From contig RBNJ01000175.1 in the NCBI GenBank assembly GCA_003990765.1, forward strand, positions 1 through 37,887: 37,887 bases of DNA. Reading direction: 5' to 3'. This document shows positions 1 through 37,887 of this stretch, piece by piece. The position numbers were made by a program, and so were the translations under genes. Below the pieces are notes generated by a model, which was not told the origin of the DNA, ran no database searches, and worked only from the letters and a program-made list of their open reading frames with translations. Source of the stretch: Jimgerdemannia flammicorona (lineage: Eukaryota). Numbering within the stretch: position 1 is the first letter of the stretch; the number at the start of each line of letters is the position of its first letter.

Positions 1-276
1 CCCCCTCCCTCCTCCCACCCCCTCACGATGAAAGACCACTTTGTCAGATGCCAGTACCACTTGCCCACCACTCTGTTCACAGATCTCTTCCACTAGTTCG
101 TGATGTTGCCTACCCTGGAGACCCCAACCAACCCACCACCCAGTCAGCAAATCACCCAACAACCCCTCCCACCTTAACAACTTCTCCTAGATACCCATCT
201 ATCATCCCTCCTCAAAAACAAAGAGCCAATGTCCCACCAGCCCTACCCACACTGCTAAAACCCACCCAACCATGAG

Positions 277-3145
277 CTAACCATTGCCAACACTCCCCAC
301 TAGATGAGATTTCAAATCCTCCCAGTGATCTTGCTCTCCCTCTGGCCTCCTCACCATACCCAGCCAGTCTCCTACTGCTATCCAAAAGTCCCCAAGAACT
401 TCACACTCTCTTAACCAATGTTCTGGAATTTGCACAAATCCCCCAACTTGCCCTACATTATAACACTCCTCACATTTGAATTGGCCACCATCTACCAGAT
501 GCCCAGTATGGAAATTGAGCATGATATTCCTCCTCAGCATCTGTCACCATATCACCCAGAACTTGAGAGAAAGCCACCTCCACACCTCAGCACTCTATGA
601 CCAGACTCCTGCCCAGTCCCACTCCTCACCAATCCCCACCACCTGCCAACTACTCAGCCAAAGATCCTGGTCAAGTCCCCACTAACACTCTATCCCATCA
701 CCAATATCAAACTCAGCAAGCAGAACACCCCCCAGAAGGAGCCTGTCCTACCACCACATAGCTGGACCCCACAGCACCTCCCCCTCATTCTCTCACCAGT
801 GCAGGCCTATCTGGTGTACTCCATCCACCACCTCCCACCAGAAACCCTTATACCATAACTGTTGGCTTCCAGTCAGATCCACCAGAGAGAGCAGATCTCC
901 AGAGGACCCACAAGGAGAGAACCTCATCTCCCACATCTTCTGCATCAGCAACACCAAACCTTCTCCCTGCAGTTCAACAGCTCTTTTCAACCACCAAGCT
1001 CACAGGCAGTACAGCTGCTTAGAGAAATCCACAAGGCCTAGTCCTCCCCTAACCACTGGAGTTGCAAGAGTATCTCAACTGATCTGGGACTGTATTCTAT
1101 CCATCTAAGGTTCTAATGGAAGGGCATAAAGGATGGGAGACAGTGGGTCTCCTTGAGGAACTCCTCTTCCCAAGGGAAATACCAAACCCTGGTGACCATT
1201 ACACATTAGTGCCACCCTACTACCCTCTAACAAATTCAATATAGAAGTCTGATACTGTAGTGGAACACCAATTCTGTCCAGTACCTTGTCTAGCCAAACC
1301 TGCCAAACACAGTCATAGGTCTTCTCCTGGTCTAAAAAGACCAGTCTACCATCTAGTCCACAGGCCCAGGCCCCTTCAATAATGCTGTGCACCCAGGCAG
1401 TCTCATCCCTGATAAGCCTGCCTCCTATAAAGCCCCTCTGCTCCTCCCCCAGCACCTGCTGGGCAACCTTCTGTAGCCTTGCAACAATCACCTTAGTCAT
1501 CATCTTCCTGCCTATATCCAGAAGAATGATTGGCCTCCAGTTCTTCCAGTCCTCTCTCCTCTCCTTATCTTTATACAATAAGACCACCAGCCCTAAGTCC
1601 TGCTCTCCAACTCACCCACCATTCAGAAGAACATGGTCACAGAGGGCAGCTATCTCTCCTAAAACTCCAGGGACCTTCACTATTTTCTTCCAGAAGTCCC
1701 AAGGTAACCCATCCTCACCTGGCACTGTCTCCAGCTTAGTTGCTGCAAGGACTCTCTGGATTTCCTCCTCTTGGACTGGTATGATCAAATCACCCAGTCC
1801 TTCTACTTGTGGGGGCCCCCACTCCACCAGTGAGTCTTCAATCACTACTTCATCAGCACCCCCTTCCTCCTCACTTCACAGACCCTGCCATCTTTTCTTC
1901 AGTACTCCCAAGATCTGTTGCATGCCATGCATCATTTCTCCCTCAGCATCCAAGACCCCATCCCATCAGTGTTGCACCCTCCTAGCCTGGAGGAGCCTTG
2001 ACAGGTATCTAGTGGGCCACTCTCCCTTCTCAAGCCCCTGCTACTGTAGTCTGGCAGCCATTCCTTTCATACAAATCTCCTCCTCAGCTCACAACATATG
2101 TTGCAGTTCTATTACCTCCAATTTTGCCTGCTCCAACCTCCAATCCTCCACCTCTTCAGAACAAAGCAACTCAGCCCACTCCATCTGCAATCTAATCAGC
2201 CTATTGGAAGCACACCTCACTCTCTTCTTTCTCTGCCTCCCAGCCTCTCTACCAGCTTCTCCACAATAAACCCTCACAATCTCCTTTAGCCTCATCTACT
2301 GGACACCCACAGATGCACCCTCACTTATCCAGGTAACAATCTTCACTTGGACATCTGCCACCTATGGGTCCCACAAACCCTGCTTGGCCAGCAGGGAGGA
2401 GTTAAGATACCAATATCTAGGTCATCTCCACTCCCCCCAAACTGTCCCTACCTCAATAGCCCCCAGTGATCAGACCAAGGGCACCACTCTACTACCAAAG
2501 TCCTCTAAACATCAACACCCCAACATTTGGCCATCAGAATCCAGTCAATTCTCATACTCAGTCCATTTACCCAGTGTGTATAGACCCTCCTCTTACCCCA
2601 CTGTGTTCTGCCCATATCCCCTAAGGAGCTAAGAGTCTCCACCTCCTCCCACTTATCCAATCTACTACTCCTTCCACCTGCACTCCTCTCTCCATTAGTT
2701 CGATCCAGCAGGGGATCCCACACCATATTAAAGTCACCCCCAGAACATCAACACCTTTCTCCCAGAAGACACCCTCCTCTAACAGATCCCTAATCCACTC
2801 AATCCACTCACCCCTAACTGCAGGGCAGTAGCAGGAGCCAACTCTCACTGATTCCCACCAAGGTTGATGCCATTCTCCTCAGACCAAATGGTCACCTCAG
2901 CTCTGAATTCCACTCAAGTCCCCTTGACCCTTCCTCACTAGAATTACCACTTTGCCATTCCAAGCAGTAGCTCCTCCCCATTCTCTAGTCTACTCCACTT
3001 GATCTATCTCATCCTTACACCATACATCCTGTAGTAAAAAGAGATCAGCCTCCAATTCCTTAAGCTAAGTAAAAATGTTCTTACATTGCCCAGCACCCCA
3101 CAATCCATTCACATTCAGAGAGAAAATGTTAGTTGTACTGTTCAT
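277..3145 (-). pseudogene. LINE A ORF2 (APE endonuclease + reverse transcriptase), disrupted, with RT-core deletion
   Basis: ORF fragments 2621-2848, 2505-2726, 1612-1845, 1105-1587, 793-990 and 277-540 are collinear with ORF2 of copies B and D. Many stops; the FADD-containing segment is missing near 1080. The 3' limit is approximate. Confidence 0.9.
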
Positions 3146-3159
3146 TAGGAATAATGTTA

Positions 3160-5206
3160 ATTTATCAGTCACAGCCTCTATAAATCCACATTCAACTCCT
3201 CCTGTGCCAAGTCTAAGTTATGTTCAGCAGCCAGCACCTTCTTCTCAGCTGCCCATGCCTCCAACCCTTCCAGAAGTTCAGCCATCACCCCATCCTCCTT
3301 TTCCTCAAAGTCCTCATGATACTTCAGACATGCCTCCTGCCAGAGCTGCAAACCATGATGCTCTGCCCAACAGTAGGCAGCTCACTCACCAGCAACAACC
3401 ACCAGCTCTGCCTCTCTCACCTTATCAATCTCATAACCCTCCTCCTCTATGAAAATTGTAAGAATCTCCATCTTCAGTGCCTCCACCACCCCATCTCCAT
3501 GCAGAATCCATATCCAATGCTCCTCAGACATCACACACAGGTCCACTTCTCCCAACTCCTCAGCAACAAGGTTATCCATTACCTTGCTCATCCACAGCAG
3601 ATTCCCCACCTCCTTCCCTCCAGGAGTCTCTGGCTACCCTGCATCCAGCATTGTGGTATCTGCTCCTATACTGGCAGCCTCATCCCACTTCTTCTCTAGG
3701 ATATCTGCCAGCTTGTCCTCGCCAACTGCCACCACTTGGCCCCCTTTCACTACATCAGAGACCCCAAAGTGAACTCACTGGGCCCTCTGCATCAGTACAT
3801 CCTCCGCTGCCCCTCTCTTTCCAACTGGGCCCCTCCTGATAAGTGGGAGGAGAGTGTCATCCACATCTTGCTCCCAGACTTTGAATATACCATCAGCATA
3901 GAGATTCTTGCCCAGCACCTTCCCAGCTCCTTTCTTGTTTGCCTCCACCTCTCCACCTCCTTTACTAGCCCAGATGCTGGCTTCGATGCCTCTAGACTCC
4001 TCAGCCCCATCCAACTTCTACTTTGCCCCTCCTTTCATACTTATCAAAAACTCCCTCTATCTTTGTGCCCCTGGGCCCACTCCCACTGCCTCTTGTCAGT
4101 GTGGATATTCTTTCCCTTCACAATCTCCAAGTATGTTGACTCTATATATTTCCTCCAGGCCTTTGCCCTCTGCTTGACAGCTCCACTAATCTCTTCCAGA
4201 GCCTCCAGTAGATCCTCCTCCTCCTCACTCCCTTTCACCCTTGACACTTGACAGCTGAAAGCTCCCCAAAGTATTACCACTGGCCAGTCACACATCTTCC
4301 CAGTAGCCTCCTTCTCTGCCAGTTGAATCCTGACATCAACATCCCTAGTTCTGATGGTGGTCCCCTCACAAATCTGGAAACCAATATCCACCACATTGCT
4401 ATACTCAGCCATTACCTCCTCAATCCTCCTCCTCATCTCAACTACTGTCACCATAGGCACTCCCTTCACCAGCAGCTGCACCATCCAGGGGTCCCACCTC
4501 AGACAATGCACCATAGGGACCACCACCTTCCCAACTACCACTCTAGCCTTCAGAGCCTCATCCAGCATGCCCGCCTCCTCAAAGCCCACCTCAACCCCCT
4601 CCAGCCCCTTCAGAAACTTCACTGAGGTGGCTTCAGCCACCTGCTTCAAGATAAGCCCCAGGACCATCCTTGCCATCACTGCCAAGCCCCAGAAGTACAA
4701 GGTGGCCACAAACTCTGAGATTAATTTCATGAGTAATAGTGCTACCACCAGCCCTATTACACCATTGACCTGATCCCCCTTCCTCTTTGGGTCCATCTGT
4801 CCAGCCCCACATCAACAGTCACATCTGGATTTTTTTCCAGATTCCCCATCAGACCACCATCAGCAGTCCTGCCACTACCCCCAGCAGCTACTCCACTTCC
4901 TCCACCTTCCACTGGCAAAGGTCCAGCACCCCCAGCATCCCCAACCTTCTGCTTCTCCTTCTCTCCTGCCTGTCCACTGCAAGCTCCCATCAGCCAACCT
5001 CCAGTCCTCAGCATGTCCGCAAAGCTCCTTCTCTGCTGCCCTCCAGCCCCCCCACCAGTGCCGCCTCTACCATCCAAGCTGTCCTGCCTACTTGAGCCAC
5101 CAAAGAACCCTATCTCAAGCCCATACTCTCTCCTGACATGTTGCCAGTCAAAGGCCCCAGGTCTGCTCAACCTAGTATGCATGTCAGTTTGCTTGCTGGT
5201 TAACAT
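3160..5206 (-). pseudogene. LINE A ORF1 (RRM-like nucleic-acid-binding protein), disrupted
   Basis: ORF 4044-4796 (GLAVMARMVLGL...GVEVGFEE...EYSNVVDIGF) is homologous to ORF1 fragments of B and D and lies directly upstream of the APE start. Ends are approximate. Confidence 0.8.
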
Positions 5207-5299
5207 TGCCTTAGTACCTTTCTCTTAATAAACGACTTGAAAGTGTGTTATAAAAGTGTGTATAATGTGAATTGCAACTGAGAAAGGCATGGTGGCTTC

Positions 5300-7000
5300 T
5301 TAAATCTTTTGCAACACTTCATTATAGATATCTCTAGGGGATGTACTTCTTTGTGAACTTTGGAACAATAGACTCTTATTCATCTTGCTTTATTTTTTTA
5401 TCTTTTGATAATAATTCATTCATTTTAGAGATAAAAGGTAAGAGAGACCTGGAAGGTATCTCAACTTATTTCTCTTTATATTCTTTGTCTTTTTTTTGAA
5501 TAATTCTTCTACTGATATTTCTGGATAGCCTTTCTACTGAGCTCTTCTTTTTCTTAACTGGATAAACTATTTATCTGATAATAATCTTAGTTGGATATAG
5601 ATCTAGATCATTGTAGTCTTTACTATTACTTTCTTCTTCAAAGTCTTCAATAGAGTGAGCTTCAGTATTCTTCTACTGTGTTACATTCTTTTGATTTGAT
5701 AGTTCTGAGTCCATTTGATCACTGTTTCTGTTATTATATTCTATAGCATAGTATCTAAACTGTCTACAGTCAAAGCATTGAACTTAGACTCTATCTTATA
5801 CTAGGTATTTTCTTTCTTCTTATGATTAGTAGTTTCTGTTATCTCTGAATAAGTAGTCTTGGTTAATTTATAATATATATCTTCTATTATCCTATAGATA
5901 GCTCTAATTTTTATATATAGTGAGTTTTTCAATTTGCCTAACCAATTTATTGAACTTGGAGATAAGTTCTTGGATTTAGTTTTTCTCTTTCTTCTACTTC
6001 TTGGCAGGCTTCTCTTTTCCTAATTTTCTATATTCTTGAAGTAGTTCTTATTGAGTTTTAACTAAGAGGTCTTTCTTGTCATCCTTCTTAACATAATCAC
6101 TCCAGATAGTTCCTTGTCAGATATTGAAAAATTCTTGAACTATATCTACTTGTTCTTTAGTCTTTCTATTGTCTTAGATACAAACATACTGGATAATATT
6201 TAGAGAAATTTTATTCATTAAGGTCATTAGACCAATGATGTTTTGATTGGTGATATGAAACTTAGCTATATATATTCTTTTCTAGATTCTAGTATAGAAT
6301 ACTCTTAAGATTCATCTTCATCCTAATGATGGATTTTTGGGTCTTATAGTAGGTCTCATTTTCTATATATTTTTTGATAAGTCAGTAAGTTATAGCCCTA
6401 TATTTATCTTTATAGAATGGTACTATATAAATGACTACACTAAGATTTAAATATATATCATTTACTGCTTAGTTAAAAATTCCCTTAACTAATGCTTTAA
6501 GTTGGACTTTGAAGATGAGAACTTTTCTTTAAACTGAGAGATTTTTTAGAGATATGATTACTTCAATTTTATTAGAAAATTCTCTTGGGTCTTCTTTTAG
6601 ATATCTTATAAAAGTTGGCATTAAGATGACCATTTCTTCATTACTGTCTTCTAATTCTGATTCTGGTTCTAATTCTGGTTCTGATTTATTTTCTAAGTTA
6701 TTACTAGAGCTTGAGATAATTGGATATCCTGAATATAATATTATTGATCTTGAGTTAGATATAGTAGATCTGGATATCCTTAAAGAGACTATTACTGATT
6801 CTTCTGTATCTATGGTTACTGGTCATTTAATAGAGAAGACTAGTAGAGCTTCTGAGAGAAACTGAGATTGTGCAATAAAGTTTTCTAATTTTTGTATAAG
6901 CTTGTTGAGGTTTCTGACAGAGTCTCTCATATTATTTAATTAATCTGATTAGATCAGGTCTCCTAGTAGTAAGTCTGTTGATTTTAGTTAAGGATTCTGA
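5300..7000 (-). pseudogene. Heavily mutated gag of an LTR retrotransposon (Ty3/gypsy-like)
   Basis: 5777-5736 reads C-F-D-C-R-Q-F-R-Y-Y-A-I-E-Y. Reverting single transitions (AGA>GGA, TAC>CAC, TAT>TGT) gives a CX2CX4HX4C zinc knuckle. The surrounding DNA is AT-rich with almost no CpG. Boundaries are approximate and no pol is seen in the window. Confidence 0.6.
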
Positions 7001-7431
7001 GATATACTAACTTCTGGTTGAGATCCTTCTAGTATCAGGTAATTAGTAAGTCTTTAGGTGATTACTTCTCTTTCTGTTCAAATACTGATGATGACTAATT
7101 CTTCTATAGTGATAGAGATTGAGATTATATCAAATATATTAATTTGGCTATTGGATTTCTGTAAGCTGAAAAGTCATATAGATTTAAATAAAAAAATTCC
7201 AGTTGAGCTCTCAAATGTAATATACTAGCTTAATAGAGATAAATTAAAAGATTAATACTACTATATTTTTTGGCTTAAGTCTTTATTTAATTTGTCAAAA
7301 AGTACAAAATAGTCAATGGTTTCTGAGTATAATATAAATGATTTTGATAAGTTTCCTAATTAGGTAGTATGGCATAATATGGAATAAAGCAGATTTCCTA
7401 AATATTGTAGATGGCTTAGATGATATAATAA

Positions 7432-7476
7432 CTCAGATAATACAGATAACTTAGATAACATAGATAACTTAGATAA
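7432..7476. repeat. 9-bp tandem repeat, 5 copies (nnnAGATAA)
   Basis: agataa at 7435, 7444, 7453, 7462 and 7471. Confidence 0.8.
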
Positions 7477-8359
7477 TAAGAATTCTTTCTAAATTAGTAG
7501 TCTTTTTAATAAAGTGGACTTCTTTTGAAAATAACTTAGATAGTATAGATTCTTTCTAATCAGCAGACTTCACTTAAAAATTGCAACTTTCCTTAAGCAG
7601 CAGATTACTCAGCAATATACTTCAGACTTAGTCTAACAGATATATATATCAAAATATAACAGACTTTTCAAAGTTATATTAAAGACTACTTTGTTTGCAT
7701 AAATAGATTCATTATAAAGTATGTATCTTATACTAGATAGGATTTGGATATTAGACTTCTTCTTTATATTGAAAACTGGACTAAAGTGAAAAATAACTCA
7801 AAACTTCTTAGCAATAGCTTATTAGCAGATTTCTCCTCCTAAGCATATTAGATAATTAGCTTTTACTTTTTTTTTTAATCTGAGATTTAGATACTCAAAT
7901 CTCTGAGATATTTTATAGTTATAGTTACTATCTGATATTGATATAGCTAAATTAGATTGCTATTTCTATTAGAAATATTAATTTCAAATTCTGATATAGT
8001 ATATCAGCTAGAAATATTAATATCAAATTTTGGTATATATAGTATAATACTTATATCCTTATTTAGCTATCTAGGATATTTATATAAGTTAGCATAATAG
8101 GATAGTTCTGGTTATCTAATATATCTGATATAGTATATGGCTAAATTATAGTAACTAATTTAGATAGTAACTTAGTATATTTCTCTTCTAACTTATCATA
8201 CTATAAATAATACTCAATTAAAAATTTATAATAGGTTTTTGATAAAAGAATCTAAGTTTACTTAAAAGAGTATTTAGAGTTAGCCAATTTGATAATAAAG
8301 TAAAGTCTAAAGTAACTGATATTTATACAAGTTAGAAGCTATCTAATATTAGACTAAAT

Positions 8360-8556
8360 ATATATCCCTTATTCTGTAAAATAATGCAGCCAAATTTGGC
8401 TGCAAAAAAATTAAAAAAAGTTAGAAAAGTTGAAAAAAAAATTGGATTTTTTGTTTATAATTTAATTTTTTGATTTTCTTTTGATTTTTATAATATTTTT
8501 ATAGTAGTTTTTTTTTTGCAGTCAAATTTGGCTATAATACAGAGTAAGGGATATAT
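8360..8556. mobile_element. MITE-like non-autonomous DNA transposon (~195 bp)
   Basis: Left end atatatcccttattctgta..gcagccaaatttggctgcaaaaaaa (8360-8410) matches the reverse complement of 8511-8556 (atatatcccttactctgtattatagccaaatttgactgcaaaaaaa). TA-rich flanks on both sides; non-coding A/T interior. Confidence 0.8.
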
Positions 8557-9133
8557 TTAATATATATAATAGTTATACTATAGAACTATTAATCTAAAGA
8601 TCTCATTCATATAATCAAAATTAACTAAGTAATCATAATTATAAAAATTGAGCTCTCTAGAGTTCTATTATATTTTAGCAGTCATATTACACTGATTATA
8701 TATAACAGCTATATGATGTAACTTAGATTAATTATTAATAATAGAAAAAAAAAATTACTATCAACTTTTATTCAATATTAATATTATTATATTAATATTA
8801 TAACTAGAAATATATACCTTATCTTCTGTTATGACAGTATTATATCTGTAATAACTTTATAGATCCAAGGCCAATATGTGCCTTTTGAGAATGATAATAA
8901 TATTATCAACAAATACTCAGATTGGGAGACATAAGAGAGATTTTATTAAGTAAAGTGAAATGTATAGTATTTAGTAATATAAATAACTAAAGAGTAGATA
9001 GTAATAATATAAGTATAATATTGTATATTCAGATAATAATTAGCAGTAGCTAATATGGTTAATATTTATAAATTGTTCAAATTTATTGTGAAATACTGGA
9101 ATTTGAGGGATAAAGGAGCAATCTTTATTGATA

Positions 9134-9224
9134 TGCGCGAAGCGCGTATTTACGCGTTGATGACGTTTCCACTGATGACGTCCTCACACGTGAGCTGCGC
9201 CACCTTCACGTGAGCTACATACCG
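9134..9224. promoter_or_regulatory. Isolated CpG-dense motif cluster (ACGCGT, 2x TGATGACGT, 2x CACGTGAGCT)
   Basis: 12 CpGs in ~90 bp within several kb essentially lacking CpG. MCB-like ACGCGT at 9152-9157, CRE-like motifs at 9158-9166 and 9173-9181, E-box motifs at 9187-9196 and 9207-9216. Regulatory function is inferred. Confidence 0.5.
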
Positions 9225-9999
9225 AGTTGATTAGCTAGAAATCTCAACAAAATTTACAATAATACTCTAAGAATTTGATGAGATTATTAAAAATAGGATC
9301 TCTAAGAAACTCATTATTCTTCACCTAAGGCTGTATTTGGTATTTGGTATGAAAAAGAAGAGATTTTGTAGCTCTCACTAAGAATTTATAGTTCTTTCTA
9401 CAAAGTTGGAGTATTTTACAGATCTTGTTTCAAAATTTCTGATTCTATGAGTAAAAATGCTAGATTGTAGACCTCTTTAGAATATGAAGAACATAAACAC
9501 TTAGAATGATAGAGCAAGTGCTTAAAATTGGAGGACCAATTTATTATTCTAATATTTGTAGATAGATTAGTATCTGTAGTAGTGATATTCATTGCCTTTA
9601 TAAAACAATAGACTCTATATATTAAACTATATATATATATATATGTATTCTAATATGAATCCACATTACAGAAAAAAACATTGCCTACACAAACTCCACC
9701 TTTATCACTATTCCATTTCCATATTATCTTTTTATTACTTTCCTCTAGACCCTCCCTCTCATCTCTCACATTTTTACCCCTTCTCTATCTCAAACCTATC
9801 TGCCATCATCTGATCTCAGTCTTAACTAGTACTATATATTACTTCTACATCTCTATCTGATAGAATAAGTATAACTGTTATATATTTTAAGAGTCAGAGA
9901 ACTAGAACAGATTATTTGAGAGGTCCTGAATATGAAAACAAAGAGAGTAACTATAAGTATATCAGTTATTTAATTCTTACCCTCTACTATAAAGATAAA

Positions 10000-10029
10000 A
10001 AAATAAAATAAAATAAAATAAAATAAAAT
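10000..10029. repeat. (AAAAT)6 microsatellite
   Basis: Read directly from the sequence. Confidence 0.9.
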
Positions 10030-10479
10030 AAAAAATCCCCCTTCACCCTCTTTATCATTTCTACAATCTGGATCACATTTTTAGTGATCAATTCAATGAA
10101 ACTTAAATAGTCTAGTTGTGATACTTTTTAAACTTCTTGATAATTTTGTCAGAGATACTTAATTTCTGACTCATTAGACTAAATGATATAGCTCTTCTAT
10201 ATAAGACACTAGCAAGTATATCAATGATAAAAATGATTATCTAAATTGTGTTGAAGATTTCTCCTTCATTTCTTATTAGTGAAAATACTGATAAGTTATA
10301 TATTGTACTCACTCTTGATATTACCTCTTCTATATCAAGATAAAACTACTTAAAGAGTAGAGAAGACTATCTGTAAATTGTGTCTTTGAGATATCCTAAA
10401 GAATAATAAATAAAGAGATTATATATATTTGTTATAATAGTTTACAGTCTGAAACACATATATAGCCACTCAGATACAG

Positions 10480-11585
10480 ACTTTACCAAGTATCTATACT
10501 GTTTGAGAGTATGGTGGTTAAAGCAAACTAGTGAGCTAAGGGGTTACAGTTGAGTTTCTCTTATACAGAGGGTGTAAGAGATATAGTTCTTCTCAAGAGA
10601 AGTATCCAGTAACTTGTTCTCTCTGGTAGCTCTTGAGAGAAGTTATAGGATATATTATAGAAACTTCTGGTAGAGAGTGGTTAATGGGGCCCATTGTATT
10701 GATATCTGCTAATAAAATAATAAGTAAGAGAAGAACTGGGGACTCCAGATATAGAGGTGAGACTGTCTTCTGTTAAGAAGTACTCTAGTAAATGATTTCT
10801 GTCTTGAGGATAATATGGAGTATCTGTGAGAACATAGGAGAGATCTATAGCTGGAGGCCTGACAGGTGGTAGGAATTAGTAAGAAATAGGACTGAGCTGA
10901 TATCTGATCATAGAGTAAGATATTGGTACAGAGGCTTCCACCTAAGTTCTGGATGATATGGTAGAGATTTCTATAATAAAGTATAATGTTGAACTTTTAG
11001 TTAAGATATCTGAGTGATGGGAGTATCTTTGATTACAAGAAGTGCTTTAATATTAAGCAGAAGATTGAGGTAGTACAGACTCTAGAACATTGACTGAGAG
11101 AGTGTGAGATCTTAGTAGACTTTTGAAGGATGATTAAAGAATAGCTGAGGATATAACCCTCTAAGCAGAAGGTGGAGAGGCAGTGGGATATTCTTCAGAT
11201 ATAGCTAGTGGAGGAAGTGAGTAATAAGTGATTGACAGTTGGGTAGGCTCTAGCTATTTAGATTGAGCTTACTAGACATTAGCTATATATTTTTGAAGAT
11301 GACCAGAAGTTGGTGCTTGGGGTGAGAGTTATGAGGTGAGAGTGATTGGTGTTGGAGCTTCTGAATGGATAGTGGCAGGGGTGGGGAACCTGAGGGAGTC
11401 TGCATTATAGACTGGTGGAGAAGATTTGTGCAAAGAGTAAGAAAAGGACCAATATATCTGGGGGGGTAATTTCCTTTCAAAGAAATGGAGGAAGAAGGGG
11501 GGAGTAGACTAATCTGTATTAATATAACATTAGTTTAGATTGGTTTGGTAATAAATATGAAAGTCCAAGCAATTATAAAAAAAAA
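10480..11585 (+). mobile_element. LINE F: 5'-truncated (~1.1 kb) plus-strand copy of the same LINE group
   Basis: Begins in ORF2 at DFTK.LYCLR.WW, homologous to 28291 region of D. AATAAA at 11550-11555 and A9 tail at 11577-11585. Degenerate 17-bp TSD tagccactcagatacag (10463-10479) / taaccgcccagacacgg (11586-11602), with all 5 differences being transitions. Confidence 0.88.
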
Positions 11586-11642
11586 TAACCGCCCAGACAC
11601 GGCCACCCACGTATCCCACAAAAACAGAGATGAAATCCTCAC

Positions 11643-11850
11643 CTTCCCTTCAAACCTTCGGAGGATGCGCTCAAGCTCTCGACCAGTGCTGCGGCATGCA
11701 GGCTTCATAGGGCACATTGGGCGTGATATGTTTGGGGTACATTTTTGCGACGTCGACTAGAAGGGTCTCATAAGCTTTGAGCATGCAGAGGTCGAGGTAG
11801 ACTTCGAGGTTCATCGGCGAATTTAGTCGAAGCGCGAAAGAGTTTTCGCC
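11643..11850 (-). pseudogene. Possible exon of an unidentified host gene (frameshifted), whose next intron carries LINE F
   Basis: Bounded by catag|GGC and AAG|gtgagg. Reads GENSFALRLNSPMNLEVYLDLCMLKAYETLLVDVAKMYPK... then shifts frame to ELERILRRFEGK. No family recognised. Confidence 0.3.
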
Positions 11851-13359
11851 CTATGGCGTTGCGAGTCGGATCTCGATCTGCGTGTGTCTGGGCCCGGGGG
11901 ATGAGTATCGAATCCACTGTACTCTATTCAACATCACCACACGAGCCAGAACCTCACATTCAAACCACCAACTCTCACACGACTCACAAACCTGCGTGAG
12001 TCTCAGGCACGCGACAAGACCTCGACCATGAATCTCGATGAGAACGGACAATGAAAGTAACCGTCCTTGCAGACAACCTTGACTATCAAAACGTAAACCT
12101 TTTCGCTCACCTTTTCACTCACAATCGCGATGTCAACCGTCTGTAAGACGTTTGTTTTTATTGTTTATAAATTAAAATACATAAATACACATAAGCATGT
12201 AACAAACGCCCCCGAATGGAGATGACCTAGAATAGCCCAGTTTTTGCCCTTGATCAAGGGGCTCATCGTTGGCTTAAAAGCAACCAAGACCGGGCGGCAC
12301 TGCGCTTTCGAGTTGGCATTTCGCGCCGGTAGTAAGAATTGTGAGAGGGCAGATTCGAAAAAAATAAAAAATAAAAAAGTAAGACAAGGCGGGCAAAAGA
12401 AACTAAGAGCAATACTTAACCTAAATAAGCAGATTCTTTCCCCTCCCGTCTAAACTACAAAGGCTGTGAGGTACCCACTCCCAGAACGGAGAGGAGCACC
12501 TTATTACCGTCCTGACCAAAGGACGCAACCTACCAAGGTCGATCAAACGAAAGGTGACATTCACGTGTTGGCGTCGCCCAAGCGGGCCACATAGTAGGTT
12601 GCCCTTTATACTAGTATGACAAGGCACGAATTAAATCCATTGCAAACAATGAAGGACGTAGCATTTACGCCCTCTGCCCTGAAACAATAGTCACATACAA
12701 AGCCTATTGCTTAGATGGAGATGAGCAGGGCGTCCAGGGTCTATTGGCGAGTGTTCTTCTCCGGTTAGTCGGTTTTACTTAATTGACCCGAGCAGGCTGT
12801 TTACTAAGCATTAGTATAGTTTCCCCTTTAATATCCTCATTATTTCATTTAATGTTTATTGGAACAAAATATCAACATAATGGCATAATAACAGATATAT
12901 ATATATATTTTACAAAGTTTACATTTTTTTTTCGATTTTCTTGCATGTTTGGATAAATATTTTATTTTAATATATTCTCAGTGTATTTCAATACTATTTA
13001 TAAAATAGAGGAAACTAGATGAGTACGCACATTTTGGGCACAGCGATGGTCTTCATTGCAGGCATGGCAGCGATAGCGACGCCGTGTGTGAGGGCTCGGC
13101 ACACATGTCCTTGGTAGCCCCGATGGAAAAGAATCAAATGTAACGGGCCGCGAGATTTTGGTTGCGACCAGAAACCCTGACGTTGTCAAAAACAGATGGT
13201 CAACTGGTTCACTTTGCCGATTTGCGACAACGCCGTTGGCACGGGATAAAACAATCGCCGCGGATTCAACAATCCTTTGTGTAGTTCACTTTTAACCACT
13301 ATAGATTAGATTTGATGGGCTCGATGCAATAACAGTTCGTATAGGTAAAGAAATACAAT

Positions 13360-14197
13360 TTATTCGATTATAAATTCCGTTCCATTTTTCATTTACGACC
13401 CGTCCTCCGATTTACGGCCCTTAATAACGCCGAGTTTCTTTAATGTATTTTATGCGCAGCAGACCCGAGGCCCGCGGCGGTATTGTGGTAGAAATTGCGA
13501 GATGGAGAATTTGGGCCCGTAGGGATTGTACGCCTCCACCAGGATATTATCCTCTTTTAAAATAAATAATTAATACGATATATCCACAGTCGCTTGTGTT
13601 AGGCTTTTCAGTCATTCCAACAGCACCACCACCACATTTCTTGTGCTGTCCATCGGTCCTTCGTGAGTCGTGAATCGAAATGCCGTTGGTAACGATCTCT
13701 ACACTGTCGCGGCAAACGTTTGAAGCCGGTCACTTCGATAAATTCAGAAGCACCAGTCATTGGAATGTGTCGAAATCGTTAAGTCTTCTTCATCGGTAAA
13801 AGGACCTGTCGGGGTGGGCACCAAAGAATGTGTACGACGTTTCTGAAGTCTTTCCACAGAAAGAAAGAATATAATGAAAGACTCCATACAAATCTTTCTT
13901 TTTCGGGTGGGTCACACTATCGTGCATGCACAACTGAAAAGGGGGGCTCGATTTCGAAAGTAGTTTTCGGCGAGGAACTTCCAGCGGAAACCTCATTGGG
14001 CTACCTTCGGCGATTTTCGTGGATTCTGGCGCACGGGGGGATTGGCCGATAGCTAGCCAGTTGCTACCGTATTTTGCGCAGGCTTTTCTGAGGATTTGGT
14101 CCTCTTCATTGGACCAAGATTTGGGGAACCAAGGATTTCGGGGCTGACTGAGCGGCGACGGTGAGGAAGCGGAACTGTGTAAGGATTGCAACAACGT
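13360..14197 (-). pseudogene. Myb-repeat paralogue 1 (pseudogene)
   Basis: KSWSNEEDQILRKACAKYGSNWLAI repeat; collinear with copy 3 including both intron positions and the terminal ATC GAA stop. The start position reads cgccACG instead of cgccATG; internal deletions and frameshifts. Confidence 0.85.
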
Positions 14198-14600
14198 GGC
14201 GAGGTGTGTCGTGTATGGCTTAGACCAGTCGGATGACCTCAGACGAAACGTTGGCGACCTCGGTGGATTAACAATATTGGATGAAACGGCACTGACTATT
14301 GATACTGAAACTGGCGTAAATCTGAATCCGAATCTGAACTGAACTAAGTATAGGGAATATTGTTCCGAGCGGTTTCGGCCACTTTGCCGTAGCTGAAACT
14401 ATGTTCTTAACTATATCCATCGAACGTCGGGCGCGGAATGTCGGTTCGCTACCTTCGACAACCCGCTTTATTATTCAAATGTCGATTTTTCCATTAGTCA
14501 CGCTCCACGCCAATATTGAACTTTATTGTGGTGTAGTTCGCTTTGGAAGGATTAAATACAATAACATTTCACATAGGCAAAGAAATACAAATGATGTGAT

Positions 14601-15508
14601 TTATTCGATATTAATTCTCGCGATTTTTTCGCTTATGTCTCGTCATCCGATTTACGGCCCTTAATAGGGCCGATTTTCTTCAAAATCTTTATGCGCTGCT
14701 GGACCCTGAGGCGCGCCGCGGTAGTCAGGCAGCAATTTCGAGATCGCCGGGAATTTGGGCCCGTAGGGATTGAGGCATCCACCAGGAATTTATCCTCTTA
14801 TAATGCAAATGTTGTGATATATCTGAAGTCGCTTGTGTCCAATCATTTCAACTGCTCACTACATACCTTGTGCCGTCCATGGATTCTTTACCACCTTTGG
14901 ATCCAAATCCCGTAGGTAACGAGCTTTACACGTTTGGCACCAGTCACTTTGCTAACTTCGGAAGTGATGGTCCCCCAGTCACTTGGATGATGCTTAAATG
15001 TGAATGGGTACGACATTTCTTATGGTATTCCACAGAAAAAATAATATATAGAACTGACTCTTTACATTACCTTATTTGCGACTGGGTCAGATCATAGTAC
15101 TTCACATTGTTCCTTGTCCCAACTCTCTGAGCCAACTCAATTTGTCATTTGGCTGGCTCTTTTCCTCAGGCAACCAAGTATCCGATTTCCCGGCACAGAA
15201 TCCCCACAGCGACCCAGCTCGATATGGAAAGTAGCCAACGGCGTGGAACCTCCAGTGGAAACCGTATTGGACCACCTTCTTCCGCTGGAGGCGTGTTTCA
15301 TCCTCCGTCCAAGCGAGAGAGCCGTCATGAGATTTCGGATCATGCATGAGTCTGACAAATCGCGAATAGGTGTGTGAATTGGGCAATACCTTGCCAGGTC
15401 CTTCCATTTTCGAGGGCTTCTCTGAGAATGCTGTCCTCTACGATGACCAACCGTATACTTGGGAGGTGACCGAGCAGAGATGGTGAGGAGTCAAGTGAAA
15501 CGGTACAT
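14601..15508 (-). pseudogene. Myb-repeat paralogue 2 (pseudogene)
   Basis: cgccATG at 15508 reads MYRFT*LLTISARSPPKYTV; contains LAWTEDETRLQRKKVVQYGFHW. Collinear with copy 3 but with an early stop, deletions and frameshifts. Confidence 0.85.
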
Positions 15509-16400
15509 GGCGTGTGTGGCTTAGACCAGTCGGGCGTGTGTACCTCAAAATTGACGCGAACTGCGCTACGCAAATGAGACCTCTTGAAATATATCTCGGA
15601 CTTACGCGGAGATCCCCATATATTTGTAGTATTTTAAGCAGTAAAATTATGTATTCTTTGGCTTGAATAAAAGGTCGGAGTCTAGAAGTCTAAAATCTGG
15701 AAGCCGCGTACATTCAGAACGGGTGGGGATCGGACATCCCAGGAATTCCCGTACGACAGGTCGTTTTTTCAGGGCCCCACGGCCGTCCCTAGACGCATTT
15801 CATACGTCCACATCGATCCAAAAATTTCCCTCTGTAAACCGCGACTCGATCATTTTCTGTGGAGCTGTCATAATCGCATCTCGTGGAACAATGACGTCAT
15901 ACAAACCGCTCGCCGCTATACGCATTCTACGCATACCCTCGAAGGACACGTGTGGGCTCAGGCGCGGGCTTACGCGGCGATCCTTACGCATTTCATAGTA
16001 TTAGTTTTGGAAACTTGCATAAATAGGGTGTAATAGAATCCAGCAGGCAAGGAATATACATGGTCCATCGCCACATCCGCACTAGCGATGAAGTTAGAAA
16101 ATGCGCAAGGCCCACACAGGCACAACGTGGCTCCCAACATAGCCAACCCGTTTCACTTGACGACTAATACCAGCCCGCCTAGCCTGTCGAACTGCCGGGT
16201 TTTCCAGGAGTCACGATCCGCGTCAATTGCAGCGACGCCGTTGGAAAGGGACCTTGAAATTGACCTTTTAATATTACTTATTTGGCATTTGTGTAGTTCA
16301 TTTCCACTCACTATGGATTGGAAAGTAACTAGAGTAACTTCGTTTGGAAAATTTCAATACAAAAAGCAATTTATATGTATAAAGAAATACAATTGATGGT

Positions 16401-17522
16401 TCATTCGATTTTATATCCTTCGCCATTTCCCTCTTGCGACTCCTCTTCCAATTTACAGTCTTTAATAATGCCGTGCTTCTTTAATGCCCGTAAGCGCCCA
16501 CGGATTTGAAATTGACCGCGGTAGCTGGGTAGCAATTGCGAGATGGCGGAGATTTTAGTGCCATAGCGATTATAGGCGTCCCCCAGGATTTTATCCTCTT
16601 ATAATGGAGTAAGTAAATAATCGATGTGATAGATATTAAGTCGTTTGTGTCAAAAATTTAAATCATTCCAACAGTGCACACAAACCTTGTGCTGTCCATG
16701 GGTCCTTCACCAACATTGGATCCAAATTCCATTTGTAATGAGTTCTACACTGTCTCGGCGAACGTATTATACCAGTCACTTTGCTAACTTCAGACGCAAT
16801 GAGCCCCCAGTCGTTTGGATGTTGCTTGAATGCATCGAGAATCGCCTTGTTTTCTTCAGGGGTAAAGTGACCTGTCGGGGTGAATAACATTAACAATGAA
16901 TGTGTACAATATTTTCTGAAGGAATTCCACAAAAATTAATTAGACTCCATACAATACCTTTCTTTGTCAACTTGGCCAGACAATAGTACTTATGCCAACA
17001 CTGCATGTAGTTCCTTGTCCCAACTCTCTGGGCGATGGCTGGCCAACTCAATATGCCATTTTGGGTGGCGTCTAATAGCCTCTGTTCCTCCTCAGGCTGC
17101 CAGGCGCCCAAATTTTGGCGAAGATTCCCCACAGCGGGCCAACGACTCGACAGCTGACTGGGGCCTCGATTTGGAAAGTAGAGTTCCGCGAGGAGTTTCC
17201 AGCGGAAACCGTATAGGGCCACCTTCTCACGTAGGAGGTGGGTTTCGTCCTCTGTCCAAGCGAGAGAGCGGTCACGAATAGGTTTCGGATCACGCGCTAC
17301 CGGTGGCGCGAGCCTCGTGAAGCGCAAAGCGCAGGCGTTGGGCGTGCGGTCAGGGAGGGATTGGGCAATAACCTGCCAGCGACAGCCGTTGGCGCGGGCT
17401 TCTCTGAGGATGTTGTCCTCTTCGTTGGACCAAGCTTTGCGGACTGTATACTTGGGAGGTGATCGAGCAGAGATGGTGAGGAAACGGAATTGGGTCAAGG
17501 ATTGCTTTATGAAACGGAACAT
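16401..17522 (-). CDS. Intact five-repeat Myb/SANT protein, 315 aa, 3 exons (17522-16958, 16871-16686, 16597-16401), possible mitochondrial presequence
   Basis: Exon lengths 565+186+197=948 nt stay in frame across two phase-1 GT-AG introns (86 and 88 nt) to TGA at 16403-16401. Repeats begin KAWSNEED, LAWTEDET, GAWQPEEE, GHFTPEEN and DPWTAQED. The second acceptor is AAG, conserved in paralogues 1 and 2. Confidence 0.88.
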
Positions 17523-18386
17523 GGCGAGGACGAGCGCGTGAAGCGAGTGTGGCTTAGACCCGTCGGACGTATTTTCGATAATCGAACTTTGTGGAACCGT
17601 GACGTTGAAGCCACGCAAGTTGACACGTATGTGTTGGCTTGGGCGGCAACCGCATGGAATCTATTTCGAAAAATTAGTTAAATAGGGATGGACGCCAGTG
17701 GTATTATGTGAGGACTTGAAATATCATTCAGGAACGGAACGAATTGTCCAAAGAATCCGTGAACTAAGGTTACTTTTTAGGCTCAATTGGTTGCGCTACG
17801 ACGATTTACTAAATGAATTCGCAACAACATTTTCAGGTTACAGACCGCCCTTTTATTAGCAATATATTTCTGGTGGAAAGTCGCTTTCGGGGAGACTTCA
17901 AGGAAAATTCACTAAAGTTCAAGCATTTGTAGACAATAATTACGGCCGTCCGCGACCGTTCAGCCCCCAGAACGCCTGTACGCTATTTTCTTTAAGGATC
18001 TCGGGATATATATGATCCACTGCCACATCCGCGCTAACGACGAAAAGTTGAAATGCTCAAGACCCACCTATGCGACGAGGCCTTGGAAGTGCTAACAACG
18101 TGAACTCCTAACTTAGTCAGCGTTTCGCCCGGGCTCGCTTAATTTGTTCAAGTGCCGATTTTTCTAAAAGCCACAATCCACGCAAATTGCCACAACGCCT
18201 TAGGGAAGGGATAATATAACGATAACGACCGCGGACTCAAACCATACTGAAATCGAACTTTCAAAAAGCTGTTTTTCATTATTATTATTATTTTATGCGA
18301 ATCACTATGGATTGGAAAGTGACTTCATTTGGAAGGGTTCAATGCAAAAGAAATTCATATAAGTGAAGAAGTACAATTGTAGTCAT

Positions 18387-18995
18387 TCATTCGATTTTAA
18401 AATCCTCGCCATTGCTCTCTTGCGACTCGTCTTCCGATTTACGATCGTTAATAACGCCGCGACTCGTTAATGCCTTTAAGCGCTCATGGACCCGAGACCA
18501 ACCGCGGTAGTTGGGCAGCAGTTGCGAGATCAAAGAGATTTTAGAGCCGTAGCAATTGTAGGCATCCAACAGGATTTTATGCAATAATTAAATAAATATA
18601 TATATTAAAATCACTTGTGTCAGGAGTTTCATTCATTCCAACAGCAAACCACATACCTTCCGCTGTCCATGGGTCCTTCACCACCTTTGGATCCAAATTC
18701 CGTTGGTAATGAGCTTTACACTGTGACGGCAAACGATTCAAACCGGTCACCTTGATAACTTCAGAGGCGAATGGCCCCCCAGTCGTTTGGATGTTGCTTG
18801 ACTGCATTCAGAATAACCTTTTTCTTCATTGGTGAAGCGACCTGTTCGGTGGATAATAGCGAATGAGTGTGACATTTCTCAAGGCATTCTACAGAAATAA
18901 ACCATATTGAACAGATCCCATATGATACCTTTCCTTTTTGACTAGGTCATACTCTTGTACTTTTGCTAACACTGTATTAGGTTCCTTGTGCCAAC

Positions 18996-19000
<5 letters not shown>
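18387..19000 (-). pseudogene. Myb-repeat paralogue 4, 3' part (split by LINE B)
   Basis: Homologous to copy 3 exons 2-3 (RLPSQCKAHYQRNLDPKVVKDPWTAE; ...GEDFKIE*). Frameshift near 18820, lost second acceptor, and ends abruptly at the poly(T) at 19000. Confidence 0.88.
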
Positions 19001-19027
<27 letters not shown>

Positions 19028-19246
19028 CAGGATCAAGACCCCATGGAATTTTATTAGAAGAGAACCTAGACTATATAGGCCAAAACCCTCCCCCACCCCT
19101 ATCCCAAACACTACACCCCCATTAAATATAGGCTTGCTATTGTTCAGAGTTCTACTGTACCAGGTACAGTAGAGCTTACTTTAGCCTGCACCTTATTCTA
19201 CACACTATGCTCTCCCTACCAGTTGGAGAAAAGTGACCAATAATAA

Positions 19247-22200
19247 TCATTCCCAATGTGCCACCTTGTCCCCAACCCCAACCTGCCATCCCTCCTCAAA
19301 TACATGAACCCAATGCCCAGCCAACCCAACCCACATGGCCAGAGCCCAGCCAAGGGTCAGCCATTCATCCCCAACCCCACCCACCAGTCTCCAGTAAAGC
19401 TCTTCCCATCTCTCTCCTTCCCCTCCCTCCAAGGCACACAGCCCTAACTAGACCATGATACATCTCCAAAACTCCTCCAAAACCTCACACTCGCTAAGCC
19501 AATGTTCAGGTGTTTGTACCACTCCTCCCTCCTGACCAATGTTGAAACATTTCTCACACTTGAATACTCCACCATCCATCAAGTATCCAGACTGATAGTT
19601 CAACATCACATTCTGCCATAAGACTCACCACCACACCACCCAGAACTTGGGGGACAGCCACTGCCTCACCTGTTTGCTCCAAAGCCAGAGCCCATTCCAA
19701 TTCCACTCCTCACCAATTTCAACCCTCTACCAGGCTTCTGGCCACAGGTCTCTACCCAAGTCCTGCAGACACTCCATACTCTCACTAAGCTGAAAATCCT
19801 CCACCGGAATACCACCCAGTAGAAGCCTGTCCCACTGCCACATCCGTGGTCCCCAATCCTCCTTAGCCTCATCACCTCACTACTGAAGTTCAATTTTCTT
19901 AGCTCCATCCACCACCCCCCACCAGAAGCCCATAAACCACATCCTCCTGCTCTCCTCCATGGTTGCCATTGCAAGCAGGTCACCAGAGTCACTATGAGGG
20001 GAATACTGAACCTCCTACACCCTCTGCATGAGTGGCACTCACTCCCAACCCCTTAGCTCACTTGTCCTCCTCAACCACCAAGCTCTCAAGCAGTATAGCC
20101 ACTTAGTAAAGTCAACTAAACCCAGCCCACCTCTTTCCATGGGTAGTGTGAGCACCTCCCAGCCTACCTGGCTTCACCACCCTCCCCAGATCCATGACCT
20201 CGCCATCCTCAACAGCCCCCTGACCACCCAAGTTGGAAAATCCAAATGATACCCCACATACCACAGCTTTGGCATCCAATATACATTCAGCACTATCACC
20301 CTTCCAGCTAGGGACATATACTGACCTTCCCATCACAGCAGAACATTTCCCCACTCCAGAAGCTGTTGGTTCCACTATACATGGGGAAGAAGAGATCCAA
20401 ATACTGAGAAGTAGATCTCCAAATAATGCACTGGTTTGCCAGCTGGCACCACCATCCCAATTACATTGCCACCAACAATTCCAGCACTCAGCACCAGAGT
20501 CTTGCATTTGTGCCAGTTTAGTTTAGCACCAGAGCCCCTCTCAAACCATTTCATGGACCTTCATAACTTCCCCACATCCATCAAGGAGCCCAGCCTGACC
20601 ACTATATCATCAGCAAAGGCCCCCACCTTCCAATTAACCCCTAAAATATCCAAACCCCCAATCTGATGCTGAATCCTGTCCAGTAGGGGCTCCAAGGAGA
20701 GGGCATACAATATGGGTGACAAGGGGTCCCCTTGTAGCACCCCCCACCCCAGAGGAAAGGCCACTCCCCTGTAGCTATTGATGACCAACACTGCCTGACT
20801 GTCCTCCAAGAGGCCAATCAATGAACCTCGGAACCCCAGGGGGATACCAATCCATTTCAGTACTCCCTCTAGCCAGATCCTCCGCACTCTATCATAAGCC
20901 TTCTCTTGATCCAGAAATACCAACTGGTCATCCACTCCTATAGTCTGGGCACCTTCAATCACTCTATATACCCAAGCTGTTCCATCACAAATCAACCAGC
21001 CACCAATAAACCCATGCTGCTCCACACCAAGCACCTGCTGAGCGATTCCTTGCAGCCTTGTCACCAAGATCTTTGTCACCAGTTTATGGTCTATGTCAAG
21101 TAGCATGATCAGCCATCAGTTCTTTCAATCTTCCTGCCTCCCCTTATTCTTATAGAGCAAGGAGACTAGCCCTAGGCACTGGCCCCCAATCTAAGTACCA
21201 GACTGAAGAACCTTATCATACATAGCAGTCATTTCCTCTAGCACCTTGCCCACCTTAGCCATCTTCTTTCAAAAATCCCAGGGAAGTCCATCCTCCCCCA
21301 GAGCCATCCCCTTACTCGTCGAGGCCACAACCTTGCAAATTTTCTTGCCACTCACTGGGTCCCCCAAAGCCTCTAGACCCATCACAGAGTTTGGGTGTCA
21401 ATCCCCTAGCTGCCTTTCAATGTCCAAAGCCTCTGCACCCCCTTCCTCCTCACTCCATAGATTCTCCCAATGGGTACTCAGCAAGCCCAGAATCACCAGA
21501 GTCCCCACCACCAGCTCACCATTCATATCCAGAACTCCCTCCCACCATTGTTTCGTTTGTCATACTAATAACAACTGCATCAAAAACCTAGTAGGCCTCT
21601 CCCCCTCCTCAAGCCCCTGCCACTGCAGTTGGGCCACTATCCTCTGTAGCCTCACCTCCTTCTCTCCTCATAACACTCCTTTAAGCTCCTCCACCTCCTT
21701 TCGGATTCTCACAATACACCAATCAGTTATCTCCCCGACTTCTAACATGCCTGCCCATCTCCCCATGGGTGCCTCCAAACACTGCAAGGTCCACAACACC
21801 TGCTGCCACCACTGGATACACCTTCCTTTCCCTGCTTCCCTCCAATATTCCTGAGCATTCACCTTCAGTCTCCTCCAGCAGTCCCCAATCTCCAGGCCCC
21901 ATTCCCACCACCTTCTAATATTCCCAACAATCTCCATTTCCCAACCCTTCCACAAAGCCCTATCCTCCAACAAGGAAGAATTTAGCCACCAATGTTCAGG
22001 CCCATCCTCCCTTCCCCCAAACCTCCCCCCTCCAAGCAACCCCCAGTGATCAGACTACGGATATGAAACCACCTCCAGTGCTATCCAGACATCTGCTCCC
22101 CAACACTCTGCTGTCAAAACCCAGTCAATCCTGGAGCCCAGCCCTGCTGCTCAGTGGGTGTACACCCACTGATCACCCCAAAACTGCCTTTCTGAGTCCA

Positions 22201-22726
22201 CTAAAGAACTCAGCCTCTCTGCCTCCAACCAGTCACCCAACCCACCACTCTCACTCTGCATGTCTCTCCCTCCATCTGTTCTATCTATCTCCTTGTCCTG
22301 TACCATGTTGAAATCACCCCCCATATAGTCCAACCCAACCTCTCCCAAGACACTGGCCTCTTTTAGCCTGTGAATCCAATCCACCCTCTCCCCTCTCTCA
22401 GCTGGGCAGTAACAAGACCCAATCATCAACGAGCTCCATCCAGGCCTCCTACACACTCCCTACACCACCCAAGACTCCCAATGTCCAATGTCCCCAATGT
22501 CCCCCATCCCTTTCTGAATGAGAATACCCACTTTCTCCCTCCACACCACCACCCCCCCCCATTCCTTAGTCCAATCCTATAAATCTACATCTGCCTCAAA
22601 ATGAATATCCTGTAACAAGAAGAGGTCCACATCCAGTCCCTTAAGCCATCCAAATATATACTTCCTCCTAGCTGCCCCCCATAACCCATTGACATTCAAA
22701 GAGAATATTCTAGTTATACTGTTCAT
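19247..22726 (-). pseudogene. LINE B ORF2 (APE + RT + CCHC), disrupted
   Basis: ATG at 22726; GGDFNMV, FLDQEKAYDRV, QGDPLSP and GAFADD motifs; many stops. The 3' limit is approximate. Confidence 0.92.
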
Positions 22727-22757
22727 ATTGAGAGAATGTTTCAATAGAGACCCCAGT

Positions 22758-24668
22758 CTAGTATTCTATGCTCATCTCATCCCCAGTCAGATCTAAGTGT
22801 CATTCAGCTTCCAAGTCAACCTCAGCATTAGTCTGAGCATCCAGTGCCTCCAAGATTTCCTGACATTCCACTCCATCTACTATCTCCATCTCTGACCAGT
22901 AATCCATGCAGACTGTATGCCACTTCTCCAGTCCCTTCCTTGAGTTCCACAAGTATAATGCCCTGTCACTCACAATCCTCCTAAGTTCCTCTTCTCTCTG
23001 ATCATTGACTTGATATTCAACTGACTCCAGGAGAACAGCCAGGATCTCATTCCTCATCTTCCTTGGCACCTCCTCCCCCTATAGAATCTCCTCTCAATAC
23101 CTCTCCTCCATAACTCTGAAATCCTCTCCCCTCAGCTCTTCTGCCACAACCCCTTCCAGTGTCTTCCACATCCACTTCTCCTCATCCACAGCCTCCGCCA
23201 CACCCTGAGTGACTTGTCCCCCATCCACCTCAGGGTCCACCAGTGTGCTCCTCCTCACTGACTCATCCTACTCCTCATCTGGTACATCCAGCAGCACCTC
23301 CTCTCCCTCAGCTCCACCTGGGACACTATACTGAGGGTGGACCCCTTTGCTCATTTCCACATCTGCCTCCACATCACCTTCCCTTTCCTCCTCCACTCCA
23401 ATCCGAGCCCCACCCTGGGCCCTTTCACCTCCCTTAGCCCAGGCACTCTCCTGCAATCCTGCAACCCCCTCCCCTGAGCTTCCACTAGCCCAACCCCCAC
23501 CCAACTTTGCTAGCAGCTCCTTCTGGATTTTCCTCCCCTATATCTTCTTCCAGGCCCCCCTCTCTATCTGGACCCTCTTCTCATCCACCTTCCCCACCAC
23601 TGTCCTGGCCTCAAACTCCTCCCAGGCCAATCTCCTCCTTGCAACTGCCCCTTCCAGGTCCTCCAGAGCCTCCAACAGATCTTCCTCCTCCTCCTGGATC
23701 CCCTTCATCCTTGTGACCTTGCACTCCACCTGACCCTACCTCAGTATCGCTGGCCAGTCCCTCGACTTTCCCATACTCTCCTTTCCAGCCAGCCTCACTC
23801 TGATATCGACATCACCAGTCTGAAGCTCCATACCCTCCCAGACTCTGAACCCAACATCCACAATCTCTCCATACTCCTTGATCACCTCCACCACCAACTC
23901 TCTGGTCCTCTCCTTCAACACTATGGGGAGATCCAATACCATCAACTGCACCACTCAGGGGTTCCAGTACATGCACCTGGCCATAGAGACCACAACCCCT
24001 CCAACTGTCACCCCCTTCTCCAAGGCTGCCAGCAAGGTATCTTCCTCCTCAAACCCCACCTCTACCCCTTCCTTCCTCTTCAAAAACTTCATGGATGCTG
24101 CTCCCTTTGCCTCCTGCACCACTAGCCCCAAAATCATCCTCGCTGTCACTGCCAAGCCTCAGAATTACATTGTGACCACAAATTCTGATCTCGACTTCTT
24201 GAGTAATGGGGCTGACACCATACCCATCACCCCATCTGCCAGGTCTCCAGGCCTTGTGCCCACTCCTTGTTCTGAATCATCAACCACTATTATATCTGGA
24301 TTTTTTGCCAGATCCCCAGTCACAGCCCCATCAACAGTCACATCTCCAGCCCCTACTCCCACTCCTTCTCTACCACTGGAAGCTCCCCTGGGCACACCTC
24401 CCTGTCCCCCAGCAGCAGCTGTCGACACCTTCCCTAGGCCCAGCCAACCATCCAGACCAGAGGCCATCTTTCCCATTCTGACCTTGTCCACAAAGGTCAA
24501 CCAATCCCCTCCTCTCTGCCTCAGACCATCCCTCCCTTCACCCCCAGGGCTACAGCTAGCCATCAAGGCCCCTGGTATCTCCAAACCATCTCCCCTCCTC
24601 CACCTACTGCCAGCCAAAGGCACTGCCACTCCCCTGACCAGTACACTCACCAGTTTGATCATTGCCAT
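22758..24668 (-). pseudogene. LINE B ORF1, disrupted
   Basis: Fragments 24165-24668, 23955-24155, 23736-23954, 23538-23729 and 22800-23069 are collinear with D ORF1. Confidence 0.85.
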
Positions 24669-24754
24669 CCATGTCGATAGTCATTAGACACCAAAAATGT
24701 AGTAAAAAGTGTTGTCAGAGTCTTGTATCACCTGAATGTTACTGGTGAAAGATG

Positions 24755-25739
24755 TTTAGAGAAAAGTGATCATACATATGCTAATGACTGAATGTATATG
24801 CTCAAATCTCTAGTATATATACAAGACTATATTAGAGCTAGATAATAAAGTCTCTGCTATCTCAAATAGAGTGACAGATAAAGAAAAAACCCTCCAAAAG
24901 ATACAGAACAGTAGATAGGGTCTGGTACTCTCTAATGGAGTGAGTGAAGAACTTATATATGAGATAGAAGAAGATCTCCAATATCCCACTACTCAAGTCT
25001 ATAGACCTTGATTGGATTATCTTTTCAGCTCTTAGTTCTAGTTAAGTATAGTCTAAATATACAATTTAGATAGCCTCAGACCTCTCAATAATTCCAAATA
25101 ATCAGAATCTAACCTTTTATCACTAAGAGTAACTAAGAGTAATACCTACTATCTAACTATCTTATATCAATCAGAAGGCCCCACTAATATAATATTTATA
25201 ATAATCTTGATGACTATCAATTGTCTGACATATAACTAGTCTACTATAATTATTCTTTTATCTATCTGTAATAATTATCTCCTCTTCTATTCTGATACTA
25301 TCTAAAAAAAAGTTATCTATACCAGAACATTGCTCACCAAGAAGCTCACCAAGCTCAGAGAGCTTATTATAAATATATACTAAAGATTTACTATAATCTT
25401 TACTGATATTTGATACATAAGATTAGCAAACTCTTTATATATATAGTCTATAATATACTAAAATAATATCTTATTAATAATAGCAAAAGAAAGAAAATAT
25501 TATACTAAAATAGATATACTCTAGATATATTCAAAAGTATCAAAAACTATAGAAAAGTAAAGAAAGTACTAATCTAATATTAATAAAAGGGCAACTGATT
25601 ACTATTGTCTTTCTCTCACTATTATTTAGTAGATACAGTAAATCACACTGAGATAGAGGGGGTAAAGTTAGAGGAAAAGAGATTCAAATAATTATTCACC
25701 AATATCTTATAACTAATATAATAGTAGAGAAAGAAGCTA
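24755..25739. other. ~985-bp heavily mutated segment of unknown origin between the LINE B 5' end and the right-hand TSD
   Basis: No visible similarity to the LINEs or Myb genes; CpG-free and TpA-rich; enclosed by the duplicated target 18983-19000 / 25740-25756. Confidence 0.55.
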
Positions 25740-26201
25740 TCCTTGTTCAACTCTCTAAACTATAGTTTGCTAACTCAATTTTCCATTCTGAGTGGTATCT
25801 AATAGTTTCTATTCCTCTTTAGACAACTAGGCACCAGATTACTGAGGCAGATTTCTCACAGTTGGTTGATAAGTATATAACTGAGTAGAGACTTAATTTC
25901 AAAAAATTGCAAAAACTATATTGGGTTACTTTCTCTTATAGATGACAGAATTTGTCCTTGGTTTAAGAGAGAGATCTGTCACTAATAGGTTTTTAATCAT
26001 ATATAACTAATATCATAAGTCTGGTAAAGTATAAAGATAAGGCCTTAGATATGTAATTAAAGATATATTAGATAATAGTCAATTAGAACTAGCAGAATAT
26101 ATAGGTTTTTCTGAGAATATTGTCCTCTTTGTTAAACTAAGCTTTATATAGAGAATTTTTAAAGTAACTGATCAAATAATGAGAAAGCAAGAATTGCTTT
26201 C
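25740..26201 (-). pseudogene. Myb-repeat paralogue 4, 5' part, hypermutated
   Basis: Aligns by eye to copy 3 at 17012-17508. For example ttccattctgagtggtatctaatagtttctattcctc vs tgccattttgggtggcgtctaatagcctctgttcctc, and ctgagaatattgtcctctttgttaaactaagcttt vs ctgaggatgttgtcctcttcgttggaccaagcttt. Most differences are C>T or G>A. Confidence 0.88.
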
Positions 26202-27142
26202 TTTTTTTTTTTTTTTTTTTTTTTATTCTATAGATATAAGATCTATTTATTAACTAATTTATAATAAATATACAGTTCTTATCTTATACTAATAGTCTCA
26301 ACCCAATTTACTCTACCTTAATATATTTTCTTCTCTTCACTCTCATCTTCTCAAAAATAACTATACTATTAACTATTATAATCTACCTACTACTCTTCTT
26401 ATAAATCTCTTCTATCAGATATTAATAGCAATCACTCTATAGGTCCCACCCCCTCTATTAGCTAGAAAGCATATCCACCATTAGTTCTTCTTATCTTATT
26501 ACCTTTTTCCCTAAGATCATCTATCTTCTATCCTTAAATACATATAACTAATGATCAGTTAACCCTATCTATACTACTAATATCTACTCAATAGTGAGTC
26601 ACTCATTACTAATATATTTTATTAGCCACTTTCTTAAGTTATCCTATCCATATCCTCCTCTATCTATATGCTATCTCACTCTCAGATAGTCTTTAACTCT
26701 CTTCCATAAGTTATTAAGTACTTCACACTCACCTAGCTAATATTCAGATATCTACTAAATTTCTTCCTTTTGTTCTACATTAAGACACTCCTTATACTTA
26801 AAACTGTTGCCCCCTATCAAGTATTCTGATCTAAAGTTTAATATGATATTTCTTCTCAGGATATACTACTATACTATCTAAAACTTTAGAGAAAGTTACT
26901 ACTATATCTTAGCACTCTAAAACCATACTCTAGCCCAGTCTCAAGTCTTACTAATATCTGCTGTCTATAGTCCAATGATCATAGATTCTGATCCACCCCC
27001 CACTGATACTCTATACCTATACTAAAATTAAAGTTTATCAATAACCAACTACCCAACAGAAGTCTGTCTCACCTCTATATTATAGGACCCCATTGGGCTT
27101 CTCCCTTATTATTATACTATTAAAAATCAATATAGTGAGCCA

Positions 27143-27144
<2 letters not shown>
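26202..27144 (-). mobile_element. LINE C, 3' part (old, heavily mutated; interrupted by LINE D)
   Basis: T23 tail at 26202-26224, AATAAA rc at 26246-26251, collinear with the 3' region of LINE A; continues at 32946. Confidence 0.85.
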
Positions 27145-27179
<35 letters not shown>

Positions 27180-27229
27180 GTCTCTTGGACTGCCCTTTAT
27201 TACCAAAGTCTATAATGTATACAATACAA

Positions 27230-30200
27230 TGTCACCCCTGTCCTCAACCAACGCCCCAGGGGCCCAAACCCTCTCTCTCATCCTCCCCCTGCCCAAGCAC
27301 CACCCAATTACCCACTACCCGAACCCTCCCACCACTCTTCTGGGCAATACATTACACCAGACCCCTGTGGTACCCCCCACCCATCCCCCAACCCCACCAC
27401 CAACTATTCAAAATATCCAACATCAACCATTCCCATCTAGCCATCTTGTCACCAACCCCGACCTAGCGCCCTTCCTCAAATACATAAATCCAGTGCCCTG
27501 CCAGTCCAACCTACATAGCCAAAGCCCAACTAAGGGTCAGCCATTCATCCCCAACTCCACCCACCAGATGCCGGCAGAGCTCTCCCCACCTCCCCCCTTC
27601 CTCTCCCTCCCTGGCCCCCAGCCCTACTCTGTCCATAATACCTCTCCAAAACTCCTCCAAAATCTCACATTCACCAAGCCAATGTTCAGGCGTTTGTATC
27701 ACTCCTCTCTCCTGATCAACATTGAAACAATCCTTGCACTTGAATACCCCACCATCCACCAAGTATCCAGACTGATAGTTCAACATCACATTCCGCCATA
27801 GGACCTGCCACCACACTACCCAGAACTTGGGGGGCAGCCACTGCTGCACCCATTTGCTCCAAAGCCAGAGTCCATTCCAATCCCACTCCTCCCCAATTTC
27901 AACCCTCTGCCAGGCTTCTGGCCACAGGTCCCCACCGAGGCCCCGCAGATACTCCAGACCCTCGCCAAGCTAAAAGTCCTCCACCAGGACCCCACCCAAT
28001 AGAAGCCTGTCCCACCGCCACATCTGCAGTCCCCAATCCTCCTCGGCTTCATCACCTTGCCACCGAAGTCCAATCTTCTTAGCACCATCCACCACTCCCC
28101 ACCAAAAGCTGATAAACCACATCTTCCTGCTCCCTTCCATGGCTACCATCACAAGCAGATCCCCGGAGCCACCACATGGGGAGTACCAAACCTCCCACAA
28201 CCTCTGCATGAGGGGCACCCACTCCCGCCCCCTGAGCTCGCTTGCCCTTTGCAGCCACCAGGCTCTCAGATATAGAAGTTGTTTAGTAAAGTCCACTAAG
28301 CCCAGCCCACCTCTTTCCAAGAGCAGTGTGAGCACCTCCCAACCAACCTGGCTTCGCCATCCTCCCCAGATCCATGACCTCACCATCTTCAACAGCTCCT
28401 TAACCACTCAGGTTGGAAAATCCAAATGATATCCAACATACTACAGCTTCGGCATCCAGTACACATTCAACACCATCACCCTTCTGGCAAGGGACATATG
28501 CCGGCCTCCCCATCTCAGCAAAACATTACCCCACTCCAGAAGTTTACAGTTCCACCATGCCCAGAGAAGAAGAGATCTGAACACTGAGAAGTAGATCCCC
28601 AAGTAGCACACTGGTTTACCTGCCGGCACCCCCATCCCAATAACATCGCCACCAACAATTCTGGCACCCAGCACCAGCATCTTGCATTTGTGCCAGTTAA
28701 GTTTAGCACCAGAACCCTGCTCATACCATTCCACAGTCCTCTGTAACTCTCCCACATCTTCCAAGGAGGCCAGCCCGACCACCATATCATCAGCAATGGC
28801 CCCCACCTTCCAGTTTACCCCTAAAATGTCCAAGCCTCCAATCTTATGCTAAATCCTGTCCAGTAGTGGCTCCAGGGAAAGAGTATACAATATGGGTGAC
28901 AAGGGGTCCCCTTGTGGTACCCCGCATCCCAGGGGAAAGGTCACCCCCCGGTGGCCATTGATGATCAATACTGCCTGACTGTCCTCCAAGAGGCTGATTA
29001 ATGCTCTTTGGACCCCTGGTGGGACACCAATCCACTTCAGCACTCCTTCCAGCCATAATCTCTGCACTCTATCATAAGCCTTCTCTTGGTCCAGAAATAC
29101 CAATCTGCCATCCACCCCTGTTACCCGAATACCTTCAATCACTCCATGAACTCAGACTGTCCCATCTCAAATCAACCGACCACCGACAAACCCACGTTGC
29201 TCCACACCAAGAACCTGCTGGGCAATGCCCTGCAACCTCATCACCAGGATTTTAGTTACCAATTTGCAGTCCATATCGAGAAGCATAATCGGCCACCAGT
29301 TCTTCCAGTCCTCATGTCTTCTCTTGTCCTTAAAGAGCAAAGAGACCAGCCCTAAGTGCTGTCCCCCAATCCAGGCACCAGACTGAAGAACTCCATCACA
29401 CATAGCAGTCATTTCCTCTAGCACCACACCCACCCCAGCCATCTTCTGCCAAAAATCCCAGGGAAGCCCATCCTCTCCCAGAGCTGTCCCCTTACTTGTT
29501 GAGGCCACAACCCTGCAAATCTCCTCACCACTCACTGGGTCCCCCAATGCCCCAAGTCCCATCACAGGGTCCAGGTGCCAATCCCCCAGCTGTCTTTCAA
29601 TGTTCAGGGCATCCAATCCCCCATCCTCCTCACTCCAAAGATTCCCTCACTGGGTTCACAGTAGGTCCAGAATTGCTGGCATCCCCACCACCAGCTCGCC
29701 ATTCTCGTCCAAAACTCCCTCCCACTGCTGCCTCATACATCGTGCTTGTAACAACCATGACAAGAATCTGGTAGGCCTCTCCCCCTCCTCAAGCCCCTGC
29801 CACTGCAGGCAGGCCACCATTCCCTGCAACTGCTCCTCCTCCTCCCTGCATAGTATCCCTTTGAGCTCCACCTCCTGCCATATCCTCACAATATGCCAAT
29901 CAGTCACAGCCCCATCCTCCAGCACACCTGCCCATCTCTCCATGAGTGCTGCTAGATGCTGTGAGGCCCACAGCACCCACCGCCTTCGCTGGGCACACTT
30001 TTCTTTCCCTGCTTCCCTCTAATACTCCTGAGCCTTCGCCTTCAGCCTTCTCCAGTGGTCCCCAATCTCCAGTCCTTATTCCCGCCACCTGCCTATATTT
30101 CCAACCACCTCCGATTCCCATCCCTCCCATAACACCCTATCCTCCAATAGGGAAGAATTCAGTTGCCAATGTCCAGGCCCATCCTCATTTCCCCCAAACC

Positions 30201-30903
30201 TCCCCCCTCTGAGCAGCCCCTAGTGATCAGACCATGGACACCATATGACTTCCAGCACTGACCAGACATCTGTCCCCCAACACTCTGCCGTTAGAACCCA
30301 GTCAATCCTAGAGCCCAGTCCTGCCACCCAGTGGGTGTACATCTACCAATCGGCCCAAAAATGTCTTCCTGAGTCTACTAGAGAACACAACCTCTCCATC
30401 TCCAACCAGTCACCCAACCCACCACTTTCACTCCACATGCCTCTCCCTCCATCAGTTCTGTCCAACTCCTTATCCCGTACCATGTTGAAGTCACCCCCCA
30501 TACAGTCTAACCCAACTTCTCCCAACACACCAGCCTCCTTCAATCCATGGATCCATTCCACCCTCTCCCCTCTCTTAGCTGGGCAGTAACAGGACCCGAC
30601 TGTCAGTGGGCCCCATCCAGGCCTCTTCCACACTCCCCACACCACCCGAGACCCCCAATGTCCAATGTTCCCAATGTCCCCCATCCCTTTCCAAATGAGA
30701 ATACACACTTTTCCCCTCCAAACTGCTGTGCCCCCCCATTCCTTAGTCCAATCCTGTAAGTCTACATCTGCCTCATAACGAATATCCTGCAGTAAGAAGA
30801 GGTCTGCATCCAGTCTCTTAAGCCAACCAAAAATATACTTCCTCCTAGCCGACCCCCGTAGCCCATTAACATTCAATGAGAAAATCCTAGTTGTACTGTT
30901 CAT
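27230..30903 (-). pseudogene. LINE D ORF2 (APE + RT + CCHC), disrupted by stops
   Basis: MNSTTRIFSLNVNGLRG (ATG 30903), FLLQD, GGDFN, FLDQEKAYDRV, GVPQGDPLSP, GAIADD, YLGI and CKDC...EHWLGEC. The 3' limit is approximate. Confidence 0.93.
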
Positions 30904-30934
30904 ATTGAAGAAATGTTGCAATAGAGACCCCAAT

Positions 30935-32848
30935 CTATAATTCCATGCTCATCTCATCTCCTGCCAGATCCAAGCGCTGCTCAGCTTCCACTTCACCCTC
31001 GGCATTATCCTGAGCATCCAGTGCTCCCAAGATTTCCTGACATTCCACTCTGTCCACTTCCTCCATATCAGCCCTATAGTCCAAGCAGACAGCGTGCCAC
31101 TTCTCCAGTTTCTTTCTCGAATTCCACAAGAAAAATGCTCTGTCACTCACAATCCTCCTAAGTTCCTCCTCCCTCTGATCATCAACCTGATACTCAACCG
31201 ACTCCAGGAGGACCGCCAGGATCTCATTCCTCATCTTCCTCGGTATCTCCTCCCCCCATAGGATCTCCTCCCAATGCTTCTCCTCCAACACCCTGAAGTC
31301 CTCACCCCCCAGCTCTTCAGCCACCACCCCTTCCAAGGTCTTCCACATCCACTTCTCCTCATCCACTGCCTCTGCCACCCTCTGAGCGATTTGTCCTCCA
31401 TCCACCTCAGGGTCCACCAGCGTGCTCCTTCTCACCGACTCATCCCACTCCTCATCTGGCACATCCATCAGCTCCTCCTCTCCCTCTGCCCCATCTGGAA
31501 CACTATACTAAGGGTGTACACCCTCACCCATTTTTGGCATCCACCTCCAAATTGCCCTCCCTCCCCTCCCCACTGCCAATCCAAACTCTGCCCTGGGTCA
31601 TCTCTCCCCCCTCAGCCCAGGCACTCTCCCATGATCCTGCAACTCCCTCCCCTGAGCTTCCACCAGCCCCACCCTTGCCCAACTTCGCCAACAGCTCCTT
31701 CTGGATCCTCCTCCCCTGCATCTTTTCCCAGGCCCCCTTCTCCATCCGGACCCTCTTCCCATCCACCTCCCCAACCACCATCCTGGCCTCAAACTCCTTC
31801 CAGGCCAATTTCCTCCTTGCCACTGCCCCTTCCAGGTCCTCCAGAGCCTCCAACAGATCCTCCTCCTCCTCTGGAGTCCCCTTCACCCTGGTGACCTTAC
31901 ACTCCACCAGTCCCCACCTCAGTGCTGCTGGCAAGTCCCTCGACTTCCCTGTATTCTCCTTCCCAGCCAGCCTCGACCTGACATCGACATCACCAGTTCT
32001 AAGCTCTGTGCCCTCTCAGACCTTGAACCCAATATCCACAATCTCACCATACTCCTTGACCGCCTCCACCACCAACTCCCTGGTCCTTTCCTTTGATACC
32101 ATTGGGAGGTCCAACACCATCAACTGCACCACTTGGGGGTTCCAGCGCATGCACCAGGCCATAGGTACTACAACTCCACCAACCATCACCCCCTTCTCCA
32201 TGGCTGCTAATAAGGCATCTTCCTCCTCAAACCCCATCTCAACCCCTTCCTTCTCCCTCAAGAACTTCACCAATGCTGCTCCCTTAGCCTCCTGCACCAC
32301 TAGCCCCAGAATCATTCTCGCCATCACTGCCAAGCCCCGGAAGCACATCATGACCACGAATTCTGACCTTGACTTCTTGAGTAACAGGGCTGACACCATG
32401 CCTGTCACCCCATCAGCCAGGTCCCCAGACCTTGTGCCCACTCCAAGTCCTGAATTGCCAACTGCCATCATATCTGGATTTTTTGCCAGATCCCCAGTCA
32501 CAGCCCCATCAACAGTCACATCTCCCACCCCTACTCCGGCCCCTTCCCTACTACCAGAAGTACCCTGGGGTGCACCTCCCTGACCCCCAGCAGTAGCCAT
32601 CGATGCCTTCCCCAGGCCCAGCCAACCATCTAGCCCAGAAGCCATCTTCTCCATTCTGACCTTGTCAGTAAAGGTCGACCTCTCCCCTCCTCTCTGTCTC
32701 AGACTGCCCCTCCCTCTGCCACCAGGGCCTTGGCTAGCCATTGAGGCCCCTGGCATCCCCAAACCATCTCCCCTCCTCTCCACCTGCTATTAGCCAAAGG
32801 TGCCATCACCCCCCTGGCCAGTATGCTTACTAGTTCGATCATTGCCAT
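30935..32848 (-). pseudogene. LINE D ORF1, disrupted
   Basis: Fragments 32016-32783, 31524-31934 and 30935-31468: Gly-rich N-terminus, RRM-like middle, acidic helical C-terminus. Its stop lies 31 nt before the ORF2 ATG. Confidence 0.87.
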
Positions 32849-32945
32849 CCATGTTGTTAGTTGTCAGACACCAAAAACATTGTACAAAGTGTTGTCTGAG
32901 TCTTGTGTCACCCGAATGTTACTGGTGAAAGATGAAGATATCCTG

Positions 32946-35900
32946 AATATAGTGAGCCCCCTCTACTATCTCTTACTAGAATTTCTAATACTATAAGTAT
33001 TGACTATTCTACAGTCCAACTATAGACAGTAAATCACCTGAGAACCCTCACCTTCCAGACTTACTGTATTAAAGACAATAGCTCTCTGCAGCCATCAAGC
33101 CATAAGACAGTATAATCTCTTTAGAAAGTCTATCAGACTCATACCACTTCTGTCTACTAAAGTCATCAGAATCTCCTAACTTATCTGACTTCATCTCCTA
33201 GTCCAAATCTAGTTCTTAGCTATATTCAGTAACCTCTTTACCACTTATGCTAAAAACTCCAAGTAATATACCAGATACTAGAGTTTTAGTAACTAGTAGA
33301 ATCAATATCTATCCAGTAAGAGAGATATGATATACTCTCTAACTCTAAAAGATATCTCCCTCATTTTATCACCTTTCTCTCCTACTAAACTCTGGGTAAG
33401 ATAGATCCATATCCTGATAGAAATATGCCCAGATATATACTATACTGCCTCTCTTGTAGAAATAATAGTTACAACAATTTTTCTAACTACTAATCTATCT
33501 CTCAGTACTATTATCTCATACTTATACCAGTTGAGCTTTATCCCAAAGCACTCCTCATACTATTCCACCACTCCCCTTAATATATCCAAATTAGCAATTA
33601 AGCTAAGTCTAATTACTATATCATTTATAAAGGGCCCAACCTTTCAGACCATACGTAGTATTGAAAGTTCTTATACTTTATAGTGAATTCCATCTATCAA
33701 TAACTCTAATAACAAATTATATAAGATAGAGAACAATAGATCTCTCTATAAAACTCTCCTTTCTAACAAAAATAGATTATTACAATAACTATTACATAGA
33801 ATGACTACTCTGCTGTCATTTAACAGACTATTATCAATATCTAGAACTAATAAGAGACACTAATTCTCTACAATATCTTCTTCAGCCAAACTTACTGAAC
33901 CCAATCATAGGTCTTCTTCTGATCCAGAAAGACCAATCTCCTATTCAGTCTACTTGTTCTTATCTCTTCAATTATACTATTTACCTATATCAATATATCT
34001 CTAATCAACCTATCTCTAATAAAATCTCATTACTTATCTCTTAATATCTATTAGATTACCATTTGCAATCTTACAATAATCACTTTAGTGACCAACTTTC
34101 TGTCTATATCCAGAAGTATAATTTGTCTCCAAATTTTTCAATTCTCTCTTCTGCTCTTGTCTTTATACAGCAGTGCTATCAGACTGAGATCCTATACTCT
34201 AACTCACTCTTTAGATATGAGAACCAAGTCACAAAGTACTGTCATATCTCTCAATATCTCTAGAACTCTCACCATCTTCTTCTATAAGTTTCAAGATAGG
34301 CCCTCCTCCAGGAGTTATGCCCAATTTCATAGCTAATAGGATACTCAATATTTCATTCTTCTGGATCAGCAGAATAGGTTCTTATGATGATTAATCTATA
34401 GAGAATACCAATTCTCCTGAGAGTATCTAATAGTCTCATCTATACCTCCTTCCTCCTCACTTTATAGACCTCCTCACCAATTCTTCAAAATCCTCAAGAT
34501 CTGCTGTATCTTATTCACCAGAGTATCCTACTTATCTAATACTCTATTCTACCACTATCTCACCTACTTTGCTTTAAGTAGTCTAGTTAGATACTTAGTA
34601 GATCTCTCATTTTTCTTAAGCCTCTATTATGAAGCTAAGCTACTATATCCTATACTTAAGCCTCCTCTCCCTCCCTCAATATTCTCTTCAACTCCTCTAT
34701 CTCTATCTGGGCTCATTTCAGTCTCTAATCCTCTACAGTCTCTTGGCTTAATAAATCAGCCTATTTTAGCTCTAATCTCTCTAACTAATAAGAAGTCTAC
34801 CTTACTCTCCATCTCTACTATACCCCTTGAACCTATTAACTTCCCAATATATCCTAGCAGCCTCCTTCAACTTCACCCAATAGACCCCCACAGAAGACCT
34901 CTTATGGTTCTAGCAGATAATCTTTAACTCAATATTCTCAAAATAAGTCTCTTACAACTCTATCTCTATTATAAGAAGAAATTGAGATACTAATATCTAG
35001 ACCTATTTCTACTCTCTCTAAACCAACTATGTCTCAATAATCTCTAATGATCTAATTTTATTAACTACTTAATCTCAAGATCTATTCAGATATCTATTTC
35101 CTAGCAGTCAGTAGTTAGCATCCAGTCAATCCTCATCTCAAGTCTATTTAATCAATGAGTGTAAACTTTTCTATTCTTCTACATCACTCTACTAGTATCT
35201 ACTAAAGAACTTGGATATTCTACTTTCTCTTAGACATTCAGACTACTACTGTAGCTCTCAGTACTTCTCTCCTCATCAGTTCTATCTAATAGTACATTCT
35301 GCACTATATTGAAATCTCTATTATATATATCTATATTAGTCTTAGTAAGTATATTATACTTATAAAGTCTATCCATTTACTCTACTTGGTCACCCCTAAC
35401 TATTGAGCAATAATCTGAGCTTATAACCACTAACTCTCACCCAGGCCTCTACTACTTTCTCTAAATCAAGCAGTTACCCCAACTCTTAATCTCATCTCTT
35501 CTATATTTCTATATCAGAATCCCCATCTTACTCTTTCAAACTACTATGTTACTCTATTTCTTTGCCCACTTCTATCTATTTAAATCTCTCTCTTAGTATA
35601 TATCTTATAATAAAAAAATATTTTTCTCTAATCTCCTTAGCTAAACAAAAATATTTTAACACCTAATAGAGCCTCTCAGATAATTCACATTCAGTGAGAA
35701 AATGTTAGTTATACTGTTCATAATAAAATAATATTATATAGCATTCTCAATTATCTCATAGTTCTATACTCATCTTCTCTTAAGTTAAGTATAGACTATA
35801 TTTCACAATAGCCTCCTCTTCTTCAATCTTCCTAGTCTCCAATCTAGCCAGTATCTCAGCTATTGTATCATCATTCTTGGTCTCTATCTTTCTTTAGATT

Positions 35901-37852
35901 CTGTATATATCTCCTACTAAAGCTGTAATTTATACTATTATTTTTACCAGAAGATAGTATATTCCCCAGCATTTACTACTAATTTAGCTTCTCTCACTAT
36001 ATCAATCTCATAATATTCTTCTTCTAAGAATATTACTAATATCTCAGTCTTCAGCTTTTCTCACCACTCTATTATCCTGTAATACTCTTACTCAGTACTC
36101 CTCATTAATAATTCTCAAGTCTACTTCTCTTAGCTTCTTTATAGCCAAATCATTCATCATTATACTTATTCAGTATAAGTCACTGATATTCTTCCCACTA
36201 GGGATTATAGATCTCCCCTCTCTCAGTATTGTAATATCAGTATCAATACTCACAGACTCATCTCACTTCTTCTCCTGAATATCCTGTAGCTCATTCTCTG
36301 CAATTCAAACCACCTACTCACTCTTTGCCAGATCAAGTATCTTAAACTGGACCCTATATTCCTCATCTCTACATCCTTTACATCTTTTTTAGCCTGAGTA
36401 TTAGCCTCATCTTATACTCCTTCTCCTCTTTCCAGACTTTAATATATTCTTATCATAAAGTTATTGACTCTTTATCTCTCTGCTCACTGCCACCCTCTCT
36501 CTCTGCCCCTCTATATAATCTCCAGCTACATACTCACATTTATTCTATCTGAGTCTATCTCAGCCCCAGTAGCAAGCCTCTCCTTCATGCCTACCAAAGA
36601 TCTCTCTATCTCTTTCTCTCCTAGACCTTCCTCTCCTAGACCTTCCTCTCCTAGATCTTTCTCTATTTTATCTTATCTATAAATTTACTTTTTATTTAAT
36701 ATTTCCAAGTATATCAATATGTATCTCATAAACCTACTAAGCTACTATCCTATATTTCACTACTCTACTAAGCTTCTCTAGAACCTCCAGCAGATCCTTC
36801 TCTATCTTCTCACTTCTCTCATCCTTGTTATCTTGTAAATAAAAGTACTTTACATTATTACTGTAGGCTAGTTATAAGTCTTCCTAATGGTTTCTCTTCT
36901 AGTAAGTTAGAGCTAGATATCCACATCTCTACTTCTGAACAAAATCTCCTCTTAGATCCAGAATCTAATATTTACTACATCACTATACATTACTATAATC
37001 TCTTCTACCCTCTATCATATCTCACCTGCTATTACTATAGATATTTCTTTCACTAAGAGCTAAATCACTCTTGGGCCTCACTTCAAGTACTGAGCTATTA
37101 GTACTACTATCTTACCAATTATCAATCCAGTTCTCAAGATCTTCTCTAACAGTTCTATCTTCTGAAAACTCATCTCAACCTCTTTCATCCTTTGTAGAAA
37201 CTTCATCAAAGCTATCTTAGTTATTTGTTTCATAATCAGATCTAAAACGATCTTAGCTATTACTATTAGCCCCCTAATATACAATATGATAGTGAATTCC
37301 AAGATTAACTTCTTGAGTAATAAAGTCACTATCAGATCCATTAGAGTTCTCTTTTTCATTATATCTTATCTATTCAGTCTTACTATCAGTAGTTATATGA
37401 AGATTTTTTTTATCAGATCTCCTGTTATACTACTATCAGCAATCACTCCTCTGCCTTCTGTAGTAGTCCCACTAGCCCCTACACCCACCCTGTCAGTTGC
37501 TGACCTACCAGTTCTTCTAGTACTCACTCTCTAGCCTTATTACTCTATATATCTCCAGATCAATCCCCTGCCTTCATTTTGTTAGTAAAACTCATCAATC
37601 TCTACCCTCCTCTACTCATACCAGGTAGCTGACTTTCACCCAGTTCTTCTTGCCCACCCTCAATGCTGAAAAGCCCCATCTCTATGCTATAACCTCTTCT
37701 AATATATTGTTAGTTAAAGGTCTCAGATCTACCCAACCTAGTATACCTGTCAGAACTCCCATGCATTATTATGTTTCTAGTACCTTTTCTCCAAAAACTG
37801 TATAAAAAGTGACAAAAGGTTTGTGTAATGTGAATTGTATTAGAGAAAGGTA

Positions 37853-37857
<5 letters not shown>
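32946..37857 (-). mobile_element. LINE C, 5' part (heavily mutated, A-like subfamily)
   Basis: Resumes collinearity with LINE A after the TSD. RT FADD is mutated to FIND (33631-33620), the ORF2 start MNSITNIFSLNVN is at 35721, ORF1 relic at 37078-37359, and the 5' terminus resembles A. Confidence 0.88.
36616..36660. repeat. 15-bp tandem repeat x3 (ctctcctagaccttc) within LINE C ORF1
   Basis: Units at 36616, 36631 and 36646. Confidence 0.85.

Positions 37858-37887
<30 letters not shown>
37858..37887 (-). mobile_element. Poly(T) run, probable poly(A) tail of a further minus-strand retroelement
   Basis: At least 30 T running off the window; the three other long T runs here are LINE tails. Confidence 0.55.

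What the first reader, a model, noticed from the sequence alone, without database searches (positions are those of the whole stretch)
9134..9224. 90-bp CpG/TF-motif island surviving inside CpG-free DNA
Seen: 12 CpGs packed into CGCG/ACGCGT, two TGATGACGT and two CACGTGAGCT motifs, with essentially no CpG for kilobases either side. Established: ACGCGT is the MCB (MBF) site, TGACGT the ATF/CREB site and CACGTG the bHLH (Cbf1/Pho4-type) site. Inference: either bound proteins shielded this patch from methylation and mutation (a mutational footprint of an active promoter, insulator or boundary), or it is a very recent small insertion.
Basis: partly seen in the sequence, partly recalled or inferred. 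Interest (0 to 1): 0.7.

Follow-up and report, generated by a model that had tools for sequence, protein, structure and literature searches.

The report
Solo LTR of young Copia retrotransposon
The CpG-rich patch is the leftover end-piece of a young jumping gene that landed in old, CpG-eroded repeat DNA, which is ordinary; but this copy lost none of its CpGs, and a second jumping-gene family in the same genome shows a small promoter patch with the same motifs that was shielded from CpG decay.

Summary
Observation confirmed. The patch lies inside a 166-bp solo LTR (9084-9249, minus strand, TG..TA ends, 5-bp duplication AAATT) of a young Ty1/Copia family with 121 exact-ended LTR copies. It inserted into an already decayed repeat. 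Its CpGs are family sequence: whole elements have CpG o/e about 1, and LTR CpGs decay as fast as internal ones (27% vs 25%, p=0.14). It is therefore not a host promoter or insulator, and the motifs give no family-wide protection.

Residue: this is the only solo among 102 copies and keeps 12 of 12 CpGs (chance 0.02-0.07). The only other isolated island in 193 kb is the U3 end of a Ty3/Gypsy LTR with TGACGTCA and CACGTG. In two full elements the 5' U3 kept CpGs that its twin 3' LTR lost (20 vs 0; 14 vs 0), while the rest of the LTRs decayed evenly. Local protection thus seems real in this genome and may apply here (about 40%); no methylation data were available.

Earlier scan notes describe the same C-to-T spectrum on other DNA of this genome; none covers this element.

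The parts
9084..9249 (-). Solo LTR, 166 bp, of a young Ty1/Copia family; ends TGTTG..CAATA (non-canonical TG..TA)
   Evidence: Shared unit of dispersed copies; 121 exact-ended copies; the same boundaries in a contig of an independent metagenome run; no PBS or PPT beside it
9079..9083 (.). Target-site duplication, left copy (AAATT)
   Evidence: a chance 5-mer match is about 0.003 at local composition
9250..9254 (.). Target-site duplication, right copy (AAATT)
   Evidence: three LTR-free paralogs of the host repeat resume alignment here
9136..9223 (-). CpG-rich part of the LTR, inferred U3 enhancer/promoter, 12 of 12 CpG intact
   Evidence: the U3 role is inferred from position in the LTR
9187..9216 (.). 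Two CACGTGAGCT motifs 20 bp apart (E/G-box-like; label recalled)
9158..9181 (.). Two TGATGACGT motifs (CRE-like half site; label recalled)
9136..9157 (.). Three CGCG cores including one ACGCGT (MCB-like; label recalled)
9124..9129 (-). AATAAA, possible polyadenylation signal of the LTR
   Evidence: Seen in sequence; function inferred
8778..9066 (.). Old, CpG-free host repeat, left part
   Evidence: 80-81% identical to three paralogs
9255..9558 (.). Old, CpG-free host repeat, right part, collinear with the left part in the same three paralogs

Best explanation
A 5.3-kb Ty1/Copia retrotransposon of a recently expanded family integrated at an AAATT site inside an old repeat that had already lost all its CpG. 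Recombination between its two LTRs removed the body and left one 166-bp LTR between the duplicated target sites. The CpGs and motifs are the element's own U3 promoter sequence. They stand out because the family has lost only about a quarter of its CpGs so far, while the surrounding DNA has lost all of them. Shown: boundaries, duplication, family, classification, decay rates. Inferred: LTR-LTR recombination, the U3 role of the motifs, and cytosine methylation followed by deamination as the cause of decay.
For: 40 of 40 scored matches at 96-100% identity (154 candidates). 121 copies with exact ends and length, reversed control 0. Of 102 distinct copies examined, 57 carry a PBS, 44 a PPT and 1 (this one) neither. 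Nine two-LTR elements have 5-bp duplications, 8 perfect. Pfam order gag, zf-CCHC, Pol_BBD, GAG-pre-integrase, rve, RVT_2. Whole elements have CpG o/e 1.01-1.09 (3 of 3). LTR loss 212/780 vs internal 1585/6418, p=0.14, in the 65 of 95 copies with at least 30 comparable sites. 61 of 97 family flanks have zero CpG, so every such copy makes a similar sharp edge. The flanks are collinear in three LTR-free paralogs.
Against: Youth alone does not explain well why this copy has no change at all. Mean difference to other copies is 4.5, 12/12 occurs in 3 of 102 copies, and the expected chance is 0.02-0.07. Solos are rare here (1 of 102) and no read or contig spanning the junctions was available, so a collapsed assembly is not excluded. 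About 40 bp of the host repeat is missing just left of the insertion, which is unexplained.
Confidence: 0.9

Rival explanations
1. Add-on to the best explanation: this solo LTR has also escaped methylation. Factors bound to its CpG-containing CRE, E-box and CGCG motifs keep it unmethylated, helped by the loss of the CpG-rich element body and by CpG-free flanks that cannot carry CpG methylation. Methylation would block binding, so each copy is either protected or decays.
For: 12/12 kept, chance 0.02-0.07. In an older Ty3/Gypsy family the outer ~190 bp of the LTR, with TGACGTCA and CACGTG, keeps at least 20 CpG in 7 of 30 unselected copies: 7 of 20 with U3 facing the flank, 0 of 10 3' LTRs, Fisher p=0.06. 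Twin LTRs at C750 and C558: CpG kept in 5' and lost in 3' 20 vs 0 and 14 vs 0; the rest of the LTR is symmetric (1 vs 2, 1 vs 1); 4 of 4 unselected pairs are symmetric in U3. Two CpGs in the flank just outside the C750 patch are kept, where paralogs keep 2 of 21 and 0 of 23. The one solo recognised in that sample (L238, duplication ACAGT) keeps 31 CpG. A neighbouring 190-bp MITE lacks the two CpGs seen in one of six other copies, so shortness alone may not protect (weak).
Against: In the window's own family there is no protection on average, 5' and 3' LTRs do not differ (9.1 vs 8.6 of 12, p=0.11) and overdispersion is marginal (p=0.08). n=1 solo. The two twin pairs were picked because their 5' U3 was CpG-rich. 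No methylation, chromatin or RNA data. Motif presence and CpG retention are circular, because each motif contains a CpG.
Confidence: 0.4
2. Assembly artefact: a full-length element collapsed to one LTR, with the commonest family bases called.
For: Fragmented assembly (35,354 contigs). The copy carries the commonest base at each of the 39 variable columns among 40 copies, as a pile-up would. Solos are otherwise absent.
Against: 99 of the 100 listed copies were assembled with their PBS or PPT junction and with private differences. Many contigs extend 130-330 bp beyond an LTR (positions), so fragments appear able to span 166 bp (inference). A merge of two twins that each lost 2-3 CpG would not restore all 12 (inference).
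Confidence: 0.1
3. Host promoter, insulator or boundary element preserved in old repeat DNA.
For: Motif density; CpG-rich host-like DNA starts 2.3 kb away at 11590.
Against: The unit has 121 dispersed copies, a target-site duplication and LTR-free paralogous sites. No Rfam or tRNA match.
Confidence: 0.03
4. For the second family: the CpG-rich 5' U3 ends were refreshed by gene conversion from younger copies rather than protected.
For: Both protected twins differ from their partner by 3 transversions and 2 gaps in U3, against 0-3 and 0-2 in four unselected pairs.
Against: The 13 CpG-rich U3 ends differ from each other (78 pairs, minimum 7 differences). Each protected U3 is nearest, or tied nearest, to its own twin. 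Flank CpGs outside the LTR are kept too.
Confidence: 0.2

Closest known systems
Ty1/Copia elements primed from the anticodon arm of initiator tRNA-Met: yeast Ty5 (PMC5371799, passages read) and Drosophila copia (recalled)
   Same: Copia domain order; 5-bp duplications; PBS GGTTATGAGCCC directly after the 5' LTR, which from recall matches the tRNA-iMet anticodon arm; insertions found mostly in silent-looking DNA, as recalled for Ty5.
   Different: Shorter LTR (166 bp) with TG..TA ends in 88 of 100 copies. The host tRNA was not found, so priming is not shown. No tree was built, so the clade is not assigned.
Non-canonical (non-TGCA) Copia LTR elements of plants, TGTA type (bioRxiv 10.1101/137141, passages read; supplements not seen)
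   Same: TGTA is named among the seven non-canonical motifs; these elements are mostly Copia, have short LTRs (mean 272 bp) and low solo-to-complete ratios.
   Different: The plant elements favour genic, non-repetitive sites. This fungal-type family sits in CpG-depleted DNA (84 of 97 flanks vs 109 of 191 background bins).
Fungal Copia clades GalEa and FunCo1 (PMC5445492, passages read)
   Same: Fungal Copia elements.
   Different: Fungal GalEa has no PBS and FunCo1 has a tRNA-Lys-type PBS; neither matches this PBS.
CG methylation of transposons in Rhizophagus irregularis (PMC8647823, passages read)
   Same: Methylation concentrated on transposons, bimodal, and lower in short, old or expressed copies; this fits escape of a short solo.
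   Different: That paper measures methylation; here only the mutational scar is seen. The passages read report no sub-LTR protected patch.
Mammalian CpG islands kept unmethylated by bound transcription factors (PMC6266221, passages read)
   Same: Local lack of CpG depletion at unmethylated, factor-bound promoters; this is what the second family works like.
   Different: Patches here are 90-190 bp, below the usual 400-500 bp definition, lie inside transposon LTRs and are copy-specific.

Membership tests
Solo LTR | One LTR identical in extent to the LTRs of full-length elements | tested here: met
   166 bp, same ends as 121 copies
Solo LTR | Flanked by a target-site duplication of the family's length | tested here: met
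   AAATT on both sides; 9 two-LTR elements have 5-bp duplications
Solo LTR | No PBS, PPT or internal sequence adjoining | tested here: met
   flanks belong to another repeat
Solo LTR | Junctions confirmed by reads | tested here: inconclusive
   Only one metagenome run listed; its contig is another insertion
Ty1/Copia | Integrase upstream of reverse transcriptase; RVT_2 and copia-type gag | tested here: met
   on real copies L031 and L034
Ty1/Copia | RNase H after RT | tested here: inconclusive
   A 271-aa frame follows RT and looks like Copia RNase H by recall, but no Pfam hit
Ty1/Copia | TG..CA termini | tested here: not met
   TG..TA in 88 and TG..CA in 12 of 100 copies (the pattern allowed only these two). 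A described non-canonical type, so superfamily membership stands
Ty5/copia-type half-tRNA priming | PBS complementary to the anticodon arm of the host tRNA-iMet | tested here: inconclusive
   PBS seen; match to tRNA recalled; one pattern search for the host gene found nothing
Repeat-induced point mutation (Neurospora CpA type; rust TpCpG type) | CpA or TpCpG preference, strand-clustered changes (recalled) | tested here: not met
   CpG dominates; ApCpG 19%, TpCpG lowest at 7%; CpA 1-4%; TG and CA changes interleave about as chance in most copies
Factor-protected CpG island | Slower CpG loss than neighbouring sequence of the same age | tested here: inconclusive
   Window family: not met on average; this copy p=0.02-0.07; second family: met in 2 selected twin pairs
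Factor-protected CpG island | Unmethylated, open and factor-bound in vivo | not testable with these tools
   No methylation, chromatin or RNA run available

The most novel reading that the evidence does not exclude
In this genome, LTR promoters that carry CpG-containing CRE and E-box motifs can lock, copy by copy, into an unmethylated state. They leave sharply bounded 100-200-bp CpG islands inside otherwise erased repeat DNA, mostly at flank-facing 5' LTR ends and solo LTRs, and the window's solo LTR is one of them. The assembly alone would then map which transposon promoters stayed active in heterochromatin.
Probability: 0.4. Interest if true: 0.65.

Novelty: new member of a known kind. Interest (0 to 1): 0.4.

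Why it matters
As a solo Copia LTR it matters little, beyond warning that CpG islands in CpG-free fungal repeat DNA are often young insertions. The side result matters more. Twin LTRs are identical at birth, so a 20-to-0 asymmetry confined to a motif-bearing 190-bp patch is a sequence-only record of local escape from methylation-linked decay. If it holds genome-wide, it would extend factor-protected CpG islands to transposon promoters of a fungus and give a way to list long-active LTR promoters without epigenomic data. I found no paper describing this in four searches, which cover open-access text only.

Tried and rejected
Rfam (E up to 5, 8000-10500) and ARAGORN: no match, so a SINE, tRNA or structured RNA was rejected. 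Folding z=-2.44 comes from palindromic motifs and was not used. MITE or Helitron end: rejected, since copies carry PBS or PPT. The first solo pattern had a gap one base short and found nothing; the corrected one worked. Host tRNA-iMet pattern: no match; this is no evidence of absence. Sequencing runs: no RNA holder listed; one soil-metagenome run with a small share held a different insertion. Internal-region retention for the second family could not be scored (only 3 sites passed), and the multiple alignment was not used. The sample is biased to intact LTRs (17% loss), so the end-anchored pattern sample was used instead, and L002 and L004 were dropped. Literature searches with no relevant hit. 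Look-up of earlier findings by sequence: none. The organism's lineage was not tested.

Full report
Observation. The 12 CpGs and all named motifs are at the stated places. No CpG occurs from 5234 to 9135 or from 9224 to 11589; the flanks would hold about 62 and 58 by base composition. The contrast is real.

What it is. A search of the window's own genome (G000, 231 Mb, 35,354 contigs) with 9100-9260 gave 154 candidates; all 40 scored matched at 96-100%. The shared unit is 9084-9249, 166 bp, reading TGTTG..CAATA on the minus strand, with AAATT on both sides. An end-anchored pattern finds 121 copies and its reversed control none. I examined 102 distinct copies (the 100 listed plus 2): 57 are followed by a primer-binding site, 44 are preceded by a polypurine tract, and only the window's copy has neither. 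A filter over all 121 for copies lacking both passed 3, of which two are 5' LTRs with a mutated primer site; the filter misses solos with G at either tested position. Nine elements with two LTRs were held: eight of 5.2-5.3 kb and one of 2.3 kb, all with 5-bp duplications, eight perfect. Their frames give copia gag, zinc knuckle, Pol_BBD, GAG-pre-integrase, rve and RVT_2 in that order. A contig from an independent soil-metagenome run matches exactly 9084-9249, belongs to another insertion and differs by three G-to-A changes, all at CpG.

The site. Left and right flanks are collinear in three paralogs of an old repeat that lack the LTR. The paralogs have G where both duplicated copies begin with A, so the host repeat had probably decayed before the insertion (inference from one base). 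About 40 bp of the host repeat is missing just left of the LTR, which I cannot explain.

Why CpGs survive. Whole elements are CpG-rich (o/e 1.01-1.09 in 3 of 3), so the LTR is no special island within the family. Using real copies as references, CpG loss is 1585 of 6418 internal sites (24.7%) and 212 of 780 LTR sites (27.2%), p=0.14, in the 65 of 95 copies with at least 30 comparable sites. Each of the 12 sites is lost in 15-51 of 102 copies. Loss per cytosine is ApCpG 19%, CpCpG 11%, GpCpG 10% and TpCpG 7%; outside CpG it is 1-4% before A, 1-2% before C and under 1% before T. Changes on the two strands interleave about as chance in most copies. This fits gradual deamination of methylated cytosine rather than classic RIP (inference), and agrees with earlier scan notes on other elements of this genome. 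Those notes label the organism an Endogonales fungus; I did not test that. The family sits mostly in erased DNA: 84 of 97 flanks have CpG o/e below 0.1, against 109 of 191 background 1-kb bins (p=3e-7; 24 of 40 with one bin per stretch, p=0.001). My background stretches were picked at fixed contig numbers, and targeting cannot be told from selection against genic insertions.

What youth does not explain. The window's LTR keeps 12 of 12 CpG. That occurs in 3 of 102 copies; the expected chance is 0.023 from per-site rates, 0.067 from internal rates and 0.017 from twin differences, the last biased to older elements. 5' and 3' LTRs do not differ (p=0.11) and overdispersion is marginal (p=0.08). 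So the one solo is also among the least changed copies. Chance, very recent insertion, assembly collapse and escape from methylation all remain possible.

In 193 kb of background only one other isolated island was found, L156:3629-3758 (G000:C750), with 22 CpG, TGACGTCA, CACGTG and CGCG. It is the outer, U3 end of the roughly 800-bp LTR of an older Ty3/Gypsy family with a dUTPase (822 hits to a CpG-free anchor). In the first 30 anchor hits, 7 keep at least 20 CpG there: 7 of 20 whose U3 faces the flank and 0 of 10 3' LTRs (p=0.06). I fetched four such elements; two held the twin LTR. In the U3 end, CpGs kept in the 5' LTR and lost in the 3' LTR number 20 against 0 (C750) and 14 against 0 (C558). 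In the remaining 600 bp the counts are 1 against 2 and 1 against 1, with five sites lost in both. Four unselected pairs are symmetric in U3. Two CpGs in the host repeat just outside the C750 LTR are also kept, where paralogs keep 2 of 21 and 0 of 23. The CpG-rich U3 ends differ from one another and are nearest or tied nearest to their own twins, which argues against refreshment from one young template, though both protected twins carry 3 transversions and 2 gaps. The one solo recognised in that sample keeps 31 CpG. The two pairs were chosen for a CpG-rich 5' end, so they show that the state exists, not how often.

Mechanism. Shown: insertion, solo structure in the assembly, family-wide CpG decay, and a bounded asymmetric patch in the second family. 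Inferred: LTR-LTR recombination; methylation as the cause of decay; and protection by bZIP or bHLH factors whose sites contain CpG, giving an either-or state per copy. I put the solo-LTR reading at 0.9 and added escape of this copy at about 0.4.

Known systems. The element is a Ty1/Copia. Its primer site resembles the anticodon-arm priming of Ty5 (PMC5371799, passages; the sequence match is recalled, and the host tRNA was not found). TG..TA ends, a short LTR and few solos match non-canonical Copia elements of plants (10.1101/137141, passages; supplements not seen and may list the motif types in more detail), but the target preference is opposite. The primer site differs from fungal GalEa and FunCo1 (PMC5445492, passages). 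Lower methylation of short transposons is reported in Rhizophagus (PMC8647823, passages), and factor-based protection of CpG islands in mammals (PMC6266221, passages). Four searches found no report of protected LTR patches in fungi; the library holds open-access text only.

Verdict. The flagged feature is an ordinary solo LTR, a new member of a known kind. Interest is raised to 0.4 by its untouched state and by the protected U3 patches in the second family, which deserve a genome-wide test.

Noticed in passing
L156:3629-3758 (G000:C750:13629-13758); L253, L255, L236, L238, L222: Older Ty3/Gypsy family (822 anchor hits): the outer ~190 bp of some 5' and solo LTRs, with TGACGTCA and CACGTG, keeps nearly all CpG while the twin LTR and the rest of the element lost them (20 vs 0; 14 vs 0). 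Candidate protection footprint.
   Followed up: partly
L253:6184-6759 (minus): That Gypsy family encodes a dUTPase between gag and protease (Pfam PF00692, E 2e-29). It is notable in a genome dominated by C-to-T change; any link is speculation.
   Followed up: no
flanks of 97 copies of the window's Copia family: Insertions lie mostly in CpG-erased, AT-rich DNA (84 of 97 vs 109 of 191 background bins); Ty5-like targeting or selection.
   Followed up: partly
LTR 3' ends of the window's family: 88 of 100 copies end CAATA and 12 CAACA; TA-ended elements have clean duplications, so the integrase appears to accept a TA end.
   Followed up: partly
L086 (G000:C4902:3449-5739): Internally deleted 2.3-kb copy of the family with both LTRs and a perfect duplication.
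   Followed up: no
window 8363-8553: About 190-bp MITE-like element with terminal inverted repeats in TA-rich context; dozens of copies at 75-98%.
   Followed up: partly
window 11590-19000: CpG-normal block with four diverged 400-700-bp repeats and Myb-domain frames (16893-17660 and 13793-14398, minus; similar frames near 15100-15490): a tandem Myb gene cluster or transposon-borne Myb genes.
   Followed up: no
window 1-5230, 19000-25000, 27145-33000, 33200-37000: Head-to-tail LINE-like elements on the minus strand (RVT_1 hit; poly-T runs at 19000, 27145, 37858) with graded CpG loss (o/e about 0-0.15, 0-0.14, 0.15-0.31 and 0), plus a decayed plus-strand copy near 10400-11585: a natural age series.
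   Followed up: no
window 9064-9083: About 40 bp of the host repeat is missing or replaced immediately left of the insertion relative to three paralogs.
   Followed up: no

What the first reader, a model, noticed from the sequence alone, without database searches (positions are those of the whole stretch)
16401..17522. Intact five-repeat Myb protein with a mitochondrial-presequence-like N-terminus
Seen: a spliced 315-aa product made almost entirely of five Myb/SANT repeats, preceded by MFRFIKQSLTQFRFLTISARSPPKYTVRK. That leader is rich in R/K/S/T and hydrophobic residues, with no acidic residue before the first repeat, and no activation-like domain follows. Established: this composition typifies mitochondrial targeting peptides, while characterised multi-repeat Myb proteins (c-Myb, Cdc5/Cef1, Bas1, SNAP190) are nuclear. 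Inference: this may be an organelle-targeted Myb-repeat nucleic-acid-binding family acting on mtDNA or mtRNA as a modular binder.
Basis: partly seen in the sequence, partly recalled or inferred. Interest (0 to 1): 0.8.

Follow-up and report, generated by a model that had tools for sequence, protein, structure and literature searches.

The report
Five-repeat Myb gene with mitochondrial-type leader
This is an intact, expressed fungal gene for a small protein made of five Myb DNA-binding repeats behind an N-terminal leader that looks like a mitochondrial import signal, and relatives across the same fungal phylum keep that kind of leader, so it may belong to an undescribed group of mitochondrial nucleic-acid binders, though import has not been tested.

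Summary
The minus-strand three-exon gene at 16401-17522 encodes exactly the 315-aa protein described. It is identical to an annotated hypothetical protein of Jimgerdemannia flammicorona (Endogonales). RNA contigs confirm both introns, and none shows an upstream exon. Pfam and an AlphaFold model show five canonical three-helix Myb repeats behind a disordered leader of about 30 residues.

Only about 30 residues precede repeat 1, so the protein lacks the N-terminal region through which SNAPc4 binds its partners. It also has no domain after the repeats, so it fits neither c-Myb nor Cdc5.

The leader's character (almost no acidic residues; rich in R/K, S/T and hydrophobic residues) is kept while its sequence and length change. 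This holds in diverged paralogs, in Umbelopsis orthologues and in a second Mucoromycota family with 6-11 Pfam-detected repeats.

No dedicated predictor or localisation data were available. The hydrophobic moment does not exceed shuffles. The first 20 residues are unusually conserved among close paralogs.

The gene is the one intact copy in an array of decayed copies among LINE relics. The recognition helices are the most variable parts.

Best reading: a matrix-imported sequence-specific nucleic-acid binder (about 0.5). Main rival: a nuclear Myb factor (about 0.33).

The parts
16401..17522 (-). Whole gene from start codon to stop codon (three exons, two introns), encoding the 315-aa five-Myb protein P0004
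   Evidence: reading and translation; identical annotated 315-aa protein; spliced RNA contigs
16958..17522 (-). Exon 1 (residues 1-188 plus the first base of codon 189): leader and Myb repeats 1-3
   Evidence: Pfam PF00249 E 2.2e-26 with 3 stretches
17433..17522 (-). Codons 1-30: the presequence-like leader. It has no D/E, 7 R/K and an R13-F14-L15-T16 motif of the processing-peptidase type. It is disordered in the model.
   Evidence: pLDDT below 50 for residues 1-27
17307..17432 (-). Myb repeat 1 (about residues 31-72)
   Evidence: PF00249 best stretch 28-70; helices 33-44, 49-55 and 61-71
17127..17258 (-). Myb repeat 2 (about residues 89-132)
   Evidence: PF13921 stretch 89-149; helices 91-104, 108-114 and 121-131
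16965..17102 (-). Myb repeat 3 (about residues 141-186)
   Evidence: Helices 143-154, 160-167 and 172-185; aligned to SNAPC4 and c-Myb repeats
16872..16957 (-). Intron 1 (86 nt, GT..AG on the minus strand)
   Evidence: Read; a join skipping 86 nt seen in 1 contig each of X1 and X2
16686..16871 (-). Exon 2 (residues 189-251, with split codons at both ends): Myb repeat 4 and the start of repeat 5
   Evidence: PF00249 E 6e-10
16720..16866 (-). Myb repeat 4 (about residues 191-239). It carries the family-specific 'VTGxxR' insertion between helices 2 and 3.
   Evidence: alignments; helices 193-205, 210-221 and 227-238
16598..16685 (-). Intron 2 (88 nt, GT..AG on the minus strand)
   Evidence: Read; a join 16597 to 16686 seen in 1 contig of X1. 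X3 shows another join, 16524 to 16686, in a 95-99%-alike contig.
16473..16698 (-). Myb repeat 5 (about residues 247-292), interrupted by intron 2. It is not detected by Pfam on exon 3 alone.
   Evidence: Helices 249-262, 266-272 and 279-291; aligned to c-Myb R3
16401..16597 (-). Exon 3 (residues 251-315 and the stop codon 16401-16403), including the short acidic tail
13363..14201 (-). Decayed paralog copy A: pieces in three frames, 47-73% identical to P0004
   Evidence: tblastn; ORF pieces; repeat families D8, D9, D11 and D15
14706..15532 (-). Decayed paralog copy B (frameshifted)
18390..18892 (-). Paralog copy D: only the part matching residues 173-315 is detected (41-65% identical); no part matching the 5' end was found
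   Evidence: D10: 79% DNA identity to exon 3
25749..26169 (-). Relic of a further copy (matches residues 21-167, 35-48% identical) in an AT-rich stretch between two LINE relics

Best explanation
The gene encodes a basic protein (pI about 9.7) that is essentially an array of five canonical Myb repeats, preceded by a cleavable matrix-targeting presequence.

Proposed mechanism:
1. The protein is made in the cytosol.
2. Its N-terminal 15-30 residues take it through the TOM/TIM23 import route. This step is inferred.
3. The leader is cut around R13-F14|L15-T16. This is inferred from a short motif.
4. The mature array of about 300 residues binds a specific stretch of mitochondrial nucleic acid, with the third helix of each repeat reading the sequence. 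dsDNA is the more likely target, by analogy with R2R3 Myb, SNAPc4 and Reb1.
5. It then acts as a site-specific roadblock or organiser for transcription, replication or RNA processing.

The gene belongs to a family of five-repeat proteins found in Mucoromycotina (Jimgerdemannia and Umbelopsis). In Jimgerdemannia this family has multiplied by tandem duplication and decay, and the recognition helices have diverged fastest.

Shown: the gene model, its expression, the five repeats, the family, and the conserved leader character. Inferred: import, the cleavage site, the target and the role.
For: Gene and expression.

Five Myb repeats with R2R3-type geometry:
- Pfam.
- AlphaFold model with 15 main helices and residues 1-27 disordered.
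- Foldseek repeat pairs at TM 0.72-0.84 (normalised to the target) to DNA-bound c-Myb and Trichomonas Myb2/Myb3.

Basic charge: net charge +15 and pI 9.8 for the Myb region.

Leader composition in this protein: 0 D/E, 7 R/K and 6 S/T in 29 residues.

Leader character kept while sequence and length vary (30-87 aa) in 12 of 12 family members:
- These include paralogs only 28-38% identical (P0013, P0019, P0079).
- They also include Umbelopsis orthologues 24-26% identical (P0125, P0190). These share the five-repeat architecture and the repeat-4 'VTGxxR' insertion.
- D/E is 1.4% in the leaders against 12.8% in the rest of the proteins.

A second family, defined by a signature in its first repeat and not by its leader:
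- 11 of 149 representative hits carry the signature. Those named are from Mucor, Rhizopus, Spinellus, Syncephalastrum and Circinella. Pfam found 7-10 repeats in the seven of them that were scanned.
- Their leaders are 10-55 aa long, with D/E 1.2% against 12.9% in the rest.

Such N-termini are uncommon among the other Myb hits. The median position of the first acidic residue is 10. It lies at 30 or beyond in 17 of 127, and many of those 17 belong to the long family.

A processing-type motif, R-x-[FLYI]-[STA], occurs in the first 60 residues in 17 of 28 family proteins against 25 of 111 others.

No classical K[KR]x[KR] nuclear localisation signal in P0004; 9 of 12 family members have none.

No upstream exon or start was seen.
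Against: - No dedicated targeting predictor could be run, and there are no localisation or proteomic data.
- The amphipathic moment of the leader (0.45) was reached by 1820 of 5000 composition-preserving shuffles. Amphipathicity is therefore not shown beyond composition.
- Among the seven close paralogs, residues 1-20 are the most conserved 20-residue window (rank 1 of 296). This is unusual for a presequence and fits a specific binding motif or a nucleic-acid-level signal as well.
- The motif enrichment rests on related, non-independent sequences.
- All solved relatives are nuclear proteins.
- Many paralogs and pseudogenes beside LINE relics would also fit a fast-evolving nuclear family of repeat- or transposon-binding proteins.
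- RNA contig ends are not mapped transcript starts. The contig that ends in adapter sequence is only 92% alike, so it may come from a paralog.
Confidence: 0.5

Rival explanations
1. It is a nuclear sequence-specific Myb factor of a fast-evolving, lineage-specific family. It might bind promoters, repeats, rDNA or telomere-like or transposon sequences. Its conserved N-terminal 20 residues would then be a protein-interaction or regulatory motif and not a targeting signal.
For: - All solved relatives are nuclear (SNAPC4, c-Myb, Reb1, Cdc5/Cef1).
- The first 20 residues are the most conserved window among close paralogs (rank 1 of 296), as expected of a binding motif.
- The hydrophobic moment is not above shuffles.
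- There are tandem copies and pseudogenes among LINE relics, and the recognition helices are variable. This recalls fast-evolving nuclear DNA-binder families.
Against: - The leader keeps its acid-free, basic, hydroxyl-rich character while its sequence and length change, in 12 of 12 family members and in a second family. A binding motif would not do that.
- P0004 has no classical nuclear localisation signal.
- There is no activation, repression or partner-binding domain outside the repeats.
Confidence: 0.33
2. It is the Jimgerdemannia form of SNAPc4 (SNAP190), the Myb subunit of the snRNA-activating complex, or a direct derivative still working in snRNA gene transcription.
For: SNAPC4 is the best solved match by sequence profile (7xur_A, 3e-23). 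It is also the best by fold, with 299 aligned columns that are co-linear over the multi-repeat array (E 1.7e-07). Both proteins have about five repeats.
Against: - c-Myb scores practically the same (1.6e-22), and the profile aligns to SNAPC4 in two registers shifted by one repeat. The likeness is therefore generic.
- TM is only 0.36 at rmsd 17 A.
- Only about 30 residues precede repeat 1. There is no room for the region that binds SNAPC1 and SNAPC3 (the role of that region is recalled from the SNAPc literature).
- There are at least ten paralogs in one species, which is not expected of a core transcription factor.
Confidence: 0.05
3. The protein is dual-targeted or 'eclipsed'. Part of the pool enters mitochondria through the leader, and part stays outside or returns to the nucleus, linking the two genomes.
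For: The same evidence as for the leader. In addition, the RNA contigs end 1-6 nt upstream of the ATG. A 5' UTR that short could make initiation inefficient, which is an inference.
Against: Nothing specific supports two destinations. The next in-frame Met is residue 173, so no leaderless full-length isoform can arise from a downstream start.
Confidence: 0.1

Closest known systems
SNAPc4 / SNAP190 Myb domain (human mini-SNAPc, PDB 7xur; also 7zwc, 9fso)
   Same: Both carry an array of about five consecutive Myb repeats that reads a long DNA element. It is the best profile match (3e-23) and the best fold match.
   Different: - Here there is no N-terminal region for binding SNAPC1 and SNAPC3 and no long C-terminal part. 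The protein is 315 aa, against 1469 aa for the SNAPC4 chain listed.
- It is multi-copy.
- It has a presequence-like leader.
- The similarity is not better than that to c-Myb.
c-Myb / R2R3 and 3R Myb factors (PDB 1h88, 1mse; Trichomonas Myb2/Myb3, 3osf, 3zqc)
   Same: The repeats are canonical. Repeat 4, helix 3 (RQCRTHYKWNL) aligns with c-Myb R2 (KQCRERWHNHL). Repeat pairs superpose at TM 0.72-0.84 normalised to the target.
   Different: There are five repeats rather than two or three. There is no transactivation or regulatory domain. The recognition helices are the least conserved parts among paralogs.
Reb1 / TTF-I / Nsi1 / Rtf1 type Myb terminators (PDB 5eyb)
   Same: These are multi-Myb-like DNA binders that work as polar roadblocks for polymerases and replication forks. 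That is the mechanism proposed here for a mitochondrial target. The profile match is 5.4e-11.
   Different: The match is weaker than to SNAPC4 or c-Myb. Those proteins are nuclear or nucleolar, and they have extra domains for termination.
mTERF and PPR families (organellar helical-repeat nucleic-acid binders)
   Same: If the leader is a real presequence, the two would share several features. Both would be nuclear-encoded, imported, modular helical-repeat proteins that bind organellar DNA or RNA. Family size differs between lineages in both. Restorer-like PPR genes also lie in clusters with pseudogenes and show variable recognition residues (this last point is recalled, not tested).
   Different: The fold is unrelated. 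Only Myb-type Pfam families were found at E up to 0.001 in the 18 family proteins scanned.
Long Mucoromycota poly-Myb family (e.g. Mucor circinelloides HMPREF1544_03254, Rhizopus delemar RO3G_10124; uncharacterised)
   Same: Both consist of Myb repeats only, directly behind an acid-free leader rich in R, S and T. Both occur in the same phylum. The profile of the five-repeat family aligns co-linearly, over its repeats 1-4, to C-terminal repeats of the long proteins.
   Different: Proteins carrying the first-repeat signature are 558-692 aa, with 7-10 Pfam-detected repeats in the seven scanned. Five further look-alikes scanned (482-733 aa) have 6-11. The first-repeat signature (W-x-P/S-W-E-D) is distinct. 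No tandem expansion was seen for them here. Whether the two families are sister groups was not tested by a tree.

Membership tests
Myb/SANT repeat proteins (Pfam PF00249 / PF13921) | Repeats of about 50 residues that score above the Pfam gathering threshold | tested here: met
   PF00249 scored 148.5 bits (cut-off 24.4) with 4 stretches. PF13921 scored 114.5 bits with 3 stretches.
Myb/SANT repeat proteins (Pfam PF00249 / PF13921) | Three-helix bundle in each repeat, with regularly spaced aromatic residues | tested here: met
   The AlphaFold model has five groups of three helices. W31/W49, W89/W108/W128, W141/W160/W176, F191/W210/Y234 and W247 are read.
SNAPc4 / SNAP190 | Co-linear array of 4.5 Myb repeats (Rh, Ra-Rd) | tested here: inconclusive
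   It is the best PDB match (3e-23) but aligns in two registers, and c-Myb scores 1.6e-22. Foldseek gave 299 columns at TM 0.36.
SNAPc4 / SNAP190 | Region N-terminal to the Myb repeats that assembles with SNAPC1 and SNAPC3 (feature recalled from the literature) | tested here: not met
   Only 30 residues precede repeat 1, and they are disordered in the model. Across the family the leaders are 30-87 aa with no conserved domain.
c-Myb / R2R3-Myb transcription factors | Two or three repeats followed by activation or regulatory domains | tested here: not met
   There are five repeats. Only a 24-residue tail follows, and it is absent or different in paralogs.
Cdc5 / Cef1 | Myb repeats at the extreme N-terminus plus a long C-terminal spliceosomal part; high similarity across eukaryotes | tested here: not met
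   Matches are weak (E 1.5e-08 to 5.6e-07 for full-length chains of 587-833 aa). This protein has 315 aa and a leader.
Mitochondrial matrix-targeting presequence | N-terminal stretch lacking acidic residues and enriched in R/K, S/T and hydrophobic residues | tested here: met
   P0004 has 0 D/E, 7 R/K and 6 S/T in 29 residues. Across 12 of 12 family members, D/E is 1.4% in the leaders against 12.8% in the rest.
Mitochondrial matrix-targeting presequence | Ability to form a positively charged amphipathic helix | tested here: inconclusive
   The maximum hydrophobic moment is 0.45 (18-residue window, 100 degrees). It was reached by 1820 of 5000 shuffles of the same residues.
Mitochondrial matrix-targeting presequence | Processing-peptidase motif with Arg at -2/-3 (R-x-[FLY]-[STA]; definition recalled) | tested here: met
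   R13-F14-L15-T16 is present. The motif occurs in the first 60 aa of 17 of 28 family proteins against 25 of 111 other Myb hits. It is a short motif and the sequences are related, so the weight is low.
Mitochondrial matrix-targeting presequence | Character conserved but sequence free to drift between homologues | tested here: inconclusive
   This is met between subfamilies and genera. Within the seven close paralogs, however, residues 1-20 are the most conserved window (rank 1 of 296).
Mitochondrial matrix-targeting presequence | High score from a trained predictor; import and cleavage shown experimentally | not testable with these tools
mTERF / PPR organellar repeat proteins | mTERF or PPR repeat motifs | tested here: not met
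   The Pfam scan of 18 family proteins listed only Myb/SANT-type families at E up to 0.001.

The most novel reading that the evidence does not exclude
Mucoromycota fungi carry a previously unrecognised class of mitochondrially imported poly-Myb proteins with 5 to 11 repeats. These would act as modular, sequence-specific binders of the mitochondrial genome or its transcripts, a role filled elsewhere by mTERF and PPR proteins. In Jimgerdemannia the five-repeat branch would be in birth-and-death evolution, with a tandem array, pseudogenes and fast-changing recognition helices. That pattern is expected if the proteins track changing mitochondrial targets such as selfish elements, in the way restorer-type PPR genes do in plants.
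Probability: 0.15. Interest if true: 0.85.

Novelty: new variant of a known kind. Interest (0 to 1): 0.6.

Why it matters
Every Myb-repeat protein with a solved structure found here is nuclear. I also know of none described as a resident mitochondrial protein, and six literature searches found none.

If the leaders are real presequences, Myb arrays join mTERF, PPR and related folds as a further, independently recruited scaffold for reading organellar genomes. That would give a handle on mitochondrial gene expression in Mucoromycota, which is barely studied. The phylum includes the agents of mucormycosis and important plant symbionts.

The claim is cheap to test with a leader-GFP fusion in Mucor or yeast, or with a mitochondrial proteome.

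If the protein is nuclear, the gene is an ordinary member of a lineage-specific Myb expansion. The finding is then of local interest only.

Tried and rejected
- Whole-genome access: none is held for this window. The paralogs' DNA, the mitochondrial genome and a proteome-wide control for N-termini were therefore out of reach.
- Single-linkage clustering of the 150 best Myb hits, meant to define families independently. The first run timed out. The second merged 121 proteins into one cluster because repeats align everywhere. I replaced it with a signature in the first repeat.
- ESM Atlas look-up of P0004: only generic Myb clusters, scores 0.76-0.82, below the level that means anything.
- Rfam scan of the window: 0 matches.
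- Earlier notes of this scan: nothing by place, by words or by sequence.
- Literature:
  - The phrase 'mitochondrial Myb' occurs in 0 papers.
  - Locus tags and UniProt ids of family members occur in 0 papers.
  - Four broader term combinations gave listings with nothing relevant in titles or abstracts.
  - The Jimgerdemannia listing was not read further.
  - No paper was opened.
- Idea that the Myb gene is an ORF of the neighbouring LINE elements: rejected. It is a spliced, separately transcribed gene, and it has relatives in Umbelopsis on contigs of 0.8-2.5 Mb.
- Secretory signal peptide: rejected on inspection. Basic residues are spread through the leader and there is no uninterrupted hydrophobic core.
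- Run X3 (a metatranscriptome holding 0.10 of the sampled words) showed 95-99%-alike contigs and a different join, 16524 to 16686. This probably comes from a relative or paralog, and I draw nothing about habitat from it.
Full report
**What is there.**
The stretch 16401-17522 holds a minus-strand gene of three exons:
- exon 1: 17522-16958
- intron 1: 16957-16872 (86 nt)
- exon 2: 16871-16686
- intron 2: 16685-16598 (88 nt)
- exon 3: 16597-16404, with the stop at 16403-16401

Both introns have GT..AG ends. The exon translations plus two split codons give 315 residues, beginning MFRFIKQSLTQFRFLTISARSPPKYTVRK.

A word-index search returned 7 proteins at E up to 0.001 among 52 candidates. All are from Jimgerdemannia flammicorona (Endogonales, Mucoromycota). 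The best, P0004, is a 315-aa 'hypothetical protein' that is 100% identical over exon 1. It lies on a contig of 37,887 bases, the length of the window. The window is therefore a contig of that fungus, and the gene model is the annotated one.

**Expression and start.**
Three public runs hold parts of the stretch. Laid on it, contigs of X1 and X2 join 16869/16871 to 16956/16958, skipping 86 nt. A contig of X1 joins 16597 to 16686, skipping 88 nt. Both introns are thus removed as modelled, and these runs contain RNA of this gene or a near-identical allele.

The 742-nt X1 contig is 99% alike and ends at 17523, one base upstream of the ATG. A short contig, only 92% alike and so possibly from a paralog, ends at 17528 and runs into adapter sequence. 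Depth is zero from 17569 on, and no contig joins to an upstream exon.

The reading frame is open upstream to 17660 but holds no other ATG. Contig ends are not mapped transcript starts. Still, nothing points to an upstream coding exon.

**The protein.**
- Pfam finds Myb_DNA-binding (PF00249, 148.5 bits, 4 stretches) and Myb_DNA-bind_6 (exon-wise).
- The AlphaFold model was built on seven paralogs (mean pLDDT 71.9, pTM 0.36). It shows five groups of three helices, with residues 1-27 and 299-315 disordered.
- The fifth repeat is split by intron 2. Pfam misses it on exon 3 alone, but it aligns with c-Myb R3.
- Foldseek places repeat pairs on DNA-bound c-Myb and Trichomonas Myb2/Myb3 at TM 0.72-0.84, normalised to the target.
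- The Myb region has net charge about +15 and pI 9.8.

It is thus a nucleic-acid binder of the canonical Myb kind, with essentially nothing else attached. The only additions are the leader and a short acidic tail that paralogs lack or vary.

**Not a known nuclear factor.**
A profile of the seven paralogs against all PDB sequences matched 44 distinct sequences:
- SNAPC4: 3e-23
- c-Myb: 1.6e-22
- Trichomonas MYB21 (entries 3osf/3osg): 3.9e-20
- Reb1: 5.4e-11
- Cef1/Cdc5: about 1e-8 to 1e-7

The near tie between SNAPC4 and c-Myb, and the two shifted registers of the SNAPC4 alignment, indicate generic Myb likeness. The co-linear fold match to SNAPC4 has TM 0.36 at rmsd 17 A.

Only 30 residues precede repeat 1. 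There is no room for the SNAPC1/SNAPC3-binding region of SNAPc4 (that feature is recalled from the literature). The species also has many paralogs. I therefore do not file the protein under SNAPc4, c-Myb or Cdc5.

**The family.**
An exhaustive HMMER search with the paralog profile found 24,945 proteins at E up to 0.001, as expected for Myb repeats. Of these, 116 were at E up to 1e-30, and the best 150 were listed.

Besides the close paralogs (61-69% identical over exon 1; 61-65% over the full length), three much more diverged Jimgerdemannia proteins have the same size and five-repeat plan. They are P0013 and P0019 (317 aa) and P0079 (369 aa), 28-38% identical to P0004. Umbelopsis proteins do too: P0125 (339 aa) and P0190 (344 aa), 24-26% identical.

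They share a peculiar insertion in repeat 4 ('VTGxxR') and the end of repeat 5. A profile of these six found no further full-length members (26 proteins at E up to 1e-10 among 5,426 candidates). That search is word-based and length-limited, so absence elsewhere is not shown.

**The leader across the family.**
In 12 of 12 five-repeat proteins, the part before repeat 1 is 30-87 residues long. It differs in sequence between subfamilies and is nearly free of acidic residues. D/E is 1.4% there against 12.8% in the rest of the same proteins. S/T is 19.5% against 11.4%.

While listing N-termini of the other hits, I noticed a second set of proteins with textbook-looking leaders directly before their first repeat. 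Examples begin MLRRLLSS..., MLARRCLPSL... and MLAVFARKYASL....

To avoid circularity I defined this set by a signature in the first repeat (W-x-P/S-W-E-D), not by the leader:
- 11 of 149 representative hits carry the signature.
- Their leaders are 10-55 residues long.
- D/E is 1.2% in the leaders against 12.9% in the rest; S/T is 20.6% against 12.0%.
- Where named, the signature carriers come from Mucor, Rhizopus, Spinellus, Syncephalastrum and Circinella, and all are annotated as hypothetical.
- Pfam found 7-10 repeats in the seven signature carriers that were scanned (558-692 aa). Five further look-alikes without the exact signature, one of them from Umbelopsis, have 6-11 repeats in 482-733 aa.

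Among the remaining Myb hits such N-termini are uncommon. The median position of the first acidic residue is 10. It lies at 30 or beyond in 17 of 127, and a good part of those 17 are this same family.

**Other leader tests.**
- A processing-type motif (R-x-[FLYI]-[STA]; here R13-F14-L15-T16) occurs in the first 60 residues of 17 of 28 family proteins, against 25 of 111 others. The sequences are related and the motif is short, so this counts for little.
- P0004 has no classical K[KR]x[KR] nuclear localisation signal.

**What speaks against, or is unexplained.**
- The hydrophobic moment of the leader (0.45) is reached by 1820 of 5000 shuffles. Only composition is shown, not amphipathic order.
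- No trained predictor could be run, and there are no localisation data.
- Among the seven close paralogs, residues 1-20 form the most conserved 20-residue window of the protein (rank 1 of 296). A presequence would be expected to drift. This suggests an added constraint. It could be a specific interaction, or a nucleic-acid-level signal, given that transcripts seem to begin almost at the ATG.
- All structurally known relatives are nuclear.

**Genomic setting.**
The gene is the only intact copy in a head-to-tail array. tblastn with P0004 finds four other copies:
- a frameshifted copy at 13363-14201
- a frameshifted copy at 14706-15532
- a copy detected only from residue 173 on, at 18390-18892
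- a relic at 25749-26169

DNA repeat families are spaced 1.2-2.0 kb apart.

The array lies between diverged copies (76-84% identical, spacing 8,177-8,180) of an element with strong strand bias (GC skew about -0.5). That element carries a reverse-transcriptase fragment (RVT_1, 5.8e-14, 20564-21115 minus). It also has a weak endonuclease-like hit, below the Pfam cut-off (30346-30948 minus). The other 12 of 14 ORFs scanned had no hit. These look like decayed non-LTR retrotransposons.

Within the close paralogs, helix 3 of the repeats, the recognition helix, is the most variable element. Mean column entropy is 1.13, against 0.51 for helix 1 and 0.85 for helix 2. By Mann-Whitney test, helix 3 exceeds helix 1 at p = 1e-5 and helix 2 at p = 0.04. 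This fits diversifying binding specificities. With seven sequences and no codon data, however, it is only a pointer.

**Verdict.**
The comparative behaviour of the leader is what a targeting peptide would show, and the obvious refutations failed. Import itself and any mitochondrial role remain inferred.

I put about 0.5 on a matrix-imported, sequence-specific nucleic-acid binder. The alternatives are:
- a nuclear lineage-specific Myb factor: 0.33
- dual targeting: about 0.1
- a SNAPc4 derivative: about 0.05

Six literature searches gave no description of a resident mitochondrial Myb-repeat protein. I saw listings and abstracts only, opened no paper, and many subscription papers are not in the library.

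The fold and the repeat type are ordinary. The possible destination and the phylum-wide pair of 'Myb-only' families behind presequence-like leaders are what is new.

Noticed in passing
Proteins P0030, P0033, P0034, P0050, P0055, P0067, P0080, P0082, P0101, P0122, P0131 (not in the window): A second, uncharacterised Mucoromycota family made only of Myb repeats. Pfam found 7-10 repeats in the seven members scanned (558-692 aa). Each begins with an acid-free leader rich in R, S and T. Named members come from Mucor, Rhizopus, Spinellus, Syncephalastrum and Circinella, and a look-alike without the exact signature (P0046) comes from Umbelopsis.
   Followed up: partly
window 1-5000, 19100-25000, 27300-33000: Three diverged copies of one element. 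The two downstream copies are 8,177-8,180 bases apart and 76-84% identical. The element has an extreme strand bias (GC skew about -0.5 at about 50% GC). It carries a reverse-transcriptase fragment (20564-21115, minus) and a weak endonuclease-like hit (30346-30948, minus). These look like decayed non-LTR retrotransposons. The cause of the skew was not examined.
   Followed up: partly
window 5000-11000, 25000-27000, 33000-37887: AT-rich blocks (GC 0.21-0.35) alternate with the retroelement relics, which have GC about 0.5. One block holds a relic of a Myb gene copy (25749-26169). Whether the low GC reflects repeat-induced-point-mutation-like decay was not tested.
   Followed up: no
window 13363-14201, 14706-15532, 18390-18892: Three decayed or partial tandem copies of the Myb gene flank the intact one. 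The sequence upstream of the start codon is also alike between copies, so the duplicated unit appears to include the promoter region.
   Followed up: partly
window 17433-17522 (codons 1-30) and alignment A1: Residues 1-20 are the most conserved 20-residue window among the seven close paralogs (rank 1 of 296), while the recognition helices are the most variable elements. RNA contigs end only 1-6 nt upstream of the ATG, so the 5' UTR may be extremely short.
   Followed up: partly
window 16524-16686 (run X3): A metatranscriptome contig, 95-99% alike, joins 16524 to 16686 (skipping 161 nt) instead of 16597 to 16686. This is either an alternative acceptor or a paralog or relative with a different exon 3 boundary.
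   Followed up: no
Proteins P0112 (Gracilariopsis chorda), P0138 and P0107 (Quaeritorhiza haematococci), P0145 (Rhizophagus irregularis): Small multi-Myb proteins from a red alga, a chytrid and a glomeromycete also begin with long N-terminal extensions that are acid-poor and basic. Their relationship to the family described here was not established.
   Followed up: no

Follow-up and report, generated by a model that had tools for sequence, protein, structure and literature searches.

The window analysed here is the whole contig RBNJ01000175.1 of the Mucoromycotina fungus Jimgerdemannia flammicorona (assembly GCA_003990765.1), which is 37,887 bases long and contains a tandem array of Myb genes and a nest of LINE retroelements; no tRNA genes and no Rfam families were found within it. 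Copy 3 of the Myb array (16308-17567, minus strand) is an intact and expressed paralogue, which served as the reference. It carries three Myb repeats (PF00249, E = 8.7e-26), its product matches an annotated J. flammicorona protein at 100% identity, and spliced RNA contigs from two small RNA runs (each with 0.06 of the sampled words), compared with positions 13000-32900, delimit introns at 16598-16685 and 16870-16955. These contigs provided no usable coverage for copy 4, for the insert X described below or for the joins. Copy 4, also on the minus strand, is split into two pieces. Its 3' part (18302-19000) is a pseudogene with a GC content of 0.41 and 74.6-75.4% identity to copy 3; the last exon is open, exon 2 spans three frames and the remnant of exon 1 contains two stops. 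The 5' part (25740-26201) has a GC content of 0.29, whereas copy 3 has 0.59 in the columns aligned with it. The break is flanked by a target-site duplication, whose left copy lies at 18983-19000 (TCCTTGTGCCAACTCTCT) and whose right copy lies at 25740-25756 (TCCTTGTTCAACTCTCT), the latter differing by one C>T change and being one base shorter. At its other end, the 5' part is cut off near the start codon by the T23 poly(A) tail (26202-26224, minus strand) of a LINE designated LINE-D.

The initial annotation had proposed that 25740-26201 is the 5' half of copy 4 and opens with a duplicate of the insertion target, and this assignment is borne out. The piece was missed by plain blastn of the window against itself; a Smith-Waterman search tolerant of C>T and G>A changes aligned 25701-26196 to positions 16985-17492 of copy 3 with a score of 459, compared to 60.9 +/- 8.2 and a maximum of 87 in 100 shuffles. 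With a purine/pyrimidine alphabet, the piece scored 191 against 17019-17489, followed by the other Myb copies with 50 and 45. In copy 3 coordinates, both copies of the target duplication map to the same place and the break points are complementary, and the 17/18-base duplication adjoins a poly(A) tail at the break. An intact orthologue of copy 4 was not present among the eight homologues examined, the best of which was copy 3 with 40/63 and 26/40 identities.

The two halves of this gene had different fates. Relative to copy 3, the 5' piece (462 sites, 58.9% identity) shows 123 C>T or G>A changes, 11 changes in the reverse direction (T>C or A>G) and 56 transversions; the corresponding numbers for the 3' piece (737 sites) are 43, 58 and 80. 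The rate of C/G>T/A change thus differs strongly (123/270 versus 43/283; p = 5e-15, Fisher), with loads per C/G site of 0.46 and 0.15 that are about threefold apart, whereas transversions are alike (56/462 versus 80/737; p = 0.51, Fisher). The 3' piece contains 27 CpGs (o/e 0.90) and the 5' piece none, a contrast that had been noticed at the outset; none of the 34 CpGs of copy 3 is kept in the 5' piece, where 14 became TpA, compared to 11 of 23 kept in the 3' piece. Changes in the 5' piece affect CpG (39/68), CpA (31/60) and CpC (38/81), the contexts named initially, and least of all CpT (15/61). The step at the break is abrupt: in gene coordinates, the 75 bases leading up to it have four altered C/G sites out of 32 and the 75 bases following it 15 out of 40, and the 5' piece is mutated at 0.38-0.55 per C/G over its whole length. 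Runs of C>T and G>A along the 5' piece number 67, compared to 60.2 +/- 5.1 in simulations, so that no strand-coordinated clustering is seen. As had been suggested, the 3' half can validly serve as a built-in control, because it is itself a frameshifted pseudogene; since this part is dead, selection does not explain the difference between the halves. Host sequence was destroyed by position, through an excess of C>T and G>A changes on both strands: the 5' half lost nearly half of its C/G to T/A, and the 3' half did not.

Three LINEs in the window, all on the minus strand, are not hypermutated. LINE-A (1-5290; GC 0.50, CpG o/e 0.04), whose 3' end lies beyond the window, has an RVT_1 match in the open reading frame 1105-1611 and the 5' terminus GAGAAAGGCAT at 5280-5290. 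LINE-B (19026-24754; GC 0.51, CpG o/e 0.08) is full length, with an RVT_1 match on 20561-21115 and a T26 poly(A) tail (19000-19025), which possibly includes a remnant of the tail of another insert, X. LINE-C (27145-32934, consisting of a T32 tail and the body 27177-32934; GC 0.54, CpG o/e 0.22) has an Exo_endo_phos match on 30343-30948 and lies within LINE-D. Its target duplication consists of a left copy at 27129-27144 (AATATAGTGAGCCACC) and, behind an 11-base filler (32935-32945), a right copy at 32946-32961. LINE-B and LINE-C have the 5' terminus GGTGAAAGATG in common and are 82.1% identical over 5525 bases, thereby forming a pair of 81-82% identical 5.7-kb repeats only 2.4 kb apart. The LINE features found at the locus comprise endonuclease and reverse-transcriptase matches, T23-T32 tracts and duplications of 16 and 17-18 bases. 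LINE-A, LINE-B and LINE-C show mainly CpG loss, with a raised (CpA+TpG)/(ApC+GpT) ratio of 1.55-1.61 and unchanged GC content. An AT-rich 5' region intrinsic to the LINE was considered and rejected; the 5' terminus is common to four copies, and the sequences beyond it are unrelated.

The 16-base target copies of LINE-C differ by one A/C and have no transition mismatch at at least seven C/G sites, which would otherwise have a probability of about 0.009. GC contents of 0.51-0.54 extend to the very ends of LINE-B and LINE-C, and the boundary of LINE-C is sharp to the base. LINE-C therefore entered DNA that was already mutated and is younger than the hypermutation; the same is probably true of LINE-B, judged from its sharp GC boundary. 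As this pair of repeats is not hypermutated, the process is either inactive now or spares them. The idea that mutation spilled over from the neighbouring recognisable LINEs is not supported, as both have kept their GC content and LINE-C arrived afterwards.

Two other LINEs are hypermutated. The 3' part of LINE-D (26225-27144, minus strand; GC 0.31) scores 307 in the purine/pyrimidine search against LINE-A 1-816 and is mutated at 0.41-0.47 per bin, and the remainder (32946-37853, minus strand; GC 0.34) scores 417, 367, 211 and 406 against LINE-A 1268-5301. The collinearity of LINE-D and LINE-A continues past the LINE-C insertion as far as the common 5' terminus; beside this end, a T30 tract (37858-37887, minus strand) at the contig end represents the tail of another element. 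Self-comparison of the window by blastn barely matched LINE-D, finding three short fragments only. LINE-E (10475-11590, plus strand) is an inverted, 5'-truncated LINE 3' fragment with an A9 tract at 11577-11585, which scores 367 against LINE-B 19310-20113. Polarised with LINE-B and LINE-C as outgroups, LINE-D shows 596 C>T and 156 G>A changes in 3254 sites, 752 in total versus 126 in the reverse direction. The rates on the two strands are nearly equal (0.42 per C and 0.45 per G, plus strand), the contexts rank CpA (284/566, 0.50), CpC (265/619, 0.43) and CpT (198/557, 0.36), and strand runs are not clustered (225 versus 221.4 +/- 8.9 simulated). LINE-E is mutated evenly, at 0.28-0.41 per C/G, to its very end adjoining CpG-rich unique DNA; a gradient toward the genes, hinted at by the GC profile, was rejected on these flat rates. 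The C>T levels fall into two classes of three members each, 0.37-0.47 for LINE-D, LINE-E and the gene piece and approximately 0.09-0.18 for the lineages of LINE-A, LINE-B and LINE-C. Positive values of the composite RIP (repeat-induced point mutation) index are confined to the AT blocks (+0.03 to +0.52); elsewhere it ranges from -0.27 to -1.06.

The insert X (24755-25739; GC 0.28, no CpG) occupies the 985 bases from the 5' end of LINE-B to the right target copy. The purine/pyrimidine search detected no relatives of X within the window (best score 28, null 28-36), and its end bears no likeness to the LINE 5' termini (scores 22-24, null mean 27.4). A further AT-rich block at 5291-10474 (GC 0.26) is CpG-free save for an island of about 110 bases near 9130-9235; the same search revealed neither an in-window relative nor an internal repeat, and hence no LTR pair that could serve as an in-situ clock. 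With regard to repeat-directedness, LINE-D and LINE-E are mutated, whereas the 3' half of the gene escaped and the unique flanking DNA, rich in CpG, apparently did so too; LINE-A, LINE-B and LINE-C, however, are not affected.

Copy 4 was thus broken by retroelement insertions, LINE-D near the start codon and an insert represented by X mid-gene, with an 18-base duplication. The block of X, the 5' part of the gene and LINE-D then lost approximately 40-50% of its C:G pairs to T:A, equally on both strands and in every dinucleotide context (CpG about equal to CpA, followed by CpC and CpT). The loss ends at the outer edge of this block, which is why the gene's 3' part escaped. The initial annotation described the piece as trapped between LINEs: it was indeed flanked by repeats when mutated, namely X and the old LINE-D (26225-27144 plus 32946-37853), but LINE-B does not adjoin it, the 985 bases of X lying between. 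Of the GC-normal LINEs, LINE-C arrived later, in LINE-D, and LINE-B probably did so too, most simply in the A-tail of X; both have since undergone CpG decay only; given the presumed origin of X, X would have preceded LINE-B. The underlying mechanism may be a repeat- or heterochromatin-directed cytosine deamination, RIP-like in outcome, which would have been active in a bounded earlier period of this Mucoromycotina lineage; the nearest analogue would be the DIM-5/DIM-2 branch of RIP in Neurospora, in which linkers of single-copy DNA between repeats are mutated. For this explanation as a whole, from the insertions and the hypermutation of the block to the later LINEs and an old RIP-like deamination, we estimate a probability of about 0.5 on the evidence of this one contig. 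The weak context preference, with CpT affected least, and the random interspersion of C>T and G>A, which marks no few discrete rounds, speak against this explanation, as do the unmutated pair of LINE-B and LINE-C and the 'no_rip' label given to the species in a published screen.

The most serious competitor, which is less probable, is slow decay. In a methylated heterochromatic nest, 5-methylcytosine, or cytosine in compacted late-replicating DNA, would deaminate steadily over very long times, together with the gene half inside the nest, and the half outside it would remain unmethylated; neither homology sensing nor a burst would be needed. The random interspersion of C>T and G>A without strand runs fits this view, as do the high CpG rate in the gene piece (39/68, among its most mutated contexts) and the CpG depletion of LINE-A, LINE-B and LINE-C (o/e 0.04-0.22), which is expected if transposon CpG methylation exists here. 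LINE-D is also older, as its transversion branch (0.084) is about 2.7 times that of LINE-B (0.031) and LINE-C (0.028), and this age covers about half of its surplus C>T. Per transversion, the AT blocks carry only about twice as many C>T changes as LINE-B and LINE-C, and longer exposure explains part of the difference between them. However, the transversion branch of LINE-A (0.097) is as long as that of LINE-D, and yet C>T changes affect about 0.17 of its C/G sites (212/1165), compared to 0.43 (748/1750) in LINE-D. Furthermore, non-CpG cytosines in the AT blocks are nearly as mutated as CpG, whereas LINE-A, LINE-B and LINE-C show mainly CpG loss; LINE-C lies inside the block and nevertheless has a GC content of 0.54 and sharp edges; and the C>T levels are bimodal rather than graded, albeit with only three members per class.

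The other alternatives fare much worse. According to the first, the 5' piece drifted neutrally to an AT equilibrium, and the 3' piece was held back by selection or by conversion from its tandem neighbours. The 3' piece does adjoin the tandem array, and the closeness of copies 2 and 3 in the columns of the 5' half (transversion distance 0.089) hints at conversion. However, two frameshifts and two stops make the 3' piece a pseudogene, and its identity to the nearest neighbour is just 75%, so that neither selection nor recent conversion holds it, and the equal transversions of both pieces (p = 0.51) also argue against drift, which we regard as improbable. Slightly less credible still is the view that 25740-26201 stems from a different, older paralogue or that the contig is misassembled, so that the two pieces were never parts of a single gene. 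In transversions, the 5' piece is indeed farther from copy 3 (0.123) than copy 2 is over these columns; copy 3 is nevertheless the nearest paralogue of both pieces (0.108 and 0.123), the break points are exactly complementary in copy 3 with a 17/18-base duplication beside a poly(A) tail, and the nesting is coherent throughout, including the collinearity of LINE-D with LINE-A on either side of LINE-C, itself flanked by a separate duplication. If the cDNA of retroelements had been edited in an APOBEC-like manner as they transposed, this would account for the coexistence of mutated and clean copies within one LINE family, but such editing is highly implausible given equal rates on both strands (0.42 and 0.45) instead of a one-strand bias, no preference for 5' TC or CC (NpC rates 0.37-0.48) and an equal load in a piece of a host gene that never passed through reverse transcription.

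The preferred reading, an old RIP-like deamination of the block, can be compared with known systems. As in any branch of RIP, the changes are nearly only C>T and G>A on both strands (123 versus 11 reverse changes in the gene piece, 752 versus 126 in LINE-D). RID-dependent RIP and the RIP-like signatures of Pezizomycotina and some Basidiomycota likewise leave AT-rich transposon relics that are barely matched by similarity search. RID-type mutation stays within repeats, and the basidiomycete signature has a TCG-type preference; in contrast, all contexts are mutated here, as is a unique segment of 462 bases. The AT-isochores of Leptosphaeria maculans and other ascomycetes consist of AT-rich blocks of degenerate transposons alternating with GC-normal gene islands, and genes at the borders are affected. 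The present locus is such a mosaic, but it belongs to another phylum and has GC-normal transposons nested in the AT blocks. CpG methylation-deamination decay, as in fungi with DNMT1/DNMT5, plants and vertebrates, matches the pattern of LINE-A, LINE-B and LINE-C exactly; it does not explain the AT blocks, because these also lost 25-52% of their CpA, CpC and CpT cytosines. The table in PMC7862722 lists Dim-2 and DNMT1 for Phycomyces, the only Mucoromycotina species in it, and has no RID/Masc1 entry for this species, a further difference from RID-dependent RIP as far as this table goes.

The comparison with DIM-5/DIM-2 RIP is the closest. According to a Neurospora study (10.1101/115501), DIM-2-mediated RIP targets the single-copy linker between repeats; RIP in this species strongly prefers CpA, and the DIM-2-mediated branch even more so. 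At the present locus, C>T and G>A changes likewise affect repeats and the single-copy segment between them, with the 462-base gene piece mutated between X and LINE-D, and the relics left behind are rich in AT, free of CpG and positive in the composite RIP index. Unlike in Neurospora, the preference for CpA is weak and CpT is lowest. Moreover, there is no spread into the flank at 19000 (4/32 in the last 75 bases), the flank at 11590 seems spared to judge by its CpG richness, the present-day pair of 81-82% identical LINEs is untouched, and the host is a member of the Mucoromycotina.

RIP and RIP-like hypermutation are described as restricted to Dikarya in PMC12543289 and PMC11105155; the former, the latest kingdom-wide screen, summarises RIP as confined to a few ascomycete classes. 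For Mucoromycotina, PMC8647823 states that a RIP signature was not detected. The species entry of the 2025 kingdom-wide screen labels J. flammicorona 'no_rip'; its row '23 0 0 23' is taken here to mean that 23 k-mers are enriched in non-coding DNA and that none is enriched in repeats, and TATA is given as 4.0-fold enriched in non-coding DNA. The genome is stated to consist of more than 77% repeats (PMC10386755). The locus described here is an alignment-based case with an internal control, in a group from which the phenomenon is unreported: the halves of a single dead gene are equal in age and transversion load, and their different C>T loads depend solely on their side of a transposon insertion. 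It is conceivable, though rather doubtful, that Endogonales once ran a RIP-like defence, in which homology- or heterochromatin-directed C-to-T mutation of broad context was carried out without RID, maybe by a DIM-2/DNMT1-type enzyme. If so, such mutagenesis would exist outside Dikarya and predate the split of Mucoromycota and Dikarya, and its lapse would have let LINE and LTR elements expand to most of the genome of approximately 230-240 Mb. Kingdom-wide k-mer screens would then have missed RIP-like mutagenesis, since repeat annotation no longer picks up the mutated relics. Should a genome-wide class of such relics be confirmed, it would bear on the origin of repeat-directed mutagenesis and on the high repeat share of this genome, and it would show that screens based on repeat annotation can miss old episodes.

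The broken fourth copy of a tandem array of four Myb paralogues (minus strand) consists of a 3' part at 18302-19000 and a 5' part at 25740-26201, also on the minus strand. The initial annotation had proposed that the latter, trapped between LINEs, was hypermutated by a RIP-like or methylation-deamination system, with the former serving as a control. Relative to copy 3, the full paralogue used as reference, the 3' part shows 74.6% identity; the 5' part is missed by blastn, and a transition-tolerant alignment to copy 3 yields a score of 459 versus 60.9 +/- 8.2 in 100 shuffles. In copy-3 coordinates, the overlap between the two parts corresponds exactly to the 17-18 bases of the duplication, and the left copy of this target duplication adjoins a poly(A) tail; the matching 5' half was thus correctly located as beginning with a duplicate of the insertion target. 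Over 462 aligned sites, the 5' part carries 123 C>T and G>A changes, 11 reverse transitions (T>C and A>G) and 56 transversions, versus 43, 58 and 80 over 737 sites in the 3' part. Rate and spectrum are therefore not equal in the two halves: C/G>T/A rates differ (p = 5e-15), whereas transversion rates do not (p = 0.51), and polarisation by copies 1 and 2 preserves the contrast, with forward and reverse transitions numbering 87 and 3 in the 5' part but 22 each in the 3' part. None of 34 copy-3 CpGs is retained in the 5' part (14 became TpA), and its GC content is 0.29 versus 0.59 in the matching copy-3 columns; the 3' part retains 11 of 23 CpGs, with an observed/expected ratio (o/e) of 0.90. The mutation load changes at the break in a step, with 4 of 32 C/G sites mutated in the final 75 bases before it, 15 of 40 in the initial 75 after it and a rate of 0.38-0.55 within the 5' piece. 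The last exon of the 3' part is open, but its exon 2 is readable only across three frames and its exon-1 remnant holds two stop codons. Because of these frame breaks and stops, the 3' part is neutral DNA of the same age as the 5' part, without functional protection, and its use as a built-in control is valid. The observation on copy 4 is real and clean.

The array itself contains an expressed gene. The open reading frame of copy 3 (16890-17660, minus strand) encodes three Myb repeats (PF00249, E = 8.7e-26) and is 100% identical to an annotated Jimgerdemannia flammicorona protein; all 8 homologues at E <= 0.001, among 529 candidates, bear the name of this species, so that the window is eukaryotic DNA of this Endogonales (Mucoromycotina) fungus or a very close relative. 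In two RNA runs, copy 3 is transcribed and spliced over 16259-17528, with introns at 16598-16685 and 16870-16955 that have GT..AG ends on the minus strand. Transcripts match exactly in one run, and the 9 differing positions and 19-base gap in the other probably reflect another strain or allele. Neither copy 1 nor copy 2 has a long open reading frame on the scale of that of copy 3. The transversion distance between copies 2 and 3 (13311-17567) is 0.089 in the 5' halves versus 0.144 in the 3' halves, which hints at gene conversion inside the array. Copy 4 lies at 0.123 from copy 3 in the 5' half and at 0.108 in the 3' half, where no other pair is as close; this mismatch could stem from gene conversion in the array after the break of copy 4 or from secondary substitutions in the hypermutated 5' part, which has 28/270 AT-ward transversions versus 18/283 in the 3' part (p = 0.09). 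The nearest relative of both copy-4 halves is still copy 3.

Five LINE copies surround these genes. LINE-A (1-5290, minus strand) is followed by an AT-rich block (5291-10474), a 5'-truncated, inverted LINE fragment (LINE-E, 10475-11590), and unique and genic DNA with a CpG o/e of ~1 (~11600-19000), which includes the Myb array. LINE-B (19026-24754, minus strand) and an AT-rich insert, X (24755-25739), precede the 5' part of copy 4, and LINE-D (26225-27144 and 32946-37853) is split by LINE-C (27177-32934). The LINEs hold remnants of reverse transcriptase and endonuclease on the minus strand, and plus-strand tracts of T23-T32 represent their poly(A) tails; four copies share a common 5' terminus, past which their sequences are unrelated. 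Across 1-5290, 19026-24754 and 27177-32934, the plus strand contains 37-40% C and 13-14% G, which makes the sense strand of this LINE family strikingly rich in G and poor in C. The long antisense open frames in the LINEs are a by-product of this skew, and hypermutated LINE-D retains it in proportion. An 11-base filler (32935-32945) separates the 5' end of LINE-C from its target-site copy. Beyond the 5' end of LINE-D, the contig closes with TGTA and a T30 tract (37854-37887) that is the tail of one more element, so that the promoter of copy 4 and its start codon fall outside the contig. Within the 5.2-kb AT-rich block, CpGs (12 in total) occur only in an island of ~110 bases (9120-9235), which contains CACGTGAGCT twice, 20 bases apart, and GATGACGT twice; these resemble E-box and CRE-type motifs, and the island could represent either a regulatory element under protection or sequence inserted later.

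LINE-D is traceable only in a purine/pyrimidine alphabet, in which consecutive stretches score 307, 417, 367, 211 and 406 against LINE-A, while ordinary blastn recovers three short fragments. In a comparison of LINE-D with LINE-A over 3254 sites, where LINE-B and LINE-C served as outgroups to polarise the changes, LINE-D shows 596 C>T and 156 G>A changes, a plus-strand rate of 0.42 for C and 0.45 for G. Mutations affect 284 of 566 CpA, 265 of 619 CpC and 198 of 557 CpT sites, and CpT is the least-mutated context in both the gene piece (p = 2e-4) and LINE-D (p = 8e-7). In LINE-E, the rate is 0.28-0.41 in each 150-base bin as far as the 3' end, past which CpG-rich DNA begins at once. LINE-A, LINE-B and LINE-C have a GC content of 0.50-0.54, CpG o/e values of 0.04, 0.08 and 0.22, respectively, and a (CpA+TpG)/(ApC+GpT) ratio of 1.55-1.61, which is a signature of CpG-specific decay. 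Within the window, the composite RIP index exceeds 0 in the AT blocks only. The process converts C:G to T:A equally on the two strands and in every dinucleotide context; it is limited to the repeat nest and the trapped unique segment and stops where the nest ends, at least on the side of 19000.

The mutation predates two more LINE insertions, clearly for LINE-C and by inference for LINE-B. LINE-C was evidently inserted into DNA mutated beforehand, since its target-site copies, which lie in LINE-D sequence, show no transition mismatch at at least 7 C/G positions (P ~0.009 if the per-site mutation of 0.43 came after the insertion) and GC drops from 0.54 inside it to 0.31-0.34 outside precisely at its two ends. 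LINE-B is GC-normal as far as its canonical 5' terminus (24754), and X, which has no relative anywhere in the window, is AT-rich from its first bases; its 985 bases sit between this terminus and the target-site duplication. The duplication splitting copy 4 flanks LINE-B and X together, not LINE-B alone. In the most economical order, an insertion of X into copy 4 would have come first and created the duplication. Joint mutation of X, the gene piece and LINE-D would have followed, and LINE-B would later have entered the A-tail of X. Alternatively, X could be extra sequence brought in with LINE-B; however, this needs a chance coincidence of the mutation boundary with the insertion point. The proposed position-based, RIP-like destruction between LINEs has the right kind of process but the wrong layout, since the clean LINEs next to the gene piece seem to have arrived later and not to be the cause.

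A bounded, RIP-like episode is the leading reading, with a probability of roughly one half. Slow decay linked to methylation or heterochromatin is possible but clearly less probable. It would agree with the random interspersion of the changes and with a transversion branch of LINE-D that is ~2.7 times those of LINE-B and LINE-C, which reduces the C>T excess per transversion to only about twofold. In favour of the episode, the transversion branches of LINE-D and LINE-A are alike (0.084 and 0.097), whereas the C>T load of LINE-D is ~2.5 times that of LINE-A, and the loads fall into two classes (0.37-0.47 versus ~0.09-0.18). Minor rivals share the remaining probability. cDNA editing is ruled out as both strands and the host gene are affected, relaxed selection as the control half is also a pseudogene, and an age difference between the copy-4 pieces by their equal transversion loads.

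The DIM-5/DIM-2 branch of RIP in Neurospora, which mutates the single-copy linker between repeats according to the available part of its description (10.1101/115501), resembles the process in the window. Unlike in classical RIP, CpA is preferred weakly, CpT is least mutated, strand-coordinated runs are lacking in the window, and both the outer flanks of the nest and the present LINE-B/LINE-C pair are spared. For Phycomyces (Mucoromycotina), a table lists Dim-2-type and DNMT1-type enzymes and, on the present reading of its columns, no RID (PMC7862722, in part). In the sections available of a screen in which RIP-like signatures are enriched in ascomycete classes only, the J. flammicorona supplementary row reads 'no_rip' with the figures 23, 0, 0, 23, taken, on an assumed column meaning, as k-mers enriched in non-coding DNA, none in repeats too; TATA has a non-coding enrichment of 4.01, and LINEs occupy 62.3 of 231.3 Mb (PMC12543289). 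This result fits the window, where recognisable repeats are GC-normal and mutated relics would be counted as non-coding DNA. Excerpts of other reports state that no RIP signatures were found in Gigaspora or Mucoromycotina (PMC8647823, itself citing another paper), that RIP is seen in Dikarya only, with an index-based, caveated signal in Zoophthora (PMC11105155), and that the J. flammicorona genome of ~240 Mb has >77% repeats (PMC10386755); PMC7928374 treats RIP in general terms only. Based on one contig, the finding represents a known kind of phenomenon in a new variant and in an unexpected lineage.
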